Shown here: piece after piece, positions 1 through 64,000 of the stretch | Position numbering within the stretch: position 1 is the first letter of the stretch | Layout of the letters: each line of letters begins with the position of its first letter | DNA from: a virus | Taxonomy: Duplodnaviria > Heunggongvirae > Uroviricota > Caudoviricetes | DNA: 64,000 bases | IMG/VR virus record: IMGVR_UViG_2939127364_000001 | Direction: 5' to 3' (one strand) | The notes under the pieces: generated by a model | Database searches by the model: none | What the model saw: the letters and a program-made list of their open reading frames with translations, nothing else | Told to the model about the DNA's origin: nothing | Translations under genes and position numbers: made by a program

Positions 1-927
1 TTGCGTATAGCTTGCTTTTCACTATCCCACATCATGATCACATTACGTAATCCACGCGCCTTGAGCGTCAGGAACGCGCCCAACTGATCTTCTGCATCCT
101 GAGTGGTGTTACCAGATAGATGCATCCCGAACGTTCCTATCGGTTCCACGTAATCACGTAATGTTTCTTCATCAAAAATAGCTCGTTTAACTCCCATAAC
201 ATCGAACGCCCCCTCACAGACAACTACAGTCTGTTTGCCGACCGCATTATGGCCGTTGTAGAGAAACTTACCTGAAGCTGGAAGCTGCATAGGAAAGAGG
301 TAGCGACGTTCAGCTGTACCGGTAATGTCTCGTCCCTGAAATGTCTTCATTACCCCATCCAGATCGTAAACCGGTATCAGTATTCGCATATCGAATATCT
401 GTCCTTTAACCTGATCTGTATACGGATCTACATAGGCGTGCTTGCCTTCGACGCAGTATCGTAGGTCAAAATACTTTGCCATTTCAGGCGATATGTTTCG
501 TTCAACCAGATAGTCTGGAAGACGGCCATCTATAGGAAGCTCGTAATGACGAGGGAGTGCAACTGGCCCCTCTAACTCGACTGTGCTTGCAAGCACTATC
601 TCTTCTTTCTTTGGTGCCCACCCCTGGGAAAGAAGGGCGTTCTGCACATATTCCTCGAACTGTCGTCGTGATTTGCCGCTGTAGTGCTTGAGGAAGACCA
701 GCTTATTGAACTGAATCTCTTCGGGATGATCACCAGCGAAGCATTTACCGACGCCACTGGTCAGATTGAAATATACCTTCCAGTTGGAGCTGCCGCATAC
801 CGGACACTCCTTGATATTCACTTCACGACCGCGAGCACTCACGCCTCCACGTCGATAAACGATACCTTCAGTGTCCAACCATTGTTCAAAATCTAATTCG
901 GTAATTAGCTCTTTCAGCTCGCTCACG
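1..927 (-). CDS. DNA primase, zinc-finger type (5' part only; gene runs off the window)
   Basis: Reverse-strand translation from GTG at 927 gives VSELKELITELDFEQWLDTEGIVYRRGG...CPVCGSSNWKVYFNLTSGVGKCFAGDHPEE, a CxxC...C zinc-binding primase N-terminus; frame stays open to position 1. Not in the ORF track because it is incomplete. Confidence 0.55.
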
Positions 928-1044
928 ATAATTCCACTTTTAATAGGCAATATTGTGACCAACCTAAATGTTGATATAACATAAAGGCTCATGTGTTTTT
1001 CTTTTGTGGTTTGGCAAAAGAAAAGTTGTTTCACCAATGAATCA

Positions 1045-1077
1045 AGCGTGGAGGCGTTCTCCACGCTTATTTTTTAG
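1045..1077 (+). terminator. Hairpin plus T-run (rho-independent terminator-like) between helicase and primase genes
   Basis: agcgtggag-gcgtt-ctccacgct followed by tatttttt on the + strand; on the - strand the same hairpin directly follows the helicase stop. Confidence 0.4.
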
Positions 1078-2414
1078 GTAACGTCTAAGATTCGCTCAAT
1101 GAAGCGCATTTGTTCGAGGTTTTGTTTAACGCGAATGCTGATCCCTCCCTGCTGGTTACGTGAACCAGCAAAGTAGAGACGAGCCTCTCCTTTCGCTTCT
1201 TCTTCTTCGGTTTTGTTGATCGTTATTACCAGGTCAGCAATACGTACTTTTTCGATGTTGTCGGCAGCGTGCATCATTGTGGCAACTTCTGACGCGCCAC
1301 CTTCACGGTTTGTCTGCGATGCCGTGATACCAGCAACGTTGTGTTTGTCATAAAGAGCACGTAAGTCGGTATAGATACTACGTATGTTGGCGCGATCATC
1401 ACGAAGGTCATAACTGGCACGCATCAAATCTGCATAGTCGACAACAACCATGTCAGGCACCATGCCATTGGCTTTCATGCTGTTAAGCATACGATCCAGA
1501 TCTGCCGGTGACATACTTCCTGACGGACGCTCAACAACCCACAAACTACCAATCCCCTTCGTGGCTCCCAACTCTGCCAACTTACGATGAACCTCATCGC
1601 GCCGTTCCACCAGCTTGGACATTTCTGTCTCCGACAATCTTGCATCAAAACGGTCGGATAAAATGGTGGTGTGAACCTCCAGCGAGAGATACAGAACATT
1701 GTAGCCAGCAAGCGTTGCGTTTATGGAAAACTCACCCATTGCGGTCGATTTACCGGATTTAGCGAACCCCATGAAGAGCACCATTTCACGCTTCGCCCAG
1801 CCTTTTTGGTACAGCAACCTATCGAGCAGAGGGAGTCCAGTTGTAATGCTGTTTGGCACATACTCCTCTGAAGCCTCATATTCACGCGCTTTCAATCGCT
1901 CACTTGCGGAGGTGTAGTAGTCATAGATTCCGGTCGCTTCGTTCGAGCCTATCTGCTGAACCTTGGCCATGATTGCCATCGCCCCCTGAAAGTCGCCCTT
2001 CTCTTTCAGTTCAGCAGCCTTAATCAGAGCATCATCAAACGCTACGCTTTTTGCGAAGGTTGATACCTGGTCAACCATGTACGAGGTATCGGACAATTTT
2101 TCTGCAAGGATGCGCTTAAACGCAGCAACAACATCGGCGAATAGTTCCTCACGGATAGTCTTATCGCGTTTCGCACGCTTAAGCATATCCAGAATTGCAG
2201 ATGAAGAGGGCGCGCTCTTGTACATACGGTAATAGCCCGAAACCATATTAACCAATATGGCATTGGCCGCATTGGCAAATTGGCTAGGTACAACCAGATC
2301 TCCAGCACGAGTAAGAAACTCGTGATCACGACAAAAATAGGCCGTCAATCTGTTCTGAAAATCTTCATCAAACTCTTCGGACAGCCCGCGTCCTGTATGG
2401 CAAAGTTCGGTCAT
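1074..2414 (-). CDS. DnaB-like replicative DNA helicase
   Basis: 446 aa; Walker A GFAKSGKST, DnaB-family C-terminal RecA-like core; AAACAA-N-TTGTTTTCT motif 20 nt upstream of the ATG. Confidence 0.8.
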   Translation of the reverse strand: MTELCHTGRGLSEEFDEDFQNRLTAYFCRDHEFLTRAGDLVVPSQFANAANAILVNMVSGYYRMYKSAPSSSAILDMLKRAKRDKTIREELFADVVAAFKRILAEKLSDTSYMVDQVSTFAKSVAFDDALIKAAELKEKGDFQGAMAIMAKVQQIGSNEATGIYDYYTSASERLKAREYEASEEYVPNSITTGLPLLDRLLYQKGWAKREMVLFMGFAKSGKSTAMGEFSINATLAGYNVLYLSLEVHTTILSDRFDARLSETEMSKLVERRDEVHRKLAELGATKGIGSLWVVERPSGSMSPADLDRMLNSMKANGMVPDMVVVDYADLMRASYDLRDDRANIRSIYTDLRALYDKHNVAGITASQTNREGGASEVATMMHAADNIEKVRIADLVITINKTEEEEAKGEARLYFAGSRNQQGGISIRVKQNLEQMRFIERILDVT

Positions 2415-2433
2415 GTGCTTTCCTTTGTTTTTT

Positions 2434-2449
2434 AAACAAATTGTTTTCT
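2434..2449. promoter_or_regulatory. Motif A (AAACAA-N-TTGTTTTCT) upstream of helicase gene
   Basis: aaacaaattgttttct, 20-35 nt upstream of the helicase start. Confidence 0.4.
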
Positions 2450-2457
2450 AGTATTAG

Positions 2458-3207
2458 TTAATTAGATAGGGGATCAATAAACCGCCGTGCTTCTTCCAGT
2501 TCTTCTGGAAAGTGGGCGGAAATAAGGCGCTCTGGAACGATTTCCATTAGCCAGATAGCGGAGAAAATTGCGCGTATGCGCTTGCTGCGAGGGATGGTGC
2601 GCAAACGCTCCAGAATCCACTCAAAATAGCTTTCCTGAATCGGGTTGAACTGCATGTCTCCCATATGCTTAAAGCTAACGAGAGAGTCATCCAGACGGGT
2701 TGTTGCGCGTCTGGCTAATTTCTCTTCGAATATCTCAATCAGCTCTGGCTGCCATAAATGCTGTGGGCGCGGCAGCTTGTCCCACAGCCGTCGTGCAGCT
2801 GCGGAAAGAACGGTGGAGATAAAGTAGTCGTATGAGCAGCAATAGCGATCCGCAAACTGGCGTGCTTTCCATAGCGACGTTTTGTTGGCAGTCGACAACT
2901 CCTGATAAGGCAGACGTTTTAACCCGGTGGTGAACGGAGCTGTTTCAAAGTGTTCGCGACCGTGCGTCAGCATGATATTTGAGTACTGACGTTTGTATGC
3001 CTCCGTAAAAAGACAGGTGGCCATGAGAGGATGCATGTCGCGGTAATCAAACCACTTCGTCTCGAAGAGTTCAGCCTCGTCTTTACAGCGCGACAAACCA
3101 ATGTTTTCAGCGACCCACTTGTCCATAACAGCGGTATTCCACTCTGTCATGAAGTCGTACTGGTCGTTGTCGATGGTATCGAAAAAGATTTGGCTCATGT
3201 GGCTCAC
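2458..3207 (-). CDS. Hypothetical protein (replication-module associated)
   Basis: 249-aa ORF; track start is GTG at 3207, an ATG at 3198 is an alternative. No recognisable motif. Confidence 0.5.
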   Translation of the reverse strand: MSHMSQIFFDTIDNDQYDFMTEWNTAVMDKWVAENIGLSRCKDEAELFETKWFDYRDMHPLMATCLFTEAYKRQYSNIMLTHGREHFETAPFTTGLKRLPYQELSTANKTSLWKARQFADRYCCSYDYFISTVLSAAARRLWDKLPRPQHLWQPELIEIFEEKLARRATTRLDDSLVSFKHMGDMQFNPIQESYFEWILERLRTIPRSKRIRAIFSAIWLMEIVPERLISAHFPEELEEARRFIDPLSN

Positions 3208-3214
3208 CTGGCAG

Positions 3215-3233
3215 GTAGTTACTTACTTATCAC
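3215..3233. promoter_or_regulatory. Motif B (TACTTA/TAAGTA family) upstream of the 2458..3207 gene
   Basis: gtagttacttacttatcac immediately upstream of the start codon. Confidence 0.3.
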
Positions 3234-3308
3234 AATGAGCGGATGATAGCGACTGGTGGCAGTTTTTGGAAGTGGAAACGGAAGGGAGTTGTTCTGGTGG
3301 TGTCTTTT

Positions 3309-3370
3309 AAAAGACCTGCTTCCGTATATATTTAATAAGTTACTTATTATTTATATATACAGAAACAGGC
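3309..3370. repeat. Palindromic AT-rich element, copy 1 (50 bp identical to 35954..36003)
   Basis: cctgcttccgtatatatttaataagttacttattatttatatatacagaa at 3315..3364 is identical to 35954..36003; the AT-rich core is itself near-palindromic. Confidence 0.6.
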
Positions 3371-3480
3371 ATAACTTGTCGTCTTAGACGCCCAGAAGCT
3401 CTACACTTTGAGCCTGTTAAATTGATTAAAAACTTATGTGTAAAATAGAACGCATTAGTCAGTAGCAAAGAGATGCAATA

Positions 3481-4248
3481 ATGGACGATTTATCGGTATA
3501 CGCGAGATCATTGGATAAGGCTAAATACTATGTTTACTGTCTCTATGATACAGAAGACAAGATGAAAAGACCGTTTTACATAGGAAAAGGCAAATCGACT
3601 CGTTGTCTCGATCACATCAAGTATCCCGATGACTCTCCCAAATCCATGCGGATCAAAGAACTTTTGGCTAATAAAAAATTAGGCATAGATATACTTCGTC
3701 ATGGTATGGATGAAACCACAGCCAAACTTGTTGAGGCGACATGCATCGACCTTATGGGGGTCGGAGAGCTTACGAATAAGGTACGAGGAAGTGGTTCCAT
3801 GATGGGCAGAATATCACTGGACGCCTACCATCACTTAGTGCTGCAAGAGGAAACTGAAATTGCTCCTGAGCACGCCGGTCTTGCCTTCCTGCTAAACAGC
3901 ACCTACAAGTCAGGAATGTCCGCTCTGGCATTATATGAAGCTACGCGTGGCGTATGGGCAAAGGTTCCAAGAGACGAGAATCTCAAATATGCCTACGCTA
4001 CATATGGTGGGCTGATAATGGAAGTTTATCAGATTGAATGCTGGGTCAAAGCCGGTTCTCAGCAGTACTTTACAAGGGATATAGCTCTTGGCCCCGACAC
4101 AAAACGTTATGAATTTGTTGGCAGAATAGCCGATGAGCATATTAGAAAACTGTATGTAGGCAAATTAATCAAGAAGCCACCAAGCTACGGTAGCCCTTTT
4201 GTGAAGGTTGGGGTGGTTAGGACTGAACATAGTGTTAGCGCGGCATAA
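3481..4248 (+). CDS. GIY-YIG domain nuclease (free-standing, possible homing endonuclease)
   Basis: 255 aa; N-terminus YVYCLYD-(10)-PFYIGKGKSTRCLDH matches the GIY...YIG...R signature; own transcription unit on the opposite strand to its neighbours. Confidence 0.6.
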   Translation: MDDLSVYARSLDKAKYYVYCLYDTEDKMKRPFYIGKGKSTRCLDHIKYPDDSPKSMRIKELLANKKLGIDILRHGMDETTAKLVEATCIDLMGVGELTNKVRGSGSMMGRISLDAYHHLVLQEETEIAPEHAGLAFLLNSTYKSGMSALALYEATRGVWAKVPRDENLKYAYATYGGLIMEVYQIECWVKAGSQQYFTRDIALGPDTKRYEFVGRIADEHIRKLYVGKLIKKPPSYGSPFVKVGVVRTEHSVSAA

Positions 4249-4264
4249 AGCTGACACTGTAGTT

Positions 4265-4302
4265 ATGCATTGGCGCAATGTACGCGCCAATGCATGATTT
4301 TT
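4265..4302 (+). terminator. Strong hairpin terminator at convergent junction
   Basis: 12-bp perfect stem atgcattggcgc / gcgccaatgcat with a 7-nt loop, followed by gattttt. Confidence 0.6.
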
Positions 4303-4660
4303 AACCTTTCTTCATCAACTCGCGTTTAATTTCATCGGTACGCATCGTGACATCGGCAGCAGTGATCGCCTCGTTCAGCTTCACGATGTCCTCGATTTCC
4401 TGCGGTGTCTTCTCCGCAAGATGGAAAATAGCAGCACGAATCACATCAGAGCGGGTGAATTTCTCAAAGCGAGGGATGAACTTCATCATCTCCAGCAGTT
4501 CGAAGTATTCGTCTTCCAGTGACATTGTGCGGCTTTTGATTTTCTCTTTGCCACGAGTCGGGCGTCCCTGTGGTCTGACTGGTTGGCGCAAAGGAGTTGT
4601 GTTCTTAGCCGGTGCATCAGGCTCTTTGCGCTTTGCTAGGTCTCCCATTCTCATGGACAT
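4301..4660 (-). CDS. Small partition partner protein (ParG/RHH-like centromere-binding candidate)
   Basis: 119 aa, basic N-terminus, immediately downstream of and overlapping parA by 1 nt. Confidence 0.45.
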   Translation of the reverse strand: MSMRMGDLAKRKEPDAPAKNTTPLRQPVRPQGRPTRGKEKIKSRTMSLEDEYFELLEMMKFIPRFEKFTRSDVIRAAIFHLAEKTPQEIEDIVKLNEAITAADVTMRTDEIKRELMKKG

Positions 4661-5325
4661 TATTCTTCCTCCAGACTCAAGATGTAATCTACAAACTCTT
4701 CGAACTCGGCTTCTGCCTTCTTATCGCGTTCAGCGCCAGTCATTTCAAAGATAGAACGACCTGCCTCTTCCGCATCGTCATAAACGTTACGGTTGTACAG
4801 GTTAACCGGCGCAGCCTCGATGCCGAAAGTTTCGACAATTTCCTTCGCGGCCAGAATACGTGATACCTGGGAAGGCAATGACGGACACTGGTTTATTACC
4901 GCGCGGATCTTAACTTTCTCGTTCACATTGCGAACGTTGTCGATAATCGGGTCGATATCACGCAGAGATTTCAAATCACGACGTTTAGGGCGCAGCGGGA
5001 TGATGATTACATCAGCCATAAGCATCGCCAGACGCTGAATTTCGGAGTCAAAGCCACCAGCATCTACCACTACAAACTCAGCTCTACCCTGAAGCGATTT
5101 TAGGTGCTTAATGATGTCATCCTGAACGTATGCAAAAGGAATCAGCTCAAGGTCTTCGTTCTGTCGACGGTCTTCACACCAGCTCGTTGTCGTGCGCTGA
5201 ATATCTATATCGGTAATATAAACCTTCTTCTTCTTTTTGACTTTCAGGCAAACGGCAATTTGCTGGGCAACGGTGGATTTGCCAGGCCCGCCCTTTGTGC
5301 CGCCAACCACAAAGATCTTGGTCAT
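4660..5325 (-). CDS. parA: ParA-family partition ATPase (small type Ib-like)
   Basis: 221 aa; deviant Walker A GGTKGGPGKST at the N-terminus; motif A 36 nt upstream. Confidence 0.75.
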   Translation of the reverse strand: MTKIFVVGGTKGGPGKSTVAQQIAVCLKVKKKKKVYITDIDIQRTTTSWCEDRRQNEDLELIPFAYVQDDIIKHLKSLQGRAEFVVVDAGGFDSEIQRLAMLMADVIIIPLRPKRRDLKSLRDIDPIIDNVRNVNEKVKIRAVINQCPSLPSQVSRILAAKEIVETFGIEAAPVNLYNRNVYDDAEEAGRSIFEMTGAERDKKAEAEFEEFVDYILSLEEE

Positions 5326-5360
5326 TGGAGAGTTCCCTTTGCGTATATAATTATCGTCTG

Positions 5361-5376
5361 AAACAACTTGTTTTCT
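5361..5376. promoter_or_regulatory. Motif A upstream of parA
   Basis: aaacaacttgttttct. Confidence 0.4.
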
Positions 5377-5604
5377 TATATGTGATATAGCCTAAATGCC
5401 TACGGCTGCGGTGTAAAGGTTAAATGGTAGGTTGTGATTAACAATTGGCAATCATAGCTTGTATTTGTCTGTTGAAAAAAGTAACAATGACCTCTATATT
5501 ACAAGTACGGTGATATGCCGTACACAATTTGATAATGCACACGTAATGGGCTATAGCCTTTTAAAGTAATTTTTGAGTCGAAAACTCAGTTTGAACAGAG
5601 GAGA

Positions 5605-5913
5605 TTGATGGCCTTCCTACATCACGGCCATCAGGAGGAATACATGTCAGCACTAAAAAAGCAGCGCATCGATTTGAGATTAACCGATGACGATAAAAGC
5701 ATCATCGAGGAAGCTGCCGCAATGTCTAACCAGAGCATTACTCAGTTTATGGTTAGCAGTGCATCTGAACGTGCCGTGAAAGTTATAGAGCAACACCGTA
5801 GACTAGTTCTGAATGAAGAATCCTGGAATCTGGTTATGGACGCTATAAGCAATCCTCCGGCACCGAACGACAAGCTGAAACGAGCTGCTGATCGTCTGAA
5901 AAGCATGGAGTAG
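5605..5913 (+). CDS. DUF1778-type RHH antitoxin (AtaR/TacA-like)
   Basis: About 90-102 aa, ...KKQRIDLRLTDDDKSIIEEAA..., directly upstream of and 8 nt from a GNAT toxin-like gene; true start may be the internal ATG near 5644. Confidence 0.6.
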   Translation: MMAFLHHGHQEEYMSALKKQRIDLRLTDDDKSIIEEAAAMSNQSITQFMVSSASERAVKVIEQHRRLVLNEESWNLVMDAISNPPAPNDKLKRAADRLKSME

Positions 5914-5920
5914 TTTACTC

Positions 5921-6442
5921 GTGAGCAATACAACGATAGAGATTTTCTCTGGAGAGAAAGATTATGATCTAAACGGTTTTGATTGCGGCGAAGAGTCACT
6001 AAACGCCTTTTTAGCCAACCACTTAAAAAGGCAGCATGAGGGAAAAATTCTTCGTGCTTATGTGCTTTGCACTCAAGAAGAAAGGCCAAAAGTGTTAGGA
6101 TATTACACTTTGTCAGGTAGTTGTTTTGAAAAGGAGTCCTTACCTTCAAGAAGCAAACAAAAGAAGGTTCCTTATCGGAATGTTCCAAGTGTTACTTTGG
6201 GTAGGCTGGCTTTGGACAAGTCCCTTCAAGGTCAAGGATTTGGCTCAATGCTTGTAACACATGCAATGCGCGTTGTGTACAATGCATCTCTTGCTGTAGG
6301 CATTCATGGACTTTTCGTTGAGGCGTTAAATGACAAAGCCAAGGCGTTTTATAAAAGTTTAGACTTTATCCAGCTGGTTGGTAACAACGAGCGTTCTTTG
6401 TTCTATCCTACAAAATCTATCGAAAAATTGTTCGAAGAATAA
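5921..6442 (+). CDS. GNAT-family acetyltransferase toxin (AtaT/TacT-like)
   Basis: 173 aa, GTG start; GNAT core LGRLALDKSLQGQGFGSMLV; classic antitoxin-then-toxin arrangement. Confidence 0.65.
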   Translation: MSNTTIEIFSGEKDYDLNGFDCGEESLNAFLANHLKRQHEGKILRAYVLCTQEERPKVLGYYTLSGSCFEKESLPSRSKQKKVPYRNVPSVTLGRLALDKSLQGQGFGSMLVTHAMRVVYNASLAVGIHGLFVEALNDKAKAFYKSLDFIQLVGNNERSLFYPTKSIEKLFEE

Positions 6443-6445
6443 TGT

Positions 6446-6467
6446 GTTCCCCTCATTTGAGGGGAAC
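6446..6467. terminator. Bidirectional hairpin between convergent toxin gene and lysis-like cassette
   Basis: gttcccctc-attt-gaggggaac, perfect 9-bp stem. Confidence 0.4.
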
Positions 6468-6610
6468 TTCGACATCACCAACCACAAACCCTCTCTCCCA
6501 TCGTATTGTGAAAAAGGATTTGGCGTTCGGTTTCTTCAGTCATTACATCATTATTGCTGATATAGATAGGCTCAGCCCCATCGCAGAACAACACGCTGGT
6601 GGTTTGTGGT

Positions 6611-6862
6611 TTAATGACGCACCCACTTATCATACAACTCACGATGAACGGCAGAAGCATCTTTCTGACGTATTTTACTGCTCGTCTCATTCACCACTTT
6701 CACTGTGTTTTGAAGTCGTTTTCTGTCTTCCTGTTTTGCCTTCTCTTCCATTGCTCGTCGCGCCGCATTCCCGCCCATCGTGTAAGCGCCGACAAAAACG
6801 AAAAGAACGGCAGCCAGCGTAATCAAAGCAACTTTTAGCTTTGTCATCAGGCTGCCTAGCAT
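6611..6862 (-). CDS. Small membrane protein with N-terminal TM segment and charged coiled-coil tail (spanin/holin-like candidate)
   Basis: 83 aa; hydrophobic LKVALITLAAVLFVFVGAYT followed by KAKQEDRKRLQ. Confidence 0.4.
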   Translation of the reverse strand: MLGSLMTKLKVALITLAAVLFVFVGAYTMGGNAARRAMEEKAKQEDRKRLQNTVKVVNETSSKIRQKDASAVHRELYDKWVRH

Positions 6863-6863
6863 A

Positions 6864-7583
6864 TTAGACCATCCCTTTCTGGTGTCTTCTTACCTGCGAC
6901 CAGGCAATGAATCCGGCCACAACAATAGTGGCAATGCCGAAGATGATGCGTACTGTATCCCCGCTAGAGATATGACCTTGTGCCTTATCCATAGCAGCGG
7001 AAACCTGCGGCATAACATCGGCCAGCTGCGCCAGACCAATACCTGCTGTAACAGTTGCGCCTGCGGTTTCTTTAGTTACAGGAACAGCCTTCACGGTTTT
7101 CACCGGCTTAACAACGCCAGCTCGACGCAGACCTTCCTCAATAACTTCTGCCGCATACCAGGTGTTCAGCGTTTTTAGCGGGCCTCGGCCATTCTCGTGG
7201 CGAATGATTGCCTCAACCAAAGGTCGAAGGATGTCGTAATCATGCAGATCGATGATCATGTCTGCGGTTACACCAACGGCTTTAGACACCTCATTAATGT
7301 AGGCGTCAGTATTGTTTTCATTCGGCGGTGCCCAGCGTTCAATAACTTCACGAATGGTATCGATACTTGTGCCGTCTTTTGCGCGACGTTTATCGTGGTA
7401 GGTAATTAGAGTCACCGCCAGCGCACGAATCCCCCAAACAGGGTCTTTAAACGTGCAAAAGCGCGGTTCGTCTGGATTCGCAACCAGACCTTGCCACGGT
7501 GATCCTTTATCAAGATTACCGGGGTTATTATTACGAATGCCTCTCGGGGTCTTCATCCTTGATCTCCTGTTATTGCAGTCCAC
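6864..7583 (-). CDS. Hypothetical protein with C-terminal TM anchor (possible cell-wall-active or lysis protein; family not recognised)
   Basis: 239 aa; N-terminal RGIRNNNPGNLDKGSPWQG motif, C-terminal hydrophobic IIFGIATIVVAGFIAW; likely true start at internal ATG ~7556. Confidence 0.45.
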   Translation of the reverse strand: MDCNNRRSRMKTPRGIRNNNPGNLDKGSPWQGLVANPDEPRFCTFKDPVWGIRALAVTLITYHDKRRAKDGTSIDTIREVIERWAPPNENNTDAYINEVSKAVGVTADMIIDLHDYDILRPLVEAIIRHENGRGPLKTLNTWYAAEVIEEGLRRAGVVKPVKTVKAVPVTKETAGATVTAGIGLAQLADVMPQVSAAMDKAQGHISSGDTVRIIFGIATIVVAGFIAWSQVRRHQKGMV

Positions 7584-7905
7584 TTTTTACGCCATACGCG
7601 GCTAACCCCAAAAGCAGTGCGGTAATAATGAACGACGTTATTTTAGAAACAATGCCGCCAAAGAACCCACTTGAGATGGAATCTAACCGGTTAAGGAGTT
7701 TGTCCAGATTGGAGTGTTGAATACTATGTTGCGCCGGGGTCATATCACCAAAGTAGGTTTTCAGCTGATCATTGACCTCCTGGCCAATTTCTTCACGTAG
7801 CTCTTTACCTAATTTGCCAACAACCTCCCGAGCAACGATCGCGGCAATACGCTCAACTTGCTCTGTTGTAACGCCCGCCATCTCGTTCGACATGTTTTCC
7901 TCCAT
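7570..7905 (-). CDS. Small protein with C-terminal TM segment (holin-like candidate)
   Basis: 111 aa; C-terminus KITSFIITALLLGLAAYGV. Confidence 0.45.
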   Translation of the reverse strand: MEENMSNEMAGVTTEQVERIAAIVAREVVGKLGKELREEIGQEVNDQLKTYFGDMTPAQHSIQHSNLDKLLNRLDSISSGFFGGIVSKITSFIITALLLGLAAYGVKSGLQ

Positions 7906-7923
7906 GAAAAGTCAAATCGGGAT

Positions 7924-7947
7924 GGCGGTTTTATATCATAAAACGCC
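7924..7947 (-). terminator. Hairpin after the tail fibre genes
   Basis: ggcggtttta-tatca-taaaacgcc; on the - strand followed by a U-rich stretch. Confidence 0.35.
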
Positions 7948-7956
7948 CACACTTGG

Positions 7957-7976
7957 TAGGTAAGTACTTACACATG
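7957..7976. promoter_or_regulatory. Motif B, perfect palindrome GTAAGTACTTAC
   Basis: ggtaggtaagtacttacaca, overlapping the stop of the Gly-rich protein gene. Confidence 0.35.
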
Positions 7977-8813
7977 AGCGCCGTAAATTGCCCCAGCTTT
8001 AGTCCATGTAGGCGCGTTGCCAGTTACGGCTTTACCAGCTGCCCCGCCGCCGTACATTGTCCCCAATCGTCCAGTAGCAGCAGCACCAGCGGCACCTACA
8101 TTACCTCCACTGCCGCATGTGTATTGAACAGCGGTAGAGCCGATCAAATATTGAGCACCAATCCCGGGAGCGGTTAGAGTGCCAGAAGTTGCCGCACGCG
8201 AAGTTGAAGCTGGCGGCCTTGTAGTGTTTGCAACACCAAACGGGCGACCGCCACCACCCATACCACCATCGGCTGAGTTACCGCCGCCACCACCGCCACC
8301 ACCGGCAATAGCGCCGTTATTGGTTATTCTTAAACGAGTCCCAATCCCGTTGTTAATAGCAGTGCCACCGGCAGCACCGCCACCTTTAACGCCACCATTA
8401 CCGCCACGGCCATAGACAGTTACACCTGCGTTGATTACAAGGCTGATATAAGAGTTGGTAAGTGAACTCGGGAAATCTAAACATGGCACGCCGCTACTGG
8501 ACGACACCAGATCCCCTGTAATGGTAACAACGACTGGCGTCGCCCCCTGGGATTTTAAATAGTTGATCAGTGTGTCTTTGTTGTAGTTATGATTCGCACC
8601 GATGCTGTACTGAACTTCTTTAGATCGCCCGGCCATTTGAGACATTGAACCAGCCGCTGGCAGTTGCACCGCCGTTCGAGCCGCACTCATCCATCTCTGG
8701 CCTGTCACACTGACAGCCGAAGACCCAATCCAACCGGGAACACCGACAATTGGCACATCTAATCTCCTTTTTGATGTGAATATCCTGAATTGGTGAGGGT
8801 GGCCCCTCACCAT
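7968..8813 (-). CDS. Glycine-rich tail-fibre-associated protein
   Basis: Gly-rich runs (GGGGGGGG, GGNGGVKGGGAAGG); immediately downstream of the long tail fibre gene; probable GTG start near 8756 after an AGGAG site. Confidence 0.5.
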   Translation of the reverse strand: MVRGHPHQFRIFTSKRRLDVPIVGVPGWIGSSAVSVTGQRWMSAARTAVQLPAAGSMSQMAGRSKEVQYSIGANHNYNKDTLINYLKSQGATPVVVTITGDLVSSSSGVPCLDFPSSLTNSYISLVINAGVTVYGRGGNGGVKGGGAAGGTAINNGIGTRLRITNNGAIAGGGGGGGGNSADGGMGGGGRPFGVANTTRPPASTSRAATSGTLTAPGIGAQYLIGSTAVQYTCGSGGNVGAAGAAATGRLGTMYGGGAAGKAVTGNAPTWTKAGAIYGAHV

Positions 8814-8822
8814 TCACCTTGA

Positions 8823-11800
8823 TTACATTTTTGCCTTCAGTTCGCGCACTTCCTCGCGCAGCTCTTTGACAGCCTCGACCAACATGCCGATAACGCCGTT
8901 GTAGTTAAGACGCAGACGAGGCTCTCCTGACTGATCGTTATGGTCAACCGTTACCAGTTCAGGCTGAACATTCTGGACGTCCTGAGCGATGAGGCCGCCA
9001 GACTGCTCATAACGGCCACAGACCTGAATCTCGTAGAGAACACCTTCGATCTGCTCCAGCTTGTCGAGCGCCCGCTCAATTTTGCGAATATTGCGCTTAC
9101 TACGGCGGTCGGAACGGATGTAAACGTCGTTAAAGCTACCATTCCCACCACAAACCCAAGTGCCGTCATTTTGCAAATAAGCATTAGCATCAGTGCCATT
9201 ATCAGTACGTGAGTTGTTTATCATGTAAAAGCCGAATTGGCTGTTACCTAAACCACCAACAAAAAATTTCCTATCAGCATGGTCTTGTCTTAACAATGCC
9301 TGAGCAGAACTAGTTGATACCTGATTAAGACCAAAAATAACGTTTTGATCTCGCATGCTAATCCAAGAACCTGAGTTGCTGTTAATAGAAAACCTGTTTG
9401 CATATACCCAGGAATTGGTTTTTATATCTCCAGTAACGTTGACAGGCTTATTGCTTTGAACACTCCCACTCGTAAAGCGTAAAACTTGGGTGTTATTGGC
9501 GTAAACATCAAGAATGCCATCTCCATTTTGTTTTAATCCGGTATCGCTATCACCCAGAACAATTGAGTTCCCACCAAGACCATTGACCACACCCAGCCCA
9601 AGACCACCGTCAACAACAGCACCATTGCCCATTGCTACTCTGCCATTAGTGAGATTTACATAAAATGGACGAAGCGAACCTATATCACCATTTTCTCCCT
9701 GGTCTTTTGCTGTCGGGATAAGGTAAAAATTATTTTCGGAACGGCGAAAAATCATCCCGTATGCCGCATCGTAAATGCGCAACCCATCCGTAGAGCGGAT
9801 CTTAAGCTGTCCGGACATCGTACCGCCGCTGTTTTTCATAAATAGCGCATCAATCCAGCCTGCAAATCCCGACTTATTAATGTATAAATTTCCATCATTT
9901 GCCAGAATGCCTCCACCTTGCGTCTTGAGGGGCTGACTCACATTTTGCAGCGTCAGCACACCAGTCATTGTTCCGCCAGAAATCGGTAACGCACCGACAT
10001 CAGCCGCTGTGGGTTTATGAGCAGTGGTATAGACCTGCGCCCAACCAGACCAATTCGCTGTCGAAGTATCACGGCGTGAACGAACATAAACCGGTGCATG
10101 AGCACCATTCGTTCCGCTCCAGCCAATAAGCAACTCGCCCTCACCAGCAGCACTCGCACCTTTCATGTGCAATACGTTGCCATACGTGGTCGGGTAGCTA
10201 TTGTTGTACGCCTCATACATTTGAATGCCAGCAGTGCCTTGAGTAGAGCCACTTAACGCCGTTACGGGCCCGCGTGATACCAATGTATTAATGTTGATAT
10301 CGCCTGAGCCATCAAACTTAACACCATTGATGTTTCTAGCAGTTTGCAACTTCGTAGCTGTTGAAGCATTACCGTTCAAGCTACCATTGATGCCGCCAGT
10401 AACATTGAGTCCATTACCAATGGACACAGCACCGCTGGTATTATTAATTGTAATCGGTCGCAAACCGTTCCATGAACCTAATGTGTCTCCTGATGCTGTT
10501 AGCATGAAATATGTGTTCGACCCATCATTACGGATAAAGAACCCAAAGCTACCGTAAGCAATGCGGAAACCATTTGCATATTTTGAAATGATCTCGCCAG
10601 AAGATGTCAAACCTCCAGATAATGTCCCACCGGTAAGAGGTAATGCACCAACGTCAGATGCTGTTGGTTTATTTTTCGTGTTATATACTCTTCGCCATCC
10701 TGGAGAATAATCTGTGCCATTAAATACATAGATAAACTCCGCATTAGTGAGAGCACCAGAGACACTCGTCGTTGTGGCCGTTGTTATACGGATCGTATAA
10801 TTGTTTGAGCTACTACCGTTATTAAATACCTCTATAACAGCTCCTGCCAATGGAATAACGCCACAACCAGTTTCACTATTTGGTATGGTTGCACTATTGG
10901 CATAGGCCCACGCACATCGAGCAATCCATGACCTTGTGGTAAACGCGCCGTTATTTTGCAATAACGTCACTAACTGTGCTGTTGTTATTGCTCCGCCATT
11001 ACTTCCTGTAGTTAACCAACCAGTAGGAGATGCCGGGCAACCTATATCGGCAGGCCCCAACGATATATTTCTTGTGCCATCAAACGCAATACCGTTGATG
11101 GTTCTTGCGGTTTGCAACTTCGTAGCAGTAGCCGCGTTGCCCGTTGTATTCTGATTACCAGTCGTATTAACACCTGGCAAATTAATATTCGCAGTACCAT
11201 CAAAGCTCACGCCGCCGATAGTTCTTGCCGTCTGAAGTTTTGTAGCAGTTGCAGCATTACCAGTGGTGTTCTGATTACCCGTAGTATTTACACCTGGAAG
11301 GTTGATATTTGCAGAACCGTCGAAACCAACTCCACCGATAGATCTTGCCGTCTGCAATTTCGTTGCTGTACTTGCATTACCATTTAATGTTCCGGTGATC
11401 CCACCAGTAACAGACAACGGACCTGAAACTGTTCCTCCGGTTGTTGGCAGTGCTCCAATATCTAACGGCGTCGGTTTCTGATGTGTGCTATACATCGTAT
11501 AAACAACACCATCGGTAACGCTGGAAGGCTTACTCGCTGAATATGTTGGCGATGTATAAATAGAAACTGTCGCATTTGCAGTACAATCCCAATGGATATT
11601 TACACGAGTCGCATAATTGCCAATCTCAACGTAAATATCATATGTATCGCCGGATGTGTTGATCCAGGCGAAATTCGTTAATCCGACAGCTGTACGCTTC
11701 CACAAAGCACCTGTAATCCCTTTGGGGTTTCCATTGCCTGCTCGTAGAACCAGTTCTGAAATACCTGCCTGATGTGGGGAGCCAACGTTAAACCCTGCGC

Positions 11801-13469
11801 CACCAATCAGGCTTATGTAAACCACGGAACTGGCTTGTGGCATGGTTACAGTTGCCAGCTTGAACCATCCGGCACCACCACTAAAAGACATTGTTATTGA
11901 ATTTAAAGTACCAATATCTTTCGGCGTTAATGTGATATCCGCAGTCAGTGCTTTACCGTTAACTTTTCGGTTAGATGGTACCCTGCCATTCGCATTGTCA
12001 TTGGCTGCTTTAACTGCCTTCGGTGTCGCGGCAAGCGTTTCAGATGTGCTGTTGGTTGCACTACTGAGCTGGACTATCCCCTTTTTCGTCGTGCTCGCAT
12101 CCTCAAGCGCCACGGCGGATGCAATATCCTCTGCCCGTTTTGCCGCTGTCTCAGCGCGCGTTGCTGCGGATTCTGCCGTACTTTTGCTCTGTGCTGCCGC
12201 CGTCGCACTGCCAGCAGCCTCTGTTGCCTTCGTGGATGCCGTCGTGGCGCTGCCCTTCGCTGCTGACGCCTGTCTGGTCGCCTCATCTTTTGAAGCAGAC
12301 GCAGATGATGCCGATGACGCTGCCGAACTGGCGGACGATGCCGCTGCCGTTTTTGAGGATTCTGCACGGGTTTCCGACGCTTTCGCGTTCGTTTCGGATG
12401 TCTTCGCTGCGGAAGCTGACCTCGCTGCTGCGCTGGCCTGTTCAGTGGCTTGGCCAGCCTTCGTTGTGGCTGTTGAAGCAGACGATGCGGCACTTTCTGC
12501 CGATTTTCCGGCGGCGGTGGCACTGGCTGAGGCCTGCCCGGCACTTGTTGACGCGGCACTGGCAGACGACGCAGCCGCTGTTTTTGAGCCTGCCGCAGCC
12601 GAGGCGCTCTGTCCCGCTGCCGTTTCAGAAGACCTGGCGTTCGTCTCGGACGTTTTTGCCGCCTTCGCGGAATTTCCTGCCGCCGTTGCCGAGGAAGCGG
12701 CATTACTGGCGCTCGAGGCTGCGCTCGTTTCTGATGATTTCGCTGCCTCTTTTGAGGCCGCCGCATCCCGGGCTGAGGTGGCAGCTTCTGACGCCTTCGT
12801 GGTCGCGGTGGATGCAGAAGTGGCTGCAGATTTTTGTGACGCTGCAGCATTCGTTTCAGATTTTTTCGCAGCAGTTGCACTCGCACTTGCGGCACTTTGT
12901 GAGGATGCCGCAGCGGATGCACTTTGAGACGCTTGAGAGGCTTTTTCTCCAGCAGTATTGGCGCTTTCTGCTGCTGCGGCAGCACTGGCCGCCGCCTCAC
13001 GAGCTTTGTCGCCAGCAGCATCAATCGCGTCAGTGTTATTTTTATACCACTCAACGTTTTCGTTGTGCTCGTTGACGATCTGCATTAGCGGCTTAACGGT
13101 CACTTCTGTACCGTCTTCACGCTCGATTGTCACCTCATCCAGCGCAGTCAACCAACTGCGTATGGACTTGGAATCAGCCGACATACGCGACATTAGCGCA
13201 GTAAAGCGCGCGCTAAACTGTGTTAAGTCGCCTTCATAGGTCGTAATGATTCGGCACGGAACCTCAGACTGAGTTTCGCCGGTATAAGGTTCTGAGAGAA
13301 CAATATTCGTATCGCTTATTACGCGCTTGATCTCGTACAGCTTATTGTCGGGGCCAATGACGATCATCCCCGGCAACACACCATTAGCTGTTACGTTCCA
13401 GGCTGTCCCTGCCCCAACCAGAGTATTGCTACCCTGTGTAAATGTGATAGTACCTTCCCTGTACCACAT
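8823..13469 (-). CDS. Long side tail fibre (Stf-like) with Ala/Ser-rich region, repeated fibre motifs and a C-terminal chaperone-like domain
   Basis: 1548 aa; long A/S/T-rich low-complexity segment; NASTATKLQTAR...FDG..NI.L repeated at least 4 times; C-terminal SDRRSKRNIRKIERALDKL resembles self-cleaving intramolecular chaperone domains. Confidence 0.8.
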   Translation of the reverse strand: MWYREGTITFTQGSNTLVGAGTAWNVTANGVLPGMIVIGPDNKLYEIKRVISDTNIVLSEPYTGETQSEVPCRIITTYEGDLTQFSARFTALMSRMSADSKSIRSWLTALDEVTIEREDGTEVTVKPLMQIVNEHNENVEWYKNNTDAIDAAGDKAREAAASAAAAAESANTAGEKASQASQSASAAASSQSAASASATAAKKSETNAAASQKSAATSASTATTKASEAATSARDAAASKEAAKSSETSAASSASNAASSATAAGNSAKAAKTSETNARSSETAAGQSASAAAGSKTAAASSASAASTSAGQASASATAAGKSAESAASSASTATTKAGQATEQASAAARSASAAKTSETNAKASETRAESSKTAAASSASSAASSASSASASKDEATRQASAAKGSATTASTKATEAAGSATAAAQSKSTAESAATRAETAAKRAEDIASAVALEDASTTKKGIVQLSSATNSTSETLAATPKAVKAANDNANGRVPSNRKVNGKALTADITLTPKDIGTLNSITMSFSGGAGWFKLATVTMPQASSVVYISLIGGAGFNVGSPHQAGISELVLRAGNGNPKGITGALWKRTAVGLTNFAWINTSGDTYDIYVEIGNYATRVNIHWDCTANATVSIYTSPTYSASKPSSVTDGVVYTMYSTHQKPTPLDIGALPTTGGTVSGPLSVTGGITGTLNGNASTATKLQTARSIGGVGFDGSANINLPGVNTTGNQNTTGNAATATKLQTARTIGGVSFDGTANINLPGVNTTGNQNTTGNAATATKLQTARTINGIAFDGTRNISLGPADIGCPASPTGWLTTGSNGGAITTAQLVTLLQNNGAFTTRSWIARCAWAYANSATIPNSETGCGVIPLAGAVIEVFNNGSSSNNYTIRITTATTTSVSGALTNAEFIYVFNGTDYSPGWRRVYNTKNKPTASDVGALPLTGGTLSGGLTSSGEIISKYANGFRIAYGSFGFFIRNDGSNTYFMLTASGDTLGSWNGLRPITINNTSGAVSIGNGLNVTGGINGSLNGNASTATKLQTARNINGVKFDGSGDININTLVSRGPVTALSGSTQGTAGIQMYEAYNNSYPTTYGNVLHMKGASAAGEGELLIGWSGTNGAHAPVYVRSRRDTSTANWSGWAQVYTTAHKPTAADVGALPISGGTMTGVLTLQNVSQPLKTQGGGILANDGNLYINKSGFAGWIDALFMKNSGGTMSGQLKIRSTDGLRIYDAAYGMIFRRSENNFYLIPTAKDQGENGDIGSLRPFYVNLTNGRVAMGNGAVVDGGLGLGVVNGLGGNSIVLGDSDTGLKQNGDGILDVYANNTQVLRFTSGSVQSNKPVNVTGDIKTNSWVYANRFSINSNSGSWISMRDQNVIFGLNQVSTSSAQALLRQDHADRKFFVGGLGNSQFGFYMINNSRTDNGTDANAYLQNDGTWVCGGNGSFNDVYIRSDRRSKRNIRKIERALDKLEQIEGVLYEIQVCGRYEQSGGLIAQDVQNVQPELVTVDHNDQSGEPRLRLNYNGVIGMLVEAVKELREEVRELKAKM
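10300..11450. repeat. Intragenic direct repeats (~120 bp units) encoding the tail fibre repeat motif
   Basis: Repeated ...ttgcaacttcgtagc... units near 10321, 11090, 11212 and 11332. Confidence 0.5.
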
Positions 13470-13502
13470 GTTGAATATGCTCCTTGATTTGGCGGGTTAT
13501 CC

Positions 13503-13522
13503 TTGCCCGCCATTAAGTAAAT
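13503..13522. promoter_or_regulatory. Motif B-like site between J and tail fibre genes
   Basis: ttaagtaaatgcttacctat, next to hairpin ggcggg-ttatccttg-cccgcc. Confidence 0.3.
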
Positions 13523-13562
13523 GCTTACCTATTTTTACCGATATAAAAATTTTTTTCCACCA

Positions 13563-16500
13563 TCACAGACGGCCAATTCTTACTCGTAAGACGTTGTTAT
13601 CGTCATAAACGTCAATCCGCTGACCATTTATAACCAATCGCCCATTGCCGCCGCTATTACCGTTGATCTCAAGCGTTCCATTTTTGCCGAACCGCCATCC
13701 AGATCTACCGCTAACAAAATTGGTAGATTGCAGATCGCCTACTTTTGCATTGGTGATTGTGCCATCCTTGATATACGCTCCATTCATATAGGCGATACTG
13801 TTTTCGATAACAAATGGCGTTGTGATCTTCCCGTTAACAGAGTTGACCAAACCAAACCTGTCCGCCTGAACCAAAAACTGAGATAGCCCAGTGGTGTCAA
13901 TACCAAGCGCAATACCGGCAACATACTTCTGACCTCCGCTCGTTGAAGTCTCCATTTTCAACGTCCACGCGGTTGACACTTTTTTGTTGGTATCAGCAAT
14001 AGCTGTTGCCTGCTGTTGAATTGTCGCGGTATTTCCATCCACCTCTGCTTTCAGAGTATCGATTCGCCCACTCAGAGCATTATCTGCCTGCGTTCTCGCT
14101 GTCGTTTCAGTTGTTACCGCCGCGGAAATGTTGGCTGCCGTTTGAGACTCTAAGTTTGTGATTTGAGTCGCCAATGCAGCATCTTGGTCTGTACGCGTTT
14201 TCGTTTCGGTTGCTACAGCCGCTTTAATATCCTCTTTGTATTGAGAGGTCAGCTTGGTGATCTGAGACGACAACGCCGAGTCAGCATCAGTTCGAGCCTG
14301 CGTTTCAACTGCAACGGCCGCACTAATATCTTTCGCTGTCTGTGCTTTTAAATTTGAAACCTCTTTTGTTAAAGCGGTATCACCATCTGCACGAGCCGTT
14401 GTTTCTCTGGCAAGAGACGCCTCGAGATCATTAGCTTTTGCTGTAAGAGACGTAATCTGGGTAGACAATGCACTATCGGCATCAGTCCTTGCTTTTGTCT
14501 CTACAGCAACCGCTGCGGCAATATCAGTTCCGGTTTGTGCTCGCAGGCTGTTAATTTCTCGTGAGAGCGCCTGGTCAGCACTTGCTCTGGCCTCCTGCTC
14601 CTGAGTGATGGCAGCGGATATATCACCGTCAACCTTTGACTGAAGCTGGTTTATTTGTTTGGCTAACGCAGAGTCCCCGCTTGCTCGGGCCTCCTGCTCA
14701 CTACGTATTGCAGCAGAAATATCATCATCAACCTTTGCCTGAAGTTGGGTGATCTGGCTTGCCAGAGCCGAATCTTCCGTTGCTCGGGCTTCTTGCTCTT
14801 CCTTAATAGCTGCGACGATATCGTTGCTTACTTTCGACTCAAGCTGAGTGATCTGTGTCGTCAGAGCTTCATCGGCAGATGTACGAGCCTCCTGCTCTGT
14901 ACTAATCGCCGCGCTGATATCTCCTTCAAACTTAGATTGCAGCTGAGTGACACGCTTTGCCAACGCTTCATCGCCATCGGCACGAGCGGTGGACTCTTCC
15001 AGAATACTGGCCTTAATGTCTTCGCCAATTTCTACGCGAATTTCCTCAACCTTCGTGGCCATTGCAGACATATCATCAGCAAAGGTTTTCTGTGTTGTTG
15101 CGATCTTCGCGTTATTGACCATCTGCTTGTGCTGGTCTTCATCTTGACGAAGAGCCAGGTCAATATTTGTTTTGGCTAACGCCTCAATGTTCGTAGTCAG
15201 TTCTGCACTTGCACGATCGACCTCTGCAACCGTCTTTTTCATTTCTTCAACGGCAGCGGAGCTTTCCTCTACCGTTGACTGCAACACTTCCAGTTGTTTA
15301 GCGTTTGCAGCATCGCCTTCAACACGAGCCTCGCTTTCCTTAGCAATAAGAGCCGCCGCTTCATCTCTTGCAGCCTTTATTGCCTCGACTGTATTAGCGA
15401 GAGCTTTATCGTGTTCAGATACGGTGTTTTCGATTTCAACAATTGCAGCATCAGTAGCATCAATTTTTTCAAACGCTTCATTGACCTTGTCGATCGTTGC
15501 CGAAACCTCACCTTTAAGCTCGGTTTGTGCGTTCTCCAAAGCATCGCTACGCTCGTTGAATTTTATTTCAAAATCCGCGAGGTTATCGCTGAACTGCTTA
15601 TCTAATTCAGCTATATCTTCCTTAACGTCGTTTACCGCCCCCTCCAAAGATTCGACGCTCTGGTTGATATGCTCATTTAACTCGTCAACTGCTTCTTGAG
15701 AGGCTTTGCTGTTGATGTCCTCAAGCAGAGCCTGACCAAGCTCGGAAGATGTAATTTTGCCAGTCAGGAACGACAGTACATCGCGAGTTGTCGCCTCTGT
15801 ACCCAAGTTTGAGTTCGGAGGACTTAACATACCTCGCTTGTTCGATGCTCGAACCCAGTAATACCACGTTTCACTATCCCCAAGACCAGCATGTGTAAAG
15901 GTGGTGCTTGCAGACTCTGCGATCAGTTTCGCCGTATCCAGATTGTTGGTCTGGGATGCGTAAACATTAATGTGATCAAGGTCTACCGAATCTGGATTAA
16001 CCCAATTCAGTATCACATTACGATAGTCTCCAACGGCCGTTAATGACGTTGGTGCATCCGGCGGTGTCATTGTGCCCAGCACCTGATAAACGGTACTGAT
16101 AATTTCTGTTTTTTTACCGTTGAATGAAACCGCATACAGTTGGAAGTCGTAGCGTCCATTCTCCGCGACATTAACAATTTCGTATTGCTCTTCGGTTACA
16201 CGCGCCGATTGCCAGTTCGATATATTGTTTTCATCAGAACGTCGCCAACTGATCCAATACTCTGGAGATTTCCCTTCCCATGTTGCAGTCAGTTTTACTG
16301 ACAGGTTGCCAGGGCTTGAGAGATAAGTCCCTTCGGTGATTTGCAAATTAGACGGCTTGGAGTAAGTCGGGTCCAATACCGTCGTATTCTGCGGGATAAG
16401 CGTTGCACCATTGTCGATCGCCTCATATTTAGACGGATTGTTCTCAACAGCGGTGATGTCAAAGCTACCCGGCGTTTCCCCCTGCGCGATGTTAACGATG

Positions 16501-18296
16501 CGAACGCGCATAGGTTCGAGATCTGGTTCTGTAATTGTCCAGACACCGTTCAAAACAGGCGTTTCCGCTGACGACAGGGCTTTTGAAAACGTAACTTTTG
16601 TTATATTTTCGCCAGTTTCAAGAACATCGCGTTCAACGATTTTGCCTTCCTGATTCAGTATTCGAATAAAGCAGCCGCCTTTGGCTAACGACACAGGCGC
16701 ATCGAGTGTGACGCTGTTTTTGGTAAACGCCACAATTCGACCTGAGTTACGTTTGCCTGCGCGATATTTGTTCTGAATCAGAACGGTTTCACCAGGCATC
16801 AGAAATGACGCGTCTAAGCCAGCAGTAAATGTAATTACATCCGACTCCATTCTGGCGGTATATAAAAGCCACAAACCAACTCGGTGAGCCTGCCCTCGGC
16901 TTGTACAGCCAAATGCTACGACTTCTGTTTTACGCTCACCATAACGGCGCATTGCGTCCTGATCTTCGACGTACTCGATGTTTTGCTTATAACCGTCCTC
17001 CTTGTTGTTGTAGGTTACGAGCGCAACGGATGGGCGATCTTTACGCGCAGAACCTTTATAGGTAAACAATCCATCTTTGACGTTAGAGTTGGTAAACATC
17101 ATTACCGGATCTGATGGGCTATCCTGCATGATGTTGACCATCCCACCAGCCCAAAACACCATGCCGCGGAATGCTCCGGCAATATCCTGAATTAGCCGGT
17201 ATGCGTCCTGTCGACTGGTGATCTGCGTATTGATTGCAAAGCGTTTCTCTTTGCCACCAAAGCCATCATCGACCTCTTCGTCACAATATCGACCAATCTG
17301 GTACAACTGGCCAAGGTCAATCATAGATTCCGACACATACTGACCAAGGCCATATCGAGCATTGGTCAGCAAATCAAAGAGAATCCACGCGGGGTTCGAA
17401 GAAGACAACAGCTTAAAAGTGCCATCCCATACCCCAGCGTAAGTGTTACTGGACTCGTTATAGTTTGAAGGTACTCGAATTTTTAGGCCACGCACCAGAT
17501 AAGAGCGAGATGGCATGGTGCTGCCGAATTGCTCAGAGTTTACCTTCAATCCAACCAAAACAGAGTTTGGATAGTTCATCGGTGTATCGACAATTTCCCC
17601 GATTGAATCCACCCATGTATCGTTATAGAGATACTGGCTACTGTTATCATCGGTAATACGGACCACACGAACCTTGTATGCGCGTCCAGGCTTAGGCAGC
17701 TTCAGCTCGTAGCTACGGTAATAAACGCCGGTCTTCTTTGCTGTTAGCTTAATGCCAACGCTTTTTTCACCTTCCGCGACCACATCTACAAATGTTGAGT
17801 CGCCATTTGCTATCTGGAACTTGTACTCAACAGTCGTACCGTTCGTGTCACCAGTTTTTTTATCTATGCTTCGCAAAGAAGGAAACTTCATGATGACACG
17901 AACCCGATCAGCTTCATCGTTATCGATTGAAACCGTTACATAATGTGTTTTTTTTAACTGGATATTGACGGATTTAGGCGTTTCAACGAAATCAAAGCCA
18001 GACATTGGAGTCTGGTCTTGTGAACCGTCGCGAAAATCCCATGTGATTCCGCTGAAGTTGGAGGAACCGTCTTCATTTACAATCGGCAGATCGTCGATAA
18101 AAATAGATCTTGCGCCATTTACTAAGCCGCCAATTACCCCTTCCCCAAGAAGATCGAGGATAGCGGCCATTGCACGAGAATTTACGGTATCGTCGGCTTC
18201 AACCGGTGTACGGCTGGAGCTTTTGCTGCTTTTTTTACCACCCGCACCGGCAATAAACAGCGGTAGCTTTTTCTTCTTGAACTGTTCCATGTTCAA
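13563..18296 (-). CDS. Tail tip / host-specificity protein (lambda J-like) with a long central coiled-coil repeat region
   Basis: 1577 aa; N-terminus resembles J-family proteins; position immediately after the I-like gene; central ~33-aa repeats. Confidence 0.85.
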   Translation of the reverse strand: MNMEQFKKKKLPLFIAGAGGKKSSKSSSRTPVEADDTVNSRAMAAILDLLGEGVIGGLVNGARSIFIDDLPIVNEDGSSNFSGITWDFRDGSQDQTPMSGFDFVETPKSVNIQLKKTHYVTVSIDNDEADRVRVIMKFPSLRSIDKKTGDTNGTTVEYKFQIANGDSTFVDVVAEGEKSVGIKLTAKKTGVYYRSYELKLPKPGRAYKVRVVRITDDNSSQYLYNDTWVDSIGEIVDTPMNYPNSVLVGLKVNSEQFGSTMPSRSYLVRGLKIRVPSNYNESSNTYAGVWDGTFKLLSSSNPAWILFDLLTNARYGLGQYVSESMIDLGQLYQIGRYCDEEVDDGFGGKEKRFAINTQITSRQDAYRLIQDIAGAFRGMVFWAGGMVNIMQDSPSDPVMMFTNSNVKDGLFTYKGSARKDRPSVALVTYNNKEDGYKQNIEYVEDQDAMRRYGERKTEVVAFGCTSRGQAHRVGLWLLYTARMESDVITFTAGLDASFLMPGETVLIQNKYRAGKRNSGRIVAFTKNSVTLDAPVSLAKGGCFIRILNQEGKIVERDVLETGENITKVTFSKALSSAETPVLNGVWTITEPDLEPMRVRIVNIAQGETPGSFDITAVENNPSKYEAIDNGATLIPQNTTVLDPTYSKPSNLQITEGTYLSSPGNLSVKLTATWEGKSPEYWISWRRSDENNISNWQSARVTEEQYEIVNVAENGRYDFQLYAVSFNGKKTEIISTVYQVLGTMTPPDAPTSLTAVGDYRNVILNWVNPDSVDLDHINVYASQTNNLDTAKLIAESASTTFTHAGLGDSETWYYWVRASNKRGMLSPPNSNLGTEATTRDVLSFLTGKITSSELGQALLEDINSKASQEAVDELNEHINQSVESLEGAVNDVKEDIAELDKQFSDNLADFEIKFNERSDALENAQTELKGEVSATIDKVNEAFEKIDATDAAIVEIENTVSEHDKALANTVEAIKAARDEAAALIAKESEARVEGDAANAKQLEVLQSTVEESSAAVEEMKKTVAEVDRASAELTTNIEALAKTNIDLALRQDEDQHKQMVNNAKIATTQKTFADDMSAMATKVEEIRVEIGEDIKASILEESTARADGDEALAKRVTQLQSKFEGDISAAISTEQEARTSADEALTTQITQLESKVSNDIVAAIKEEQEARATEDSALASQITQLQAKVDDDISAAIRSEQEARASGDSALAKQINQLQSKVDGDISAAITQEQEARASADQALSREINSLRAQTGTDIAAAVAVETKARTDADSALSTQITSLTAKANDLEASLARETTARADGDTALTKEVSNLKAQTAKDISAAVAVETQARTDADSALSSQITKLTSQYKEDIKAAVATETKTRTDQDAALATQITNLESQTAANISAAVTTETTARTQADNALSGRIDTLKAEVDGNTATIQQQATAIADTNKKVSTAWTLKMETSTSGGQKYVAGIALGIDTTGLSQFLVQADRFGLVNSVNGKITTPFVIENSIAYMNGAYIKDGTITNAKVGDLQSTNFVSGRSGWRFGKNGTLEINGNSGGNGRLVINGQRIDVYDDNNVLRVRIGRL
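14000..15010. repeat. Tandem ~99-bp (33-aa) degenerate repeats inside the J-like gene
   Basis: About 10 repeats of ALxxQITxLxxKVxxDIxAAIxxEQEARxxxD in protein; visible DNA periodicity. Confidence 0.6.
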
Positions 18297-18307
18297 AAAA
18301 TCCTTGT

Positions 18308-18901
18308 TTACATTAGCTGGTCAATCGTGATTGAAGAACTCACAACCTGTGAGCCAACCAGAATTTCCTCGCCATAGATAAGTTGTACTGGGTTGCCCTG
18401 GTTTTCTGTATTTTGAGGGCCGTCGAAATAATAAGAGTTCGAGTTATCTGCCTGTCTCACACTTTCGTTAGTGGCTTGCGGCGATATGATTTGTGATATG
18501 CCGCCCATCATCAGTGACAAACCGAGAGGTGCTAAAGCAGGCATCACTACCGCCGATACAACCAACAAAGCGGCCCCTACTACCGTCTGAAACCACCCAA
18601 AAGCAGATCCACCGCTTCCTCGCGGAACAGGTGTAATGCGGATTTTGGCAATGTTGTCAGACTGCCCCATCATCTGATATTCACTTTCGTCAACAGACCA
18701 CTTGTGGCCCTGTTTATTGGTGATCTGGATGTGGTAACGGTCATAGGTTTTGATATTGCGCTTCATCCATGCTTTAAACCCAGGCTTGTTGGCCTCAATT
18801 AAATCCAGAGCCTGTTTTGTATTGCGCACCTTTAGATGCCAGTGGCGGCCAAAATGTTTGGCCATAGGGCCGCCAAGCTGCACATGAACTAACTCAGACA
18901 C
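18308..18901 (-). CDS. Tail assembly protein (lambda I-like)
   Basis: 197 aa with hydrophobic C-terminal region; conserved I-K-L-M order. Confidence 0.7.
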   Translation of the reverse strand: MSELVHVQLGGPMAKHFGRHWHLKVRNTKQALDLIEANKPGFKAWMKRNIKTYDRYHIQITNKQGHKWSVDESEYQMMGQSDNIAKIRITPVPRGSGGSAFGWFQTVVGAALLVVSAVVMPALAPLGLSLMMGGISQIISPQATNESVRQADNSNSYYFDGPQNTENQGNPVQLIYGEEILVGSQVVSSSITIDQLM

Positions 18902-19713
18902 GTCTCATCTCCCTTGAGCAAGTCTCTGTGACGCAAGTGATGCGTCGTATGTTTCTGATACATTCCGCCGTAATAAGCACGACAACTAAGACGGTCGATC
19001 TGGTGATGAAGAATCATTCCATCGCCGATATAAACCGCGCAGTGATCTGGCATTTTCCCGTATTGAATAAAGAAGACGTCCCCACGTTGAGGCTCTGTTC
19101 CAGGCGCAAGCCGTACCAATCCTTCGTTTCGGTAGTTCTGGTCGAGAATGTCGTTATCGCCGGTGTACCACGATGGAATATGCAGGTGTGCGTTCGGGTT
19201 TAGTTCGACGTTAAACTCACGCTTCAAATAGTCCCGACACAACATCCAGCAATCGAATACGCCAAATACATACGGTCTGCCCAGGTATGGCATTTCGAAA
19301 CCATCAGGTGTGATCACATTCATCTCGCTAAAATGGAAAGGGGCATCTCCCTCAACATTCTTGCGAATAGCCAGAATCATCCACGGAACTTCCGTCGCTT
19401 CGCAGCCTGCACGATCGGCATCAGATGCTTCTGCTGATTCATCAGTATGTGAATGCCAGATTGCGATAACATCACCCGCATCCTCTGCCGCCATAATGTC
19501 GTCAACGTGCATTACAAAAGTGTTCTGCGGGTTCTCCGAAACATTCCGCGCTTCCATAAAGCGATATTTGTCGCCATTAGTTCTAACCAGAAAGCCACAC
19601 GCTTCATTAGGGTAGCGATTTATGGCGCAGAGATAGATTTGCTGCATAACGTCAGAGCCAAGCTCAGGGATTGCTTTATTACCCATACCGCGTAGCTCCA
19701 ATAAATCCGCCAA
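18889..19713 (-). CDS. Tail tip assembly protein (lambda K-like; JAB/MPN plus NlpC/P60 domains)
   Basis: EACGFL...HSHTDE JAMM-like motif and a C-terminal Cys/His NlpC-like region (DCWMLCRDY...H). Confidence 0.8.
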   Translation of the reverse strand: MADLLELRGMGNKAIPELGSDVMQQIYLCAINRYPNEACGFLVRTNGDKYRFMEARNVSENPQNTFVMHVDDIMAAEDAGDVIAIWHSHTDESAEASDADRAGCEATEVPWMILAIRKNVEGDAPFHFSEMNVITPDGFEMPYLGRPYVFGVFDCWMLCRDYLKREFNVELNPNAHLHIPSWYTGDNDILDQNYRNEGLVRLAPGTEPQRGDVFFIQYGKMPDHCAVYIGDGMILHHQIDRLSCRAYYGGMYQKHTTHHLRHRDLLKGDETCLS

Positions 19714-20410
19714 AATGGATCACACCGTCGGCAAAATAATTCCGACGCGCATTACAGGCGTCATAACGTTTTGTGCAGTAATCCGCACCAGACATAGACG
19801 TCTGCTGGTTATTTTTGTCGAAATATGGACCGGTATAGCCGCATTCTGGCCCTCGGTATTTCCACGGGCAGGTGTTTTTAATGATCTGACGATACGGCAG
19901 TTGCACCCCCATCAAATCGAACACACTGGACAATTCAAACTCGACAACCTGATGAGTTTCGAGAGTTTTCTGTTCGATAAACCACATTTCATCCGGGAAA
20001 TGTTGGTTTGGATCTGCTGTTGGGTTGCCGTCTTTAAAATTAACGGCATCGAGGAAGCGAGCCAGCGTCATCTTGCGAATAATGCGGCAGCCAACAAGAT
20101 CGTCGTTTGCCTGAACTTCCGCAGAGACAGTTCCGGCAAAGTTCGATACCTGAATTTTTGGACGTGGCAACGTTCCCTGGCCAGTTTTGTCAAAGCCTGA
20201 TGCTTTGATTGGCCACGGCTCGTATGTCACTCCTTGCCAGACGACCGGTTGCATCAGTTCGTTTGTTCCGGCGTGGAAGAATAGCTTCCCCCCTGAAGTT
20301 GTGTTCGACATATCCAGTACGAACAACTCAATGAGTGCAGAGGGAGATAAGCTCTGAATATCAGCTTTAATTCCCATTGTTTCATCCTTGAAATAAGTAG
20401 GCGCTAACAT
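19679..20410 (-). CDS. Minor tail protein (lambda L-like)
   Basis: Conserved FLDAVNF and cysteine cluster CPWKYRGPECGY...C; true start possibly the internal ATG at 20377. Confidence 0.85.
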   Translation of the reverse strand: MLAPTYFKDETMGIKADIQSLSPSALIELFVLDMSNTTSGGKLFFHAGTNELMQPVVWQGVTYEPWPIKASGFDKTGQGTLPRPKIQVSNFAGTVSAEVQANDDLVGCRIIRKMTLARFLDAVNFKDGNPTADPNQHFPDEMWFIEQKTLETHQVVEFELSSVFDLMGVQLPYRQIIKNTCPWKYRGPECGYTGPYFDKNNQQTSMSGADYCTKRYDACNARRNYFADGVIHFGGFIGATRYG

Positions 20411-20430
20411 CCTGTCAGCGCCACAATGAT

Positions 20431-20464
20431 AGTAAATTAGTACTTACTTATCTAGATACTTAAG
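20431..20464. promoter_or_regulatory. Motif B cluster between M-like and L-like genes
   Basis: agtaaattagtacttacttatctagatacttaag. Confidence 0.3.
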
Positions 20465-20795
20465 CCTCAAATACTTGTCTGAATGTAGCTGTTAAGACAC
20501 AGTACCCCTGATATCGCTTGACCGTATGACTGTCACATACAACTACAATCCGTTTTCCTCTTGGATTAACCCAATAGAACGACTCAACGCCTGCTCGCTC
20601 AGTCAGGAAGTCATCGATTGCATTAATTTCGTTGTATGATCTGGTAAAGGTTAACGACCATTCTTCTTTAATACGATTAAGACCTTGAGCCTGTCGCTGC
20701 TCGTAGTCATCACCAAAATTAAGTACCGTTACATTCGGTTTTACGCTTTTTTCAGATTCGTAATCTGGATACCAATTAAACGTTTGTCTTTCCAT
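20460..20795 (-). CDS. Minor tail protein (lambda M-like)
   Basis: 111 aa; size and order as lambda M, with ...FGDDYEQRQ... Confidence 0.75.
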   Translation of the reverse strand: MERQTFNWYPDYESEKSVKPNVTVLNFGDDYEQRQAQGLNRIKEEWSLTFTRSYNEINAIDDFLTERAGVESFYWVNPRGKRIVVVCDSHTVKRYQGYCVLTATFRQVFEA

Positions 20796-20837
20796 CTCAC
20801 ATCCTTGTGAGACTGCCCCGGTCGGGGCAGTCGATAG

Positions 20838-23800
20838 TTAGTTACGTTGAGTGTTTGGGTTGAGTGATCCGCCAGGGCGTTTCTCTTGAGCGATAGTCTC
20901 AAGCGCGATTGCTTTCATCCGTTGAGCGGCATTGTTCCATATGCTTTCTGTATCGCCGGATTCAGTTGTGCTACCGTCACTATGGACGTTGATCTCAATT
21001 GATACCGGAGAAAGAACATTTCCTCCTCCACTCATACCATCGGTACTGAGCGTTACAGGGATTGTTCGACCATCAGGCAATGGAACATACGCCTCATTCA
21101 TATCGCCTTCCCCAAACAACGCCAATTGAGGTGAGTTGGCGATACCGCCTTTCTGGTATGCCCGGAGCGGGATCACGCCGTCTTTTCCGAATATGCCACC
21201 ATTTGCAAACTTCGGAATTGCAGGAATACCATTCGTGCCATCGGCAGCAGAACTGGTCAGATTGTTGAACCCGGAAGTTGAGCCAGAAGAACCGGACATC
21301 AATCCATCGAATCCACCACCAGCCCATACTGAAACCAAACCAGATGCAACTGTTGCGCCGAAATTCAACCACTTATTACCAGAGCCGGAAGCATTAGCTC
21401 CAAGCATTGCAAACGCGGCAGACAGCGCGCCGGTAACAGAACTGAGGTTCTGCATCGAGAAGATGGAGTCCTTCACGGCTTTTGTCTCGGCATCTTTGGC
21501 TTCAGTGCTATCAAATAGCCCTGATACCCAGCTACCAATCGCATTTGTTGCAGTGCCAATTGCGCTGGTGGTCTGCTGTGTTGTTTGCCCCAATCCAGTT
21601 ACCGAACTGGACGTCTCCTTCGTGGCTTCTCCTACCGACTTGTCGCCATTAACAGTGTTGCTTATGCGCACACCTTGATTGGCAACGGCGGAAGCAACCC
21701 CGGTGAGCAAATTACCACTCTGTGAACTACCAGCTGCGGTGGTTCCCATCCCCAACATGTTCATTAGAGGCAGCGTGATCTGCGACTTCACGACCATATT
21801 GGTGATATCTTTCAAAATGGACTGAGACAGGCTGGAGAAGCTCATCTTCCCGTTAATAACGAAATCAGTCAGGACATCAGTTAAGCCACTAAACAAATCA
21901 GTCCAGGTGCTTTCGATCTGCTCTGCCAGGTTTTCGTATTCCAGTGCCAACTTCTGCGTCGCAGTCCCCGTCTCTTTAATAAGCGCGGTATTGCCAGCAG
22001 CAATAAGTTGATTGATCTTTTTATCGAACAACTCAATCTGGCTTTGTGAGGCTGTGCCTGACTCAATCGCAGCTTTACGTAAATCCATCAACGCTTTAAG
22101 GTTGCGATTATAGGTTTCTTCGAAATCAGCAACTTTCTCTTCACGAGACGGCGTATAGCCAGCACTAATAATGGAATCCGCCTCCGGTGCCCAAGTGGAG
22201 ATCATCTGCTCAACATTGCGGCGATTAAACATCTCGCGATATTCAGGTGTCGCATTTTTGAGGTCTTCAAGACGTTTTTTCGCCTTGTCGATCATCTCTT
22301 GAGTGATGAACTCGTTAGGAACCGCATTAGCCAAATCTGTCAGCGATTTCGTTGTATCGCGAAGAGACTGATCAAACGATACCGTAGCCTTAGAGCTTTC
22401 ACCCATTTGCCCCATAAGCTGATCGGCTTTGTCCAGAGCCTTCTGATATCCGGCCGCCAGTTTCTGTTGCGCTGCCTGTTCTTTCTTTGCTGCTCTCTCG
22501 GCTGCTTTTGCGGTACGGTTTGCTGCCTTATCTGCTGCTTCTGCATCAAGTTCACGAGCTTTTGTCAGAGTCTTAATTACTGCGATGCGGTCATTTTCTG
22601 ACAACTGCTCTAATTTCACATCACCGTAAATTTTCTTCTGTCTTAATTGCTCCTTGAGTTGTCGAGGCCCAACAACAGGTTGACCTTGTAAGTCGTATAA
22701 TGCGGTACCATCGAGATTGACTCTTTGATACCTTTTAGAGTCCATCTGCTGTTTCCAAAAACCAGTCATAGTTTTGGAATTAGCATCAACTGGTGTGCTT
22801 GAAAACTCACCAATTTTACCGCCATTAATAGAAACCAAGCCGTCCCCAGCTTTCACGCTAAGACTGATTTCAAGGTTCTCCATCCCCTCTTTTACAATCT
22901 TCAAAGCCTCGGTGGTGGCGTCTATCTTTGTCTGGGCTTCTTTTTGCCCCTGCATATCGTTCGACTCTTGGGTCTTTTTGAGCTCTTCAGAGTATGTGGC
23001 GAGTTCACCAAGCCCCTTCTCATAACGAGCTTTATACCCTTTGAGTTTTTGCTCGTCGGCCTGGGCGTACAAACGTCCAAGTTCTGCGTTGTTTTCTGCC
23101 CTTAATTTGCTTTTTTCGTGGTCGGACAAGTCCGACCGCGCGGCAATTTTCTCATTGCTTTTGGTGAGTCTTTCTATCTCTTTGGCGACTGAGGCTATTA
23201 ATGCATTCCCTTTCTGGTTGACCGCATCAATATCCTCTCTATATTTCTTAGTAATGCTTTGTTTGATGGTTTCGGCTATGCCGCCATCAAGAGCTTTGGC
23301 GACTTCCTCTCTTTCTTTTCGCGCTTTTTCCAGTTTCTTTTTGCTGTCGTCAACATCGACACCAACTTCGTACGGTCCCGTGTATGCTGAAAAATGCAAG
23401 GTTTTGCCAGTCTCGACTTCTTTTTCCAGTCTGGAGATCTCTCGATCTTTCTTGCTCAGTTCGCTTTCCAGCATCGCGCGATCTGCCTGCGTCATCGCTT
23501 CAGGGATTTCTCTGACTTTGTTTACAACGTCTTCGACTTTCTTCCTCAGACTGCTCATGTGCCAGATCAGCGTCGAAACCGCCGTTACCGCAGCAGTAAA
23601 GAAGAACCCTATAGGGTTTGCAGCCATGAACGCAGTCAAGCCAGCAAATGCATTGCGAATAGCAAAAATCAATGCAGGGATGGTAGATAGTCCCATGCGT
23701 GAGGCTCGATTGAAGCGTTTAACGGCTGTCGTCGCAAGATCAAATGTCCCCTGTATTGTGGTGGATACCGTAGCAAAGGTGCTGATCATGCTATTAGCAG

Positions 23801-25421
23801 TGCCAATGACACCAGAAATCCCCGATTTGAGGAGTCTGAAGGCCATCGTGACAGCGACGGCTTTGCCGAAAGTGACAACAAGCTCCTGGTTTTTAATCAG
23901 CCATTTCGCCAGGTCACGCAAACCATCAATAGCCGTCGTCAATCCGCTTCCCAACGAGTGAGCAAAAGATGTACCCTCTGCGCTATTCATCAGGGAGGTG
24001 AGTTCTTTCATTCCCTCTCTTAAAGAAGACAAATAACCAGTCTGGCCTACTTTGTCCGCGAACAGCGTAAAGGCTGTCTTCATTTGCGCCAACGTACCGG
24101 TAAATGTGTTCATCATTTCGGACGCAGCTCCCTCGTTCTGCATCTTCAACTCTTTGAACATAAGTGCCAGTGCGTTTTTGGCTTCTACCGTTCCAGATGC
24201 TACAGCTTTAGTTAACTCGCCCATTGTCAGACCAGCAGCCTTGGCCATTGCGTTCATTGCTGTCGGAATCGCCTCACCTAATTGCTGGCGAAGCTCTTCC
24301 ATCGATACAACACCCTTACCAGACATCTGCTGAACAGCAATGGATGCACGCTTCAGAAGTTCGCTATCACCACCAAAACGAGCAACGGAGTCCACCAGCG
24401 CCTTCAGAGAACCATCGGTTGGATCTAAGCCAGCAGAACGAAACTTCACGAAGGAGTCTGTTAACGCCTGCATCGCGAACGGCGCATTTTGAGCCATGTC
24501 TACGATGTACTTCATATCATCAGCGGCAGCCTGGCCCGGGTTGGACTTCTCCTTATTCAACCCTCGAAGCATCACCCGCATACGTTCCATTTCGGCCGCA
24601 GCTTCAACAATAGGCTTCTGCCACCCAAACATGATGTCAGTAACCGTTCTGGCTGCATCTCCGATCTCGCCAAGCAGGAAAATGTTGCCACGAAGGCCAG
24701 AGAACATACCTCCTTCGTTACTTTTACCGCTATGGCCAGAAGCGCCGCTACGCCGCCCGCTACCACCATCGCCACTTCCAGATGTACGAACGCGTACCGG
24801 CTTGCTAATCAGTTGCTGACGTCCGATAACTTCGTCCATCTGCTCACGAACCTTTTTCAGTCCCTCGGCAGCCTGACTCGTTGTGACACCCCAATTACTG
24901 AGTCGCTTCGTCGTGGTATTAAGGCGCGTATTCATGCCACTCACGGACGCAGAGGCTTCTTTGACCTCCGTACCAAAGCGGCTTGCGCTTTTGCTTGCAT
25001 AGGTCGCCCAATCAGAGAAATCATTTAGCTCTGATTGCACTTTACGTAATGACGCGGTGAGTTTATCTACTGAAGAAGTTGTCGTATCGACGCGCTCAAT
25101 CAGGGCTTTAAGACCAGAATTGAGGCTGGTGATGTTGCCACGCATTTTACGCGTAGCATCTGAAGCAAGCTCAAAACCGGCAGCTACATCCTGTAGTTTA
25201 TCTGCCGTAGAATCGAGCTTGCTTTCCAGAACGCCAATGATACGGGCGACCGAACCCAAAGAGCGTTCAAAGGTTTGGATTTTTTGAGCAGGCTTTGTTA
25301 CCTGCTCACCAAATCGAGTAAGCAGTTTCCCCGCACGATCGATTGACGCTGTAAACTGTTTGTCTTCCAGCGACAGGATAAACTCTACGTTTTGTGACAT
25401 TCCCTTGTCATCCTCTGCCAA
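20838..25421 (-). CDS. Tail tape measure protein
   Basis: 1527 aa, highly alpha-helical and Ala-rich with Gly-rich C-terminal region; located between the G/T chaperone and M. Confidence 0.85.
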   Translation of the reverse strand: MAEDDKGMSQNVEFILSLEDKQFTASIDRAGKLLTRFGEQVTKPAQKIQTFERSLGSVARIIGVLESKLDSTADKLQDVAAGFELASDATRKMRGNITSLNSGLKALIERVDTTTSSVDKLTASLRKVQSELNDFSDWATYASKSASRFGTEVKEASASVSGMNTRLNTTTKRLSNWGVTTSQAAEGLKKVREQMDEVIGRQQLISKPVRVRTSGSGDGGSGRRSGASGHSGKSNEGGMFSGLRGNIFLLGEIGDAARTVTDIMFGWQKPIVEAAAEMERMRVMLRGLNKEKSNPGQAAADDMKYIVDMAQNAPFAMQALTDSFVKFRSAGLDPTDGSLKALVDSVARFGGDSELLKRASIAVQQMSGKGVVSMEELRQQLGEAIPTAMNAMAKAAGLTMGELTKAVASGTVEAKNALALMFKELKMQNEGAASEMMNTFTGTLAQMKTAFTLFADKVGQTGYLSSLREGMKELTSLMNSAEGTSFAHSLGSGLTTAIDGLRDLAKWLIKNQELVVTFGKAVAVTMAFRLLKSGISGVIGTANSMISTFATVSTTIQGTFDLATTAVKRFNRASRMGLSTIPALIFAIRNAFAGLTAFMAANPIGFFFTAAVTAVSTLIWHMSSLRKKVEDVVNKVREIPEAMTQADRAMLESELSKKDREISRLEKEVETGKTLHFSAYTGPYEVGVDVDDSKKKLEKARKEREEVAKALDGGIAETIKQSITKKYREDIDAVNQKGNALIASVAKEIERLTKSNEKIAARSDLSDHEKSKLRAENNAELGRLYAQADEQKLKGYKARYEKGLGELATYSEELKKTQESNDMQGQKEAQTKIDATTEALKIVKEGMENLEISLSVKAGDGLVSINGGKIGEFSSTPVDANSKTMTGFWKQQMDSKRYQRVNLDGTALYDLQGQPVVGPRQLKEQLRQKKIYGDVKLEQLSENDRIAVIKTLTKARELDAEAADKAANRTAKAAERAAKKEQAAQQKLAAGYQKALDKADQLMGQMGESSKATVSFDQSLRDTTKSLTDLANAVPNEFITQEMIDKAKKRLEDLKNATPEYREMFNRRNVEQMISTWAPEADSIISAGYTPSREEKVADFEETYNRNLKALMDLRKAAIESGTASQSQIELFDKKINQLIAAGNTALIKETGTATQKLALEYENLAEQIESTWTDLFSGLTDVLTDFVINGKMSFSSLSQSILKDITNMVVKSQITLPLMNMLGMGTTAAGSSQSGNLLTGVASAVANQGVRISNTVNGDKSVGEATKETSSSVTGLGQTTQQTTSAIGTATNAIGSWVSGLFDSTEAKDAETKAVKDSIFSMQNLSSVTGALSAAFAMLGANASGSGNKWLNFGATVASGLVSVWAGGGFDGLMSGSSGSTSGFNNLTSSAADGTNGIPAIPKFANGGIFGKDGVIPLRAYQKGGIANSPQLALFGEGDMNEAYVPLPDGRTIPVTLSTDGMSGGGNVLSPVSIEINVHSDGSTTESGDTESIWNNAAQRMKAIALETIAQEKRPGGSLNPNTQRN

Positions 25422-25677
25422 ATATTTGCATCAGTTGCTCTTTGGCGTCAGGGTCTGCCTTATCCTGGCTTGGATCGTAGACTTTATCTGTTACGACTGG
25501 TCTTCCAATCCTGAGTTGCAAACCCTCCATGAACGCCTTCACAGCCTCGCCATCCGCCTGGGACGCACGAGCGACTTGTAAGTTGCGGACATCCTCTTCC
25601 GCACGCAGACGGTCTATATTGCGACTGAGCATCCAGAACATCGTGAGAGGAACGTTCAGTAGCTCTAATGGCGACAC
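25408..25677 (-). CDS. Tail assembly chaperone T segment (expressed as G-T fusion by -1 frameshift)
   Basis: The -1 frame relative to the upstream G-like gene is open from within its 3' end through to 25408 with no stop; arrangement as in lambda G/GT. Confidence 0.5.
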   Translation of the reverse strand: MSPLELLNVPLTMFWMLSRNIDRLRAEEDVRNLQVARASQADGEAVKAFMEGLQLRIGRPVVTDKVYDPSQDKADPDAKEQLMQIFGRG

Positions 25678-25757
25678 GGCGTAGTGAGCAACTACACGAC
25701 TGAAATAGAATCCGAGATCTATTGAGACGGTCCTTGTCCCGGATTCATCGCGGGAAA

Positions 25758-26075
25758 TTACTTTGCCCCTTCGCCAGCCGCTTTTTCGTTTTCTTCATCA
25801 ATCACTTCCATAGCGAAGGTGAAGATCTGCTGGAGTTGCGGAACAGTCAGTTTTTCAAGAACTTCGTCAGGTACTGAAGGGATAACCTTACGAACCAGAT
25901 CTGCATAAGCTGTCACTTGCTCAACAGGAGACATGTTCATGAGATCTTTGCCTTCCATCTGCTTGATGGAAACAAAGAGGCCGACGGTCATTTCAACGAT
26001 GGGATATTCTTTGCCACCAAATTTGATGCTTTTTTTCGGCGGCAGAATGGAGTCGAGATCGAGTAATTTGGTCAT
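25758..26075 (-). CDS. Tail assembly chaperone (lambda G-like)
   Basis: 105 aa, acidic C-terminus; between major tail protein and tape measure. Confidence 0.6.
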   Translation of the reverse strand: MTKLLDLDSILPPKKSIKFGGKEYPIVEMTVGLFVSIKQMEGKDLMNMSPVEQVTAYADLVRKVIPSVPDEVLEKLTVPQLQQIFTFAMEVIDEENEKAAGEGAK

Positions 26076-26100
26076 GGTTTAAATCCTTTTAAACTCATAC

Positions 26101-26122
26101 AGAGGCCCATCCATGGGCCTCT
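26101..26122 (-). terminator. Hairpin after major tail protein gene
   Basis: agaggccca-tcca-tgggcctct, 9-bp stem; weak U-tract. Confidence 0.35.
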
Positions 26123-26136
26123 TGGGTTATCACAAT

Positions 26137-26883
26137 TTAGCTTGCGGCAGTTACAGAGACGGCTTTGGTCGCCTTCTTGGCACCGTCATTAGTTGTGAAG
26201 GTGATATTGGCTGAACCGACAGCTTTACCAGTTACCAGTCCGTTCTGATCTACGGTCGCTTTATCAGTCGCATCAGAGCTCCACACGCCAGTCTTATTGG
26301 TTGCATCGGCCGGGGTGAAGGTTGCGCTCAATTGAACTTTAGTGCCCACTTTTACGGTCGGTGAAGACGGGGTCAGCGTGACGCTCTCAACCGGCTTTGG
26401 GAGGCTCATTTTCCCCAACACGCCAGCGTCGTCCGGGTAAGCGGAAAACTCAACTGAGAACACGCGAACGTCGTCAGACTGGTAGGTCATGGTGAAGTTA
26501 CCCGCGGTTGCTGCTTTAGGGATGGTCAGAACATAATCCGTCGCATCCTGCGGGGTCAGCACCAACTCTTTCGCAACGTCGATCAGGTTCACTCCCTGCG
26601 CAGACGTGATGGTTACGGTATCTTCGCCAGAACTCAGCGTGGAACCTGGCATCAGATCGACCATGTTTTTCAACACGGATTCAGCCAGCGGCGCAGTAAT
26701 GGTGATGTTGCGGCCCTGGATCAGCTCGGAGATCGTGGTCTGGCCCAGCTGGTCTACGGTCACTTTCAGCGTTTCGGTTGCGATTTCAACCTGAACACCA
26801 CCTTTGGTGTAACCCAAATCCACACCACCAAACGACACCTTACAGGCACCAAGTTTGATGTTTTTTACATGGGTATTAGACAT
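26137..26883 (-). CDS. Major tail (tube) protein with C-terminal Ig-like domain
   Basis: ATG at 26883 preceded by AAAGGAG (the track start at 26919 is probably too long); C-terminal ~80 aa resembles bacterial Ig-like folds. Confidence 0.7.
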   Translation of the reverse strand: MSNTHVKNIKLGACKVSFGGVDLGYTKGGVQVEIATETLKVTVDQLGQTTISELIQGRNITITAPLAESVLKNMVDLMPGSTLSSGEDTVTITSAQGVNLIDVAKELVLTPQDATDYVLTIPKAATAGNFTMTYQSDDVRVFSVEFSAYPDDAGVLGKMSLPKPVESVTLTPSSPTVKVGTKVQLSATFTPADATNKTGVWSSDATDKATVDQNGLVTGKAVGSANITFTTNDGAKKATKAVSVTAAS

Positions 26884-26923
26884 TGATGGAAAACTCCTTT
26901 TTCCGTTAATTCTACGCATTCAT

Positions 26924-26940
26924 TGCGCTAATAGTAAGTA
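26924..26940. promoter_or_regulatory. Motif B, perfect palindrome TAAGTATATACTTA
   Basis: agtaagtatatacttac, ~45 nt upstream of the major tail gene start. Confidence 0.35.
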
Positions 26941-26957
26941 TATACTTACCAATTGAG

Positions 26958-27314
26958 TTAATTCAATAAGTAGCCAGCAAATTCAACAGGAATGCCTGCT
27001 TCTATTAATGCCCCATCATTTTTGGGATAAATGATTGGCATCGCCATCGGTCGTACAAGTCGAAAATACACACCACCAGATTCCGTTTCCTCTACTGGAA
27101 ACATCTCAATGATTTTATTGGCTTTCTCAACCGTCGTAGTAATTGACGAACCACGCACAATGATTGTGAATGATTCGTGATAAAAGCCCTGTAGCTCATG
27201 ATCGATGCTGATGCCGGTATTTGGATTAATAAGCAGGACGCCAGATTTCACATTGGCAGGCAAGTAGTGACAGAAAATGTCAGTCCCGACCGTGCCAATC
27301 TTTGCCTTCTGCAT
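26958..27314 (-). CDS. Small structural/tail completion protein (hypothetical)
   Basis: ORF 26958..27464 in track; start placed at the internal ATG 27314 to limit overlap with the upstream gene. Confidence 0.4.
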   Translation of the reverse strand: MQKAKIGTVGTDIFCHYLPANVKSGVLLINPNTGISIDHELQGFYHESFTIIVRGSSITTTVEKANKIIEMFPVEETESGGVYFRLVRPMAMPIIYPKNDGALIEAGIPVEFAGYLLN

Positions 27315-27342
27315 CAAACTTGCAAACGCTTCAATAAACACA

Positions 27343-27816
27343 TTAACCTCTCGTAAATCCGGCTTTTCTGGCAGCCTCAAGAATCGCTTCTGAGAACTGC
27401 TTCTCGCTAATTTCCACCGCTCTTTCCAGAAAGTGTGGCCCAACACGGGGTTTAACACCGGCAATTGGTGGGTTTGTCACGTTCTTCATTCGAGAAAGAT
27501 AACCGAGTCGGTATTTACCCAGCTCCATGTACTTAGCATAGTCACCTACTTCTACACCCGGATGCCCCTGACGTGGTTTTGCTCCAGACACAGAAAGCTC
27601 AATGCGCAGCCCTGAATAACCTTCTTTAATCACCCTGGCAAAGATAGCTGTCTCCAGAGATCCGGTTTCCAGCGGGGCCATTGCACGGCTGAGGCGCTCA
27701 ACCAAACGCGCCAGCTTTTCCATGTCCCGAATAAGATATCGCTTAAATGCTTTCTGGCTGTTGTTGAGTCTATTCCCCGCACGTTTGAACTGATGCGCAT
27801 CGTATTTCAGACCCAT
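27343..27816 (-). CDS. Head-tail joining or tail terminator-type protein (hypothetical)
   Basis: 157 aa, position between the head and tail modules. Confidence 0.45.
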   Translation of the reverse strand: MGLKYDAHQFKRAGNRLNNSQKAFKRYLIRDMEKLARLVERLSRAMAPLETGSLETAIFARVIKEGYSGLRIELSVSGAKPRQGHPGVEVGDYAKYMELGKYRLGYLSRMKNVTNPPIAGVKPRVGPHFLERAVEISEKQFSEAILEAARKAGFTRG

Positions 27817-28247
27817 ATATTCGCCCCTACTTCAAGATGCCCAGGTCTTCCTCGTAGCCCCCAGCGGCGATGAACACTGGACACCTTTAATTTTTGACCT
27901 TCAAGGATCAGTACATCATCAAGTTGTACAGCCGCTTCTAAAGGGACAACTAACACAGCATCAAACAGCTCCAGACTCGCCTTACCACGACTACCAGAGC
28001 TATCAGCACGAACTGACGATTTCTCATTACTCTGTTCGAACTTAACCACGCCGACATTCGTCTTCCTGACGAATTGTAATTGCGCCTCACCGTAAACGTT
28101 CTTTGCGCCAAAGCGGTAGATCGCAATTTCTGTTTGCCATGAAATATTCATGCTCTCTCCCTGTTGTTGTCGGTCGCTCTCATTACTGGCCAAAAACCCT
28201 TTAGACCAAAAGTAAATAATGCGACTGGCGTTACGCACGGCGAACAA
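27807..28247 (-). CDS. Hypothetical structural protein
   Basis: 146-aa ORF; alternative start at the internal ATG ~28151. Confidence 0.4.
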   Translation of the reverse strand: MFAVRNASRIIYFWSKGFLASNESDRQQQGESMNISWQTEIAIYRFGAKNVYGEAQLQFVRKTNVGVVKFEQSNEKSSVRADSSGSRGKASLELFDAVLVVPLEAAVQLDDVLILEGQKLKVSSVHRRWGLRGRPGHLEVGANIWV

Positions 28248-29064
28248 TCATACGGTTGTTGATGTAACTGACCAGCAAGCGCCAGGTGCTACGAGCCACA
28301 TGCACGTTTGCAGCTTTACCGGTACGGTACATGTTGGTTGTTTCACCGATTGACTCTGACAAAATGCCATCCTCTCGTGCTGCGGCAACATCATTGCCAT
28401 TTGCGATCTCACACGCTTCGTTGACAACGGCAAGCATCAACGCTTCTTTGAAGTAGTCAGGGAACTCTTCAAACTTCTCCTGCGTCATCTTTTCCCAATC
28501 GACTAAATCATGCCGGTACGCTCCATCTGCTCCCCACGGAATGTCATACACATTCAGCATATTTTGAGGGCGATCGTATCGGTCAAAGTCGATACGTAGA
28601 ATTTTGCGGATTGAGAACGGTAAAGTTTTAATTCGTCTGGTAGCCTCAATGAGACGCTTGCGCATTAAGCCTTCACCATCCGACAGCAAAGTGTCCCCAT
28701 TCAGCATATCGATCGCCTGCATTTGAGCATCAGCGACAGTTGCAAACGACTGTTCTGGTATCGACAGTTCAAAACTATTCAGCAGAACATACATTTGCCG
28801 CTCTTCATGCGTCAGACCCGATGCAACAGCCTTCACAATGACGTACCGCAGATCGCGTTCTTTCTCAGAGAGCTGGTTATATTCAGCCGACACGACAACC
28901 GGAATCGACATTTGACCGCTGGTAATTTCTAGCGGCTCGCCATCAACGAGAATAGCCCCGGTGCTGTCCTTTACTGTGTAGGTAGCAGATTCGATATCCA
29001 GCACGTTGAAGGCAAATGAAAGGGAAACAGCTTCACCGCTACGATACGAGTCGATCTGCGCCAT
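28231..29064 (-). CDS. Hypothetical structural protein
   Basis: 277 aa; within the late structural operon. Confidence 0.45.
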   Translation of the reverse strand: MAQIDSYRSGEAVSLSFAFNVLDIESATYTVKDSTGAILVDGEPLEITSGQMSIPVVVSAEYNQLSEKERDLRYVIVKAVASGLTHEERQMYVLLNSFELSIPEQSFATVADAQMQAIDMLNGDTLLSDGEGLMRKRLIEATRRIKTLPFSIRKILRIDFDRYDRPQNMLNVYDIPWGADGAYRHDLVDWEKMTQEKFEEFPDYFKEALMLAVVNEACEIANGNDVAAAREDGILSESIGETTNMYRTGKAANVHVARSTWRLLVSYINNRMIVRRA

Positions 29065-29498
29065 TACTCACCGCCTTGTGCTTTCAGGATGCCTTCAATC
29101 ATCTCGACAATTCCTTTCGCTTTGACACCAACCTGATTACCAATCACACGTAGACCGGCAATGCCTTCATTGTCTGCAATTGACTCCAACTCTTCTCGTG
29201 TGAAAGTCTGGATCTGTTTGGCCGGTTCATCTGGTGTCCCACGTTTCATTGGCACAATGTCAGGTGCTGCTGGCTCGGTAATCAGGTCTGCGGTCAACTC
29301 GCCACGATCACTGTATGCGGCAGACGGAGAAACATTTTTGCCCTCGACTGTTGATGCTCGCATTGAGGCACAAATCCTTTGCTGATCGATAAAAGGCAAC
29401 TCCGCTACGGACACCCCGTTCTCGAACTGAACGCCGCACAACATTCCCGAATAACCGGAAAATTGCGGTTCTAATAAAACAATTTTTGCTGGTTTCAT
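29064..29498 (-). CDS. Hypothetical structural protein
   Basis: 144 aa; 1-nt overlap with the downstream gene. Confidence 0.45.
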   Translation of the reverse strand: MKPAKIVLLEPQFSGYSGMLCGVQFENGVSVAELPFIDQQRICASMRASTVEGKNVSPSAAYSDRGELTADLITEPAAPDIVPMKRGTPDEPAKQIQTFTREELESIADNEGIAGLRVIGNQVGVKAKGIVEMIEGILKAQGGE

Positions 29499-29542
29499 AA
29501 CGCATTCTCTCTACATGGGCGGCTTTCGCCGCCCAATATTGA

Positions 29543-30463
29543 TTATTCCTGTGCAGCAGTGACTTCTACGGTCGCTGTCGCTTTGTGGCTACCATCTTGG
29601 GTAGTAACCTCGATTGTGGCAGTACCAGCCGCAACGCCAGTTACAACACCGGTTTCGCTATCCACCGTTGCAAACTCGGTATTTTTGGATTCCCAAGTAA
29701 CGGTTTTATTTGTTGCTCCTGCCGGCTCGACATTTGCGGTCAGCTGAACAGTTTTGTTTGCCTCAACGGTTGTGCTATTTGGGTCGATTTCGACGCCGGT
29801 AACAGCCACAACAGGCGCAGTTACTTCCACCGTTGCAGTTCCCTTTTTGCTGCCATCTTGGGAAACGATCTCAATCGTCGCAGTGCCAACTTCTACACCA
29901 GTAACGTTCCCGCTCTGGTCCACCGTTGCCTTGTCTTCATTTTTGGAAGACCAGGTAACTGCCTTATTCGTCGCATTTGACGGCTGAACATTCGCTTTCA
30001 GACTGACTGATTTCCCTTTCTCAACAGAGGTTGAGTCTGGCGTTACCGTTACGGATTGAACGGCTACCGGATTTACGGTGACTTCCACTGACGCGGAAAG
30101 CTGGGTCTCCTGATCAGTTGCGGTAATTTTCACTTTGCCTGGTGCTACGCCAGTTACTAATCCAGTGCCGTTGACGGTTGCAATTTGATCATTGGCTGAC
30201 TTCCAGGTGAATGAACTGGCACTCTTACCCATAGTAATACCTGCACTAAGTTGAACAGTTTTCCCAACCAAAACTGATGGTGAAGCCGGAGTTATGTTTA
30301 CGGATTGGGAGAAGGGAACCGCCTGCAAACAAGCAGATAGCTGACTTTGTTGCCGCTCGGTTAAAGGTTCATCGGAGATAGAATTGGTAAATCCGGCGCG
30401 GCACATATGCCCCGTAAAATCCGAAAATGCCTCTTCCGTAATCTTCATCTTTTGTTCTGGCAT
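29543..30463 (-). CDS. Ig-like domain head decoration / accessory protein
   Basis: 306 aa; three tandem ~80-aa repeats (VTxxxxTxxVxKxxxLxAxV...WSS...ATVD..G.VTG) typical of Ig-like domains; directly downstream of the capsid gene. Confidence 0.6.
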   Translation of the reverse strand: MPEQKMKITEEAFSDFTGHMCRAGFTNSISDEPLTERQQSQLSACLQAVPFSQSVNITPASPSVLVGKTVQLSAGITMGKSASSFTWKSANDQIATVNGTGLVTGVAPGKVKITATDQETQLSASVEVTVNPVAVQSVTVTPDSTSVEKGKSVSLKANVQPSNATNKAVTWSSKNEDKATVDQSGNVTGVEVGTATIEIVSQDGSKKGTATVEVTAPVVAVTGVEIDPNSTTVEANKTVQLTANVEPAGATNKTVTWESKNTEFATVDSETGVVTGVAAGTATIEVTTQDGSHKATATVEVTAAQE

Positions 30464-30473
30464 TTCTCGCTCC

Positions 30474-30505
30474 TACAAAAAGGGTGGGCGTATAGCCCAC
30501 CCTTT
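30474..30505 (-). terminator. Rho-independent terminator after major capsid gene (probably leaky)
   Basis: aagggtgggc-tatac-gcccaccctt followed by TTTTTG in - sense; the next gene's SD and ATG follow immediately. Confidence 0.55.
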
Positions 30506-30510
30506 AACAT

Positions 30511-30526
30511 AGATAATTACTTATCT
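30511..30526. promoter_or_regulatory. Motif B-like palindrome between capsid stop and terminator
   Basis: agataattacttatct. Confidence 0.3.
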
Positions 30527-30536
30527 ACTGCACTGA

Positions 30537-31412
30537 TTAAATTTTTACATTGGTCAGTGCAGCGATAGCCTTATCGTGCTTATTCGCCAGAGAGCAGTAC
30601 CACTTCACACGGGTACGTACTGCGTCTTTGTTCTGTACAGTGCCAATGTTTTCAACAACGATACCTGCGTTGTCGCCGCCATACAGACCAGTAACGCCGT
30701 TCTCTTCTGACAGATGCAGGCAGTAGATGCTTGCTTTGCCAGAATCGGTCGGGATGAAGTCGTTGATGATGAACGGAACGCCGTTATGACACAGCATCGG
30801 ACGACCGAAGTTCTCCATCATGATTTCAGACGGGCCTACGTTTACTGTACGCAGCAGCGCACGGTAAGCACGCAGGTGCTCTGAACGCATCATGATGCAG
30901 TCAGCACCAAGATCTTTCACCGCATCGACCAGTTCGTCGAACATAGAGAAAGTCATAGATGCACCGGCGATATCGATCTTCTGATCTGCGTGCATCAGGC
31001 GTGGAATGCCGTCAAACGCCTTGTTGTTGGAGCTGGAGTCACCCAAAATCAGGTTGCGACGGAACGCACGAGCCAGACCTTTAACTTTCTGACGAACCTG
31101 AATAGCCAACTGGTTGTTGGTGTCGGCCATAGTGGTCGCCAGGAATTTATCAACGTCTACGTCACCAGCCAGAATACGCAGTTTCGCAACGCATTCTTCG
31201 AAGGTTGCTGCACCTTCAGGGATGGTGTCGTTAACGTCGATGAAGGTAGCTTCACTCAGCGTTTTTTCACGGTTGTACAGATATGCCTTTGAATTAATTT
31301 TCATAAAAGGCAGGATGGCAAACAGGTCATCGCGATCAATGATAGTTTCGATCACACCCTGTTCGAGTTCGTTGTTAGACAGCTTTTCAGCTTCTTCACG
31401 CAGTAATGGCAT
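30537..31412 (-). CDS. Major capsid protein (candidate)
   Basis: 291 aa, follows the scaffold-like gene and precedes a terminator; size and context. Confidence 0.6.
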   Translation of the reverse strand: MPLLREEAEKLSNNELEQGVIETIIDRDDLFAILPFMKINSKAYLYNREKTLSEATFIDVNDTIPEGAATFEECVAKLRILAGDVDVDKFLATTMADTNNQLAIQVRQKVKGLARAFRRNLILGDSSSNNKAFDGIPRLMHADQKIDIAGASMTFSMFDELVDAVKDLGADCIMMRSEHLRAYRALLRTVNVGPSEIMMENFGRPMLCHNGVPFIINDFIPTDSGKASIYCLHLSEENGVTGLYGGDNAGIVVENIGTVQNKDAVRTRVKWYCSLANKHDKAIAALTNVKI

Positions 31413-31437
31413 CTATCAATTCCCTTTGATTTAGATG

Positions 31438-32325
31438 TTACTTAAGTCCAATTTTCCCCAGACCGGAGGCCAACTTATCCATAGTCGACTTGTTCTTCGG
31501 TTGGGATATTGTGTAGGTCGATTTGGAATGTGAGCCTACACCCTGCTTGGCTTCGCTACGCATCAATGCGTCAGCTTCCGGATCTGCCCGCACAATGCGT
31601 TCAATCGCGGATTCAAACGGCAACGGCTTACCTTCACCGTCAACCAGAACAGTTCGTTCTTTATGACCTGCCGGTTTGTCATAACCCACTACGCTACCGT
31701 CTTCACCCACTTCAAAATGAGAACCGTAGATCACGCGGGCTTTTGCCGGAGTCATCAGAACTTTGTCACGTAGGAAGAGAGAGTTACTGAAGGAAGCGCC
31801 CACGGTCATCTCGACTAATTGAGATTTCAGTGATGCGTTTTCACTTTCCAGTGCTGCATAACGTTCGTCACGCTGTGCCAGCTCTGCCTGGTGTGCTTCG
31901 ATCATCTGTTTTTTAACAGCATCGAACTCACCACGACGCTCCAGTTCAGCTTGCTCCGCCTCACGACGTGCGTTTTCTGCGGCCTGTTCAGCTTCTAAAA
32001 GCTGGCGAGCACGCGCCGGGTCGATGTCACCGTACTGAGCAAGCTGATCGGTCAATGTGCGCTCTTTCTCTTTGCGCTTCATGTTCTCTTTCAGCAGTTC
32101 AGCACCAGCTTTCTTGGTTTTGCGAAGTTCGGCCAGTAACTCTTCATGAGTCATGCCAGCGTATTCGTCATCACCCTTCGGCTGCTCTTTTTGTTCACCC
32201 TGTTTGTCAGGATCTTGTGTACTCTGCTCATTATCAGCAGCTACACCGCCAGCGCCTCCACGCTCATGCGCTTCAGCAACATCCATCAGACCACGACGGG
32301 CCAAAAGCATTTGCCACAGTTGCAT
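31438..32325 (-). CDS. Scaffold protein (candidate)
   Basis: 295 aa, highly charged coiled-coil (...ELLKENMKRKEKERTLTDQLAQ...AEQAAENARREAEQAELERR...), between portal and capsid genes. Confidence 0.55.
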   Translation of the reverse strand: MQLWQMLLARRGLMDVAEAHERGGAGGVAADNEQSTQDPDKQGEQKEQPKGDDEYAGMTHEELLAELRKTKKAGAELLKENMKRKEKERTLTDQLAQYGDIDPARARQLLEAEQAAENARREAEQAELERRGEFDAVKKQMIEAHQAELAQRDERYAALESENASLKSQLVEMTVGASFSNSLFLRDKVLMTPAKARVIYGSHFEVGEDGSVVGYDKPAGHKERTVLVDGEGKPLPFESAIERIVRADPEADALMRSEAKQGVGSHSKSTYTISQPKNKSTMDKLASGLGKIGLK

Positions 32326-32346
32326 AAAAATTCCCTTTGTTACTTA

Positions 32347-33921
32347 TCACTCGTTCTCTTGAGTAGATGAGTCCCCATTCCCTCGGGGTTGATCTTGCCC
32401 GCTTTCTTGGGCTGCACCTTGATCATAAGTAAGCACTGACTTATTTTCAAGGGTATTTAGATCATTTTTTGGCGGAAAATTCAAGAGATCTTTATCAAAT
32501 TCCTTTTTCATCGCCTCAGTAATGTTCGGGAAAATCTTCTCAATAAGCATTTCCATCTGGTGACGACGTACAGAGTCCGGTGCCTGAAGTAATGACAGTT
32601 TCTCGGCAACAGAAAATTCATCTGTAAGGCCACGAATATCGAAACTTTCTGGATACGCAATTAAAGAGTGGTCTTCGTCCAGATCTGCCCCCATCCATTT
32701 CGCAACCAGTAGCATGATTTGGCGTTCAGCCCTTTCCAGACGCTCTGCTTTTGTGACAAGCAAGCTATTTACACGCTGGAAGTCATACATTTTTGCGGCA
32801 CCAGATGAATTATCGATTCCCTGTGCGTTGTCCTGCTTCGTTCGCTCACCAGCTACACCAACTGAATGGTAGATTTCGTTAATCACCGTCTTAATCGTAG
32901 TGATGATCATCTGAGCTTGTTTCGGGTCTGGTGACAGATAAAACGGCTGGTTTCCACCTTCAGAATCGTAGGTGAAGACTCGCTTTGTGCCCATTTCAAG
33001 CACTTTAGTGTGGTTTTCATCACCAGGTAAAAGCGACTGTACCGGTATAGCCAACTGGCTAAATGTCTGATCCTGAATAATGGCATCAAGGTTTGACAGA
33101 TAGTTTGCAACCGCACGATCAAGATAAGCGATATCATCGATCAACGATGGGCTGAAATACGGTGATTCACTTTCTCCAATACAATCAACAGGAAACACAG
33201 GAACTACGCCGAGATTATGCTCACCGCTATCCTCTAAAATAACTTTTGCCTGACGGCGACCTGCTCCACCAGCGCCCTTCTTCACTTCCTCACGGAACAG
33301 ATACCACTCGTTTTGTGTCCACAGACGATAACGTTGGTATTCCTGACCTGTAGAAGTAAAAGGATCTGCGTCATCACGAGCGACTTCCACAATTAACGCC
33401 CACAACATATTCCCGTCGTCGTCCCATGCCACATCCAGCATTTGCTGAGGTGAAATCCAGTAGGCGTAGGCGCGAGCATCTTTCTTTTTCTCGTCAGCTA
33501 CTGACTCAACATCACCACTCATCGTGCTATCGACAACAACCCATATGCGACCGTAAATAGACGACTGCAAATCAATAGCGGCCATAAATGAGTCAATAGA
33601 GGCATTCTGGCGAGTCGCACGTTTCCAGAAATTGCGGATCTGCTCTGGTGCCTCTTCGATATTTCTATGAATGTCTTCTTTAAAGAGATATTTGTTGATG
33701 AGGTTTACCACCTCACGAGTGTGGTTGAAGCGATAAGCACGTTCAACTCGCTCCTTAAACTCCTGATCTCCCTCTTTAAAGTAACGAAAGATATTGTCTG
33801 TAAACCAACCACGCCCGCCAGCGTAAGTGCTGGCGAGGAAGTCCCAATGTTCTTTTTTCTTTTCGTATTCCGGGTGGCGTCGCGCCACCAGATCCTTAAT
33901 TTGTTTGTCGTTCAATTCCAT
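32347..33921 (-). CDS. Portal protein
   Basis: 524 aa, immediately downstream of the large terminase. Confidence 0.75.
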   Translation of the reverse strand: MELNDKQIKDLVARRHPEYEKKKEHWDFLASTYAGGRGWFTDNIFRYFKEGDQEFKERVERAYRFNHTREVVNLINKYLFKEDIHRNIEEAPEQIRNFWKRATRQNASIDSFMAAIDLQSSIYGRIWVVVDSTMSGDVESVADEKKKDARAYAYWISPQQMLDVAWDDDGNMLWALIVEVARDDADPFTSTGQEYQRYRLWTQNEWYLFREEVKKGAGGAGRRQAKVILEDSGEHNLGVVPVFPVDCIGESESPYFSPSLIDDIAYLDRAVANYLSNLDAIIQDQTFSQLAIPVQSLLPGDENHTKVLEMGTKRVFTYDSEGGNQPFYLSPDPKQAQMIITTIKTVINEIYHSVGVAGERTKQDNAQGIDNSSGAAKMYDFQRVNSLLVTKAERLERAERQIMLLVAKWMGADLDEDHSLIAYPESFDIRGLTDEFSVAEKLSLLQAPDSVRRHQMEMLIEKIFPNITEAMKKEFDKDLLNFPPKNDLNTLENKSVLTYDQGAAQESGQDQPRGNGDSSTQENE

Positions 33922-33932
33922 TTGAATAACCT

Positions 33933-33952
33933 TAGATAATTACTTACCTATC
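33933..33952. promoter_or_regulatory. Motif B-like site at the terminase/portal junction
   Basis: tagataattacttacctatc, overlapping the terL stop and the portal SD. Confidence 0.3.
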
Positions 33953-35204
33953 GAGAACCACCAAGAATAACACGGTTTTTGACTGGATACCTACGATGTA
34001 CTGGATAGCCCAATGCGTCTGCACTATGCTCAATGCCACCTGTCTTATCCATATCTCGTGTTCCAGGCTTGTAGATGACTTTTTCCAGTGAATCAATCAA
34101 ATGCTTGCACTTCGGATCGATATACAGCCGGATATCTCCAGATGCGGTCATCAGCATTCGGTTAACAGCATTAACACGATCCGCAATTGGCGGGTGCTTT
34201 TTCGAATAATCGACACGTAAGAATCCCTTCTCTTTGAATATGTCGACGTCAGACTCCCCGCGAGCATGTTGGCGATAAGCACCTGCCGGATCTGGAAATA
34301 CCGTTATCTGTGATTTCCAGCGCCAGAAGCGTCTCTCAAGCTCATCACAAACCTCTGCCGTGTTAGAGGAAAAGAGCACCAATTCATCAATTGCCCATAG
34401 CTCACCATTTGGCTGAGGTTGCAAAATTACTGAAGACATCGGGTCAATGTTGAAGTCCTGCCCTACCCATATAGGCAACCGAGGGTTGAACTGAAGCGGT
34501 TTTACATGCACGTTACGATCGAACGGGTAGTAAACGCGCCCGGACATGTTCTCAAAGCTCGCCAGGTACTCCTGAGCGAACGATTTCGGGTCCATATCGT
34601 TCTTAGCAGCTTCAATTTCCGCCGTAGGTACAAACGGAGAATCGGCAGTTACAAACTGCCAGCTCTTCCACTGTCCCTTTCTTTGCAGCTCTACGTTCTG
34701 GCCTATCGTCCACAGTTTGTGAAATTCCGAGAAGCCTTTTGGCGTACCAATGATCAGTGCACCGCCGCGTGTCGATGAAAGAGTAGGTCGTAACACCTTG
34801 TACCAGGTGTCAGCCTTCATATCCTGAAATTCATCAAGCACTACAAAATGCAACGCTACGCCGCGCAGAGTGTCAGGCTTATCAGCACCTTTGAGGGCGA
34901 TCTCCGAACCGTTCTTCAACACGATTGTCATCGTGGTGTCGTTCTTTTTCCTAACCCACTTACGAGGCAGAACTTCCTGTAGATCGTCCCACAAAATCTG
35001 GCGAGCCATCTGGTAAGTAGGAGCGACATACCAGACCCTTTGCTTTTTTTCCTTTGCCGCCGCACGAATAATAGTGGAGATCGACAACCGGGATTTTCCC
35101 CAGCGTCGACCAGCACAAACAACTTTAAATCGATGCGGAGACTGGAAGACTTTCATCTGTCCAGAATGCAGTTGCACAAGACTGAGCGAGGACGGGATTG
35201 CCAT
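33948..35204 (-). CDS. Terminase large subunit
   Basis: 418 aa; N-terminal Walker A VVCAGRRWGKS; C-terminal acidic nuclease-like region. Confidence 0.85.
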   Translation of the reverse strand: MAIPSSLSLVQLHSGQMKVFQSPHRFKVVCAGRRWGKSRLSISTIIRAAAKEKKQRVWYVAPTYQMARQILWDDLQEVLPRKWVRKKNDTTMTIVLKNGSEIALKGADKPDTLRGVALHFVVLDEFQDMKADTWYKVLRPTLSSTRGGALIIGTPKGFSEFHKLWTIGQNVELQRKGQWKSWQFVTADSPFVPTAEIEAAKNDMDPKSFAQEYLASFENMSGRVYYPFDRNVHVKPLQFNPRLPIWVGQDFNIDPMSSVILQPQPNGELWAIDELVLFSSNTAEVCDELERRFWRWKSQITVFPDPAGAYRQHARGESDVDIFKEKGFLRVDYSKKHPPIADRVNAVNRMLMTASGDIRLYIDPKCKHLIDSLEKVIYKPGTRDMDKTGGIEHSADALGYPVHRRYPVKNRVILGGSR

Positions 35205-35836
35205 TATTCGTCCTCCCCTTCACTTCCATCATCTGTCGCATCAAATTCGCTTAGAGCTTCTTCTTCCAACGTCTCAAGCAATTCGTCATCGATGATTTCA
35301 GGCTCGTCGTCTTCCTGACGTAATTTCGCCACCTGGGAAGGCGTAAGCTCACCAAATACCAGGTTCGGAATTTCTTCCTCGTCATTTTCCGCATGATCCA
35401 TGCCCAATGCTTTGGACGAAACTTCAAAGCATTTTGCAAGGGTATTACTGGCTCTCTGTAAGCTCTTGAGAGAATCCTCAATCGCCCCTAAAGGCTTACC
35501 CTCACGTTTGGCCGTAGTGACTTCGACCATCACCATCTGCCCCAACGCATACGCCCAGCCGTCATAACGTGTACGACGTTCTTCTATCTTTTCCGCACGG
35601 GCTTTAGCGCGAAGCTCTGCGTCAGATTTAAGAGACTCACGAACCATCTTCCCAACAGAGTCCGCGCCTTTCTCTAATCCTCGCTTTTTGAAATGTCTGG
35701 AGAGTGTTTCACGACGAATGCCGTACTCTTCCTCCAGCTTTGAGAGTGTATATTCGCCTGACGTCCATTTGGCTTCAGCTTCGGCCCACTCCGCTGGTGT
35801 CAGGCGAGTTTTTACCTCGTCTTTTTCGACCGTCAT
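35204..35836 (-). CDS. Terminase small subunit (candidate)
   Basis: 210 aa; N-terminal HTH-like YTLSKLEEEYGIRRETLSRHFKKRG, highly acidic C-terminus; overlaps terL by 1 nt. Confidence 0.55.
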   Translation of the reverse strand: MTVEKDEVKTRLTPAEWAEAEAKWTSGEYTLSKLEEEYGIRRETLSRHFKKRGLEKGADSVGKMVRESLKSDAELRAKARAEKIEERRTRYDGWAYALGQMVMVEVTTAKREGKPLGAIEDSLKSLQRASNTLAKCFEVSSKALGMDHAENDEEEIPNLVFGELTPSQVAKLRQEDDEPEIIDDELLETLEEEALSEFDATDDGSEGEDE

Positions 35837-35876
35837 AGATCCCTCTAAAACACACAGAGCGCGTCCATGCGCTCTA

Positions 35877-35917
35877 AAACAACTTGTTTACTGCATCTGC
35901 TAACCAACTTGTTTTCT
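35877..35917. promoter_or_regulatory. Two copies of motif A upstream of terS
   Basis: aaaacaacttgttta and aaccaacttgttttct; adjacent hairpin agagcgc-gtccat-gcgctct. Confidence 0.4.
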
Positions 35918-35950
35918 AGGTTGTTTAATTAGGTCTGGGCATGTCTTATT

Positions 35951-36013
35951 AAGCCTGCTTCCGTATATATTTAATAAGTTACTTATTATTTATATATACA
36001 GAAGCAGGTCTTT
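35951..36013. repeat. Palindromic AT-rich element, copy 2
   Basis: 35954..36003 identical to 3315..3364; flanked by a perfect 8-bp inverted repeat cctgcttc / gaagcagg. Confidence 0.6.
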
Positions 36014-36032
36014 AAATAAGCTCCCAGACCGA

Positions 36033-36299
36033 TTACATCACCAGTAACTTCGCTTTGGCTCGACCTAAAGTGGTTAACCCAAGAGTTCGGCGGTGATAGC
36101 GATTGTCACTGCGTTGGCGCGTATGCCCTTTCTCCACCAGCCCCTTTTTTATCAGAGCGCGAATTGAGAACTGGATACTTTGCTTGGTTGTCTTGTACGG
36201 CAAAACTTCAAGCAATTCGTCCAGATCAAGTAAATGACCTCGCTCATAACCGAGATTGAGCGTTTTGATAATGTCCTTTTGTTTATCGGTTAACGTCAT
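36033..36299 (-). CDS. Small winged-helix-like DNA-binding protein (hypothetical)
   Basis: 88 aa, basic C-terminus; 10 nt downstream of the GNAT-like gene. Confidence 0.4.
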   Translation of the reverse strand: MTLTDKQKDIIKTLNLGYERGHLLDLDELLEVLPYKTTKQSIQFSIRALIKKGLVEKGHTRQRSDNRYHRRTLGLTTLGRAKAKLLVM

Positions 36300-36308
36300 G
36301 GCAAATCC

Positions 36309-37208
36309 TTATGCCGGTAAAGCAATTTCTAACGGTTTATCCAAAGGTTGTTTGTCGAATGCCAGCAGTGGCAGCGTGTCAGGCAGCCGACGACCAAAGT
36401 CAGGGTTTCGGTACACACCATACAACGGAGACGTAAAGCTCAGGTTGTGAATGTCCTTGAGCAGCTTCACAATGCTGGCCTCGTCCACCAGACTGTCGGC
36501 AATGTCCTGAATCGTCGTGCCACGATTCCGCCCAGCTTTTGCCAGGGAACTGTTCTTGTGGTAGTCCGCTACCAGATCACGCAGTGCACGGCGACGACGA
36601 GACTCGCTCATTGCGAACAACTCTTTGACGATCGCCTCGTTATCACCCGGGTCGGAACGGAAATGGCGCTGGAATACACGCAGTGCACTTTCATAGCTCT
36701 TCGGTCGCTCAGGGCGGATGAACTTAAACCCTGCTTTCATGGCGAAGGGATTGTATTTGCTCATCGAGGACTGGATCTCAATGATTGGCCGGTCGTGCAT
36801 CCTGCTAACCAGGTTAATCATTCGATAGGAGACGCCGACACCGCGGTACTGAGTGTCCACAACGGAACGGCTGATCACCGCAAAGTTGTTGTTCACGTAC
36901 CGCCCCCAATACTGGTTGGCCACGGTGGTATTGGTGGTTGGCTTCAGCTTAGGAAACATGCGATGGCGAGGCGCCAGCAGCAGTTTCGGGTAAGCCATAA
37001 CCACGACGCCCACCAGCCGGTCGTCCAGTTCGCAGCGATAATACGTTGGCGCAAACGGCTTACCATCCGTCTTGTAGTGCAGCGACTTCAGCGCGTGCCA
37101 GTCTTCAACCGTGCCTTTGGTAACGGTCATACGCTCCAGAAAGTCCAGATGACGCGGGAACTCTTCCGGGCGGTAGCGTTTGATGATGATGCCTGTCATG
37201 TCGATCAC
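36309..37208 (-). CDS. GNAT-domain protein with C-terminal extension (hypothetical)
   Basis: 299 aa; GNAT motif-A-like VVDTQYRGVGVSYRMINLV and motif-B-like NPFAMKAGFKF; 4-nt overlap with the upstream 84-aa gene. Confidence 0.5.
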   Translation of the reverse strand: MIDMTGIIIKRYRPEEFPRHLDFLERMTVTKGTVEDWHALKSLHYKTDGKPFAPTYYRCELDDRLVGVVVMAYPKLLLAPRHRMFPKLKPTTNTTVANQYWGRYVNNNFAVISRSVVDTQYRGVGVSYRMINLVSRMHDRPIIEIQSSMSKYNPFAMKAGFKFIRPERPKSYESALRVFQRHFRSDPGDNEAIVKELFAMSESRRRRALRDLVADYHKNSSLAKAGRNRGTTIQDIADSLVDEASIVKLLKDIHNLSFTSPLYGVYRNPDFGRRLPDTLPLLAFDKQPLDKPLEIALPA

Positions 37209-37459
37209 CTACGCTCGATATTGGCATTGATGAAGTCCAGGCGAAGCGATTCCATCGCCCCAACCATGACGTATGGACGCCCACCGTTATGCCAGCAATC
37301 CAGCACACTGCCGTCGTTGTTGATCATCAGCAGTGCCAGGCTCTGGCTTTTGCCTTCTCTGGCGTACTGGAGTGCTTCTTCCAGCAGGCGGATGACTTCA
37401 ACGTTGTTGTTGTCAGCCTCTTTCGATGGCTTCAGCTCTACGATCTTCAAATCAGGCAT
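37205..37459 (-). CDS. Small hypothetical protein (operon member)
   Basis: 84 aa; overlaps both neighbours (translational coupling). Confidence 0.4.
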   Translation of the reverse strand: MPDLKIVELKPSKEADNNNVEVIRLLEEALQYAREGKSQSLALLMINNDGSVLDCWHNGGRPYVMVGAMESLRLDFINANIERR

Positions 37460-38090
37460 ATTCCACCTTCACGCGTTCTTTGTAGTGCTTGGTGATCTGC
37501 ATATCCGGGCGCAGCGCGTTCTTCAGGTCTTCGTGAGTCGTCGCCACCATTACCGTCGCACCAACCTTTCGAGCGGCACGCTGGAGGTTAGATGCCACAA
37601 CCTGAGCGGTTACACGGTCGAGAACAGCGCCGAACTCGTCAGCAGCCCACACTTTAGCGCCTGACTCAATCAGTTTGGCAATCTTGAGACGATATTTCTG
37701 ACCGTCTGACATTTCAGAAGGCTTGCGAACAAACAGATATGCATCGTTCAGACCAGCCATAGATAACAACCCAAGCGCATCACTGGTAGTTTTGCCCAGT
37801 TGGTCAATGACGTTAACCTCATTATCGAAGGTAAAATCATCGATGGAGGCTACAGACAGCCCTTCATCCTTCATCTGTCGTTGCAACTCGCGCAGCACAA
37901 CGGATTTGCCGGATCCGGATTGGCCGGTGATGTACACCACATCGCCCTGCTTCACTTCCAGCTCCAGATTGTCGTAAAGCGTCCACTCTTTTTCGTCCAG
38001 ACCAAGCCCGAACGACTCAGCGATTTCCAACGTGCGCGTGGTTTTATTTACGCGTGTCTGAAACGATACGTTGATGATGTATTTGCTCAT
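37452..38090 (-). CDS. Small ABC-type ATPase (nucleotide-binding domain only)
   Basis: 212 aa; Walker A GQSGSGKS, signature-like SDGQKYR, Walker B VWAADEFG, H-loop TTHE. Confidence 0.6.
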   Translation of the reverse strand: MSKYIINVSFQTRVNKTTRTLEIAESFGLGLDEKEWTLYDNLELEVKQGDVVYITGQSGSGKSVVLRELQRQMKDEGLSVASIDDFTFDNEVNVIDQLGKTTSDALGLLSMAGLNDAYLFVRKPSEMSDGQKYRLKIAKLIESGAKVWAADEFGAVLDRVTAQVVASNLQRAARKVGATVMVATTHEDLKNALRPDMQITKHYKERVKVEYA

Positions 38091-38755
38091 GCAGCCATCT
38101 CCCCGGAAGAGATCTTCTCCGCATATGCCACAAATGCGTCTACCCCGCTTTCTCCTGTCATTTCTTCCATGTGGGCAAGCAAATCACCAACAACAATGGC
38201 AGAGCCAGCAGGGAGCGTTTTAAAGCCCAATACGTCGACAACACGTACTTCTTCCGCTGCAACTTCACGACTGATCTCGGTGTGTTCATCCTTCTGTCGT
38301 TTAGTTTCTTCGCCAAGATCGATAACTAGCGAGTCGGTGTCCATTTCTTCTGTCATGCTGCCAACGAGAACATTCAACTCACGCTCTTCAAAGCCGAAAA
38401 CCTCGATATCGTCCAGAACAAGCGACTCAAGCTCTTTTTGTAGCTTAATTGCATCGTAATCAATGCTGGCAAGTCGGTTATCTTCAAGACGCTTCGCACG
38501 AACCTCGTCATCACTGAGATCATCGCGAACAATAACCGGTACGCGCTCAAGTCCAGCAAAAATTGCAGCCTCACGGCGGCCGTGGCCAGTAATAATTACG
38601 TCGTTCTTATCGACCGTAATTGGCTGGTCAAATCCGCGCTTTTTAATGGCTGCGGCCAGATCTCGGATCTGCTGTTCATCATGCTTTTTGGCATTCATCT
38701 CATAGGGAATAAGATCTGCCGGGTCGCGATATACGATTTCAAACTTTTTGGTCAT
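38087..38755 (-). CDS. ParB N-terminal-domain protein 2
   Basis: ParB-type box ...ITGHGRREAA...ERVPVIV; start placed at ATG 38755, which overlaps the upstream stop as TAATG (the track ORF extends to 38788). Confidence 0.6.
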   Translation of the reverse strand: MTKKFEIVYRDPADLIPYEMNAKKHDEQQIRDLAAAIKKRGFDQPITVDKNDVIITGHGRREAAIFAGLERVPVIVRDDLSDDEVRAKRLEDNRLASIDYDAIKLQKELESLVLDDIEVFGFEERELNVLVGSMTEEMDTDSLVIDLGEETKRQKDEHTEISREVAAEEVRVVDVLGFKTLPAGSAIVVGDLLAHMEEMTGESGVDAFVAYAEKISSGEMAA

Positions 38756-39453
38756 TACATACGCTCCTTGTAGTAGTCGACCAGCCATACCAGAGCCTCA
38801 CCAGCGTTCTCCATTTCATTACCGGTGTTAATAGCCTGCTCTTTGATGATGTTTTTTATGGTTTCTGCAACACGATCTGACGCATCGAAAGTTACTTTGA
38901 AGCGCATGGTCTGATGTTCCGCACCCACACGTTCGGTTTTCTCTCGTTTGTCGGTATCGACAGGCTCATCACTACCACGAGACAACGCCTCCAGTGCTTC
39001 AAGGTCGATTGCCGCCTCTTTTGCTAAAACCATCGAGATTTCGTCGTCATACGGGGCGATTTCAGACAGTTGATAGTCAAGTTCTGACTGAATTTCTTCA
39101 ATGAAGCGTTGCAATGCGATTTGGTCGTCTTCACCGTATCGCTCGTTGTCCACCAGTGACATCTGTTTAGCTACGACATCGCTAATTTTGCCCACAGAAA
39201 GCACCGGAACCGTTGAAATTCCTTGCTCAATAGCAGCACGCCAGCGATGTTCGCCGCCGAGGATTTCAAAAAATCCATCTTCAAGTTCACGAGCCAAAAT
39301 TGGCTTAAAAAAGCCCAATTTTTCGATAGAACCTTTCAGTTTTTCAAAATTCTGCGCACCAACCGAATTGGTGTTCCAGGTATTCGGGCGAAGGTTGGCA
39401 ACATCAACCTGCAAAATCGTGATTTTTACATCCATTTTATTGCTACAATCCAC
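38755..39453 (-). CDS. ParB N-terminal-domain protein 1
   Basis: 232 aa; ParB box GGEHRWRAA...VPVLSV; first gene of the coupled operon. Confidence 0.6.
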   Translation of the reverse strand: MDCSNKMDVKITILQVDVANLRPNTWNTNSVGAQNFEKLKGSIEKLGFFKPILARELEDGFFEILGGEHRWRAAIEQGISTVPVLSVGKISDVVAKQMSLVDNERYGEDDQIALQRFIEEIQSELDYQLSEIAPYDDEISMVLAKEAAIDLEALEALSRGSDEPVDTDKREKTERVGAEHQTMRFKVTFDASDRVAETIKNIIKEQAINTGNEMENAGEALVWLVDYYKERM

Positions 39454-39471
39454 TAAGTAATCACTTACTTA
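39452..39471. promoter_or_regulatory. Motif B in divergent region between ParB-like operon and SF2 helicase
   Basis: ctaagtaatcacttacttat. Confidence 0.3.
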
Positions 39472-39517
39472 TTATAATAGCCAAATAACATACAAAAGGC
39501 ACTAAGGAAAGAGGTTT

Positions 39518-41077
39518 ATGACTGTTCGGATTGTATCTAACGCAGTTAATGCGCTTATTTCTGGCGCAGATGACAAGGTAAAGCAAATGGTGCAACAGAT
39601 GTTGAGCTACGAAGTCGAGACTGGCGACTGGAAGGGCACAAGCACGATGTTCAACTGGAGTAAAAACTCGTTCCCTGCTGGCTTTGCCAAGCCTGTAGCG
39701 GCGAACTTGAACAAGGCGGGCATCAAATGTGTTCATATCCGCAAAGACAAAGCCCCGGCGCTTGGTAAACCAAATCCGGCGGTTAACCCATTCCCATACA
39801 ATCCTGATTATGCGTATCAGGATCAGACTGTGGAAACACTGGTTCGAGAGGGAATGATGATTGCGCAGATCGCTACTGGTGGCGGGAAATCTAACGTTGC
39901 CTGCAAAGCAGCTGCACGTATCGGTCGAATGACATTATTTTTAACAACCCGCTCTGTTCTGATGTTTCAAATGGCCGAAAACTTCCAGAGATCCATCGAC
40001 TACCGCGCCGAAAATGGCGAACCGTGGTTAAAAGACCAAAAGGTTGGAGTCATTGGCTCTGGTGAGTTCCAGGTATCACGACATATCAACGTCGCTACAG
40101 TTCAAACTCTGGCAAGTTTCCTTGAAGAACCACCACGCGATGCAACTCCAGATAAGAAGAGCTACCACCTCAAACGTCGGGACTTGGTGAAACGCTTCCT
40201 TTCAAGTGTGTCTCTGCTTATTCTGGAAGAGGCGCATGAGTCTTCAGGTTCTAATTTCTATGACATTGCCAGATTATGTGTGAACGCAGACTATCGTCTG
40301 GCACTTACGGCCACGCCGTTCATGAAGGATTCTACAGAAGCCAACATGCGTCTGATGGCTGTGGCTGGGCGAATTGAAATCAAAGTCACAGAAAAGTACC
40401 TGATTGATCGAGGCATTCTGGCAAAACCGTACTTCCTTTATCATAAAGTTGCCTACAAGCCAGACGAGGTCAGAATAAAGGCGGAACTTGCCAACAAACA
40501 CCTCAATTTTAGAGTAGGTATGAGCACAGCCTACCAAAAGGCTTATCAGTTGGGCATCGTGTATAATTTGGGACGTAATGAGGCCATTGTTCGCGAAGCA
40601 TTGCTCTATAAGCAACATTCTCTCAATTGTATGACTCTGGTTCGTCTTAAACGCCACGGGAAAATCCTGATGGAAATGATGAAAGAGTCCGGCCTTAGAG
40701 TTGACTTCATTTATGGGGAATCGAACCAGTCGACAAGGCAAGCAAAGCTGAACAGTTTAGCGTCTGGTGAAATAGATGTTTTAATAGGCTCGACTATTCT
40801 GGATGTTGGTGTTGATGTGCCAAGCGTTGGTGCGGTCATTCTTGCTGGTGGTGGGAAAGCAGAAGTTGAAATGAGACAGCGTGTCGGTCGTGGCTTACGA
40901 GCCAAGAAGAATCAGGCAAACGTGTGTTTTATCACTGATTTCATTGACATTAGCAACAAATACCTGTTGTCTCACTCTTATGAGCGAAAACACATCATCG
41001 ACACCACACCTGGCTTTGCAGAAGGTGTATTGCCTATTGATGGCGCATTCGATTTTGGAGTTCTGAAACGAGATTAG
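39518..41077 (+). CDS. Superfamily 2 DEAD/DEAH-like helicase
   Basis: 519 aa; motif I ATGGGKSNV, motif II LILEEAHE, motif III TATP, motif VI QRVGRGLR. Confidence 0.75.
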   Translation: MTVRIVSNAVNALISGADDKVKQMVQQMLSYEVETGDWKGTSTMFNWSKNSFPAGFAKPVAANLNKAGIKCVHIRKDKAPALGKPNPAVNPFPYNPDYAYQDQTVETLVREGMMIAQIATGGGKSNVACKAAARIGRMTLFLTTRSVLMFQMAENFQRSIDYRAENGEPWLKDQKVGVIGSGEFQVSRHINVATVQTLASFLEEPPRDATPDKKSYHLKRRDLVKRFLSSVSLLILEEAHESSGSNFYDIARLCVNADYRLALTATPFMKDSTEANMRLMAVAGRIEIKVTEKYLIDRGILAKPYFLYHKVAYKPDEVRIKAELANKHLNFRVGMSTAYQKAYQLGIVYNLGRNEAIVREALLYKQHSLNCMTLVRLKRHGKILMEMMKESGLRVDFIYGESNQSTRQAKLNSLASGEIDVLIGSTILDVGVDVPSVGAVILAGGGKAEVEMRQRVGRGLRAKKNQANVCFITDFIDISNKYLLSHSYERKHIIDTTPGFAEGVLPIDGAFDFGVLKRD

Positions 41078-41079
41078 TT

Positions 41080-41358
41080 ATGAGCGAAAAGAAAACAACT
41101 TATTGCCAAGTGGCATTGTCTGATAAGGCCAATGAAAAACTTGGAAAATTTCAAATAAAACTCAAAGAGAAAAAAATCAAGATGTCTAAGGCTGAAGTTA
41201 TCAATGCCATTCTGGAGACGATGACTATGGCTGAATTTGACAAAGTCACATCTGCTGTTGGGGTTTCCGCTAAGACGCGTGAGAAAATCATGCGCATCTA
41301 TGAAAACTCCAATATGACAAAAAAAGATTTAGAGGAAATACTGAGCAGGTTGCCGTAA
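41080..41358 (+). CDS. Small hypothetical protein
   Basis: 92 aa, starts 3 nt after the helicase stop. Confidence 0.45.
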   Translation: MSEKKTTYCQVALSDKANEKLGKFQIKLKEKKIKMSKAEVINAILETMTMAEFDKVTSAVGVSAKTREKIMRIYENSNMTKKDLEEILSRLP

Positions 41359-41423
41359 CATTTCATATTTACCCCCTATCTACTAATTCTATGATGTGCT
41401 CACTTGTTAGAAAGGAGCACATC

Positions 41424-41990
41424 ATGAGTTGGTTAAAAGAATTATCATTTGTTGACACCACTGGCGCTAAGAAAAATCATTCTTTCTGGAAAGTCAGCGA
41501 TCCTTCTGATTTTCTTGTTGGTGCTAATGCTGCTTTTGAATTGCTTAACTTTTATCAACGTTATCCAGAAATGAAACACAGTCCACTCCTGTACAGAATA
41601 ACAAACGATATGAATAGGTCTGGTTTATTATCAAGTGAGTCAGCGAAAGGCTTTTTTAGCAAAATTACGCCTCACATATCATTCGATGCAACAAACGAAA
41701 TTGATTATCTATCCACGAAATCTCAAGAACAATTATCTGTACCACCTGAGAAAAAAGAAAGACGAATTGCCAGCATTGAAAATATATCGAAAGAGCTTCG
41801 CACAACAACGTTGAGGCTGCTGAACTTTCTTACGCTGCTTAATTGGATAGATGATCAAACATTGATTCCATCAACAGATGCGTTGGATAACAGAGTCCTT
41901 AGGCTGAACAAAAAATCGCAATTTGGTTTTGTGTTCACCAAAAAAGGTGAAGATTTAATCAAAAGAAAATATAGATTATTGAATGATTAA
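41424..41990 (+). CDS. Hypothetical protein (AT-rich moron gene 1)
   Basis: Track ORF 41391..41990; ATG at 41424 follows GAAAGGAG; low GC; a 9-bp inverted repeat gatgtgctc/gagcacatc spans the SD. Confidence 0.5.
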   Translation: MSWLKELSFVDTTGAKKNHSFWKVSDPSDFLVGANAAFELLNFYQRYPEMKHSPLLYRITNDMNRSGLLSSESAKGFFSKITPHISFDATNEIDYLSTKSQEQLSVPPEKKERRIASIENISKELRTTTLRLLNFLTLLNWIDDQTLIPSTDALDNRVLRLNKKSQFGFVFTKKGEDLIKRKYRLLND

Positions 41991-42130
41991 TAGTCTACAT
42001 GCAGGTGTATGAGAGCACCTGCATGTGACATTCGTCACGTTTTTTGAAACATATACCTCCGGCTGAAAAAAGATCTTGATTGGCTGAACGATATTTGTAG
42101 GCTTACCTATGTTTAGAACCGGAGGCATGA

Positions 42131-42679
42131 ATGGGTCACTTACCTTTTGATAAGAGATTTTTAAGTGCAAAGGAAATAAAGGACTGTGTGGATTTTTATC
42201 ATAAAAAAAATAAACAGAAATCTTGCTTAGAAAACCCTAGACACCTAACTTCTTCTCAAAAAGAAGAGCACAAACTAATACAATACAGGTTAAAGACTTC
42301 ACGTAAAGATCGTTATGAACACTATATATACGTGAAAGATATTGAAGGCACCAGGACAAATTGCGGAGTAGTCTTTTATCCTTTTGATATAACAAAAATG
42401 TTCGCTATTATGGACTCCTGTGATGGCGTGGCCCCTGGAAAATTGGAGTTGCATTCAAATTTATACACTTATCCCAGTGCTCGGAAATGGATAAGAGATA
42501 GCACGTCACCCTATGGTTTTTCTTTTCTTTTCAAAAATCATCTGGCATTAAAAAATTTTATCGAAAAATACAACAACTGCATATCATCAGGTGAATTAAG
42601 TTTCGACAAAGTCTGTAAAAACATAAAAAGATATGACCTCTTAAAAGATATTTACAACAGAACTCAGAAGAGCATGTAG
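42131..42679 (+). CDS. Hypothetical protein (AT-rich moron gene 2)
   Basis: 182 aa; low GC; no recognisable motif. Confidence 0.5.
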   Translation: MGHLPFDKRFLSAKEIKDCVDFYHKKNKQKSCLENPRHLTSSQKEEHKLIQYRLKTSRKDRYEHYIYVKDIEGTRTNCGVVFYPFDITKMFAIMDSCDGVAPGKLELHSNLYTYPSARKWIRDSTSPYGFSFLFKNHLALKNFIEKYNNCISSGELSFDKVCKNIKRYDLLKDIYNRTQKSM

Positions 42680-42706
42680 CCACTCACTAATCATAGTCAA
42701 TCAAAT

Positions 42707-43126
42707 ATGAAAGCAAAAAACTTAATGATTCTAATGCTAACCACGTCACTAATTGGGTGTTCGTCTTCGTCTATATCTATTTCAAAGGCAAAGGATGCAC
42801 CTCAAAGCAGAATATTTAAATATCAAACACCACATGAGTCTAGTCTAACAATAGTTCGAGACAAAGGGCTGGTTGGTTCTGCATGTAACGCTTCCATTTT
42901 CATCAATGGAGAAACGGCTGCAAAGCTAGAACCTGGTGAAAAAGCAACTTTCTACCTTAACGAAGGAGAGTGGATCGTTGGGACATCAATTGAAAGTTCA
43001 GGTCTTTGCGCATTTAACCCCTCCAGGATGGAACGAGAAATAAAGCTAAAGCAGGGCGACTCGAAAACATATCGGGTTTTCACTACCTGGGATGGTACAA
43101 TGGACATATTGCCAACCACTTTATAA
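42707..43126 (+). CDS. Lipoprotein (superinfection-exclusion candidate)
   Basis: 139 aa; signal peptide with lipobox LTTSLIGCSSS. Confidence 0.6.
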   Translation: MKAKNLMILMLTTSLIGCSSSSISISKAKDAPQSRIFKYQTPHESSLTIVRDKGLVGSACNASIFINGETAAKLEPGEKATFYLNEGEWIVGTSIESSGLCAFNPSRMEREIKLKQGDSKTYRVFTTWDGTMDILPTTL

Positions 43127-43130
43127 TGAT

Positions 43131-43652
43131 ATGACGACGAAAGACATCACCTACGGCATACCGGCTGAAGTCTGGCCGCGAGACTACGAACATGCAGAGC
43201 GCACCTTGCTCTTCTGGCGGAGTGCAAAATTTCCTGTAAGAGTCACTCTCGAAGACGGCCAAGTGTTTTGCATGTATGTCTACGGGCTATTGAGCGCAAG
43301 AAATAAGCTGAACCTCACACCAGATCCGCTTAGCAACACAAATCGTATAAGGCTCCCTCTTGAGCGCATTAGCACAATTGAGTCGGGCATAGAAGAGGTT
43401 GACACTTCATTCACAGGTCGACTAACGCTAAACAATGAACAGATGGTTAATCAGCCATCACGTCGTGACTTTTTTAAGATATGTCGTCAGGCTTACCAAA
43501 ACGGCAAATCTATAAGGGTCTACATGGCAGACGGTCGCGAAATTGAGGGAACGTCAGATGGCGTTGACGCCTGTCTAGTCACACTTAAGTTGGAAGACGG
43601 TAGAAAAATACTTATTTTCTTCGATTGGGTTGAACGAATCCTTCCGTTTTAA
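43131..43652 (+). CDS. Hypothetical protein
   Basis: Track ORF 43092..43652; start set at ATG 43131, just after the lipoprotein stop. Confidence 0.4.
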   Translation: MTTKDITYGIPAEVWPRDYEHAERTLLFWRSAKFPVRVTLEDGQVFCMYVYGLLSARNKLNLTPDPLSNTNRIRLPLERISTIESGIEEVDTSFTGRLTLNNEQMVNQPSRRDFFKICRQAYQNGKSIRVYMADGREIEGTSDGVDACLVTLKLEDGRKILIFFDWVERILPF

Positions 43653-43665
43653 TTTCTATAAGGGT

Positions 43666-43696
43666 AATAACCGGCTAAGTCCGGTTATTATTTTAC
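43666..43696 (+). terminator. Rho-independent terminator
   Basis: aataaccgg-ctaagt-ccggttatt followed by attttac. Confidence 0.55.
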
Positions 43697-43949
43697 ATGC
43701 CATTCGTTTAACACTCATTCAATTCTCCCCCGTATAAATATATAAGGTCAAAAGCCGGAATTTATTATTTATTTAGGGAACACCTTCGACGATCTCGCTT
43801 TTATTTCTAAGACTTTCATCCCTGCAAAAAAACTTAAAAAAACACTTGCAATCTTTTTTCGCGTATCGATAATTGAACGCATCAGGAACGAGTGCAAAAC
43901 ACTTTCTTTCTTGAGTTAAATTTTAATATTTATACTAAGGAATAAAATC

Positions 43950-44600
43950 ATGGCTAACATTATCATTTCTAAAAAATCCATCATTGAAGCTGCTGCCATT
44001 GTATCCGACGAGCTGCGCGAAAAAGCAGATCTGGCAACTCAAACATATAACGAACATTATAAAAATGGTACGCACACAAAAGCAGACAAAGCAAACATGC
44101 AAGCTGCGACCACTAAACTTGCTTACTTCATCAACAACGTTGTGAACGCAGTAGAAGACGAAAAATTATGCTCTGTTTTCTACTATGCGATCAAAGCAAG
44201 CAAACAAGCGCCAGAAGTATTTTTCCGTGATGCAATGACTAATAGTTATTCACTGGAAAAACTGGTCTATCTGGTCAAATCAATTAAAGCTGGAAAGTGT
44301 GTTTATTCCGTCGCTGATATGTCCGGATCTCGTGTATTCGCATTAATCGATATGATTAACGACGAGATCGACACGTTCACCAATGGCGCTGTTTTCGATT
44401 TAATGAATGAAGCGAAAAAAGCGTGCGAAATTAAATTGGACGCTGGCTATACTCAAGCCAACCAGTTGATCAATCTTTGCGAACGTCTTGGACTTGTTGA
44501 AAAAGTCAAAGGAGCTGGGAGCGCGAAAGCTGGTACTCAGCAATATCGCTTCATTAAAAATGATTTCTATAACTATCTGGCTGATGCTTTCAAAGCGTAA
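43950..44600 (+). CDS. Hypothetical protein (insulated single-gene unit)
   Basis: 216 aa; long AT-rich upstream region; RBS AAGGAA; terminator immediately downstream. Confidence 0.55.
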   Translation: MANIIISKKSIIEAAAIVSDELREKADLATQTYNEHYKNGTHTKADKANMQAATTKLAYFINNVVNAVEDEKLCSVFYYAIKASKQAPEVFFRDAMTNSYSLEKLVYLVKSIKAGKCVYSVADMSGSRVFALIDMINDEIDTFTNGAVFDLMNEAKKACEIKLDAGYTQANQLINLCERLGLVEKVKGAGSAKAGTQQYRFIKNDFYNYLADAFKA

Positions 44601-44613
44601 TTAATGGAATCTT

Positions 44614-44634
44614 GCGCCCACTATGGGCGCTTTT
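44614..44634 (+). terminator. Terminator hairpin GCGCCCACTATGGGCGC, copy 1
   Basis: gcgccca-cta-tgggcgc followed by tttt. Confidence 0.6.
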
Positions 44635-44647
44635 AAGGAGCTTAATC

Positions 44648-44878
44648 ATGTTTATTCTTATCGCTGGCGTTAACGTGCGCAATGAATATTTTGTTAATCG
44701 CATCGCTGGGATCGCTGGTTACGCTGGGCGCGCAGTCGAGCTTATAAATGAAACAACGCGCAAAATTGACTTATTGAGCGACCAGGAGCGAAAAAAAGCA
44801 GACGTGAACGACGCTGATATTTTTTTAATGTTAAAAGCGTTTGTAGAAATGGGATTTAAAATCAGTTTACACAAATAA
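44648..44878 (+). CDS. Small hypothetical protein (76 aa) flanked by duplicated terminator
   Basis: ATG at 44648 preceded by AAGGAG; the track start at 44612 lies inside the terminator hairpin. Confidence 0.45.
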   Translation: MFILIAGVNVRNEYFVNRIAGIAGYAGRAVELINETTRKIDLLSDQERKKADVNDADIFLMLKAFVEMGFKISLHK

Positions 44879-44884
44879 AATCGA

Positions 44885-44907
44885 GCGCCCACTATGGGCG
44901 CTTTTTT
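44885..44907 (+). terminator. Terminator hairpin GCGCCCACTATGGGCGC, copy 2
   Basis: Identical 17-bp hairpin followed by tttttt. Confidence 0.6.
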
Positions 44908-44931
44908 CGTTTCCAATACTTCCACCATAAC

Positions 44932-44954
44932 GCGCCAATGATGGCGCTTTTTTT
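44932..44954 (+). terminator. Third tandem terminator
   Basis: gcgcca-atga-tggcgc followed by ttttttt. Confidence 0.55.
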
Positions 44955-45330
44955 ATTGTCTTTGACTCACACCAACAACATAAAAATAAGCGCCAAAATA
45001 ACGCCATAGACGTGCTTTTATATCCTTACCAGTACATACCCATTACTTAGCGCATTAACGCGCTTAAATCGCGTTATATTGCGTTATGGTGTATGGTTAA
45101 TCATTGGCTTTTATTCTTGCTATGTGATCCGCGTTTAATTGTCGGCGCGGATCGACATTTTGTTTTGTTCCGTATCCGCTCGCGTATTATGTGCGCGTGA
45201 TTTTTCACATAATCACACCACTTAATCACATATGTGATTACGCTACGAAAGAAATCTGGATGTCTCAGGCGACGAAAGTCATCATAATTTTCCCCGCTCA
45301 CCTGTCCGACAACCGCTGGTTGGATTCCAC

Positions 45331-45491
45331 CAGCTTCCCGATGTTTTTTCTACATAAAGGCGAATGCAGCCGTTTCCCGAAAAAATCCTGGCCGTTTCCC
45401 GTCGGCTCATGAATACGTTCCTTGCCGTTTCTGAAAATTTCCCTGCGGCAGCTGGTGGCTATAGAGAAAGGGCCGTTTCTGGCCCTCTTCT
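45331..45491. repeat. Iteron-like cluster 1 (GCCGTTTC(C/T) repeats)
   Basis: 4-5 direct copies (cagccgtttcccg, ggccgtttcccg, tgccgtttctg, ggccgtttctgg), first two 22 bp apart; contains GCTGGTGG. Confidence 0.5.
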
Positions 45492-45494
45492 CAG

Positions 45495-45977
45495 TTACAC
45501 GCCATCAAGGATGTGGATGCGGTTGCTTGCGTATACATTCAGCATAAAGTTAGCGCAAAACAGTTTCCATGTATCAACGCCAGCGGTATACGTAATGTTT
45601 TTGCATTTAATTGCATTGTTGGCGATCCGCATCCCCTGCGATACTGCTTCATCGTCGGAAAATTTGAACGACGATTGAGTTTTAATCCAGACAGAAATCT
45701 GCGTAGCGAACTCAATCAGCTTGGACTGGCAGAATCGCCCGGAGCGCACCGGAAAGACGAACGTTCCGAATCCAGAATTTACCACATACGCTTTCTCAAA
45801 TACCCGCGAGTAACGACGATTGCAAATGATGTCGCGTGCAATAATGCATTTTTCTTGTGCTGACAGTTCTACCGTCTCATTGTCGCGCCATGCACCAAGT
45901 ACTCGTTTTTCAATGTCAGAGAACGTTACAGCGATATTGCCATGTGCGGGTGCGTTTACAGTAGCGATAAAATTCAT
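45495..45977 (-). CDS. Hypothetical early protein
   Basis: 160 aa; motif A 20 nt upstream of the ATG. Confidence 0.5.
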   Translation of the reverse strand: MNFIATVNAPAHGNIAVTFSDIEKRVLGAWRDNETVELSAQEKCIIARDIICNRRYSRVFEKAYVVNSGFGTFVFPVRSGRFCQSKLIEFATQISVWIKTQSSFKFSDDEAVSQGMRIANNAIKCKNITYTAGVDTWKLFCANFMLNVYASNRIHILDGV

Positions 45978-45996
45978 GATTAATTCCTTATCGTAA

Positions 45997-46013
45997 ATAA
46001 CAAATTGTTTTCT
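45997..46013. promoter_or_regulatory. Motif A upstream of 45495..45977
   Basis: ataacaaattgttttct. Confidence 0.4.
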
Positions 46014-46186
46014 TGTTGGCGTTAATTATCGTTGTACGAATAAGGCGTCAAAGTGGAAAGTTGCGGTAGCCGGACGGGAACAGGTGGGTTTGTCGGTTGC
46101 CTGGAGGTAAGAGGTTGGTGTTTTTAGCCTGCGGGAAACAGGATGGTCATTTAAGGCCACCAGCGTTAACTGGTGGCGTTTATCTC

Positions 46187-46777
46187 TCAGCGAGCAGATG
46201 AATAATATCCTTGAATTAGCTTTTCATCCACATACGGATACAGGAAGCGACGCGGGTTAGTTTGTCTGTGATTAAAAAAGTCTCTGTCATCGAAATATTG
46301 GGCACAATGATCATGGAATCCATGAATTGCATTAACAGCTAGTTCGCGGATGTCTTCATCTGTCTTGTCTGGTTTTGAATTGTACACATATATAGTAGGA
46401 TCAAGATCATACTCATTAATTGAGACTTCGACAAGTGCGTCTGGCTCTTCGCCAAACTGCTCAAGCCAAAAAAATCTTGTCATTTTCTCGTTGTGTAAAG
46501 ATGCCACTCCATAAAAATCCATTGGGAAACGAGTTTTAAGATCGCCATTCAGAATCTCTTCATCTGGCTCTTTTTCTACAATGTAAACATCCTTAGTTTT
46601 GATATACTCCACCATAGGATTAACCATTTTTAATTTTGCGTTCCAAAAATCTTCTTCTTTTTTGCGCATTTCTTCTTCTGCTTGCTGAAACTCTGCTTCT
46701 GCGGATTTCATTTCTTTCATAGTCTGTCCATATACTTCGTACAGTTCATTGGTTTTTTTCTCTAAATCAATGCTCAT
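46187..46777 (-). CDS. Hypothetical early protein
   Basis: 196 aa, acidic, coiled-coil N-terminus; half-site TTGTTTTC upstream. Confidence 0.5.
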   Translation of the reverse strand: MSIDLEKKTNELYEVYGQTMKEMKSAEAEFQQAEEEMRKKEEDFWNAKLKMVNPMVEYIKTKDVYIVEKEPDEEILNGDLKTRFPMDFYGVASLHNEKMTRFFWLEQFGEEPDALVEVSINEYDLDPTIYVYNSKPDKTDEDIRELAVNAIHGFHDHCAQYFDDRDFFNHRQTNPRRFLYPYVDEKLIQGYYSSAR

Positions 46778-47060
46778 TTTTAATTCCTCGTTTGTTTTCG
46801 ATGTGATAATTATCGCTGAATGAAATAGGCTAAAAAGAAGATTTATAAGGCTACTATCTGGAAGTAAGGCAAAGTGTTGTCATTTAAGGCCACCAATGCT
46901 GATGGCCTTAATAATTATCGCACGATTACGCTAAGGATCTTTTCCTCAACTGATTTGTTGTTGCGACTAAACTGCCTTGCGTATCTGATGACAGAAGAGG
47001 CGTTTTGCTTTCTGACCATCTCGGCTCTTTCCTTCAGGCGTTTCTTGAAATCGCCCATAT

Positions 47061-47477
47061 TTACCACCAGGCGCAGAAGGTCAGTCTGTTATTGTGAAAG
47101 TCGTGGTTCTTAATCAGATCTTCCACAAGCTCTTTCAACTGCCCCACATCATGCCAGTAACCTTCATCGTACTCCTGACTGCCGAAGAAAAAACCTTCCC
47201 GGGTAGGCAAGTACTCTTCGCAATTACTTTCGTTTATGTGCATCAAATGAGCCTTCAGAAAACAAATGTCATTCATCGTTAATTCTAAAAGCTCACAATT
47301 TTCGACTTCACCTACGTTGCGCTCCATCCACCCAACGAGCGCATTGAACTTACGGAAGTAAGCAACCTGCTTTCTGGATGCCTCGTTATTCAGATCGTTT
47401 TTAGGCTGTGTCTCGATATAGATATCAAGTCCCATGATGGTTTCCTTATTAAGTTGCTTCAGTGAAATCATTTTCAC
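47061..47477 (-). CDS. Hypothetical early protein
   Basis: 138 aa, GTG start; motif A 15 nt upstream. Confidence 0.5.
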   Translation of the reverse strand: MKMISLKQLNKETIMGLDIYIETQPKNDLNNEASRKQVAYFRKFNALVGWMERNVGEVENCELLELTMNDICFLKAHLMHINESNCEEYLPTREGFFFGSQEYDEGYWHDVGQLKELVEDLIKNHDFHNNRLTFCAWW

Positions 47478-47491
47478 AAATCAGATAAGGC

Positions 47492-47508
47492 AGAAAACAA
47501 ATTGTTAT
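47492..47508. promoter_or_regulatory. Motif A upstream of 47061..47477
   Basis: agaaaacaaattgttat. Confidence 0.4.
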
Positions 47509-47552
47509 CGGGCATAAGAAAATGGCGCGGTTTACGCGCCATTCAAAGAGGA

Positions 47553-47948
47553 TTAAGCGAATACGCTTTCAGGGATTAAGGTGTCAGCAGGAATGCCGGA
47601 GGTAATGCGCAGGCCGTACTGACCAATCCAGGTAGTGTTGGTATTCAGGTTGGAGGCGAATACGGTGTTAACCATATTCATCATTGGTTCAAACACCTCT
47701 TCATCAACCTGGCGGAAGTAGTTCTCGATTTTCAGCAGCAGCGGGTCAGTTGCATCGAAAATAGACTGGTATTGAGTCGCGTACTCGCCGTCGGAGTCAT
47801 CACCTTTACGCACGATCGTACTGGCCTGTACTTCGGCGCCAGTTTCGGTGTTGTACGTAACAACGGTGATTTTTGCCACATTCTTACCTTCGGCGGTTTC
47901 AGAGGCATAGTAAACATCAACTGTCAGTTTTTCGCGTTTAATGGTCAT
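47553..47948 (-). CDS. Hypothetical protein
   Basis: Track ORF extends to 48014; ATG at 47948 is preceded by GGAGAG and lies downstream of a terminator and motif B. Confidence 0.45.
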   Translation of the reverse strand: MTIKREKLTVDVYYASETAEGKNVAKITVVTYNTETGAEVQASTIVRKGDDSDGEYATQYQSIFDATDPLLLKIENYFRQVDEEVFEPMMNMVNTVFASNLNTNTTWIGQYGLRITSGIPADTLIPESVFA

Positions 47949-47990
47949 TTCACTCTCCGTAGTGTATTGGTTATTTTTATATTCTATGAT

Positions 47991-48008
47991 CGTAAGTATG
48001 TACTTACA
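47991..48008. promoter_or_regulatory. Motif B near-palindrome
   Basis: cgtaagtatgtacttaca. Confidence 0.35.
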
Positions 48009-48011
48009 ATA

Positions 48012-48040
48012 CAAAAAAGCCCCGTAAGGATGGCGGGGCT
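48012..48040 (-). terminator. Rho-independent terminator (- strand)
   Basis: agccccg-...-cggggct followed by TTTTTT in - sense. Confidence 0.55.
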
Positions 48041-48074
48041 GTCGTACTGTCGACTAATTACCACTTGCACATTA

Positions 48075-48386
48075 TCAGGCTATTGCCATCACTGATGCTC
48101 TCTGAATCTCTTGCTGGGCCACGCGGTTAACTTCCATCAAAGCCAGTTCGAGCTGATGTTCCGGCCACATTCTTTGAAATGCCATCCAGCCTTTTCCACG
48201 CTGGCGACGAACATTCATTACATAACGAGTAAAGGTGTTTTTATCGAAAGACACCGCTGTTTCACGGAACAGACGAATAGAAGTTCCATTGGCAACGATG
48301 TCCAGGAAAGTTAATTGAGCAACCAGTGCAGGCTTCTCTTTTCTCTTCTGGTCTTTGTCCAGACCAAGAACCAATGATTTTTTCAT
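48075..48386 (-). CDS. Hypothetical early protein
   Basis: Track ORF begins with TTG at 48416 inside motif A; the ATG at 48386 is preceded by GGAG and by motif A. Confidence 0.5.
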   Translation of the reverse strand: MKKSLVLGLDKDQKRKEKPALVAQLTFLDIVANGTSIRLFRETAVSFDKNTFTRYVMNVRRQRGKGWMAFQRMWPEHQLELALMEVNRVAQQEIQRASVMAIA

Positions 48387-48396
48387 TACAACTCCG

Positions 48397-48413
48397 TAAA
48401 CGACTTGTTTTCT
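48397..48413. promoter_or_regulatory. Motif A upstream of 48075..48386
   Basis: taaacgacttgttttct. Confidence 0.4.
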
Positions 48414-48499
48414 CAATGGCGTAAATAATACCAGTAAGAAAACGGCTACAAAGCATATTGATCAGGTGCATGAGCGATATGCAGGTTCCTCCCTGCGGC

Positions 48500-48529
48500 T
48501 ATAGAGAAATTAAGCCAGCAATGCTGGCT
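48500..48529 (-). terminator. Terminator after 48540..48869 gene
   Basis: agccagc-aat-gctggct followed by a U-rich stretch in - sense. Confidence 0.45.
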
Positions 48530-48539
48530 TTGGTTAGGT

Positions 48540-48869
48540 TTACTCGAATACTTCAAGAAACTCCTGAACGTCCCAGTGCTGGACGAGGTGAAGATAGACC
48601 TTAGAAATAACGTCATTTTCGCTATCGCATGTGAAGTAGTACTTCTGGCTGCGGTTGTATGTGTCCACACAAAATTCGCTCATATCCATAAAGTCAGCAT
48701 CTTCACCCATGTCGCAAATCATCAAAGCAGGTGCGTCATCACGAGTCATCAGCTCAAGCACCCACCGCGAATTGATCAGAGTGGAAGACCAACCTTCCAG
48801 CTCATAGAACTGGTCAAACTCTTTTTGAGTCAATTTCTTGATTTGGTTGATGTCGATATTTGCAAACAT
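48540..48869 (-). CDS. Hypothetical early protein
   Basis: Track start 48890 overlaps motif A; the internal ATG at 48869 is more plausible. Confidence 0.5.
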   Translation of the reverse strand: MFANIDINQIKKLTQKEFDQFYELEGWSSTLINSRWVLELMTRDDAPALMICDMGEDADFMDMSEFCVDTYNRSQKYYFTCDSENDVISKVYLHLVQHWDVQEFLEVFE

Positions 48870-48880
48870 AAAGCAATCCT

Positions 48881-48897
48881 TAAACAACATGTTTTCT
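48881..48897. promoter_or_regulatory. Motif A upstream of 48540..48869
   Basis: taaacaacatgttttct. Confidence 0.4.
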
Positions 48898-49230
48898 TGA
48901 TGGTGTTATTATCGCAATAACGCACAGGCGAAAAAGGATTTTATTCCGGTGAATGTGGTTTTGGCAGTGAGTTTTCAGGTTCAGTACCGAGTACACTTTT
49001 TACATTATTCTGATTTAGTGGCCGAAGGTGGCTGGTGGGCAGAATAATCCTCTCCCCGAAAACCTACTGAAATCGATTGTGACCCGTTGGCTGTCTGGCA
49101 CAATTACGCTGTAACTGGGCATTCAGAGGGAATCCAGCGGTAAGTAAGTTCGCCTGCACGTGAGCGCCTCTCTTCTTCCCGCACATTACAGGTGGGTAGC
49201 CGCAACTCTCCCTATCGCTATACCGGTACG

Positions 49231-49372
49231 CCGCCGTTCCTGAACCGGCATCGAGCCTTTTCCCGAAATCCACACAGGCAACTCGACCGTTTCCCTGAAA
49301 ATCCCCAGCCGTTCCCCGAAGGCAACCCAGCCGTTTCTGTAGCGGGATGCAGCCTTTTCCCTGTATGGACCG
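49231..49372. repeat. Iteron-like cluster 2: six direct repeats at ~22-bp spacing
   Basis: Units starting near 49233, 49254, 49286, 49308, 49329 and 49351 (gccgttcc, agccttttcc, accgtttcc, agccgttcc, agccgtttc, agccttttcc); intervals 21, 32, 22, 21, 22. Confidence 0.55.
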
Positions 49373-49479
49373 AAGGCTAACCGTAGGGGTGTTACGGGGG
49401 ATAAAATCAGGAGTTGAATAAATACGAAAAAGGAGGCGACACCCCTCCTTCCCTCCCCACTTATACATACCTGTCTTGT

Positions 49480-50330
49480 TCGCTATACATGTTGTGTTTT
49501 CTTCGTGTTTTATCTGTCTCAACCTCTCTATAGGCGTTAATGCTCACTCCTTCCAGAATGTTCTATACGGCGACTATTTCTGTTGGTGAATTGGGTGTGT
49601 CGTTCTCTCTGTCGGTGTAAATGGTTTCGTTCGTTTTGCGGTGGTTCTTCTGTGGGGTGTTCTCGTCGTTTTGGTGATTGTTCTTCTCCGTCTATGGAGT
49701 AATGGCAGGTGGGCGATTCCTTTCGTTATTGTGTTTGAGTTGTTTGTCTGGAGTGTGTGAAAGGCTTTTGTAGTTATTCGTGTATTGGGTAATGGCGTTT
49801 CCCGTGATTGTTATGTTTCGTGTCTTTTGGGATTGAGAGAAACCTTGCGGTTACAGGCTTCGTTGGGGTTTCAGTGATTCTGGTGTTTCTTCGCTGTTTG
49901 GGTAATGGCGTGTCGTGGGTATCGCGCGTATGAATGTTTTCGGATTGCCTGTGAAAGTTAGGTTGGTTGTCCGGTAGCCTGGGAAGAAGAGGTGGGTCTT
50001 TTCGGTAGCCTGCCATAAAGAGGTTGGTTGTTTTGGGGAATGACATGTGTGTTATTTAGTTGTTTTGTTATGCCTGAAAATAAGTTGTTTATATGGTTGT
50101 GTAACGCAACGGGAACGATTTTGAGCGTGTGTTTTTGTTGGTAGTGTGTTGGATCGTCTGTGGTGAAAATTGGACGCTGTGGCGCTGTCTGCTGCGTAGA
50201 ATTACGGGTATAAGCAGTGATGTGTGAAAACGTCAATTTTTTAGACCAAATCGGGTGAAAGCGTTGATGTTTCGTTGATCTGTTATTCAGTTGTTTTCTT
50301 ATTGGTATAAACAACTATAACCTATTGATA
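49480..50330. other. GT-rich strand-asymmetric, apparently non-coding tract (~0.85 kb)
   Basis: + strand G+T about 80% by eye; no credible ORF on either strand; internal direct repeats (cggtagcctg... at 49972 and 50002; gtaatggc three times). Confidence 0.5.
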
Positions 50331-50433
50331 TTTAAGGATGTGATTGCAGGTATAGAATGGGGGTAGTGGCGATCAACGGATTCTTATAGAAAAGAATCAA
50401 ATTGTGACCGCCATTATCAATGAGTTGCAACCG

Positions 50434-51003
50434 TTAGTTGTTCAGATAAACATTTGGAACACGGACGTAGAAGTTCCTGTCGCCGGTAAGTTCCAGAGTA
50501 ATGTTAATGTCATTACCATTGTCTAGTGTAGCCGTTGCTCTATAGAACTTATCCGTCACCTTGTCCTCTATTGTCACCTTCATACATTTTGGTGCAGTCG
50601 AACCGTTATTCTCTTTCAGAATGGTCGTTACGAGAGGACAAGCCGCTTCTTCAAGAGCAACCTCTTTCTGGTGTGGGATACCGATGAAGATGTTACCAGC
50701 AAGCAACGCGACGATTACGATAAAAGGAAGTCGACTGCCTTTTGTAACGGTGGCACGTTTCCAGAGATAGACCGGAAGGAGAAATACTCCCCACAGGATG
50801 GCCGGTGGTTCATACCCTGCATCAGACAATGCCATTCTGTCAGCCACCAGAAAGCCGAGTCCAGCGACTCCACCTATCACTATTGCATAATTCAAATACT
50901 CATCTGGCGGCGCTCCAAAGAAGAGAGGCAGTAAAGCTAGAAGCCACGCATAAGCATTATTCAGAGGTTTTGTTTGTTGGTTCTGGGTTTCCATCACATC
51001 CAT
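50434..51003 (-). CDS. Integral membrane protein (hypothetical)
   Basis: 189 aa; 3-4 hydrophobic segments in the N-terminal half and a soluble C-terminal domain. Confidence 0.5.
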   Translation of the reverse strand: MDVMETQNQQTKPLNNAYAWLLALLPLFFGAPPDEYLNYAIVIGGVAGLGFLVADRMALSDAGYEPPAILWGVFLLPVYLWKRATVTKGSRLPFIVIVALLAGNIFIGIPHQKEVALEEAACPLVTTILKENNGSTAPKCMKVTIEDKVTDKFYRATATLDNGNDINITLELTGDRNFYVRVPNVYLNN

Positions 51004-51155
51004 TCCATCACATAAAAATCGCGTTTATATATTATCAATTTTCTCACTTGTATAACCTAAATACGCATCCGTTTATCAATCCACCTTCCACAAACATCAG
51101 CTTTAGCTATGAAAAATAACAATCTCAAAGTGAAAACCATTATCATAGGAAACGA

Positions 51156-51341
51156 TTAGATGAGATGGTCTAATTCATCATCTATCATTGCTTTAACACT
51201 TGAATCATTAACCCCGTATTGATTTATGAACCGTTTCAGCTCCGGTGAAAACTGAAGGTAGATATCGTGAGCGTTTTTCACTGTAGGTTCAACGCCACGC
51301 ATTTCAAGCGCCTTTAGTAGATATGAGTCTTCTTTAAGCAT
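51156..51341 (-). CDS. Small hypothetical protein
   Basis: 61-aa ORF in the same operon. Confidence 0.35.
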   Translation of the reverse strand: MLKEDSYLLKALEMRGVEPTVKNAHDIYLQFSPELKRFINQYGVNDSSVKAMIDDELDHLI

Positions 51342-51377
51342 AAATTCTCCGTTGTCTAGTATGAAGCGATTGCCGGA

Positions 51378-51677
51378 TTACCATTGCCAGCACTCTAGCC
51401 CTTCAACGACCGGTGCACCACAATCAAAATGTACAGAGTCAAAGCCTACATCAAGTACTTTCTGAATGTTAGCAATCGCGCCTTCGGATATACCATATCG
51501 ACGCAAGTCCTCTTTCCAGACATCATCCTGTAACCCGGCGTGGACAATACAACCGCCATCAATTTGTGAAACCCAATCCAGCTCATTGCTTGCGATCATG
51601 AATCGGCGAGCATCTTCCTCTGATGTATGAGATGAACTGATCAATGCCACCTGGTAGGCTTGGGTAATGTTCAACAT
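51378..51677 (-). CDS. Hypothetical protein (first gene of right-end operon)
   Basis: 99 aa; two copies of motif A upstream. Confidence 0.5.
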   Translation of the reverse strand: MLNITQAYQVALISSSHTSEEDARRFMIASNELDWVSQIDGGCIVHAGLQDDVWKEDLRRYGISEGAIANIQKVLDVGFDSVHFDCGAPVVEGLECWQW

Positions 51678-51690
51678 TTCAACAACTCCG

Positions 51691-51756
51691 AAACAATTTG
51701 TTTTCTTATGTGGCTTATTATCTCAATCAACAAAAGGTAGAAAACAAATTGTTTTA
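51691..51756. promoter_or_regulatory. Two copies of motif A at the right prophage end
   Basis: aaacaatttgttttct (51691..51706) and agaaaacaaattgtttta (51739..51756). Confidence 0.4.
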
Positions 51757-51794
51757 GGGTTTGTTAAAGTCAGAAGGGGTTGTGTCTATATGAA

Positions 51795-51822
51795 AATGCC
51801 CAGCGTGTTGCCGGGCATTGCG
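51795..51822 (-). terminator. metG rho-independent terminator
   Basis: aatgcccggc-aacac-gctgggcatt followed by TTTCAT in - sense, directly after the metG stop. Confidence 0.6.
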
Positions 51823-51838
51823 AACAGAGGTTGTTTAA

Positions 51839-53872
51839 TTACTTAACCTGGTGGCCTGGTTTAGCACCAGCATCCGGGCTTAACAGGAAGATATCTTTCC
51901 CGCCGGGGCCAGCAGCCATCACCATGCCTTCGGAGATACCGAAGCGCATTTTACGCGGAGCCAGGTTAGCCACCATAATGGTGTGACGACCAATCAGTGC
52001 CTGTGGGTCTGGATAAGCAGAACGGATGCCTGAGAAGACATTACGCTTTTCACCACCGAGATCCAGTGTCAGACGCAGCAGTTTGTCAGAACCTTCGACA
52101 AACTCCGCGTTTTCAATCAGCGCCACACGCAGGTCAACTTTGGCGAAGTCGTCAAAGGTGATGGTTTCCTGAATCGGGTCGTCAGCCAGTGGGCCAGTTA
52201 CCGGTGCAGCTGTGGCTTTCACTTCTTCTTTGGATGCTTCCACCAGTGCTTCCACCTGTTTCATATCGATACGGTTATACAATGCCTTGAACGGATTCAC
52301 TTTATGGCCCAGCAGCGGTTGCTGGATACCATCCCAGGTCAGTTCTGTATTCAGGAATGCTTCTGCACGTTCAGTCAGTTTCGGCAGTACCGGTTTCAAG
52401 TACGTCATCAGCACGCGGAACAGGTTAATGCCCATAGAGCAAATCGCCTGCAGATCGGCATCGCGTCCTTCCTGCTTCGCCACCACCCACGGAGCCTGTT
52501 CATCGACATATCGGTTAGCCAGGTCAGCCAATGCCATGATTTCACGGATAGCTTTACCAAATTCGCGGCTTTCCCATGCTTCGCCAATCACTTCAGCGGC
52601 ATCAGTAAAGGTTTTGTACAGTTGCGGGTCAGCCAGTTCGCTTGCCAGCACGCCGTCAAAACGCTTGTTGATAAAGCCTGCATTACGGGAGGCCAGGTTA
52701 ACCACTTTGTTCACGATATCGGCATTCACGCGCTGAACGAAATCCTCCAGGTTGAGATCGATATCATCAATGCGCGAAGAGAGTTTCGCAGTGTAGTAGT
52801 AACGCAGGCTGTCGGCGTCAAAATGATTCAGCCAGGTGCTGGCTTTAATAAAGGTGCCGCGAGACTTGGACATCTTCGCGCCGTTCACCGTCACATAGCC
52901 GTGAACAAACAGGTTGGTCGGCTTGCGGAAGTTGCTGCCTTCCAGCATGGCAGGCCAGAACAGGCTGTGGAAGTAAACAATATCTTTACCGATGAAGTGG
53001 TACAGCTCGGCTGTGGAGTCTTTCTTCCAGTATTCATCGAAGCTGGTGGTATCGCCGCGCTTGTCGCACAGATTCTTGAAGGAACCCATGTAGCCAATCG
53101 GCGCGTCCAGCCAGACGTAGAAATATTTGCCCGGCGCGTTCGGAATTTCAAAACCGAAGTAAGGCGCATCGCGGGAGATATCCCACTGTTGCAGGCCGGA
53201 TTCAAACCACTCCTGCATTTTGTTCGCCACCTGCTCCTGCAACGCACCGCTGCGGGTCCATGCCTGCAACATTTCGCTGAAAGAGGGCAGATCAAAGAAG
53301 AAGTGTTCGGAATCACGCATTACCGGGGTAGCGCCAGAAACCACCGATTTCGGCTCGATCAATTCAGTCGGGCTATATGTTGCGCCGCAGACTTCACAGT
53401 TATCGCCGTATTGATCTGGCGCTTTACATTTCGGGCAGGTGCCTTTCACAAAACGATCCGGCAGGAACATGCCTTTTTCCGGGTCGTACAACTGAGAGAT
53501 AGTGCGGTTTTTAATAAAACCGTTCTCTTTCAGGCGAGTATAGATAAGCTCAGACAGCTGGCGGTTCTCTTCGCTGTGCGTCGAGTGATAGTTGTCATAG
53601 CTGATGTTAAAGCCTGCGAAATCAGTCTGGTGTTCCTGACTCATTTCGCCAATCATCTGCTCCGGTGTGATACCAAGCTGCTGTGCTTTCAGCATGATCG
53701 GCGTACCGTGGGCATCGTCGGCACAGATGAAATTAACCTCGTGGCCGCGCATTCGCTGGTAACGAACCCAGACATCAGCCTGGATGTGCTCCAGCATATG
53801 GCCGAGGTGGATTGAGCCGTTAGCGTACGGCAGCGCGCACGTCACCAGAATTTTCTTCGCGACTTGGGTCAT
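51839..53872 (-). CDS. metG: Methionyl-tRNA synthetase
   Basis: 677 aa from [26 protein letters not shown] (HIGH-type motif), KMSKS present, C-terminal ...KPGHQVK; start set at ATG 53872 rather than the upstream-extended track ORF. Confidence 0.95.
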
Positions 53873-54029
53873 AGTAGGCATTACTTCTTTGTAGTGAAAA
53901 GGGGCTTGATAGTAACAAAATGGCCTTATGTCTGCCATGTGATAACAGCATTTCTCATAAATGATTAAATGTCGTAGCTGGAGTACACTACAAGGCGACA
54001 ATTGCGCAAATTAAAATAAAGGAGACGGG

Positions 54030-55130
54030 ATGAGCGAGTCCAAATCGCCGGATGCCCTGAGAGCAATGGTAGCCGGTACGCTGGCTAATTTTCAGCACCC
54101 AACCCTGAAACACAACCTGACTACGCTTAAAGCGTTACACCATGTTGCGTTGATGGATGACACACTGCATGTCGAACTAATCATGCCTTTCGTGTGGAAT
54201 AAGCCTTTTGAAGACCTGAAAGAGCAATGTAGTGGTGATCTGCTCCGTATCACTGGCGCAAAGGCTATTGACTGGAAGCTGTCGTACAACATTGCCACGC
54301 TTAAGCGCGTCAAAAACCAACCAGGCATTAATGGCGTTAAGAACATTATCGCCGTCAGCTCAGGCAAGGGCGGCGTGGGTAAATCCTCCACGGCGGTAAA
54401 CCTGGCACTGGCGTTGGCTGCTGAAGGTGCGAAAGTTGGTATTTTGGATGCCGATATCTATGGTCCATCAATTCCAACCATGCTGGGCGCGGAAAACCAA
54501 CGTCCAACCTCACCTGACGGTACTCACATGGCACCTATCATGTCTCATGGCCTGGCAACCAACTCTATTGGTTATCTGGTCACCGACGACAATGCAATGG
54601 TGTGGCGTGGACCGATGGCCAGCAAGGCGCTGATGCAGATGTTGCAGGAAACTCTATGGCCTGATCTGGACTATCTCGTTCTCGATATGCCGCCGGGCAC
54701 TGGTGATATTCAGTTGACGCTGGCGCAGAACATTCCTGTAACTGGTGCGGTTGTGGTAACTACGCCGCAAGACATCGCGCTGATCGATGCGAAGAAAGGC
54801 ATTGTGATGTTCGAAAAAGTCGAAGTGCCGGTACTGGGTATCGTCGAAAACATGAGTGTGCATATTTGCAGTAACTGCGGTCATCACGAGCCAATTTTTG
54901 GCACCGGTGGCGCACAGAAACTGGCCGAGAAATACAACACGCAGTTGTTAGGCCAAATGCCACTTCATATCTCTCTTCGTGAAGATCTGGATAACGGAAC
55001 ACCAACCGTTATTAGTCGTCCAGATAGCGAATTTACGGCTATTTATCGTGACCTCGCAGATCGCGTTGCCGCCCAAATGTATTGGCAAGGTGAAGTAATA
55101 CCTGGCGAAATCGCATTCCGCGCAGTGTGA
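54030..55130 (+). CDS. apbC: Fe-S cluster carrier ATPase ApbC/Mrp
   Basis: 366 aa; P-loop SGKGGVGKSS; CxxC motif ICSNCGHH; divergent from metG as in E. coli. Confidence 0.9.
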   Translation: MSESKSPDALRAMVAGTLANFQHPTLKHNLTTLKALHHVALMDDTLHVELIMPFVWNKPFEDLKEQCSGDLLRITGAKAIDWKLSYNIATLKRVKNQPGINGVKNIIAVSSGKGGVGKSSTAVNLALALAAEGAKVGILDADIYGPSIPTMLGAENQRPTSPDGTHMAPIMSHGLATNSIGYLVTDDNAMVWRGPMASKALMQMLQETLWPDLDYLVLDMPPGTGDIQLTLAQNIPVTGAVVVTTPQDIALIDAKKGIVMFEKVEVPVLGIVENMSVHICSNCGHHEPIFGTGGAQKLAEKYNTQLLGQMPLHISLREDLDNGTPTVISRPDSEFTAIYRDLADRVAAQMYWQGEVIPGEIAFRAV

Positions 55131-55166
55131 TAAAAGGCGGTGCATTGCACCGCCTAATCAGTTCTC

Positions 55167-55556
55167 CTACATCACGGGACAATCATCAAACTCGCCACTT
55201 CTTGCGTCGTTGATAATGTGAGTGATCACACCAAACACGGCATTGCTGCCCGTGCATCCATCGTCATCCTTTGGCAATGCTTCCTTCTTACCGGTTCTTA
55301 AATCCTCCAGATGCTGACGTGGGTACTTCCGGTATCTTTTTACGCGATATTCCCCATCCAGAGCGCATACAAGCAGAGAACCATCAACCGGGGTAAGTGA
55401 GGAATCGACCACCAGCAATGCACCCTGTAATATTCCCTCACGATGATGACTATCAGCTGCCCTCATGAAGTAGGTCGCTGAAGGATGTCTAATTATCTGC
55501 TGATCAAGAGAAATACGGCTCTCAGCATAATCCGCCGCAGGAGAAGGGAAGCCCAT
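55167..55556 (-). CDS. UmuD'-like S24 peptidase domain protein (lacks the N-terminal arm and cleavage site)
   Basis: 129 aa beginning MGFPSPAADY...HPSATYF...LLVVDS...DGEYRVKRY, aligning with UmuD from its Gly25 onward; convergent with apbC. Confidence 0.7.
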   Translation of the reverse strand: MGFPSPAADYAESRISLDQQIIRHPSATYFMRAADSHHREGILQGALLVVDSSLTPVDGSLLVCALDGEYRVKRYRKYPRQHLEDLRTGKKEALPKDDDGCTGSNAVFGVITHIINDARSGEFDDCPVM

Positions 55557-55574
55557 AGCGTTTTCACCTCAGAG

Positions 55575-55594
55575 TACTGTTTATCCATACAGTA
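55575..55594. promoter_or_regulatory. LexA (SOS) box
   Basis: tactgtttatccatacagta = CTGT-N8-ACAG, 20 nt upstream of the UmuD'-like start. Confidence 0.65.
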
Positions 55595-55654
55595 TACATT
55601 AAAGATGCTTGAAGTGTGCAATAGCGCGATGCTTTGCGCTCGTCTGGTGGCGCG

Positions 55655-55906
55655 TTATTTTTTGGCTATATCTTCTTTCTGATATACCGGATCGTTTCCT
55701 TTTGGCAGCAGGAGGCTTAACTGCCGGTAGTGCCGTAGCCGTTCCATGAAATAGGTGCGCAGGTTCTCAGGTTGCTCACGGGCTACCTGTTCCGCTATGA
55801 CGGGTATGTTCAATCGCTCTTTGTAGGCAACCCCCCTGGCAGCCAGGTCAACGTTAACTTTATTCCTTTCTTCCTGGCTTTTGGCTGCTATGTTCCAGTT
55901 GCTCAT
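55655..55906 (-). CDS. Small hypothetical protein
   Basis: 83-aa ORF upstream of the UmuD'-like gene, separated from it by ~100 bp containing the LexA box. Confidence 0.4.
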
Positions 55907-56258
55907 GTTTAAGGCTCACATTTCCAGATGGTATTCTGAACACCCGTACCAGGCGCAAGATGAGGGTTAGCGTTCGCGCTATGCAGATATACAGCTTTAG
56001 ACTTTCCGTATTGCTGACAGGCTTTATCTGCGTTTTTTGGCAGGCTATCCAAGCCAATACCAGCCATCGAACTGGATGCTAACCTTTTCACCGTCATTGT
56101 ATTGCACCATCGCACACCCAGACATAGCTAAAATCGCACCGACAATACCGCTTTTCCAAAAAGCTCTAATTAGGTCATTCGTTACCTAATGTCCGAACTG
56201 CTAAAGCATCCAAGTTGCTGTAGAATCACATCCAATTACTTAAACCTGAAATAAGTGG

Positions 56259-57821
56259 ATGAAAATGACAAGTATTCAACAACGTGCAGAGCTTCATCGC
56301 CAGATCTGGCAAATTGCTAACGATGTCAGGGGTTCAGTCGATGGATGGGATTTTAAGCAGTACGTTTTGGGCGCGCTTTTTTACCGTTTTATCAGCGAAA
56401 ATTTTTCCAGTTATATTGAAGCCGGTGATGACAGTATCTGTTATGCGAAACTGGATGACAGCGTAATTACTGATGACATTAAAGACGATGCCATCAAAAC
56501 TAAAGGCTACTTCATCTACCCCAGTCAGCTTTTCTGCAACGTAGCTGCGAAAGCAAATACTAATGACAGACTGAATGCAGATTTAAACAGCATCTTCGTT
56601 GCTATCGAAAGTTCTGCTTACGGTTATCCTTCAGAAGCTGACATCAAAGGTTTGTTTGCTGATTTCGATACCACCAGTAACCGCCTGGGTAACACCGTTA
56701 AAGATAAAAATGCCCGCTTGGCTGCGGTTCTGAAAGGGGTTGAAGGGCTAAAACTTGGTGACTTCCATGAACATCAGATTGACCTGTTCGGTGACGCCTA
56801 TGAGTTCCTGATTTCTAACTATGCGGCGAATGCCGGTAAGTCCGGCGGCGAGTTCTTTACACCGCAGCACGTCTCTAAGCTGATTGCACAACTGGCTATG
56901 CACGGGCAGACCCACGTTAACAAAATCTACGACCCGGCAGCAGGCTCCGGTTCGCTGTTGTTGCAGGCGAAAAAACAGTTTGATGACCATATCATCGAAG
57001 AAGGTTTTTTTGGTCAGGAAATCAACCATACGACCTATAACCTGGCGCGTATGAACATGTTTTTGCACAACATCAACTACGACAAGTTTGATATCAAGCT
57101 GGGTAATACACTGACTGAGCCGCACTTCAGAGATGAAAAACCGTTTGATGCCATCGTTTCTAACCCGCCGTATTCGGTGAAATGGATTGGCAGCGATGAC
57201 CCGACGCTGATTAACGATGAACGTTTTGCCCCGGCTGGCGTTCTGGCCCCCAAATCCAAAGCTGACTTTGCGTTTGTATTACATGCGCTGAACTATCTTT
57301 CGGCCAAAGGTCGCGCTGCGATTGTCTGCTTCCCAGGCATTTTTTACCGTGGCGGCGCGGAGCAGAAAATCCGTCAGTATCTGGTCGACAATAACTATGT
57401 CGAAACCGTGATTTCACTGGCACCGAATCTGTTCTTTGGCACCACTATTGCCGTCAATATTCTGGTGCTGTCTAAACATAAAACGGATACCAAAGTTCAG
57501 TTTATTGATGCCAGCGAACTGTTCAAAAAAGAGACTAACAACAACATTCTGACCGATGCTCATATCGAACAGATTATGCAGGTATTTGCCAGCAAGAAAG
57601 ATGTTGCTCATCTGGCGAAATCTGTTGCGTTTGAGACTGTTGTCGCGAATGACTATAACCTGTCGGTGAGCAGCTATGTGGAAGCGAAAGATACTCGCGA
57701 AATTATCGATATCGCTGAGCTGAATGCTGAGCTGAAAACCACGGTCAGCAAAATCGACCAGTTGCGTAAAGATATTGATGCGATTGTTGCTGAGATTGAA
57801 GGTAGCGAGGTACAGGCATGA
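56259..57821 (+). CDS. hsdM: Type I restriction-modification system methyltransferase subunit
   Basis: 520 aa; N6-adenine MTase motif [12 protein letters not shown]; SAM-binding region; N-terminus [17 protein letters not shown]. Confidence 0.9.
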
Positions 57822-59137
57822 GCGAGCTGAGTTATCTGGAAAAACTGCTGGATGGGGCTGAGGTTGAGTGGGTAGCATTAAATAAATTAGCAACTTTTTT
57901 AAAAGGGAAGTCTTTACCTAAAGAAAAAATAACTCCAGATGGCAATAGATATTGTATTCATTACGGTGAGCTTTTCACTCATTATGGTCCCATAATTGAC
58001 AAAGTATGCTCAAAAACAAACCAAGCAATCAATGAGTCAATTCTATCTGAAAAAAATGATGTTCTAATGCCAACGTCAGACGTTACACCAAGAGGTTTGG
58101 CTACAGCTAGTTGCATTCAAGAAAGTGGCGTTATTTTAGGCGGCGATATTTTGATTATTAGATGCTCTGGTGTTGATGGTAGATATCTAAGTAATTTCAT
58201 AATAAATAACAAAAAAAAGATATTGCAAATGGTTAAAGGTTCTACTGTTTATCATTTGTATGCTAAAGATATAGGTAAATTACTTATCCCCATCCCTTGC
58301 CCCAACAACCCGGAAAAGTCGCTGGCTATCCAGTCTGAAATCGTCAGGATTCTGGATAAATTTACTGCACTTACCGCTGAGCTTACCGCTGAGCTTAGCA
58401 TGCGTAAAAAACAATACAACTACTATCGCGACCAGTTGTTGAGTTTTGATGATGAGCAGGAAAAACCTATTTATCTGGAAAAATTGCTGGATGGGGTTGA
58501 GGTTGAGTGGTTGCCATTGGGGAAACTAGGTGAATTAGTTCGTGGAAATGGATTGCCTAAGTCTGATTTTACCGAATCTGGGGTTCCTGCCATACACTAT
58601 GGTCAGATATATACTTTTTACGGATTATCTACTGAAACAACAAAGTCATTTGTTTCCCATGAAACGGCGAAGAAGCTTAAAAAGGTTAACTCTGGTGATG
58701 TTGTTATTACTAACACAAGCGAAAATTTTACTGATGTTGGTAAGGCGCTTGTTTATCTAGGTAAAGAGCAAGCTGTTACTGGTGGCCATGCAACTATTTT
58801 TAAGCCAAATAGCACTATTATTGGGAAATACTTTGCCTATTTCACGCAAACGGATTCTTTTGCAAATGGGAAAAGGAAATACTCCAAGGGAACTAAAGTA
58901 ATTGATGTGTCTGCATCGGATATGGCGAAAATTATTATCCCTATCCCCTGTCCGGAAAATCCGGAAAAATCCCTTGCCATTCAGTCTGAAATCGTTCGGA
59001 TTCTGGATAAATTCGACACCCTGACTAACTCCATCACCGAAGGTCTCCCGCGTGAAATCGAGTTGCGCCAGAAACAATACGAATACTACCGTGATTTACT
59101 GTTCAGTTTCCCAAAACCTGAAACTGTCAGTAATTAA
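57818..59137 (+). CDS. hsdS: Type I restriction-modification specificity subunit (type IC-like architecture)
   Basis: 439 aa; two AT-rich target-recognition regions separated by GC-richer conserved repeats ([23 protein letters not shown]... and [23 protein letters not shown]...); central TAELTAEL. Confidence 0.9.
58370..58396 (+). repeat. Tandem 12-bp repeat (cttaccgctgag x2) in hsdS central conserved region
   Basis: Encodes TAEL-TAEL; copy number of this repeat distinguishes EcoR124I from EcoR124II specificity. Confidence 0.7.
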
Positions 59138-59258
59138 TTGACCATTGCTACCGACCGGGCCACCTTAACACCCGGTCAGTATATAGACTATTTTTTTACG
59201 CGCCGGAAGCCCCCTTAACTCCCTTCCGGCCCTTGCCAGACGGCACAAAGGATGCGCT

Positions 59259-62200
59259 ATGACTCATCAAACACATACCATTGCTGAATCCAATAACTTT
59301 ATCGTTCTTGATAAGTACATCAAAGCTGAGCCAACAGGCGACAGCTACCAGAGCGAATCGGACCTGGAACGTGAACTGATTCAAGACCTGCGGAATCAGG
59401 GCTATGAATTTATTTCGGTAAAATCACAGTCAGCGATGCTGACCAACGTTCGGGAACAGCTTCAGAGCCTCAATGGTGTGGTGTTTAATGACAGCGAGTG
59501 GCGGCGTTTCACGGAGCAGTATCTGGACAACCCGAGCGATGGCATTCTGGATAAGACCCGTAAAATCCATATCGACTATATTTGCGACTTTATTTTTGAT
59601 GACGAGCGACTTGAGAACATCTATTTGATAGATAAAAAGAATCTCATGCGCAATAAGGTGCAGATTATCCAGCAGTTTGAACAGACGGGTTCTCATGCTA
59701 ACCGTTATGACGTCACGATCCTGGTTAATGGCTTACCACTGGTACAAATCGAACTGAAAAAGCGCGGCGTGGCGATTCGTGAGGCTTTCAACCAGATACA
59801 TCGTTACAGTAAAGAGAGTTTTAACAGCGAAAACTCCCTGTTTAAGTATCTGCAACTGTTTGTCATTTCTAACGGCACCGATACCCGTTATTTTGCCAAC
59901 ACAACAAAGCGCGATAAAAACAGTTTTGACTTCACCATGAACTGGGCGAAATCAGACAACACGCTGATTAAAGACCTCAAAGATTTTACCGCTACCTTTT
60001 TCCAGAAACATACTCTGCTTAATGTTCTGGTGAACTACAGCGTTTTTGACAGCAGTCAGACGCTACTGGTGATGCGACCGTACCAGATTGCTGCCACCGA
60101 GCGCATTCTGTGGAAAATTAAGAGCTCCTTTACAGCGAAGAACTGGTCAAAACCGGAAAGCGGAGGGTATATCTGGCACACTACCGGTTCTGGTAAAACC
60201 CTCACCAGCTTTAAAGCCGCGCGTCTGGCAACAGAGCTGGACTTTATTGATAAAGTCTTCTTCGTGGTCGACAGGAAAGACCTCGATTACCAGACCATGA
60301 AGGAATATCAGCGTTTTTCGCCAGACAGCGTCAACGGCTCGGAAAATACCGCAGGCCTTAAACGAAATCTGGATAAGGACGATAACAAAATTATCGTCAC
60401 CACTATTCAGAAACTTAATAACCTGATGAAAGCAGAAAGCGACCTGCCTGTATACAATCAGCAAGTGGTGTTTATATTTGATGAATGTCACCGCAGCCAG
60501 TTTGGAGAAGCGCAGAAAAACCTGAAGAAGAAATTCAAACGCTATTATCAGTTTGGTTTTACCGGCACACCTATTTTCCCGGAAAACGCCTTAGGCTCAG
60601 AAACGACCGCCAGCGTATTTGGTCGTGAATTGCATTCGTATGTAATTACCGATGCGATTCGTGATGAAAAAGTGCTCAAATTCAAGGTGGACTACAACGA
60701 TGTGCGGCCACAGTTTAAATCTTTAGAGACAGAAACCGACGAGAAAAAACTGAGTGCGGCTGAAAATCAGCAGGCATTTCTTCATCCCATGCGTATACAG
60801 GAAATTACGCAATATATTCTGAATAACTTCCGCCAGAAGACCCACCGTACTTTCCCAGGTTCCAAAGGCTTTAATGCCATGCTGGCAGTGAGTAGCGTGG
60901 ATGCCGCGAAAGCCTATTACGCGACGTTTAAACGGTTACAAGAGGAAGCAGCTAATAAATCGGCTACCTATAAACCGCTGCGTGTTGCAACAATCTTCTC
61001 CTTTGCCGCCAATGAAGAACAAAATGCCATTGGTGAAATTTCCGATGAAACTTTTGATACCAGCGCAATGGACAGCAGTGCTAAAGAGTTTCTTGACGCT
61101 GCAATTCGTGAGTATAACAGCTATTTTAAAACTAACTTCAGCACCGACAGTAACGGTTTTCAGAACTACTATCGTGATTTAGCCCAACGGGTTAAAAATC
61201 AGGATATCGATCTGTTAATTGTCGTTGGGATGTTTTTAACCGGCTTCGACGCTCCAACATTGAACACGCTATTCGTCGATAAAAACTTGCGTTTTCACGG
61301 CCTGATGCAGGCATTCTCCCGTACCAACCGCATTTATGACGCTACTAAAACCTTCGGTAACATCGTCACTTTTCGGGATCTGGAACGCTCAACCATTGAT
61401 GCCATAACGCTGTTTGGTGATAAAAATACTAAAAATGTGGTGTTAGAAAAGAGTTATGCTGAGTATATGGAAGGCTTTACAGATGCTGCCACTGGTGAAG
61501 CTAAACGCGGCTTTATGGCAGTAGTTTCAGAACTGGAACAACGGTTCCCTGACCCTGCCAGTATTGAAAGTGAAAAAGAGAAGAAAGACTTCGTAAAACT
61601 GTTTGGTGAATACCTGCGTGCCGAGAACATCCTGCAAAACTATGATGAATTTGCCACGCTGAAAGCCCTGCAACAAATCGATCTTAGCGATCCTGTTGCG
61701 GTAGAAAAATTCAAAGCAGAACATTATGTGGATGATGAAAAGTTCGCTGAATTGCAAACAATTCGTCTCCCTGCTGAACGCAAGATTCAGGATTATCGTT
61801 CTGCCTATAACGATATTCGCGACTGGCAGCGCCGTGAGAAAGAAGCTGAGAAAAAAGAGAAATCAACCACTGACTGGGATGACGTAGTTTTTGAGGTCGA
61901 TTTGCTGAAGTCTCAGGAAATAAACCTGGATTATATCCTTGGACTGATTTTCGAACACAACAGACAAAATAAAGGCAAGGGCGAAATGATCGAAGAGGTC
62001 AAACGCTTAATTCGTTCAAGCCTGGGGAACCGGGCGAAAGAGGGCCTGGTGGTCGATTTTATTCAGCAAACGAACCTGGATGATTTACCAGACAAAGCCA
62101 GTATCATTGAGGCATTCTTTACGTTTGCTCAACGCGAACAGCAACGTGAAGCAGAAGCATTGATAAAAGAAGAAAATCTCAATGAAGAGGCGGCGAAACG

Positions 62201-62375
62201 CTATATTCGCACGTCTTTAAAACGCGAATACGCCACCGAAAATGGCACAGAATTAAACGAGACATTACCAAAACTTAGTCCGTTAAACCCGCAATATAAA
62301 ACGAAAAAACAGACCGTTTTCCAGAAAATCGTCACGTTTATTGAAAAGTTCAAAGGAGTAGGTGGGCAGATATAG
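59259..62375 (+). CDS. hsdR: Type I restriction enzyme endonuclease/translocase subunit
   Basis: 1038 aa; helicase motifs TGSGKT and DECHRSQ; own transcription unit 120 bp after hsdS; M-S-R gene order as in type IC systems. Confidence 0.9.
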
Positions 62376-62433
62376 TGTATTAATCTGAACCAGATCTGGC
62401 AGACATCTGTGCAAATTGCAGATAGCTGTCAGA

Positions 62434-62910
62434 TCAAACCATCGTAGGGATGTTTGTATCCACTTTGAACTCAGGTACACCAACGAACTCTTTAACCTTC
62501 ATCTGGTAGCCGGTTCTGTCAGTTTTGATGACTTCCTGTTTGCCCTCTATAAACTGCTCACGCCACTCGTCGCGACGGGAAGCTGGCATGATCAGCAAAA
62601 CGTTAGTCATATCCGTGACCTTCCTCCAGTACTCGGCCCAAATATTCTGTTTCACCCATTCCAGATCGACTTTATCCAGCCAAGCTCGATTCAAACGTGA
62701 GCGTTCTTCATCTGGTCGATGGTTCAGTTGCAGCAGGCGATTAATCATGTTGTGGCGTTCGTCGCCATAAACGAAGTCGTGAACCTGATACATGAAGGCG
62801 ATCTCTTTCTCGCACTCGGCTACGATTTCGTGGATGACGTTCATTTCCTGACGATAATCGATAGCAGTGTTTGAGTTGGTATCGTCGATGATGGAAAGAG
62901 CTGTATTCAT
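62434..62910 (-). CDS. Hypothetical protein
   Basis: 158-aa ORF convergent with hsdR; no recognised motif. Confidence 0.45.
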   Translation of the reverse strand: MNTALSIIDDTNSNTAIDYRQEMNVIHEIVAECEKEIAFMYQVHDFVYGDERHNMINRLLQLNHRPDEERSRLNRAWLDKVDLEWVKQNIWAEYWRKVTDMTNVLLIMPASRRDEWREQFIEGKQEVIKTDRTGYQMKVKEFVGVPEFKVDTNIPTMV

Positions 62911-63013
62911 AATTGCACCATTAAGAAAAGATTTGTTTAATAGTGCAATTATTTCAAAAATGAAAAGGTGCTAAATAGAAATTAACAGGCAATCCTTTAA
63001 ATAAAGGTATTTG

Positions 63014-63912
63014 CTAATCATACTTTGAGGTATTTATAACCAGGATTTTGTTTGTATAAATCTTCTTAATATCCCATGTGACATTACCGGAATACCATTG
63101 ACCGTTATATACTTGGTTTCCAGTTGCACCGGTCATAGTTACATAGACAGGTCTGTCGTAATCGGTTCGTCTATAGTTATAAACCCCAACCATAGCAGGC
63201 ATTACCGCACACGGATACCCCACATCTATGGTAAATTGAGGGTCCAAAATAGTGATAAGTTTCGCATCAAGGGGCATCATCTCACCGTGATACACCATTG
63301 CGCCTGCGCTGTTATACATGGCAATGCCATAGCCAGAATGTGGTAACACCATATCAGAAAAAGCATAAACTGTTATTGTTCCGGGGCTACCATTTACCTG
63401 ATGCAATCTGAGAGCATTGTATCCGTTACTATGTTCATGAATAAACATCATGTTCGCCTTATTACTGCTTTTTATGAAGAAAAAGCATGATTTGTTTGAT
63501 GGGATTGATGTTTTAAAAACAGAACCTTTAGATGCAGACATTGTCCCTTTATTAATCAGATTTTGCGGAGTAAATTCTGGACTCATCCACAAACTTCCAT
63601 CTGATTGAGTAATTGACATCCCGAACATAATTATCCCCAATATGTGTATATGTAAGAACCAAGCCCCGTATATAAATTTGACCAACTAACCGTATTTCCA
63701 TTAATAGTAACTTTTGGAACAGGTAAATTGATGTAGTTGTCGTTGTTAAGAGGCATCAATGACCACACGGCATGAAGTGATTTACCCGGTGGCGGATTAG
63801 AGTACGTCTTAGAGCCTGATGACGCCGTAAATCGATCAAGAAAAAAAATAGGTGTAAGGAAGCCAGTAACGTTAATTCCTTTATTGTTGTAAATCCCTGT
63901 ACCGTATGCCAT
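63014..63912 (-). pseudogene. Possible frameshifted gene (two overlapping ORFs in different frames), AT-rich
   Basis: ORFs 63631..63912 and 63014..63685 overlap by 55 nt on the same strand; low GC. Confidence 0.3.
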
Positions 63913-64000
63913 TTTTCACCCTTGTTTTTATCAACACAATATGGCCGATCATGCGGCCATATCAGATCAATTAGAGCTTTGAAAGACTTTGTGTGGTTGT

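Follow-up and report, generated by a model that had tools for sequence, protein, structure and literature searches.

A probable self-contained two-gene unit with a plastic accessory-gene slot bounded by repeated hairpins in an SSU5-type phage-plasmid

The window, that is, the whole stretch of 64,000 nt analyzed here, is an SSU5/pHCM2/pMT1-type phage-plasmid, and 804 plasmid records in PLSDB match the locus that we describe. The locus has two small genes on the + strand, and its neighbour genes are a helicase, a lipoprotein, an FljA-like regulator and small genes. Its features, in window coordinates, are as follows.

43092-43652: FljA-like regulator gene, directly upstream of the unit
43661-43694, + strand: conserved terminator-like hairpin at the end of the FljA-like regulator gene
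43735-43747, + strand: block TAAATATATAAGG, candidate regulator-binding site, invariant in 14 diverged loci
43767-43818, + strand: two more conserved blocks, ATTTATTTAGGGAACACCTTCGA and TTTATTTCTAAGACTTT, conserved down to the loci L083 and L089
43846-43873, + strand: predicted sigma70-like promoter (TTGCAA, 16-nt spacer, GATAAT) with an A-tract on its 5' side, from a promoter scan
43950-44600, + strand: 216-aa core gene (phrog_1513), with a helical N-terminal part and a winged-helix-like C-terminal part
44614-44630, + strand: hairpin copy 1, intercistronic, with a 7-bp stem and the 3-nt loop CUA, followed by TTTT and then AAGGAG
44631-44647, + strand: T-run plus Shine-Dalgarno block TTTTAAGGAGCTTAATC, which precedes each cassette gene in E. 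coli-type relatives
44648-44878, + strand: optional 76-aa accessory gene B76 (phrog_1585), with its ATG at 44648 and its stop codon ending at 44878
44885-44901, + strand: hairpin copy 2, followed by TTTTTTCGTTTC (T6), a strong predicted terminator closing the slot
44932-44954, + strand: T3, the third terminator (GCGCCAATGATGGCGC followed by T7), which always follows the last hairpin copy at a distance of 43-47 nt
44989-45005, - strand: terminator-like hairpin for the convergent leftward genes, from a terminator scan, overlapping the inverted repeat I2

A contig scan of genomes gave five loci in total, and a search of positions 43000-46500 against Rfam found zero families. Expression was taken from published RNA-seq data of E. 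coli LF82 carrying Cyrano, an element with the same arrangement and 93.8% identity; these data are gene-level counts under five conditions, with no lytic induction among them.

The 17-mer GCGCCCACTATGGGCGC occurs exactly at 44614-44630 and 44885-44901 and only at these two places in the 64 kb, which bears out the original prediction of an identical 17-bp hairpin on both sides of the 76-aa gene. By chance, 0.08 matches with at most three mismatches would be expected, and none of 100 shuffles reached five. The repeat (D1) widens to 32 nt with 88% identity (44603-44634 and 44874-44905), and the third terminator predicted at 44932 is likewise present. A stable GC-rich stem-loop, as expected of an intrinsic terminator, is found in all three hairpins, with folding energies of -12.0 kcal/mol for both copies (17-mer alone) and -9.3 kcal/mol for T3, and the 89-nt tandem pair has z = -4.4. 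An uninterrupted U-tract is possessed by copy 2 (T6) and T3 (T7) but not by copy 1, the native tails of the two copies being UUUUAAGGAG and UUUUUUCGUUUC, respectively. With a d'Aubenton-Carafa-type score, we obtained 8.1 for copy 1, 36.4 for copy 2 and 38.1 for T3, and a consensus terminator scan made no call at copy 1. Among the relatives, the T-run of the internal copies (n = 76) has a length of 1-4 and their median score is -3.9, 72 of 74 terminal copies carry T5-7, with a terminal median of 36.4, and the single copies of empty slots have T6 and a median of 45. Copy 2 is terminator-like on the minus strand too, through an A-rich stretch upstream. Since copy 1 has only TTTT before AAGGAG, is uncalled and scores 8.1, it is an intercistronic hairpin inside a two-gene unit; of the three tandem terminators originally proposed, copy 2 and T3 thus look like real ones and stand in tandem after the 76-aa gene, and copy 1 has a weak U-tract. 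Copy 1 appears to be a terminator stem whose U-tract has given way to the ribosome-binding site of the gene that follows, and hence it is most likely a leaky terminator and/or a 3'-end stabilizer. Such a hairpin would tilt expression towards the 216-aa product and away from the promoterless gene behind it, and the full terminators at copy 2 and T3 would stop transcription ahead of the convergent leftward genes.

On the upstream side, the terminator-like hairpin at 43661-43694 folds as RNA with -15.3 kcal/mol (z = -3.7) and is kept in 13 of 14 diverged relatives, and the RNA-seq signal of Cyrano in condition B1 drops over the corresponding gap, CYRAN_114 having about 150 fpkm and CYRAN_113 about 2. 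The intergenic region 5' of the 216-aa ORF has 297 nt at 32% GC, in agreement with the long AT-rich leader of the original prediction as to length and composition; judged from the position of the predicted promoter, however, the 5' UTR would have only about 70 nt, the rest being mostly promoter and regulatory DNA. Relatives conserve the -10 element TCGATAATT, the CTTG of the -35 element and the A-tract. The block TAAATATATAAGG has three copies upstream of the distant homologue in L089 and agrees in 12 of its 13 bases with half of a palindromic element of 55 nt that lies before the terminase operon; only three sites of this type exist in the 64 kb. A second occurrence of ATTTATTTAGGGAACACCTTCGA or TTTATTTCTAAGACTTT elsewhere in the window was not found. 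The idea that the upstream blocks are a promoter motif used all over the genome was not borne out, TCTAAGACTTT and ATATATAAGG having no enrichment in the window, and the longer TAAATATATA[A/C]GG is the only upstream motif that recurs, at the two 55-nt palindromic elements (near 3315-3367 and 35955-36012). The conserved promoter at 43846-43873, with the regulator-type blocks upstream of it, would transcribe the core 216-aa gene.

The 216-aa gene was found in every relative that we compared, pMT1 and plasmids of the pHCM2 type among them. Its product, with a predicted winged-helix C-terminus, probably binds DNA. No credible family for this protein came from Pfam, NCBIfam or PADLOC, the best match among PDB sequences had E = 0.55, and Foldseek gave zero matches at E <= 0.001 among the BFVD viral structures. 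The 76-aa protein matches phrog_1585 with E = 7.3e-38, and all of its homologues (n = 81) are in the SSU5-type element family; its dN/dS is about 0.2-0.36. Its AlphaFold2 model is unusable (pLDDT 50), it belongs to no family credibly recognized by Pfam, NCBIfam or PADLOC, and the best match of the B76 profile among PDB sequences had E = 0.17. For A67, a further small gene family at this locus, NCBIfam and PADLOC gave no credible family either. Among 1.84 billion representative proteins, a search by profile brought up only 24 relatives and therefore no remote functional lead. The distance from hairpin copy 1 to the ATG of B76 is 17 nt, including the ribosome-binding site, and a promoter scan of the + strand from 43874 to 45000 found no promoter-like site.

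We surveyed the slot directly after the conserved 216-aa gene in 86 related loci. It holds zero, one or two small genes of the families A67, B76 and B75, with a hairpin at each end: A67 alone in 28 loci, B76 alone in 19 (one with a frameshifted B76), A67 followed by B76 in 17, B75 alone in five (the Y. pestis pMT1 type), A67 followed by B75 in three, and B75 and B76 separated by a third hairpin in two. Ten of the 86 slots are empty, with a single hairpin immediately before T3, and the remaining two loci (L056 and L083) have a degenerate first hairpin. In relatives lacking the 76-aa gene, a comparison that the original prediction had called for, the slots are empty or hold different genes. In the empty slots, the left flank of the one hairpin is that of copy 1 and the right flank is that of the last copy. 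The A67-B76 arrays have no hairpin between the two genes, so a junction can do without one. In L146 a 44-nt hairpin unit stands in tandem triplicate, and in L112, L118, L157 and L166 another copy of the first hairpin stands in place of T3. Taken together, we favor the reading, which we regard as probable, that two genes here form a single, self-contained transcription unit of an SSU5-type phage-plasmid, which doubles as a small plastic slot for accessory genes.

Even in clusters whose 216-aa genes are at least 97% identical the slot contents still differ, and identical slot content spans about 20% divergence. Between L012 and L009, B75 and B76 replace each other with breakpoints exactly at TTTTTTTAAGGAGCTTAATCATG, the Shine-Dalgarno block, and at the hairpin. 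Moreover, dS of B76 is 0.11-0.22 versus 0.69-0.94 for the adjacent gene in the same genome pairs, i.e., 4-6 times lower. The right end of the high identity coincides with copy 2/T3 in two of three pairs; a sharp left breakpoint of the B76 transfer was not found by sliding-window comparison, because the 216-aa gene is itself highly conserved in its 3' half. The B75/B76 breakpoints and the low dS of B76, along with the zero to two genes per slot, uphold the original view of the 76-aa gene and its hairpin as a cassette. In this particular lineage B76 could have been inserted, or A67 could have been deleted from the common A67-B76 form. We also note that homologous recombination of the ordinary kind in flanking genes could yield part of the slot pattern.

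It is unlikely, though worth weighing, that the hairpins are merely good terminators under selection and that the slot varies through homologous recombination in the flanking genes. The GC stem of T3 is also invariant across lineages, so stem conservation alone is nothing special; the B76 transfer has a diffuse left boundary, and the element family is highly recombinogenic in any case. This explanation is at odds with the empty slots, which hold exactly one hairpin with the outer flanks, with the three-hairpin arrays and tandem 44-nt hairpin units, with the base-exact B75/B76 breakpoints at the Shine-Dalgarno block and hairpin, and with the first copy, which is a poor terminator in every filled locus. 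In the cassette reading, two repeated short motifs are the module boundaries: the hairpin, and the block made of the T-run plus AAGGAGCTT. Between these motifs, recombination or slippage during replication may add, swap, stack and delete promoterless cassettes, each consisting of a ribosome-binding site, a small gene (A67, B76 or B75) and a hairpin; emptying the slot would leave a single hairpin behind.

The 14 stem bases of the palindrome GCGCCCA-N3-TGGGCGC are nearly invariant from 100% down to 53% identity of the neighbouring protein, with no compensatory changes, whereas the central three bases vary and invert freely, as those of a symmetric dimer site would. Over 2.9 million viral contigs the 17-mer is found elsewhere only in unrelated, mostly GC-rich contexts; the 104 viral-contig stretches that carry it are all at this locus except for those few. 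These properties would suit an operator or roadblock for a dimeric regulator, maybe the 216-aa protein itself, or the target of a dedicated recombinase in an integron-like platform, but the T-run and terminator-like context are conserved equally, T3 likewise has an invariant stem and an inverting loop, no recombinase gene is adjacent, and a 17-nt perfect stem-loop is not attC-like, so we give such a protein site very little credence. We would give equally long odds to the speculation that the palindrome is a hairpin-targeted site of capture or exchange, recognized as DNA or as a cruciform by a protein of the element or by the T4-like recombination and SbcCD-like machinery, with A67, B76 and B75 as interchangeable partners or modulators of the 216-aa protein; if it were true, phage-plasmids would have in this locus a cassette platform in miniature that works without an integrase.

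The loops of the hairpins flip to their exact reverse complements with stems intact (CTA/TAG, TTA/TAA, CAA/TTG and TCA/TGA), and so do the T3 loops (ATGA/TCAT and TTGT/ACAA). These inversions affect three terminators in a row and are polymorphic even among loci of one cluster, with divergence below 3%. An assembly artefact is unlikely, because the arms have only 7 nt, far below assembly k-mers. The change of a loop into its exact reverse complement on an unchanged stem is the same as in the hairpin loop inversions through template switching in replication described by Monttinen and Loytynoja (2022, PMC8794818); their cases are rRNA hairpins in a deep phylogeny, whereas ours are terminators of phage-plasmids, polymorphic within less than 3% divergence.

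Insulated genes of this kind had been proposed to be lysogen-expressed morons. According to the published data (PMC9928086), the value in LF82/Cyrano is 5.93 for CYRAN_113 (216 aa) and 4.99 for CYRAN_112 (76 aa) on a scale with a floor of 5.0, a Cyrano median of 9.8 and a moron cut-off of 49.1, and neither gene is among the 13 morons of Cyrano. For the predicted leaky termination at copy 1, the one usable ratio of the two genes is that of Cyrano after 6 h in macrophages (about 43 versus 19 fpkm), at low counts. As to the marks of a moron in lambdoid phages (a concept of Juhala and Hendrix, summarized in PMC9928086), the 76-aa gene is optional, has a fixed position between conserved genes and has its own terminator after it (copy 2 with T6), but differs from them in having no promoter of its own and no expression in the Cyrano lysogen. 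The 216-aa gene, present in all relatives, is not optional. We thus consider it improbable that the two genes, or the 76-aa gene at any rate, are autonomous, insulated morons that benefit the host, for example by phage exclusion or stress tolerance. Such a role would be in keeping with the optional, terminator-flanked small genes, their GC content of 39.8% versus the window average of 46.5%, the insulation of the unit at both sides, and a modest rise in Cyrano at 6 h in macrophages (log2(fpkm+5) of about 5.6 and 4.6); it is contradicted by both genes being at or near the zero-read floor and under the element median in LF82/Cyrano grown in LB, by the promoterless 76-aa gene, by the core status of the 216-aa gene and by the lack of a match to known defence families. 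The moron claim was therefore not sustained. Of the two observations that the original prediction had named as refuting it, the lack of transcription in lysogens was found in Cyrano, and a longer operon in relatives was not seen. Since the unit is silent in lysogens, as judged from Cyrano, it is better taken as an example of modular phage evolution; lytic development or a specific induction presumably switches it on.

The closest likeness is to the PeSL (promoter-early stem-loop) regulatory cassettes of T4-type phages (Arbiol et al. 2010, PMC2839356; Comeau et al. 2014, PMC4122927). In both systems conserved short motifs with a terminator stem-loop flank small genes, and the boundaries of insertion, deletion and replacement fall in these motifs, as in the empty and filled slots, the three-hairpin arrays and L012 versus L009. 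The setting is similar too, as the host element has T4-like recombination genes, the set in Cyrano being UvsW, UvsY, gp32-like, RecA/UvsX-like, SbcCD-like and RuvC. However, PeSLs contain a strong sigma70-like early promoter and occur in many copies over hyperplastic regions, whereas the motif here is a hairpin plus T-run plus Shine-Dalgarno block without promoter hexamers, which leaves the cassettes promoterless and would make them dependent on read-through, and it is found at one locus in 1-3 copies. In view of this restriction to a single locus, we rejected a repeat spread over the genome in the manner of REP or PeSL.

The locus is also reminiscent of integron cassettes in its promoterless small ORFs, each with a 3' palindrome, in their variable stacking and in the upstream promoter. 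Unlike in integrons, there is no integrase, attI or Pc nearby, and attC sites have 57-141 nt and are imperfect with extrahelical bases, in contrast to the 17-nt perfect hairpin with a U-tract; an integron-like array was thus rejected. Intercistronic attenuating terminators and stabilizing hairpins are known from rpsU-dnaG-rpoD, the malE-malF REP and Rhodobacter puf. Copy 1 resembles these in being a stable GC hairpin between cistrons with a weak U-tract, for which unequal product levels are expected, but its function is predicted, and it is an exact duplicate of the operon's terminal terminator. In this sense the locus is a local variant of the known shuffling of modules bounded by terminator motifs.

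SSU5/pHCM2/pMT1-type phage-plasmids are carried very commonly by clinical Enterobacteriaceae, and for this locus an annotation as, or a screening for, lysogenic conversion is not warranted. The 216-aa winged-helix-like core protein, silent in lysogens in the Cyrano data, is a candidate lytic-phase regulator. The locus illustrates how a terminator would turn into a read-through hairpin once a gene is placed behind it. In its exact and recurrent loop inversions, template switching at small palindromes has a clean signature at the level of populations. For this family of elements, it is a compact and well-sampled natural case in which regulatory motifs bound the gain, loss, stacking and replacement of genes.

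The hairpin sequence GCGCCCACTATGGGCGC, which the original prediction had placed on both sides of the 76-aa gene, was found exactly at 44614-44630 (copy 1) and 44885-44901 (copy 2), with no further copy in the window; about 0.08 matches to such a 17-mer with at most three mismatches are expected by chance. Similarity between the copies reaches 32 nt at 88%, and each 17-mer folds as RNA into a 7-bp stem with a 3-nt loop. The third terminator predicted at 44932 was recovered as well (T3):

44648-44878, plus strand: 76-aa ORF (B76), flanked by the two hairpin copies
44932-44954, plus strand: T3, a hairpin with seven Ts, behind copy 2
45005-44989, minus strand: convergent terminator-like site (terminator scan)

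Of the three tandem terminators proposed, copy 2 and T3 stand, but copy 1 does not: it runs through TTTT into AAGGAG, where the 76-aa gene has its ribosome-binding site, was not called by the consensus terminator scan, and has a d'Aubenton-Carafa-type score of 8.1 (copy 2, 36.4; T3, 38.1). Thus, the order is promoter, 216-aa gene, intercistronic hairpin, 76-aa gene and two tandem terminators.

The long AT-rich leader described for the 216-aa gene does span 297 nt at 32% GC, but alignment of this intergenic region from 14 diverged relatives revealed conserved elements, listed here after the gene that precedes the region:

43092-43652: FljA-like "repressor of phase-1 flagellin" gene upstream of the 216-aa gene (PF03614, 1.8e-68, full-length)
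43661-43694: conserved hairpin ending the FljA-like gene
43735: block TAAATATATAAGG, invariant in the 14 relatives
43767: conserved block ATTTATTTAGGGAACACCTTCGA
43800: conserved block TTTATTTCTAAGACTTT
43846-43873: conserved predicted sigma70-like promoter, preceded by an A-tract (promoter scan, alignment)

The three blocks also occur 5' of the distant homologue L089. Regulatory DNA therefore makes up most of the "leader", and we infer a 5' UTR of about 70 nt. Half of an AT-rich palindromic element of about 55 nt (CCTGCTTCTGTATATATAAATAATAAGTAACTTATTAAATATATACGGAAGCAGG), namely TAAATATATACGG, matches the invariant block at 43735-43747 (plus strand), one of only three such sites in 64 kb. The element occurs at about 35955-36012 and 3315-3367, both on the minus strand: one copy precedes the small-terminase ORF by about 120 nt, the other precedes ORF 3207..2458 by about 110 nt. 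Possible roles are those of a late promoter or operator, or one in packaging. The start of the record of Cyrano, a phage-plasmid of E. coli LF82, falls within this element. Directly upstream of the copy before the terminase genes lies a small ORF of about 87 aa (MTLTDKQKDIIKTLNLGYERGHLL...GLVEKGHTRQRSDNRYHRR, 36036-36299, minus strand), whose winged-helix-like look makes it a candidate late regulator.

We parsed the DNA from the 216-aa gene stop to T3 (the slot) in 86 related loci. The original prediction had proposed comparison with relatives without the 76-aa gene; the slots of such relatives are empty or hold small genes such as A67 or B75 (a B76 paralogue).

Slot contents in 86 related loci (hp, hairpin)
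hp-A67-hp: 28 loci, SSU5 and Klebsiella types
hp-B76-hp: 19 loci, the window's type, one with a frameshifted B76
hp-A67-B76-hp: 17 loci, PhiR41_1 type, A67 and B76 separated by a T-run alone
Empty, single hairpin then T3 directly: 10 loci
hp-B75-hp: 5 loci, Y. pestis pMT1
hp-A67-B75-hp: 3 loci
hp-B75-hp-B76-hp: 2 loci, three hairpins
Degenerate first hairpin: 2 loci (L056 and L083; the 64-aa gene of L083, the most distant locus, is similar to A67)

The last hairpin always lies 43-47 nt before T3, and in empty slots the single hairpin is flanked on the left precisely as copy 1 is and on the right precisely as the last copy is. Internal hairpins in all filled loci carry one to four Ts running into AAGGAG or AAGGAT, and terminal or single ones T5-7 plus CGTTT; median terminator scores are -3.9 (internal), 36.4 (terminal) and 45 (single). 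On the best-supported reading, the internal hairpin is a former terminator whose U-tract was lost as a promoterless gene came to lie downstream. T3 is swapped for an exact GCGCCCACTATGGGCGC copy in four diverged loci (L112, L118, L157 and L166), and L146 (1350-1900, reverse complement) carries a 44-nt unit of hairpin and spacer three times in tandem.

Slot contents vary even among loci whose 216-aa genes are at least 97% identical in DNA, one such cluster comprising A67-B76 (n=12), A67-B75 (n=1) and B75-hp-B76 (n=1), and B76-only slots sit on backbones whose identity ranges from 100% to 78.6%. In comparisons of the window with three Klebsiella-type loci, dS is 0.11-0.22 for B76 and 0.69-0.94 for the adjacent 216-aa gene; therefore, the B76 cassette was shared much more recently than its neighbour. 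High identity ends on the right at copy 2/T3 in two of the three comparisons, and its left end is blurred because the 3' half of the 216-aa gene is strongly conserved. Loci L012 and L009 hardly differ through A67 up to TTTTTTTAAGGAGCTTAATCATG, diverge over B76/B75, and are identical again from the hairpin on. Exchange of the 76-aa gene with its terminator as a cassette is thus supported. Judged by sequence, B76 insertion and A67 deletion from an A67-B76 array would fit the window lineage equally well, the deletion running from one TTT(A)AAGGAGCTT block of the array to the other. The repeated hairpin and Shine-Dalgarno motifs are probably the seams for small accessory gene exchange. The T4-like recombination genes of Cyrano (UvsW, UvsY, gp32-like SSB, RecA/UvsX-like, SbcCD-like and RuvC) make short-homology exchange plausible as the putative mechanism.

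The 17-mer stems are essentially invariant and the 3-nt loop varies: CTA in most copies, its reverse complement TAG in 17 (8 first, 8 last, 1 single), and rarer loops likewise in both orientations (TTA/TAA, CAA/TTG, TCA/TGA). The T3 loop (window 44932-44947; loci L001-L087) reads ATGA in 16 versus TCAT in 15, and TTGT in 27 versus ACAA in 8, both states being found inside clusters less than 3% diverged. Loop inversion via template switching has a known signature (PMC8794818), and the flips in hairpin and T3 are that signature. As both orientations coexist, there is no orientation-specific selection on loop sequence. Across 2.9 million scanned viral contigs, the 17-mer occurred at this locus and otherwise in a few unrelated contexts, most of them GC-rich. 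That the palindrome has a sequence-specific role, as a candidate operator or recombination site, seems to us very improbable.

The 216-aa gene, B76 and A67 all look like genuine genes, with dN/dS of 0.04-0.14, about 0.2-0.36 and 0.07, respectively, and PHROG matches for the first two, the ones scanned. Neither of these two proteins matched Pfam, NCBIfam, PADLOC or PDB sequences, nor did A67 match NCBIfam or PADLOC, the two sets searched for it. The 216-aa protein has a very small family, restricted to SSU5-type elements; its AlphaFold2 model (pLDDT 82) has a helical N-terminal part and a C-terminal helix-turn-helix with beta-hairpin, so that the product is probably, with modest confidence, a DNA-binding protein. 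The B76 model was of too low quality for use. Frameshift or truncation is common in B76 (copies of 49-56 aa) and A67 (51 aa), as seen in loci L021 and L007 and proteins P0166-P0181, which suggests that in some lineages these cassette genes can be dispensed with and are decaying. The A67 gene of SSU5 (SSU5_119, 67 aa, L002 7057-7260) is annotated "MIT family metal ion transporter (CorA)", a name that looks spurious given its short, apparently coiled-coil product without NCBIfam or PADLOC match; SSU5_118 (40 aa, minus strand, L002 7257-7379), spanning both terminators, is probably not a gene.

The window region matches SSU5-type phage-plasmids, the nearest phage records being Escherichia phage PhiR41_1 (95.9%), Cyrano (93.8%) and SSU5 (82.6%, partial length). 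In a broader search, the locus turned up in 804 plasmid records (Klebsiella, Escherichia, Enterobacter, Yersinia pestis pMT1, Salmonella pHCM2 type and others). The contig of L004 (JAEWTL010000044.1), labelled "MAG: Bacillota bacterium", and protein P0093, labelled Finegoldia magna, represent this same enterobacterial phage-plasmid locus at 85-90% identity, and these labels likely reflect mis-binning or contamination. Downstream of the unit, small leftward genes form a block beyond a gap:

44950-45494: 545-nt non-coding gap between T3 and a convergent 160-aa gene
45125-45154 and 45181-45197, plus strand: two terminator-like hairpins
45206: half-site CACATAATCACA, near the palindrome
45224-45239: perfect 16-bp palindrome AATCACATATGTGATT

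The gap could be an operator, an origin-like region or an ncRNA locus. It also contains GCGTTA/GCGTTTTAGC-type repeats, which are expanded in tandem in relatives, e.g. L008.

The two genes had been proposed to be lysogen-expressed morons, a claim at odds with RNA-seq of the relative Cyrano in LF82, a sample set without lytic induction. Misson et al. listed 13 morons in Cyrano, CYRAN_113 (216 aa) and CYRAN_112 (76 aa) not among them; the LB values in their S1 table are 5.93 and 4.99 (the latter equal to zero reads), against a median of 9.8 and a moron cut-off of 49.1 (PMC9928086). Both genes are still among the lowest in other conditions, with log2(fpkm+5) of only about 5.6 and 4.6 after 6 h in macrophages (PMC9928086). 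CYRAN_114, the FljA-like counterpart, is transcribed in lysogens and increases in macrophages. In several conditions it stands about 50-fold above the adjoining CYRAN_113, a step that fits effective insulation upstream. The best-supported reading is that the unit is self-contained and silent in lysogens. Its likeness to morons is limited to optional presence and flanking terminators; it departs from them in promoter and lysogenic expression, which makes that identity unlikely. Integron identity was rejected for the slot. Its likeness to PeSL shuffling in T4-type phages lies in motif-mediated modular exchange (PMC2839356, PMC4122927), but PeSL has a promoter and dispersed copies, whereas the hairpin motif here comes without a promoter and is undispersed. 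The locus is a local variant of already known phage genome plasticity.

What the first reader, a model, noticed from the sequence alone, without database searches (positions are those of the whole stretch)
44960..45300. Repeat-dense non-coding hub with TGTGAT/ATCACA and GCGTTAT motifs upstream of iteron cluster 1
The region contains ttatgtgcgcgtgatttttcacataa (TTATGTG...CACATAA inverted repeat), three ATCACA copies within 30 bp, and direct repeats tcgcgttat / ttgcgttat. Together with the adjacent iterons this looks like a control region (origin, immunity operators or a switch), but no ORF is obviously paired with it.
Basis: seen in the sequence. Interest (0 to 1): 0.4.

Follow-up and report, generated by a model that had tools for sequence, protein, structure and literature searches.

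The report
Conserved non-coding control gap with iterons
The flagged repeats lie in a 615-base gene-free gap, conserved across the SSU5/pHCM2/pMT1 phage-plasmid family, that combines transcription terminators, a promoter-like element and an array of protein-binding-type repeats; it is probably a protein-bound control site, possibly a second replication origin, but its function is untested.

Summary
The motifs are real and at the stated coordinates. The window is an SSU5/pHCM2-like phage-plasmid, 98% identical to Escherichia phage Cyrano.

The finding sits in a 615-bp non-coding gap (44879-45494) where a rightward operon and a leftward array of small genes converge. The gap is kept in 783 plasmids, including S. 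Typhi pHCM2 and Y. pestis pMT1, and in relatives whose neighbouring protein is only 31-33% identical.

It has no conserved ORF, no Rfam match and no conserved RNA structure beyond terminators. Selection acts on short blocks: two tandem terminators, AGTACATACCCATTAC, a -10-like TAtnAT box with TTG 19 bp upstream, ATCTGGATG, TCTACATAAAGGC, and four same-orientation CCGTTTCC iterons.

A second array of the same iteron lies 3.9 kb away. The two bracket a variable small-gene cassette.

They lie in segments that drift at about the neutral rate.

A conserved winged-helix protein is encoded just upstream.

Best guess (about 0.35): an iteron-type, protein-bound cis element, origin-like or replication control, fed by a regulated promoter. 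Rivals are loop or insulator regulation, an RNA role, a centromere, or spacer.

I found no description of it in the literature I could search. Interest is moderate.

The parts
43950..44600 (+). Gene for a 216-aa protein (phrog_1513): helical N-terminal part plus C-terminal winged helix-turn-helix. Candidate binder of the gap or the iterons.
44883..44912 (+). Terminator T1 (GAGCGCCCACTATGGGCGCTT plus a T run). An identical copy lies at 44614-44634.
   Evidence: Terminator scan. Conserved in all relatives. Strong alifold signal, z about -18. Duplicate copy found.
44929..44957 (+). Terminator T2 (AACGCGCCA-loop-TGGCGC plus TTTTTTT), in tandem with T1.
   Evidence: The stem is invariant while the loop varies between lineages.
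44983..45006 (.). 12-bp tandem AAAATAA(G)CGCC x2. On the - strand it reads as a weak hairpin plus T run (45005 to 44989), a terminator-like site.
   Evidence: Tandem Repeats Finder. A terminator-like site on the - strand is found at the equivalent place in the window, pHCM2 and a Klebsiella plasmid.
45031..45047 (.). Conserved block AGTACATACCCATTACT, unique in the genome.
   Evidence: 82-94% identity to three divergent lineages, against 34-58% at four-fold degenerate sites. Present in 51 of 64 distinct gaps. A single copy in the whole Cyrano genome.
45069..45087 (+). It is GCGTTTTA in pHCM2-type relatives.
   Evidence: D11. Copy number varies among relatives, including a longer run in one and a 10-bp loss in pMT1. 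The surrounding segment is 43-53% identical between types.
45122..45170 (+). Strong hairpin GATCCGCG...CGCGGATC followed by ACATTTTGTTTTG. A third terminator-like site on the + strand, present only in the E. coli lineages.
   Evidence: 11 pairs. Single-strand DNA fold -11.3 kcal/mol, z -4.3. The hairpin is not present in the pHCM2 type.
45160..45190 (+). Promoter-like element: TTGTTT, 19-bp spacer, TATTAT. It points rightward into the iterons.
   Evidence: Read from the sequence. The hexamer is TATCAT (23), TATTAT (20) or TATGAT (9) among 64 gaps, and TACAAT or TATCAT in distant relatives. Only positions 3 and 4 vary. TTG is aligned 19 bp upstream in both main types. It was not called by the 16-18-bp-spacer scan. 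No transcript data.
45187..45240 (.). Operator-like and lineage-specific.
   Evidence: TCACATAATCACA is in 42 of 64 gaps, the inverted repeat in 21 of 64 and the perfect palindrome in 3 of 64. 41-47% identity to other types. One relaxed DnaA-box match, TTTTTCACA, which is 1 of 7 in the 108-kb genome.
45251..45268 (.). Conserved block GAAATCTGGATGTCTCAG (ATCTGGATGG in relatives).
   Evidence: 72-83% identity across types. Retained in L095 and recognisable in L098 and L096.
45343..45362 (.). Conserved block TTTTTCTACATAAAGGCGAA, immediately left of the iterons.
   Evidence: 74-85% identity across types. A single copy in the Cyrano genome.
45366..45490 (+). Iteron cluster 1: four same-orientation GCCGTTTCY cores (45369, 45391, 45424, 45472; spacing 22, 33, 48 bp) plus the TTCCCTGCGGCAGCTGGTGG box (45439-45458). 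The last core lies in the hairpin GGGCC/GGCCC (45469-45484) at the 3' end of the 160-aa gene.
   Evidence: The core is conserved in all relatives, including L102, whose neighbouring protein is 33% identical. The hairpin stem shows a two-sided change, GGGCC/GGCCC versus GGGGC/GCCCC.
45495..45977 (-). 160-aa gene (phrog_1641) that ends at the gap. The first gene of the bracketed small-gene cassette.
49230..49370 (+). Iteron cluster 2: six copies of GCC(G/T)TT(T)CC(C), spaced 21-31 bp, in the same orientation as cluster 1. It lies just past a - strand terminator (49430-49455).
   Evidence: Non-coding, because indels among relatives are not multiples of three. Present 3-4.6 kb from cluster 1 in L001, L002, L017, L028, L029, L042, L047, L054, L095 and L102.

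Best explanation
The flagged repeats are the middle of a composite, conserved intergenic control region of an SSU5/pHCM2-type phage-plasmid.

Shown:
- Two operons converge on a gap of about 615 bp.
- The gap is sealed by tandem terminators on the left and by a terminator hairpin on the right.
- It has no conserved ORF and no conserved RNA structure beyond the terminators.
- It contains short blocks under purifying selection.
- It ends in an array of four same-orientation CCGTTTCC repeats spaced by whole helical turns.
- The same repeat forms a second array 3.9 kb away, and the two arrays bracket a variable cassette of small genes.

Inferred:
- The arrays are binding sites for a conserved element-encoded DNA-binding protein. 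The best candidate is the winged-helix protein encoded about 280 bp upstream of the gap.
Those boxes would be lineage-specific operators.

The mechanism I commit to: an iteron-type, protein-bound cis element that serves replication. It would be a second (lytic) origin or its control site, activated by transcription from the adjacent promoter. The distal array would act as a paired site, as crr does for ori in phage P4 or incA for incC in P1.

The general claim (a protein-bound cis-regulatory DNA element) is more likely than the specific claim (a replication origin).
For: Conservation:
- The gap is kept in position and size in 783 plasmids and 12 phage records.
- It is also kept in relatives whose neighbouring protein is 31-33% identical.
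- Block identities of 0.76-0.88 compare with 0.34-0.58 at four-fold degenerate sites of the flanking genes.

Iterons:
- The core is conserved in all lineages, always in one orientation, in two arrays 3-4.6 kb apart.
- Spacings are 22/33/48 bp in cluster 1 and 21-31 bp in cluster 2.
- In the whole 108-kb Cyrano genome, only the RepA origin and this locus have four or more clustered copies of a 7-mer in non-coding DNA.

Candidate binder:
- The adjacent 216-aa protein has a confident winged-helix domain.
- Its recognition-helix stretch is the most conserved part of the family. This parallels the conservation of the iteron core.
- The gene stays within about 500 bp of an iteron even in a lineage where an inversion has split the gap.

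Promoter-like box: the -10-like box varies only at positions 3 and 4, and TTG sits at a constant 19 bp upstream.

Module neighbours are replication and recombination genes, namely a UvsW-like helicase and two ParB_N proteins.

Against an RNA or a protein product: no Rfam hit, no consensus structure, no conserved frame.
Against: - No Rep-type initiator, helicase loader or primase gene adjoins the arrays.
- The 160-aa neighbour has no recognisable fold.
- There is no consistently AT-rich unwinding region. The left part of the gap has 0.43-0.52 GC, about the locus average, in SSU5-type elements.
- DnaA-like boxes are weak and not conserved.
- The site lies where transcription converges. That position would suit a terminus or boundary better than an origin.
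- Cumulative GC skew is monotonic and gives no origin signal.
- The element has T4-like recombination proteins (UvsW, UvsX/RecA, UvsY, gp32-like, SbcCD). It may therefore not need a dedicated lytic origin.
- Winged-helix folds are generic, and the top matches are transcription regulators.
- The promoter has a poor 19-bp spacer and no transcript evidence.
- The binder is unproven.
Confidence: 0.35

Rival explanations
1. Transcriptional boundary or looping element. The two iteron arrays bind a regulator, either the winged-helix protein or a ParB_N protein. That regulator insulates or silences the bracketed cassette of small, individually promoted genes by looping or roadblock. The flagged boxes are operators of a local promoter.
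For: - The arrays bracket a gene cassette whose content varies between lineages.
- Both arrays lie immediately past terminators on the - strand.
- The best fold matches of the 216-aa protein are ArsR/MarR-type regulators.
- The site is a convergence point of transcription.
- Palindromes overlap and follow the -10-like box.
Against: - The 216-aa gene (CYRAN_113) is not among the Cyrano genes listed as expressed in lysogens of LF82 (PMC9928086). A lysogenic silencer role is therefore not supported.
- Direct repeats at spacings of about 22 bp are more typical of iterons or centromeres than of operators.
- The arrays lie 300-450 bp from the nearest cassette promoter.
Confidence: 0.25
2. Mostly neutral spacer. 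The only functions are the terminators at both edges. The interior repeats are slippage products and remnants, and the conserved blocks reflect recent shared ancestry or recombination.
For:
- The 10-bp repeat is copy-number polymorphic.
- Whole sub-segments are deleted in viable plasmid lineages: the TCACA segment in the Klebsiella KP1517 type, and a stretch of about 20-30 bp in E. coli types.
- Repeat enrichment is modest.
Against: - The gap length is held at about 580-745 bp across very deep divergence.
- Several blocks are 80-90% identical where four-fold degenerate sites are 34-58% identical.
- The iteron core and the two-array layout persist where the neighbouring protein is only 33% identical.
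Confidence: 0.15
3. RNA-based function. One option is a + strand transcript from the -10-like box that acts as an antisense or convergent-transcription regulator of the 160-aa gene. The other is a - strand small RNA that ends at the weak terminator near 44989. The - strand reading of the arrays is rich in GGA motifs and could titrate an RNA-binding protein.
For: - Conserved -10-like box on the + strand.
- Conserved terminator-like site on the - strand at 45005 to 44989 in three lineages.
- A single promoter-like site on the - strand in the window (CGGACA-16-TATGAT, 45308 to 45281).
- G-U-compatible changes in small GNRA-capped hairpins of the pHCM2 type, read directly.
Against: - No Rfam family.
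- No consensus structure beyond the terminators on either strand.
- The - strand promoter is not conserved.
- None of the three pMT1 small RNAs listed by a Y. pestis RNA-seq survey (sR082, sR083, sR103) lies at this locus (PMC3770706).
- The arrays lie downstream of terminators on the - strand.
Confidence: 0.12
4. Partition centromere. The iteron arrays are centromere-like sites bound by the winged-helix protein (as TubR binds its repeats) or by the ParB_N proteins.
For: - Direct-repeat arrays, sometimes in two clusters, are typical of centromeres such as R1 parC and pB171 parC1/parC2 (my own knowledge).
- TubR winged helices are among the fold matches.
- Two ParB_N genes lie about 5.6 kb away in all lineages.
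Against: - No partition NTPase adjoins the arrays or the 216-aa gene.
- The element carries separate ParA-type genes elsewhere.
- ParB-type sites are usually palindromic.
Confidence: 0.08

Closest known systems
Phage P4 ori / crr (short type I iterons bound by the alpha protein at two sites about 4.5 kb apart)
   Same: A short repeat core (8-9 bp) is reiterated in one orientation at two non-coding sites a few kb apart on a phage-plasmid-like element.
   Different: There is no alpha-type primase-helicase here, the binder is unknown, the core sequence is unrelated, and replication function is untested. The comparison rests on my own knowledge of P4.
P1 / F plasmid replicons (incC-repA-incA; incB-repE-incC iteron clusters)
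   Same: Two clusters of helically phased direct repeats flank coding DNA. The same element also has a classical RepA/IncFIB origin with 21-bp-spaced iterons (Cyrano 61776-61842), which gives an internal comparison.
   Different: - No Rep_3/RepA-type gene lies between or beside the clusters.
- The repeat cores are shorter (9-15 bp versus 19-22 bp).
- There is no conserved DnaA box or GATC-rich AT tract.
Centromere repeat arrays bound by small DNA-binding proteins (TubR-tubC, R1 ParR-parC, pB171 parC1/parC2)
   Same: Arrays of direct repeats are paired with a winged-helix candidate binder, and two clusters are possible.
   Different: There is no adjacent TubZ, ParM or ParA motor gene.
Rho-independent terminators at convergent operon ends
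   Same: T1, T2 and the hairpin of the 160-aa gene are ordinary intrinsic terminators. They explain the outer roughly 120 bp of the gap.
   Different: They do not explain the roughly 500 bp between them, the conserved internal blocks, or the iterons.

Membership tests
Iteron-type replication origin (plasmid or phage, Rep-dependent) | Three or more direct repeats in one orientation, phased by helical turns | tested here: met
   Four GCCGTTTCY cores at 22, 33 and 48 bp. Cluster 2 has six copies at 21-31 bp.
Iteron-type replication origin (plasmid or phage, Rep-dependent) | An initiator (Rep) gene adjacent to or overlapping the iterons | tested here: not met
   Neither Pfam nor PHROGs gives a Rep or initiator family for the nine neighbouring proteins. 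The only DNA-binding candidate is a generic winged-helix protein.
Iteron-type replication origin (plasmid or phage, Rep-dependent) | An AT-rich unwinding element next to the iterons | tested here: inconclusive
   The lowest 100-bp GC is 0.34 in the window and 0.39 in pHCM2. The left part of the gap is at about the locus average in SSU5 types. It is clearly AT-rich only in the distant L102, at 0.30-0.44 versus 0.55.
Iteron-type replication origin (plasmid or phage, Rep-dependent) | DnaA boxes or other host-factor sites | tested here: inconclusive
   One relaxed match, TTTTTCACA, in the window lineage. It is not conserved in other lineages.
Iteron-type replication origin (plasmid or phage, Rep-dependent) | Supports replication in vivo | not testable with these tools
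   This needs cloning or marker-frequency experiments.
Small regulatory RNA gene | Promoter plus intrinsic terminator delimiting a short transcript, with conserved structure or seed | tested here: inconclusive
   A -10-like box on the + strand and a weak terminator on the - strand are conserved, but they lie on opposite strands. There is no consensus structure and no Rfam hit.
Small regulatory RNA gene | Detected transcript | tested here: not met
   A Y. pestis RNA-seq survey lists three pMT1 small RNAs, none at this locus (PMC3770706). The survey covers only one host and the plasmid state.
Phage immunity operator region | Palindromic operators flanking or overlapping the promoters of an adjacent repressor gene | tested here: not met
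   Palindromes exist in the window lineage only. The annotated repressor, CYRAN_45, lies about 57 kb away. No repressor gene adjoins the gap.
Protein-coding gene (missed ORF) | An open frame conserved among relatives | tested here: not met
   ORFs differ in frame, start and length between lineages. Indels are not multiples of three.

The most novel reading that the evidence does not exclude
The two CCGTTTCC iteron arrays, the promoter-bearing gap and the adjacent winged-helix protein would together form a previously unrecognised second replicon of the SSU5/pHCM2/pMT1 phage-plasmid family: a lytic origin with a distal paired site. It would be distinct from the IncFIB RepA origin and would use an initiator of a new family, one that has only 23 clusters at 50% identity among 1.8 billion proteins.
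Probability: 0.25. Interest if true: 0.6.

Novelty: new variant of a known kind. Interest (0 to 1): 0.42.

Why it matters
SSU5-type phage-plasmids are common in clinical Enterobacteriaceae. Examples are pHCM2 of S. Typhi, pMT1 of Y. pestis, and many Klebsiella and E. coli plasmids, some carrying resistance genes. I found no description in the searchable literature of how they switch from plasmid replication to lytic replication, or of how their early-gene cassette is controlled.

A conserved, unannotated cis element with a paired iteron array and a candidate dedicated binding protein gives concrete, testable targets: deletion, ChIP and origin mapping. If it proves to be only a boundary or spacer, the result is still useful for annotation. 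About 600 bp that annotation pipelines leave empty, or fill with spurious ORFs such as CYRAN_104 over cluster 2, would be explained.

Tried and rejected
- Rfam at permissive thresholds, on the gap and on 47.5-51.5 kb: only chance-level matches.
- Sliding RNAalifold on 13 divergent gaps, both strands, with column-shuffle controls: only the two terminators stand out.
- Missed small gene: rejected because the frames are not conserved.
- DnaA-box cluster: one relaxed match in the window lineage, not conserved.
- Inspection by eye for Xer (dif/cer), IHF, CRP, LexA, Fur, sigma-54 and P1 parS box motifs found no convincing or conserved match. The only scan run was for the relaxed DnaA box TTWTNCACA.
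- A long inverted repeat around the conserved ACATACCCATTAC core: the fold is not better than shuffles (z -0.96) and there is no consensus pairing.
- Homology between the flanks of clusters 1 and 2: only the iterons are shared.
- GC skew and composition as origin indicators: uninformative.
- Fold of the 160-aa neighbour: no match. BFVD search with the 216-aa model: only generic winged-helix hits.
- Packaging site: rejected, because terS lies about 8.9 kb away.
- Literature searches (SSU5 with iterons or origin; pHCM2 or pMT1 small RNAs): nothing on this locus.
- An attempt at genome-wide mismatch-tolerant repeat clustering timed out. It was replaced by an exact k-mer version.

Full report
**What the window is.** The region 44600-46000 is 98.1% identical to Escherichia phage Cyrano, the pLF82 phage-plasmid. 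It is 96.6-97.3% identical to three other E. coli phage-plasmid records, and more distantly related to Klebsiella phage-plasmids and Salmonella phage SSU5. The 621-bp stretch 44880-45500 matches 783 plasmid records, nearly all typed non-mobilizable IncFIB. They include pHCM2 of S. Typhi CT18 and pMT1 of Y. pestis. The window is therefore part of an SSU5/pHCM2-type phage-plasmid.

**Checking the observation.**
- TTATGTG (45187-45193) and CACATAA (45206-45212).
- ATCACA at 45212-45217 and 45225-45230, and TGTGAT at 45233-45238. The last two form a perfect 18-bp palindrome, TAATCACATATGTGATTA.
- CGCGTTAT and TGCGTTAT, 10 bp apart, at 45069-45087.

Three of the five TAATCACA and four of the twelve GCGTTAT in the 64-kb window lie here. 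Repeated 7-mers are about twice the shuffle expectation (1-2% of shuffles reach the observed count). The region is in the top 1.3% of 341-bp tiles for inverted 7-mers. So the enrichment is real but modest. The neighbouring iteron cluster is much stronger.

**Setting.** The finding lies in a 616-bp gap (44879-45494).
- On the left, a rightward gene set ends. It runs from a UvsW-like helicase through a FljA-like regulator and a 216-aa protein to a small 76-88-aa gene.
- On the right, a leftward array of small genes ends with a 160-aa gene.
- The same convergent gap, 580-650 bp long, is present in pHCM2, pMT1 and in Klebsiella, Citrobacter, Enterobacter, Buttiauxella and divergent E. coli plasmids.
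- It is also present in two more distant SSU5-like contigs.
- It persists, at 598 and 744 bp, in two deep relatives whose 216-aa homologue is only 33% and 31% identical.

**It is not a gene and not a known RNA.**
- ORFs inside the gap differ in frame, start and length between lineages. Alignment gaps are not multiples of three.
- Rfam gives only chance-level matches.
- A sliding RNAalifold scan of 13 divergent versions, on both strands with column shuffles, finds strong consensus structure only at the two left-hand terminators.
- A Y. pestis RNA-seq survey lists three small RNAs on pMT1, none at this locus (PMC3770706).

**What is conserved.** I used the identity of four-fold degenerate sites in the two flanking genes as a neutral yardstick. 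Between the window and pHCM2 or a Klebsiella plasmid it is 0.58-0.61 for the 216-aa gene and 0.32-0.34 for the 160-aa gene. Identity of the window to three divergent lineages (L006, L067, L038) is:

| Segment | Identity |
|---|---|
| Terminators | 0.80-0.91 |
| AGTACATACCCATTACT (45031-45047) | 0.82-0.94 |
| -10-like box region (45176-45192) | 0.65-0.76 |
| GAAATCTGGATGTCTCAG (45251-45268) | 0.72-0.83 |
| TTTTTCTACATAAAGGCGAA (45343-45362) | 0.74-0.85 |
| Iteron region (45363-45490) | 0.76-0.78 |
| GCGTTAT segment (45048-45120) | 0.43-0.53 |
| TCACA / palindrome segment (45193-45250) | 0.41-0.47 |

They are at about the neutral level.

Among 64 distinct versions of the gap:
- TCCCTGCGG occurs in 63.
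- The ACATACCCATTA core occurs in 51.
- TCACATAATCACA occurs in 42.
- The TTATGTG...CACATAA repeat occurs in 21.
- The perfect palindrome occurs in 3.

The TCACA segment is deleted in a common Klebsiella lineage and absent from the more distant relatives. The GCGTT(T/A)TA unit is a 10-bp tandem repeat whose copy number varies: one relative has a longer run and pMT1 has lost 10 bp. The window lineage differs sharply from its closest E. coli relatives only in 45190-45340. The flanks are about 97% identical and the middle about 55%, yet the middle is still alignable through short anchors. This indicates either a swapped or a fast-evolving middle module.

**Anatomy, left to right.**
1. T1 (44883-44912) and T2 (44929-44957) are canonical + strand terminators. 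T1 has an identical copy at 44614-44634.
2. A 12-bp tandem, AAAATAA(G)CGCC, reads on the - strand as a weak hairpin plus T run. It recurs at the same place in pHCM2 and Klebsiella.
3. The conserved ACATACCCATTAC core.
4. The polymorphic 10-bp repeat.
5. In E. coli lineages only, a strong hairpin plus T run at 45122-45170, with a single-strand DNA fold z of -4.3.
6. A promoter-like element: TTGTTT (45160-45165), a 19-bp spacer, then TATTAT (45185-45190). The hexamer is TATCAT, TATTAT, TATGAT or TACAAT across lineages. T1, A2, A5 and T6 are fixed and only positions 3 and 4 vary. TTG is aligned 19 bp upstream in the main types. This is the variation pattern expected of a sigma-70 -10 box, but the spacer is poor and there is no transcript evidence.
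7. The TTATGTG/CACATAA repeat overlaps the -10-like box. The TCACA repeats and the palindrome would lie at about +10 to +43 of such a transcript. That is an operator-like position.
8. Two conserved blocks, then four GCCGTTTCY iterons (45369, 45391, 45424, 45472) and a fully conserved TTCCCTGCGG box.
9. The last iteron sits in the hairpin at the 3' end of the 160-aa gene. Its stem shows a two-sided change between lineages, GGGCC/GGCCC versus GGGGC/GCCCC.

**The second array and the module.**
- A second array of the same repeat, six copies spaced 21-31 bp in the same orientation, lies at 49230-49370, just past another - strand terminator.
- It is non-coding, although Cyrano and PhiR41_1 annotate ORFs across it.
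- It is present 3-4.6 kb from cluster 1 in every relative for which enough sequence was available. This includes the deep relative L102, with eight and nine cores in its two arrays.
- Only the iterons are shared between the flanks of the two arrays.
- In the whole Cyrano genome, only two non-coding loci hold four or more clustered copies of a 7-mer: the RepA origin (TCTATAGTGG x4 at 21 bp, 61776-61842) and cluster 1.
- The arrays bracket a cassette of small genes, each apparently with its own promoter. The gene content differs between lineages.
- In one lineage (L096) an inversion has split the gap. The -10-like box and one iteron stay with the 160-aa homologue and now lie upstream of the 215-aa gene.

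**Candidate binding protein.**
- The 216-aa protein (43950-44600) has no Pfam family and no sequence relative in the PDB.
- Its AlphaFold2 model (pLDDT 83.5) has a helical N-terminal part and a C-terminal winged helix.
- The family is tiny: 23 clusters at 50% identity in 1.8 billion proteins. In every context I examined it sits beside this gap.
- Across relatives down to 31% identity, its most conserved stretch is D-x-G-Y/F-T-Q-x-N/D-Q...E-R-x-G, the predicted recognition helix. This parallels the conservation of the iteron core.
- This is correlation, not proof of binding.
- The 160-aa neighbour folds confidently but matches nothing. It is absent from the deep relatives.

**Interpretation.** The safest statement is this. 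The finding is the variable middle of a conserved, composite, non-coding control region whose constrained parts are terminators, a promoter-like box, three short blocks and an iteron array paired with a distal array.

I commit to a protein-bound iteron element serving replication. It would be a second or lytic origin, or its control site, activated by the adjacent promoter, with the distal array as partner. The analogies are P4 ori/crr and P1 incC/incA. My confidence is about 0.35.

Evidence against this reading:
- There is no Rep-type gene nearby.
- There is no consistent AT-rich tract.
- There are no conserved DnaA boxes.
- The site is at a point of convergent transcription.
- GC skew is uninformative.
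- The element has a T4-like recombination toolkit that might make a dedicated lytic origin unnecessary.

Rivals:
- A looping or insulating regulator of the bracketed cassette (0.25). This is weakened because the 216-aa gene is not among the genes listed as expressed in LF82 lysogens (PMC9928086).
- Spacer with terminators only (0.15).
- An RNA role (0.12).
- A centromere (0.08).

**Novelty.** None of the papers I could search mentions this locus, its iterons or the 216-aa protein. In kind it is an iteron-type cis element. The unusual points are the missing recognisable initiator, the pair of arrays bracketing a variable gene cassette, and the very narrow protein family next to it. I rate it a new variant of a known kind, of moderate interest.

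Noticed in passing
window 49230-49370: A second array of six CCGTTTCC-type iterons, in the same orientation as cluster 1. It is conserved in relatives and non-coding, although public annotations place ORFs over it (CYRAN_104 and a PhiR41_1 CDS).
   Followed up: partly
window 49480-50300 (- strand): A stretch of about 820 nt that is 70% A+C on the - strand (A 40%, C 30%, G 14%, T 16%). It ends at a terminator (49455 to 49430) just before iteron cluster 2 and contains three GCCATTACCCAA repeats. A similar A/C-rich stretch exists in the distant locus L096 (2100-2900). It could be a long non-coding or leader RNA. There is no Rfam match.
   Followed up: partly
window 2435, 5362, 35878, 35903, 41090, 45999, 47492, 48399, 48883, 51692, 51739: The motif AGAAAACAWNTNGTT occurs 11 times against 0.33 expected by chance. 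Where I looked (45999, 48399, 48883), it lies about 10-25 nt upstream of the start codon of a small gene, and its core is partly palindromic (AACA-N3-TGTT). It may be an element-wide operator, promoter or translational motif. It is not present in the flagged gap.
   Followed up: partly
window 44614-44634 and 44885-44905: Identical 21-bp terminator copies (GCGCCCACTATGGGCGCTTTT) flank the small gene at 44649-44878 (phrog_1585). That gene is missing in some relatives (Buttiauxella, L102, L103), as if it were an inserted mini-cassette.
   Followed up: no
window 43092-43652 (+): A gene for a FljA-like 'repressor of phase-1 flagellin' (PF03614, E 1.8e-68). It is conserved in most SSU5-type relatives, two genes upstream of the gap. 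FljA is known as an mRNA-binding translational repressor (my own knowledge).
   Followed up: no
window 45441-45469 and 48484-48509: The sequence just past two - strand terminators is repeated: TCCCTGCGGC followed by GGCTATAGAGAAA next to the hairpin.
   Followed up: no
L096 5460-6010 and 1900-3480: In one SSU5-related lineage (a Logan metagenome contig), an inversion places the small-gene cassette on the same strand as the 215-aa gene and splits the gap. Only one iteron remains beside the 158-aa homologue.
   Followed up: partly
Cyrano OV696614 60160-60620 and 61776-61842 (outside the window; L094): Classical RepA (IncFIB) origin iterons, TCTATAGTGG x4 at 21-bp spacing, upstream of repA. Further repeat groups (TATCCACT, CTACAGTGG) lie downstream, in an incC/incA-like layout. 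They are unrelated in sequence to the CCGTTTCC iterons.
   Followed up: no
window 45122-45170: A strong hairpin with two GATC sites in its stem (GATCCGCG...CGCGGATC), followed by a T run. It is present only in E. coli lineages. pHCM2-type relatives instead carry GATC-containing direct repeats (CGTGATCGTCTGGCGATATCTGGCGACGTGATCC).
   Followed up: partly

Follow-up and report, generated by a model that had tools for sequence, protein, structure and literature searches.

Conserved non-coding repeat arrays at the borders of the early small-gene block in an SSU5-like phage-plasmid

Two clusters of short direct repeats bracket the early small-gene block of an SSU5-like phage-plasmid, which we analyzed as a single stretch of 64 kb (hereafter, the window) to which Escherichia phage Cyrano is 98% identical. 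Both arrays are genuine non-coding features that evolve under purifying selection, occur nowhere else in the genome and bear no relation to its RepA origin. We propose, with a probability of about 0.45, that they are cis-acting arrays of double-stranded DNA bound by a protein that the element itself encodes, most probably the predicted winged-helix protein p216, and that they control transcription of the early block. A literature search found no description of these repeats, and the iterons described in the IncpKPHS1 paper are only those adjoining repA.

Repeat copies, spacing and conservation

An earlier sequence-only reading of this DNA had reported two repeat clusters, and both proved real when judged by their enrichment over shuffled sequence, their confinement to two loci and their conservation in relatives. 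The word GCCKTTYCYS matched 10 times in the 64 kb, compared with 1.63 ± 1.2 matches expected from dinucleotide shuffles (at least 10 matches in 0 of 100 shuffles), and nine of the 10 copies fell within the two clusters, as did 9 of the 11 window matches to a weight matrix built from relatives. Throughout the 108-kb Cyrano genome the motif was clustered at these two places only; one further conserved copy lies at 48190–48197, inside the p113 gene. Read on the minus strand, the core is YNG-GRAAMGG-CTGG.

Cluster 2 contains the six direct repeats that had been claimed for it (plus-strand starts at 49233, 49255, 49286, 49308, 49330 and 49352), but the one longer step, reported as 32 bp, measures 31 bp. 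The resulting 22/31/22/22/22-bp layout is also found in SSU5 and in many of 77 IMG/VR loci, and the number of copies ranges from 3 to 6 among relatives, changing by whole 22-bp units. At Cluster 1, where four to five copies had been counted, three are solid (plus-strand starts at 45369, 45391 and 45424, with spacings of 22 and 33 bp) and those at 45472 and 45331 are doubtful. The former is the loop of a minus-strand terminator hairpin, the stem of which shows compensatory changes across lineages; its motif-like loop (AGAAAC/GGAAAC), previously taken for the fourth copy, is missing in the L207 lineage. The latter (CAGCTTCCCGA) is a weak match within an inverted-repeat arm bearing a Chi octamer.

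Relatives were collected with p160 (phrog_1641) as the anchor gene; a three-copy pattern search of genome contigs was swamped by unrelated tandem repeats. SSU5 and Yersinia pestis pMT1 are among the ~80 relatives in which the clusters have the same core on the same strand. Across the 77 IMG/VR loci, SSU5, pMT1, pCAV1015-111 and two deeper lineages, the core is conserved, whereas the spacers, flanks, copy number and enclosed genes vary. Copies in Cluster 1 are kept where the flanks diverge and are spaced by 33/34 and 22 bp in nearly all loci, and spacer lengths (22, 31 and 33/34 bp) are retained although the spacer sequences diverge. The conserved part of each unit is only 12–13 bp, and deeper lineages lack the 22-bp spacing (24/10/26, 36/28 and 19/39/16/49).

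Coding explanations were rejected at both arrays. The minus-strand ORF at 49064–49522, which runs over Cluster 2, is no gene: its frame is broken by a 22-bp unit indel in PhiR41_1, it has a terminator inside, and it is not conserved. The 50-codon plus-strand ORF at Cluster 1 is not conserved either. A structured or sponge non-coding RNA resembling CsrB or RsmZ found no support in an Rfam search, which returned no relevant family match at E ≤ 1, in single-sequence folds on both strands (z of −0.95 for the minus strand and +1.86 for the plus strand) or in alifold, which gave a covariation term of −0.86.

Surroundings of the arrays and the candidate binder

Table 1. Coordinates of the arrays and neighboring features in the window.
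Feature	Position	Strand	Remarks
FljA-family protein (PF03614)	43092–43652	+	Predicted tandem Sm/Hfq-like fold; rival candidate binder, at the RNA level
p216	43950–44600	+	Orphan; predicted N-terminal helical bundle and C-terminal winged helix; candidate array binder
Inverted repeat around Cluster 1, left arm	45327–45338		Carries CCACCAGC (minus-strand Chi)
Cluster 1	45369–45433	-	Three direct copies, oriented as in Cluster 2
Inverted repeat around Cluster 1, right arm	45447–45458		Carries GCTGGTGG (plus-strand Chi)
Intrinsic-terminator-type hairpin	45462–45490	-	Closes the small-gene operon; read directly from the sequence
p160 (phrog_1641)	45495–45977	-	Last gene of the bracketed operon
p113 (phrog_5125)	48075–48416	-	Near-universal gene of the bracketed block
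Promoter-like element	49077–49104	+	TTGTGA-N16-CACAAT with TG ahead of the -10 hexamer; points rightward into Cluster 2
Cluster 2	49233–49361	-	Six direct copies, minus-strand reading YNG-GRAAMGG-CTGG
Invariant block adjoining Cluster 2	49380–49453		G runs, AT-rich TTGAATAAATACG stretch, hairpin
Non-coding DNA of extreme strand skew, ~800 bp	49530–50340		Plus strand G/T-rich; directly beyond Cluster 2

Four plus-strand terminators (44883–45197) on one side and the minus-strand terminator hairpin on the other shield Cluster 1 from read-through, which points to a role at the DNA level. The inverted-repeat arms around it are complementary at 11 of 12 bases, and both Chi octamers are present in 49 of 65 loci.

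The setting of Cluster 2 is also conserved. It lies ~130–260 bp downstream of the promoter-like element, which was found in 51 of 66 loci, 135–140 bp from the last repeat, with conserved hexamers and a variable spacer. A scan of 1.8 Mb gave 54 occurrences of this pattern, of which 51 were those beside Cluster 2; the pattern had no match in SSU5. No promoter overlapping the repeat sites was identified. A search of the gene strand below Cluster 2 in two other lineages turned up no consensus sigma-70 promoter, a result compatible with a factor-dependent promoter. The invariant block adjoining the array has G runs at 49386–49389 and 49396–49400 and a hairpin (49427–49453) that is a minus-strand terminator. 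Over the ~800 bp of non-coding DNA the plus-strand GC skew is +0.4 to +0.5; this skew is present in other lineages, and no conserved ORF was found within the stretch.

Searches of Pfam, PHROGs, NCBIfam and PDB sequences with the genes of the block returned nothing informative. The gene for p216 is found 0.8 kb leftward of Cluster 1, and the fold matches of its product include Cdc6/ORC winged-helix domains. No significant match to p216 emerged from a BFVD fold search, and an HMM search recovered just 23 relatives of it among 1.84 billion representatives. Its putative recognition helix, (Y/F)TQxxQ, is retained wherever the motif is, in proteins as distant as 31% identity, alongside the conserved motif core. 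The relatives L211 and L212 retain both a p216-like gene and the repeats although they lack p160 and p113 and, in the case of L212, also the FljA-like gene; the decaying chromosomal remnant L086 has a broken p216 and an eroded Cluster 1 but an intact FljA-like gene. On the strength of these sequence comparisons and the predicted fold, p216 is the best candidate for the array binder, and most probably the protein that occupies these sites.

Origin, RNA and centromere readings

The sequence-only reading had also suggested that the clusters exert plasmid-type replication control, a proposal that the comparison with Cyrano and pMT1 does not support. In Cyrano, a RepA initiator is encoded ~34 kb from the clusters, beyond the window, and its gene has its own 21-bp-spaced iterons (CTCTATAGTGGWT) on both flanks, together with DnaA boxes and GATC runs. 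These features are unlike GCCGTTTCCC, and we rejected the clusters as RepA iterons. In Y. pestis pMT1, Cluster 2 has been lost through an IS1541 insertion, and the element is still maintained as a plasmid. The arrays do have the same-strand tandem repeats at ~22-bp spacing expected of an iteron origin, though with the short conserved unit and the differing deep-lineage spacing described above, and they share with the iteron arrays of theta plasmids and of P1, F and RepFIB (oriR plus incA around repA) the presence of two gene-flanking clusters and copy changes by whole units. They differ from those systems in the 12–13-bp word, in the placement of the true RepA and iteron origin elsewhere with another sequence, and in the dispensability of Cluster 2 in pMT1. 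Neither cluster has a conserved DnaA box or a marked AT-rich unwinding element next to it: the local GC content at Cluster 2 is high (0.55–0.59), and the sole DnaA-like word, AAATCCACA at ~49270, is lineage-specific. The sequence-only reading had advised looking for a Rep-family fold among the adjacent proteins; this led to a winged-helix protein beside Cluster 1, but not to a cognate Rep initiator with its pair of winged helices. Cumulative GC skew of Cyrano gave a monotonic, uninformative curve. That the clusters are the replication origin of the plasmid is not supported.

With the plasmid origin located elsewhere, the element could plausibly have a lytic origin of its own, as P1 does. The arrays might then be iterons of a second lytic or auxiliary origin, recognized by an initiator other than RepA, such as p216; we consider this unlikely, although several features are consistent with it, including 22-bp direct repeats in two clusters 1.4–4 kb apart, the Cdc6/ORC matches of the product of the adjacent gene, the insulation of Cluster 1 from transcription and, in L211, an AT-rich stretch beside the array. 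The promoter-like element directed into Cluster 2, the invariant G runs and the skew beyond them suggest a more specific version, in which transcription from the rightward promoter would cross Cluster 2 and the G runs, enter the 800-bp G-skewed stretch and generate an R-loop that primes lytic replication under the gating of p216, with Cluster 1 as a second cis site like crr of P4. The annotation of Cyrano includes homologues of UvsW, UvsY, gp32 and RNase H, the T4 versions of which act on R-loop origins. We regard this full scheme as distinctly unlikely. The ori and crr of P4, a satellite phage-plasmid, are likewise two separated clusters of short direct repeats a few kilobases apart on one replicon, but in P4 it is the alpha primase-helicase that binds them, whereas the nearest candidate here is a small winged-helix protein without an enzymatic domain.

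The repeats might instead work in RNA, with the FljA-family protein binding array-carrying transcripts and controlling their translation or stability. In Salmonella the target of FljA is the fliC mRNA leader, and after verifying the leader sequence we compared it with the motif: it did not score with the weight matrix, which gave at most 5.6 in the fliC region as opposed to 14–24 at the sites, and a 12-nt identity to the E. coli fliC leader occurs at one site and in the E. coli lineage only. Terminators on both strands enclose Cluster 1, L212 retains motif-like sites without an FljA-like gene, and L086 retains an intact FljA-like gene although its array decays, all of which makes action at the RNA level improbable. 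A still more remote prospect is a role as partition centromeres of the parC, parS or tubC kind, with a binder such as a TubR-like p216 paired with a segregation NTPase. TubR/tubC and other winged-helix centromere complexes do combine a winged-helix protein with arrays of ~12-bp direct repeats in two groups. Here, however, no TubZ- or ParA-type motor adjoins the arrays, and p216 resembles TubR no better than it resembles MarR or ArsR. The bracketed block neither contains nor adjoins an NTPase: ParA is encoded at 4660–5325, 40 kb away, with no direct-repeat centromere found beside it, and the 'MinD' gene at 54030–55130 encodes an Mrp/NBP35-type protein and adjoins a host-like metG. The lack of Cluster 2 in pMT1 also argues against a centromere.

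Proposed control of the early block

The repeats are conserved direct-repeat arrays of the kind that a sequence-specific protein would be expected to bind, and to this extent the sequence-only reading is supported. In the mechanism that we propose, each array would present its 12–13-bp recognition word as double-stranded DNA to an element-encoded, sequence-specific protein, most probably p216, and several molecules of this protein would bind next to one another along it. Operator or roadblock sites would thereby be placed at both edges of the early small-gene block, with Cluster 2 acting between the rightward promoter and the long skewed non-coding stretch, upstream of the leftward small-gene operon, and Cluster 1 acting where that operon ends convergently, in a gap insulated by terminators. 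Looping could let the two arrays communicate. Transcriptional gating of the early block would be their most likely function.

Phage operators offer precedents for such an arrangement. Lambda OL and OR are operator arrays with long-range looping, and P2-type C repressors use direct-repeat operators with 22-bp spacing. The arrays described here resemble lambda in having adjacent sites about two helical turns apart, and the lambda site clusters are 2–4 kb apart around a gene block; they resemble the P2-type operators in direct-repeat geometry as well as in site spacing. Unlike either, they consist of as many as six asymmetric sites, none of which overlaps an identified promoter, and the annotated lysogeny repressor (the CYRAN_45 homologue) is encoded elsewhere.

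SSU5-like phage-plasmids are common across clinical Enterobacteriaceae (a p160 homologue is present in 803 PLSDB plasmids) and include Y. pestis pMT1 and the S. Typhi pHCM2-type elements, yet their control circuits beyond RepA and ParA are essentially unstudied. In public records the arrays are unannotated or overlaid by spurious 'hypothetical protein' genes, despite their strong non-coding conservation. Identifying the binder would give an orphan protein family a function and would reveal either the switch of a variable early, host-takeover gene block or a lytic origin, and either outcome would provide a handle for curing, engineering and typing SSU5-like elements.

Repeat arrays conserved across SSU5-like phage-plasmids

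The region from 45000 to 49600 shares 97.9% identity with Escherichia phage Cyrano, which is phage-plasmid pLF82 of E. coli LF82, and also matches further SSU5-like phage-plasmids. Protein-family scans and the Cyrano annotation place a DnaB-like helicase, a type Ib ParA and toxin-antitoxin genes in the left part of the window, followed by structural and terminase genes, two ParB_N proteins with an ABC-type ATPase, and a UvsW-like helicase; rightward of the helicase come the repeat-cluster region, a host-like metG/mrp pair and a type I restriction system. The pair comprises a full-length methionyl-tRNA synthetase beside a divergent Mrp/NBP35-type ATPase ('MinD' in the Cyrano annotation). The two genes adjoin each other in E. 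coli, and here they probably represent host genes captured as a pair rather than a partition system. The restriction-modification system is complete (hsdM, hsdS, hsdR), has no listing at the corresponding place in the Cyrano annotation, and is an accessory insertion in this element.

Features of the repeat-cluster region and its surroundings
Feature	Position	Strand	Description
p92	41080-41358		92-aa protein
FljA-family protein	43092-43652	+	predicted tandem Sm/Hfq-like fold
p216	43950-44600	+	orphan protein, predicted C-terminal winged helix
Terminator-like hairpins	44883-45197	+	four, flanking cluster 1
Repeats and palindrome	45204-45240		direct repeats CACATAATCACA / CACTTAATCACA; perfect palindrome TAATCACATATGTGATTA
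Chi octamers	45327-45334, 45451-45458	opposite	CCACCAGC / GCTGGTGG
Cluster 1	starts 45369, 45391, 45424		three solid copies; spacings 22, 33 bp
fliC-leader identity	45393-45413	-	cluster-1 site 2
Terminator hairpin	45462-45490		small-gene operon terminator
p160	45495-45977	-	160-aa protein, phrog_1641
p113	48075-48416	-	small protein gene
Extra motif copy	48190-48197	as clusters	within p113 gene
Rejected ORF	49064-49522		CYRAN_104 in Cyrano, SSU5_109 in SSU5
Promoter-like element	49077-49104	+	TTGTGA, 16-bp spacer ending TGG, CACAAT; directed into cluster 2
Cluster 2	starts 49233, 49255, 49286, 49308, 49330, 49352		six same-strand copies; spacings 22, 31, 22, 22, 22 bp
Invariant block	beyond cluster 2 repeats		GGGG and GGGGG runs, AT-rich stretch, then hairpin (minus-strand transcript terminator)
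Skewed non-coding DNA	49530-50340		~800 bp; plus-strand GC skew +0.4 to +0.5, AT skew -0.3 to -0.6
metG/mrp pair	51839-55130		
hsdM, hsdS, hsdR	56259-62375		

The two repeat clusters described in the sequence-only reading were confirmed, with six copies in cluster 2 and three solid copies in cluster 1; two extra cluster-1 copies are doubtful, one being the loop of the operon terminator hairpin and the other a weak match in an inverted-repeat arm. The motif GCCKTTYCYS matched 10 times in 64 kb (1.63 expected; 0 of 100 shuffles reached 10), a weight matrix derived from relatives found 11 sites in the window, 9 of them inside the clusters, and throughout the full 108-kb Cyrano genome the motif word is clustered at these two places only. 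A single further copy lies within the p113 gene, at the same position in Cyrano, PhiR41_1 and two Klebsiella relatives.

Using p160 as an anchor, we gathered 77 IMG/VR loci (67–99% identity). Almost all have both clusters, on a strand common to the clusters and the small genes, with a core that reads YNG-GRAAMGG-CTGG on the minus strand of the window. Spacings counted over the loci were 22 bp (n = 259), 31 bp (n = 41), 33/34 bp (n = 66) and 48 bp (n = 32), the last being the class of the terminator-loop copy. The arrays are strongly conserved, and specifically in the motif: its columns are retained across alignments, whereas spacer sequences, flanks and enclosed genes vary and copy number ranges from 3 to 6 in steps of whole units. 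The clusters lie 1.4 to 4 kb apart, the minimal block being cluster 2, p113, p160, the terminator and cluster 1. Phage SSU5 has exactly the architecture of the window, and 803 plasmids in PLSDB carry the anchor gene (Klebsiella, Escherichia, Enterobacter, Yersinia, Salmonella and others). Deeper lineages keep the core with altered spacing: 24/10/26 in locus L207, 36/28 in K. oxytoca pCAV1015-111 and 19/39/16/49 in locus L211. The K. oxytoca plasmid also has a second repeat family, TTTGGGAAGG, in four copies ~20–25 bp apart (~6210–6290), in a non-coding stretch upstream of its cluster 2.

Both clusters are non-coding. The 'hypothetical protein' called across cluster 2 is probably spurious, because its frame is disrupted by the deletion of one 22-bp unit in PhiR41_1 and a terminator lies inside it; a 50-codon plus-strand ORF across cluster 1 was rejected because its conservation is limited to the E. 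coli lineage. In public records the repeats are unannotated or overlaid by hypothetical ORFs, and we found no earlier description of them in the searchable literature.

Surroundings of the two clusters

Cluster 1 lies between the four plus-strand hairpins and the oppositely placed operon terminator, and is therefore shielded from read-through on both sides. It is bracketed by an inverted repeat with the two Chi octamers as arms, both of which are kept in 49 of 65 loci, in an element that is Chi-rich overall (17 copies in 64 kb, ~2 expected). In the gap to the left of cluster 1 lie the direct repeats and palindrome, and TGTGATTAT is found again in other lineages; these elements may serve as an operator or as a leftward-reading extended -10 promoter. 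Site 2 of cluster 1 shares a 12-nt identity (TGAGCCGACGGG then GAAAC) with the fliC 5′ leader of E. coli MG1655, which is confined to the element's E. coli lineage and may be a coincidence.

At cluster 2, the promoter-like element occurs in 51 of 66 loci, its distance from the last repeat fixed at 135–140 bp, with hexamers kept and spacer variable; the pattern used gives no match in SSU5. The minus strand of the skewed DNA is C/A-rich and nearly lacks G and T, the ORFs listed there are low-complexity translations without family match, and no ORF is conserved across the compared lineages. The skew is kept in other lineages; possible roles for this DNA are an R-loop zone, a platform for Rho or Hfq, or a long non-coding RNA. 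In two other lineages, a search of the sequence below cluster 2 gave no consensus sigma-70 promoter that would serve the leftward operon.

Plasmid replication and candidate binders

The clusters had been taken to suggest plasmid-type replication control, a reading that the analysis does not support; they are not the plasmid origin. Cyrano RepA (CYRAN_63) lies ~34 kb from cluster 2, beyond this window, with classical iterons at 21-bp spacing (CTCTATAGTGGWT) on both sides, TGTGGATAA DnaA boxes and GATC runs, in a RepFIB/P1-type oriR/incA layout whose sequence is unrelated to the cluster word GCCGTTTCCC. Y. pestis pMT1 is maintained as an IncFIB plasmid although an IS1541 insertion (5856–6314) has taken the place of its cluster 2 region and of the greater part of the small-gene block; cluster 1 is intact there, and p160, p216 and the FljA-like gene are retained. 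A conserved DnaA box and a marked AT-rich element are absent from both clusters, and GC content peaks locally at cluster 2.

The near-universal neighbours are p113, p153, p160, p216, the FljA-family protein, p92 and UvsW. The p216 family is tiny and restricted to these elements, with 102 close relatives and, out of 1.84 billion proteins, 23 representatives. Members as distant as 31% identity still carry the putative recognition helix, (Y/F)TQxxQ, a conservation that parallels that of the DNA core. In L211 and another locus, L212, which have no detectable p160 or p113, a p216-like gene still precedes motif-type repeats in the same convergent gap, and at L212 no FljA-like or p92 gene was found at the syntenic place. 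A decaying chromosomal copy of an SSU5-like region (E. coli CP125919.1, 386–397 kb) has fragmented p216 and UvsW genes and an eroded cluster 1, with the FljA-like gene intact. These patterns favour p216 as the candidate binder, on evidence that is circumstantial because almost all loci are syntenic. Examination of the neighbouring unknown proteins, as the sequence-only reading had advised, led to p216 with its predicted winged helix, and the broader idea of a putative protein-binding array beside such a protein is supported.

A possible further binder is p92, which near-universally follows the UvsW-like helicase directly. Its N-terminus has, by eye, the look of a ribbon-helix-helix DNA-binder, it has no Pfam match, and its Cyrano homologue, CYRAN_117, is among the genes listed as expressed in the lysogen (PMC9928086).

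Alternative readings of the arrays

The anatomy of cluster 2 allows two readings, border arrays gating transcription or a transcription-primed lytic origin. The latter is attractive because the Cyrano annotation lists UvsW, UvsY, gp32-like and RNase H genes. Points against it are that in L207 and the K. oxytoca plasmid the gene strand of the non-coding stretch is instead rich in A and G, that p216 lacks a Rep-like two-domain fold, and that there is no unwinding element; we consider a second or lytic origin unlikely. Somewhat less probable again is that the repeats are RNA sites for the Sm-like FljA homologue. We favour a DNA-level over an RNA-level role: the array has no relevant match in Rfam, its folding on either strand does not surpass that of shuffled sequences (z = -0.95 and +1.86), an alignment fold shows next to no covariation, and terminators shield cluster 1 from read-through. 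Spacers kept in length and diverged in sequence fit neighbouring proteins bound along duplex DNA, even though spacings in the deep lineages do not strictly keep helical phase. That the repeats are a centromere seems very improbable.

The best explanation, to which we give a probability of roughly 45%, is that the clusters are a pair of arrays that p216 would bind on duplex DNA, and that the bound arrays would govern transcription at the two edges of the early small-gene block.

Follow-up and report, generated by a model that had tools for sequence, protein, structure and literature searches.

Known Rho terminators need about 80-200 nt, and their sequence is poorly conserved. At rut sites such as lambda tR1 and trp t', and in Rho silencing of untranslated or foreign transcription, the RNA is C-rich, G-poor, unstructured and untranslated, and it lies past a stop codon. 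The locus described here, at positions 49480-50330 of a 64,000-nt window (the whole stretch of DNA that was analysed), has the same properties on its - strand. As at Rho terminators, the RNA signal appears to be lost without an intrinsic terminator, and a stem-loop just upstream could mark a processed 3' end. However, the tract has about 5-10 times the length of a usual rut region and is A-rich, its sequence is strongly conserved, and repeated motifs and a promoter-like element lie within it. The locus also resembles plasmid origins that are insulated by terminators, for it lies just upstream of an iteron-like repeat cluster and has at its end a terminator-like hairpin that faces incoming transcription. 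Unlike in those plasmids, the iteron cluster is a putative origin at most, and repA and the element's own origin lie elsewhere.

Other described systems resemble the locus in part. Like CrcZ and CrcY of Pseudomonas, which titrate Hfq/Crc, the tract is A/C-rich and weakly structured and has many AAN/CA motifs. However, no expression of the tract was detected in lysogens, no repeated A-rich consensus was identified, the host family is another one, and an independent RNA is only putative here. In addition, the tract shares with the JUMPStart/ops leaders two GGTAGC repeats that match CGGTAGnnTG. In contrast to those leaders, the repeats lie on the strand opposite to the flanking genes, no promoter was found for them, the motif is lost in a distant relative, and the pause base is missing from a homologous copy elsewhere. 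Furthermore, the R-loop origins oriF and oriG of T4 and the ori/crr pair of P4 (two separated repeat clusters) recall the T4-like genes of this element, its two repeat clusters and the pairing of a promoter-like element with strong strand asymmetry in the tract. However, neither an A+T-rich unwinding element nor an initiator protein was found, and a role as an origin is only a candidate one.

Matches to the window region at 95-98% identity came from about 240 E. coli plasmids that are 100-120 kb in size, and none came from a chromosome. The region was 97% identical to phage Cyrano and about 67% identical to Salmonella phage SSU5 and to Klebsiella phage-plasmids. Thus, the window belongs to a phage-plasmid of the SSU5/pHCM2 type. 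The genes metG and apbC (51839-55130), just right of the tract, are cargo of this phage-plasmid and not chromosomal genes. Around the tract, which forms its core, extends a module of about 1.5 kb without genes (48890-50434), in which PGAP annotates nothing and which is the largest conserved non-coding feature in the regions examined. Variable cargo genes lie to the right of the module, and an iteron cluster and the next conserved operon lie to its left. Both the cargo genes and this operon are transcribed on the - strand, which agrees with the sequence-only reading of the flanking genes. The same reading had put the tract directly beside an iteron cluster, and a cluster of CCGTTYCC repeats does adjoin it; a sister cluster is found at 45365-45480, and the two are 3.9 kb apart. 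We found no description of the region in the literature searched, where expression values come only from the study of strain LF82 and Cyrano. The features of the locus are collected in Table 1. Several of them go beyond what had been read from the letters alone, namely a family-wide module, a constrained primary sequence, two bracketing hairpins and a promoter-like element.

Table 1. Features of the skewed tract and its surroundings, in positions of the 64,000-nt window
Feature	Position	Strand	Remarks
Core skewed tract	49577..50306	-	Maximal-scoring segment; skew kept in homologues
Right-boundary two-tier inverted repeat	50367..50413	-	TGGCGATCA ... TGACCGCCA around GATTCTT-ATAGAA-AAGAATC
Longest nearly invariant block, 75 nt	50230..50304		YGTTGAY heptamers in both orientations; TTGTTTTCTTAT copy at 50291-50302
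Promoter-like element	50207..50236	-	TTGACG (50236-50231), 18-nt spacer, TATACC (50212-50207)
Second, degenerate motif copy TTGTTTTGTTAT	50050..50095		Followed by AAATAA-G-TTGTTT near-palindrome
Tandem 2 x 31-bp unit, 77% identity	49972..50033	+	CGGTAGCCTG-N5-AAGAGGTGGGT-N5
Three direct repeats of about 29 nt ending in GTAATGGC	49678-49706, 49768-49796, 49881-49909	+	Up to six in relatives
Distal terminator-like hairpin	49427..49453	-	Terminator scan; 10-pair stem, then UUUUUCGUAUUUAUU
CCGTTYCC / CCTTTTCC repeat cluster (iteron cluster 2)	49228..49365	+	Context; downstream of the tract in the - sense
Promoter/operator module of the following operon (48869-45495)	48891..48930	-	Context; unit that the tract would shield

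The GT skew that had been noted at 49480-50330 proved to be strong when GC and GT skew were computed in sliding windows. The + strand of this interval has A 0.172, C 0.140, G 0.291 and T 0.397 (G+T 0.688), and over the tract the GC skew runs from +0.36 to +0.49 and the AT skew from -0.29 to -0.54. The maximal-scoring GT segment is 730 nt long with G+T 0.716 on the + strand. The top 400-nt window reaches G+T 0.748, which is 6.6 SD above the window mean (0.500, sd 0.038). The segment score of the tract is 212-225 versus 43 for the runner-up (64-kb window; whole 108-kb Cyrano genome), and the tract is by far the most skewed segment in both the window and the complete Cyrano genome. Meanwhile, its G+C content is 44%. 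The coding strand of the phage has more G than C overall, and on the same strand the tract flips to far more C than G. Because the phage genes are G>C on the - strand, the tract is a local reversal of the usual skew. No Chi site (GCTGGTGG) was found inside 49480-50330, and the nearest one is at 49031. In addition, changes between G and T made up 27-33% of the substitutions in the tract versus 7-19% beside it. We considered this share as a sign of selection on the skew and rejected it. By our own calculation, a stationary model of equal composition predicts such a share, which shows only that the skew is at equilibrium.

The only noteworthy ORFs in the tract are of 90 and 118 aa, both on the - strand. 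The longest open frame has 115 codons versus a mean of 112 in dinucleotide-preserving shuffles (p = 0.40), and such ORFs arise by chance on a strand that is poor in T and G. The sequence-only reading had taken them for low-complexity artefacts. None of the ORFs inside the tract matched a Pfam or PHROG family, whereas all real neighbours but one match a PHROG. Furthermore, the pHCM2 subgroup has the longest open frame, a stop-free - strand frame of 227 codons. In this frame, substitutions were even across codon positions in all 45 sequence pairs (all p > 0.07), and relatives carry indels of 1, 2, 8, 10 and 11 nt, which shift the frame. The frame is longer than in shuffles (p about 0.001-0.006), but it has no ATG. 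Protein coding on either strand was rejected because there are no families, codon positions change evenly, the indels shift the frame and the ORF length is that expected from composition. The earlier view that the tract has no credible coding capacity therefore stands, and no conserved protein-coding frame with homologues was detected. In comparison with shuffles, folding gave z = -0.35 for the - strand and z = +1.13 for the + strand. An Rfam search of the tract returned no credible match at E <= 1, and no covariation was found. A structured non-coding RNA, which had been offered as an alternative, was rejected for these reasons. The other alternatives offered with it (a single-strand origin, a primosome site and a packaging region) received no specific support.

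To estimate how widely the tract is distributed, we can count its homologues on plasmids. They occur on 832 PLSDB plasmids from Klebsiella, Escherichia, Enterobacter, Salmonella, Citrobacter and Cronobacter, and pHCM2 of S. Typhi CT18 is among the Salmonella homologues. Among complete E. coli genomes, 245 of 5,426 (4.5%) are carriers, always on plasmids, and no E. coli chromosome contains sequence similar to the tract. The tract was present in every SSU5/pHCM2-type phage-plasmid examined, and thus its absence from related phages was not observed. A lineage without it was sought among the two weakest BLAST matches (H91 and H92), and both carry the full tract. The tract keeps its place and its direction in E. 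coli, Salmonella, Klebsiella, Enterobacter, Citrobacter, Cronobacter and Buttiauxella, as well as in a distant relative from a metagenome. In every homologue examined, G+T is 0.66-0.72 over 620-850 nt in the same orientation (15 compared for skew).

Of the relatives found, L117 is the most distant, and the protein of its flanking gene is 51% identical. At the corresponding place it has a tract of 839 nt, in which the gene strand is 67.5% A+C. BLAST detected no similarity between this tract and that of the window; the skew and the layout are kept, and most individual motifs have changed. Between the window and the Buttiauxella element, four-fold degenerate sites are 39% identical and the tract is 68-70% identical. 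The identity of the tract is far above that of four-fold sites, and thus composition is not the sole constraint on it. In addition, the mean column conservation of the tract is 0.81 in ten diverse sequences. The conserved primary sequence and the repeated motifs are not explained by a role in Rho loading, and they suggest an additional sequence-specific function.

The internal direct repeats that had been reported are real, though short and diverged, and Tandem Repeats Finder reported no array in the tract. The repeats ending in GTAATGGC are among its best-conserved islands. When read on the - strand they are GCCATTAC, in three to six copies, and in L117 three copies of (A/G)TGGCAGGTA are found in their place. 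The first 10 nt of the 31-bp unit match the RfaH ops core CGGTAGnnTG, with exact copies at 49972 and 50003 (+ strand). The exact pattern of this unit was found in 96 IMG/VR stretches, and of these 80 were analysed, all of them SSU5-like contigs. The 62-bp element formed by the two units has a second copy at 46062-46125. In addition, a 22-nt repeat occurs at 50050 and 50281 with 91% identity. The TTGTTTTCTTAT motif, which is ATAAGAAAACAA in the - strand reading, is also found at promoters or 5' UTRs of - strand operons (5368, 46005, 48897 and 51698), and in Cyrano it lies upstream of parA and other genes. The near-palindrome at 50050-50095 reads AAACAA-C-TTGTTT in relatives. The promoter-like element has an A-tract just upstream. 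Its spacing is exactly 18 nt in 46 distinct variants, whereas the sequence of the spacer varies, and its counterpart in L117 is TTGACA-18-TATACC. It has a C at position -7, which is poor for sigma-70, and a simple scan gave no call.

A hairpin lies at each end of the tract. The inverted repeat at the right boundary lies 21 nt past the stop of the upstream - strand gene, and no U-tract follows it. Among 44 variants the outer stem does not change, whereas the inner stem differs yet pairs in four lineages. The outer stem includes a pair that is G.U on the - strand and an A.C mismatch on the + strand. Across 31 variants the distal hairpin is conserved, and 94.5% of the cells are paired; 4 of its 10 pairs are mostly G.U, and one pair shows compensatory changes. 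Because of these mostly G.U pairs, the helix favours the - strand. When 49453-49427 is read on the - strand, a G+C-rich hairpin is followed by a U-run, as in an intrinsic terminator. The E. coli group has a good U-tract here, and that of the pHCM2 group is poor.

A and C do not pair, and for this reason no RNA can be less structured than an amino-rich (A+C) strand. The - strand RNA of 49577-50306 has 40% A, 32% C, 16% U and 12.5% G, which is the C/A-rich, G-poor transcript that had been predicted. In - strand windows of 78 nt, the median C/G is 2.36 and 95% are above 1. Furthermore, 75% of the 78-nt windows of the tract reach a C/G of 2, and of the 1,881 such windows that the 64 kb contain, 582 lie in the tract. 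YC dimers number 9.7 per 80 nt in the tract versus 7.9 window-wide. The minimum free energy of the - strand RNA is -141 kcal/mol (911 nt) versus -274 +/- 31 for 42 other - strand segments (z = +4.25), and the + strand RNA of the tract is ordinary (-235 kcal/mol). These values, with C/G > 1 over about 80 nt, little structure and untranslated RNA, are those of a rut region.

Expression values were available from the study of LF82 and Cyrano, with a re-analysed stranded RNA-seq data set given as per-gene log2(fpkm+5) (PMC9928086). CYRAN_102 (window 50434-51003), which is classed as a moron, that is, a prophage gene expressed in the lysogen, is at 45-59 FPKM in LB and up to about 590 FPKM otherwise (PMC9928086). 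CYRAN_103, a spurious same-strand ORF over the first 360 nt of the tract, is at 0 in LB and at most at 14 FPKM (PMC9928086). In these per-gene counts, which come from a single strain as a lysogen, the signal falls more than 40-fold, and up to about 250-fold, on entering the tract, and a terminator scan found no intrinsic terminator between CYRAN_102 and CYRAN_103. Since CYRAN_102 is expressed and CYRAN_103 is near 0, transcription or RNA accumulation appears to stop on entering the tract. The 0-14 FPKM of CYRAN_103 indicate that the tract is not an abundant RNA in lysogens. The fall could also be caused by the boundary hairpin or by rapid RNA decay.

Our favoured explanation, which we hold tentatively and at somewhat less than an even chance, is that the tract is a long zone of Rho loading and termination that insulates the iteron cluster and the next operon from cargo transcription. 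A polymerase coming from the cargo genes, or from the weak internal promoter-like element, would make naked C-rich RNA; Rho would load on this - strand RNA, and transcription would end within the tract. The proximal hairpin may shield the 3' end of the upstream mRNA, and the distal hairpin with its U-run may be a back-stop for polymerase that escapes. The barrier would act in one direction because the + strand RNA is G-rich and a poor Rho substrate. It would keep cargo transcription away from the iteron cluster and from a separately regulated operon. Rho loading was the first proposal of the sequence-only reading, and it is supported in part: the C/G ratio, the weak folding, the lack of translation, the conserved orientation and the fall of the RNA-seq signal agree with it, and from them we infer both the involvement of Rho and the insulating purpose. 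Against it, the conserved motifs and the promoter geometry are not needed for a function of composition only, and the RNA is A-rich rather than pyrimidine-rich. Our estimate is held down because a length of 800 nt, strong sequence constraint and discrete motifs exceed what rut needs. In some Klebsiella lineages, a + strand DUF262/type I RM cassette lies to the right of the tract. The tracts that bear the cassette are 94-96% identical to that of a K. variicola lineage with a - strand gene there. Thus, the + strand cassette is recent, and these exceptions do not contradict a one-way barrier.

The excess of tract identity over that of neutral sites could also be accounted for by a cis-acting DNA element, in which protein sites of asymmetric sequence face the same way, the skew is a by-product and the tract acts with the iterons; for example, an origin for lytic or recombination-dependent replication, a regulator-binding hub or a centromere-like site. 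We regard such an element as rather unlikely, but several observations agree with it. The tract has discrete invariant blocks, and its repeated motifs share one orientation (three to six copies of GTAATGGC, the 31-bp tandem unit and five copies of YGTTGAY), and the 62-bp element and TTGTTTTCTTAT recur at other promoters as protein sites do. In addition, the tract adjoins one of the two iteron clusters and is transcriptionally silent in lysogens, and the family encodes T4-like UvsW, UvsX/RecA, UvsY, gp32 and RNase H as well as its own helicase and primase. However, at 44% G+C the tract lacks an A+T-rich unwinding element, no switch like that at an origin is seen in the cumulative GC skew, and no initiator gene is adjacent. 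The repeats do adjoin the tract as at an iteron origin, but repA is about 34 kb off in Cyrano and no CCGTTYCC repeats were found near it there. Furthermore, L117 keeps the skew and the layout although most motifs differ, and the G.U-rich pairing of the hairpin at either end speaks for a role of the - strand RNA. Another explanation is a dedicated transcription unit, which we consider distinctly unlikely. Here a repressed or activator-dependent TTGACG-18-TATACC promoter would drive, in lytic growth, a C/A-rich non-coding RNA of about 0.77 kb from near 50200 to 49453-49427, which would be a decoy in trans (for Rho, or for Hfq via AAN repeats) or an antitermination leader in cis. The hexamers, the invariant spacing and the upstream A-tract are kept in 46 variants and in L117, the promoter-like element is closely preceded by an operator-like motif that other phage promoters also have, the far end is marked by a strand-specific terminator-like hairpin, and the primary sequence is constrained. 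However, a C at -7 is very weak for sigma-70 and the simple scan made no call, and sense reads over the first 240 nt or so are at 0-14 FPKM in all five conditions. In addition, the RNA has no structure, no covariation and no known family, and such an untranslated RNA should itself be terminated by Rho.

Two further explanations are, in our opinion, very improbable. If the + strand were the functional one, it would give a G/U-rich, Rho-resistant leader in which two ops-like pauses (CGGTAGCCTG) recruit RfaH for + strand cargo. The ops bases critical for RfaH recruitment and pausing are C3-G8, T11 and G12 (PMC5995543). The tract has two exact matches to these bases, at least one canonical ops-like copy was found in 10 of 10 aligned homologues, and the + strand defence operon (DUF262/type I RM) directly follows the tract in some Klebsiella. 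However, a + strand promoter was not detected upstream, the genes that follow to the right run on the - strand in the window and in most lineages, and a scan of neighbouring genes turned up no NusG/RfaH-like protein. Moreover, the sister 62-bp element at 46062 lacks T11 and lies upstream of a - strand promoter, and the ops-like motif is absent from L117. The remaining explanation, to which we give just as little weight, is that the tract is a decaying relic without function (a pseudogene or degenerate promoter modules) or encodes a low-complexity basic protein on the - strand. The tract does contain degenerate copies of the promoter/operator module without genes, and the 227-codon frame of the pHCM2 subgroup does exceed shuffles. 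However, length, position, skew and layout are kept across lineages near synonymous saturation, and the codon positions, the frameshifting indels, the missing ATG and the lack of any family speak against a protein.

Meanwhile, it is conceivable, although we think it improbable, that the tract is more than a passive terminator and represents a kind of element not described before, either a decoy RNA or a DNA platform. In the former case, a repressor-controlled C/A-rich RNA of about 0.8 kb, made on induction from the TTGACG-18-TATACC element to the hairpin at 49453-49427, could titrate Rho (or Hfq) in trans, so that the long operons of the phage are read through. In the latter case, the strand-asymmetric tract and the two CCGTTYCC clusters could start T4-like recombination-dependent or R-loop-dependent replication in the lytic phase.

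Phage-plasmids of the SSU5/pHCM2 type are common in clinical Enterobacteriaceae, and the variable region that abuts the tract carries defence systems, toxins and sometimes resistance genes. At present, annotation pipelines leave the module empty or add spurious "hypothetical proteins" to it, such as CYRAN_103/104 and SSU5_108/109. A Rho barrier that is very long, conserved, bracketed by hairpins and direction-specific would extend a known type, and a decoy RNA or an origin would depart further from what is known. If the tract is such a one-way barrier, this would account for the expression of freely exchanged cargo in lysogens while the iterons and the regulated operon stay undisturbed, and it would be a compact, portable and direction-specific insulator. 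If, on the other hand, a lytic origin or a decoy RNA underlies its sequence-specific features, they would represent a new part of the phage-plasmid life cycle.

Within the pHCM2 subgroup (L005 of pHCM2 at 2520-3361, L009 and L011, all carrying the GT-skewed tract), the C/A-rich strand of the tract contains a stop-free frame of 227 codons. This frame is longer than expected from shuffled sequence (p about 0.001-0.006), and in-frame repeats of GCCATTAC within it are read as RHYxIHGEE. Neither an ATG nor a codon-position signature was found in the frame. In addition, several "hypothetical protein" genes have been deposited inside the non-coding module that includes the tract (see table). Their strand differs between records, and these genes are almost certainly artefacts.

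Features of the window and of related genomes
Feature	Genome	Coordinates or locus	Remarks
"Hypothetical protein" annotations in the non-coding module	Window	49064-49522, 49774-50314 (- strand)
	Cyrano	CYRAN_103/104
	SSU5	SSU5_108/109
GCCGTTTCC-type direct-repeat clusters (n=2)	Window	45365-45480, 49228-49365	Same orientation, 3.9 kb apart
Promoter/operator module	Window	5368, 46005, 48897, 51698
	Cyrano	29253, 81272, 93159, 98419
62-bp tandem element, second copy	Window	46062-46125	GCGGTAGCCGG...TCGGTTGCCTG...AAGAGGTTGGT
FljA-like protein gene	Window	43092-43652	Pfam Flag1_repress, E = 2e-68
UvsW helicase gene	Window	39518-41077
metG and apbC/mrp	Window	51839-55130

L006 and L007 are large Klebsiella plasmids (about 200-250 kb) whose replicons are of other types, namely IncFIB/IncHI1B. 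They share most of the tract together with a DUF262 and type I RM cassette with Klebsiella phage-plasmids at 96-97% identity. The homology begins about 110 nt into the tract (about position 4717 in L006), and therefore a recombination junction lies within the tract.

The two GCCGTTTCC-type clusters flank a block of small - strand genes on both sides, and each has a Chi site nearby (45451 and 49031). This layout recalls the ori/crr of P4. No repeats of this type were found near repA in Cyrano, a related 108-kb phage. Furthermore, Chi (GCTGGTGG) occurs 17 times in the 64 kb of the window and 25 times in the complete Cyrano genome, against about 2 by chance for an 8-mer by our estimate, and the sites show no strong strand bias.

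The phage-plasmid family has a T4-like set of genes for replication and recombination, with the UvsW helicase gene in the window and further members at 32-68 kb in Cyrano. Besides UvsW, the set includes UvsY, a gp32-like SSB, RNase H, RuvC, SbcCD-like proteins, a large RecA/UvsX-like protein, and the alpha, epsilon and theta subunits of Pol III. The lytic origin of the SSU5/pHCM2-type family has apparently not been mapped so far.

The phage-plasmid carries full-length metG (methionine-tRNA ligase) and apbC/mrp as cargo. The two genes are divergent, as in the chromosomal arrangement, and the pair is also annotated in Cyrano and many E. coli plasmids. The FljA-like gene was kept in all relatives examined; FljA is a translational repressor of flagellin that binds mRNA.

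The second copy of the 62-bp element, which consists of two 31-bp units, is enclosed in a short local GT-rich patch and is followed directly downstream by the -35 of the 46005 promoter. This promoter belongs to a repeated promoter/operator module. In several genes, among them parA, the module precedes the start codon by 35-55 nt. On the - strand, the module reads approximately GATAAT-N8-A(T/C)AAGAAAACAA-N-TTGTTT and contains the palindrome AAACAA-N-TTGTTT. Its copies probably form a regulon under one phage regulator.
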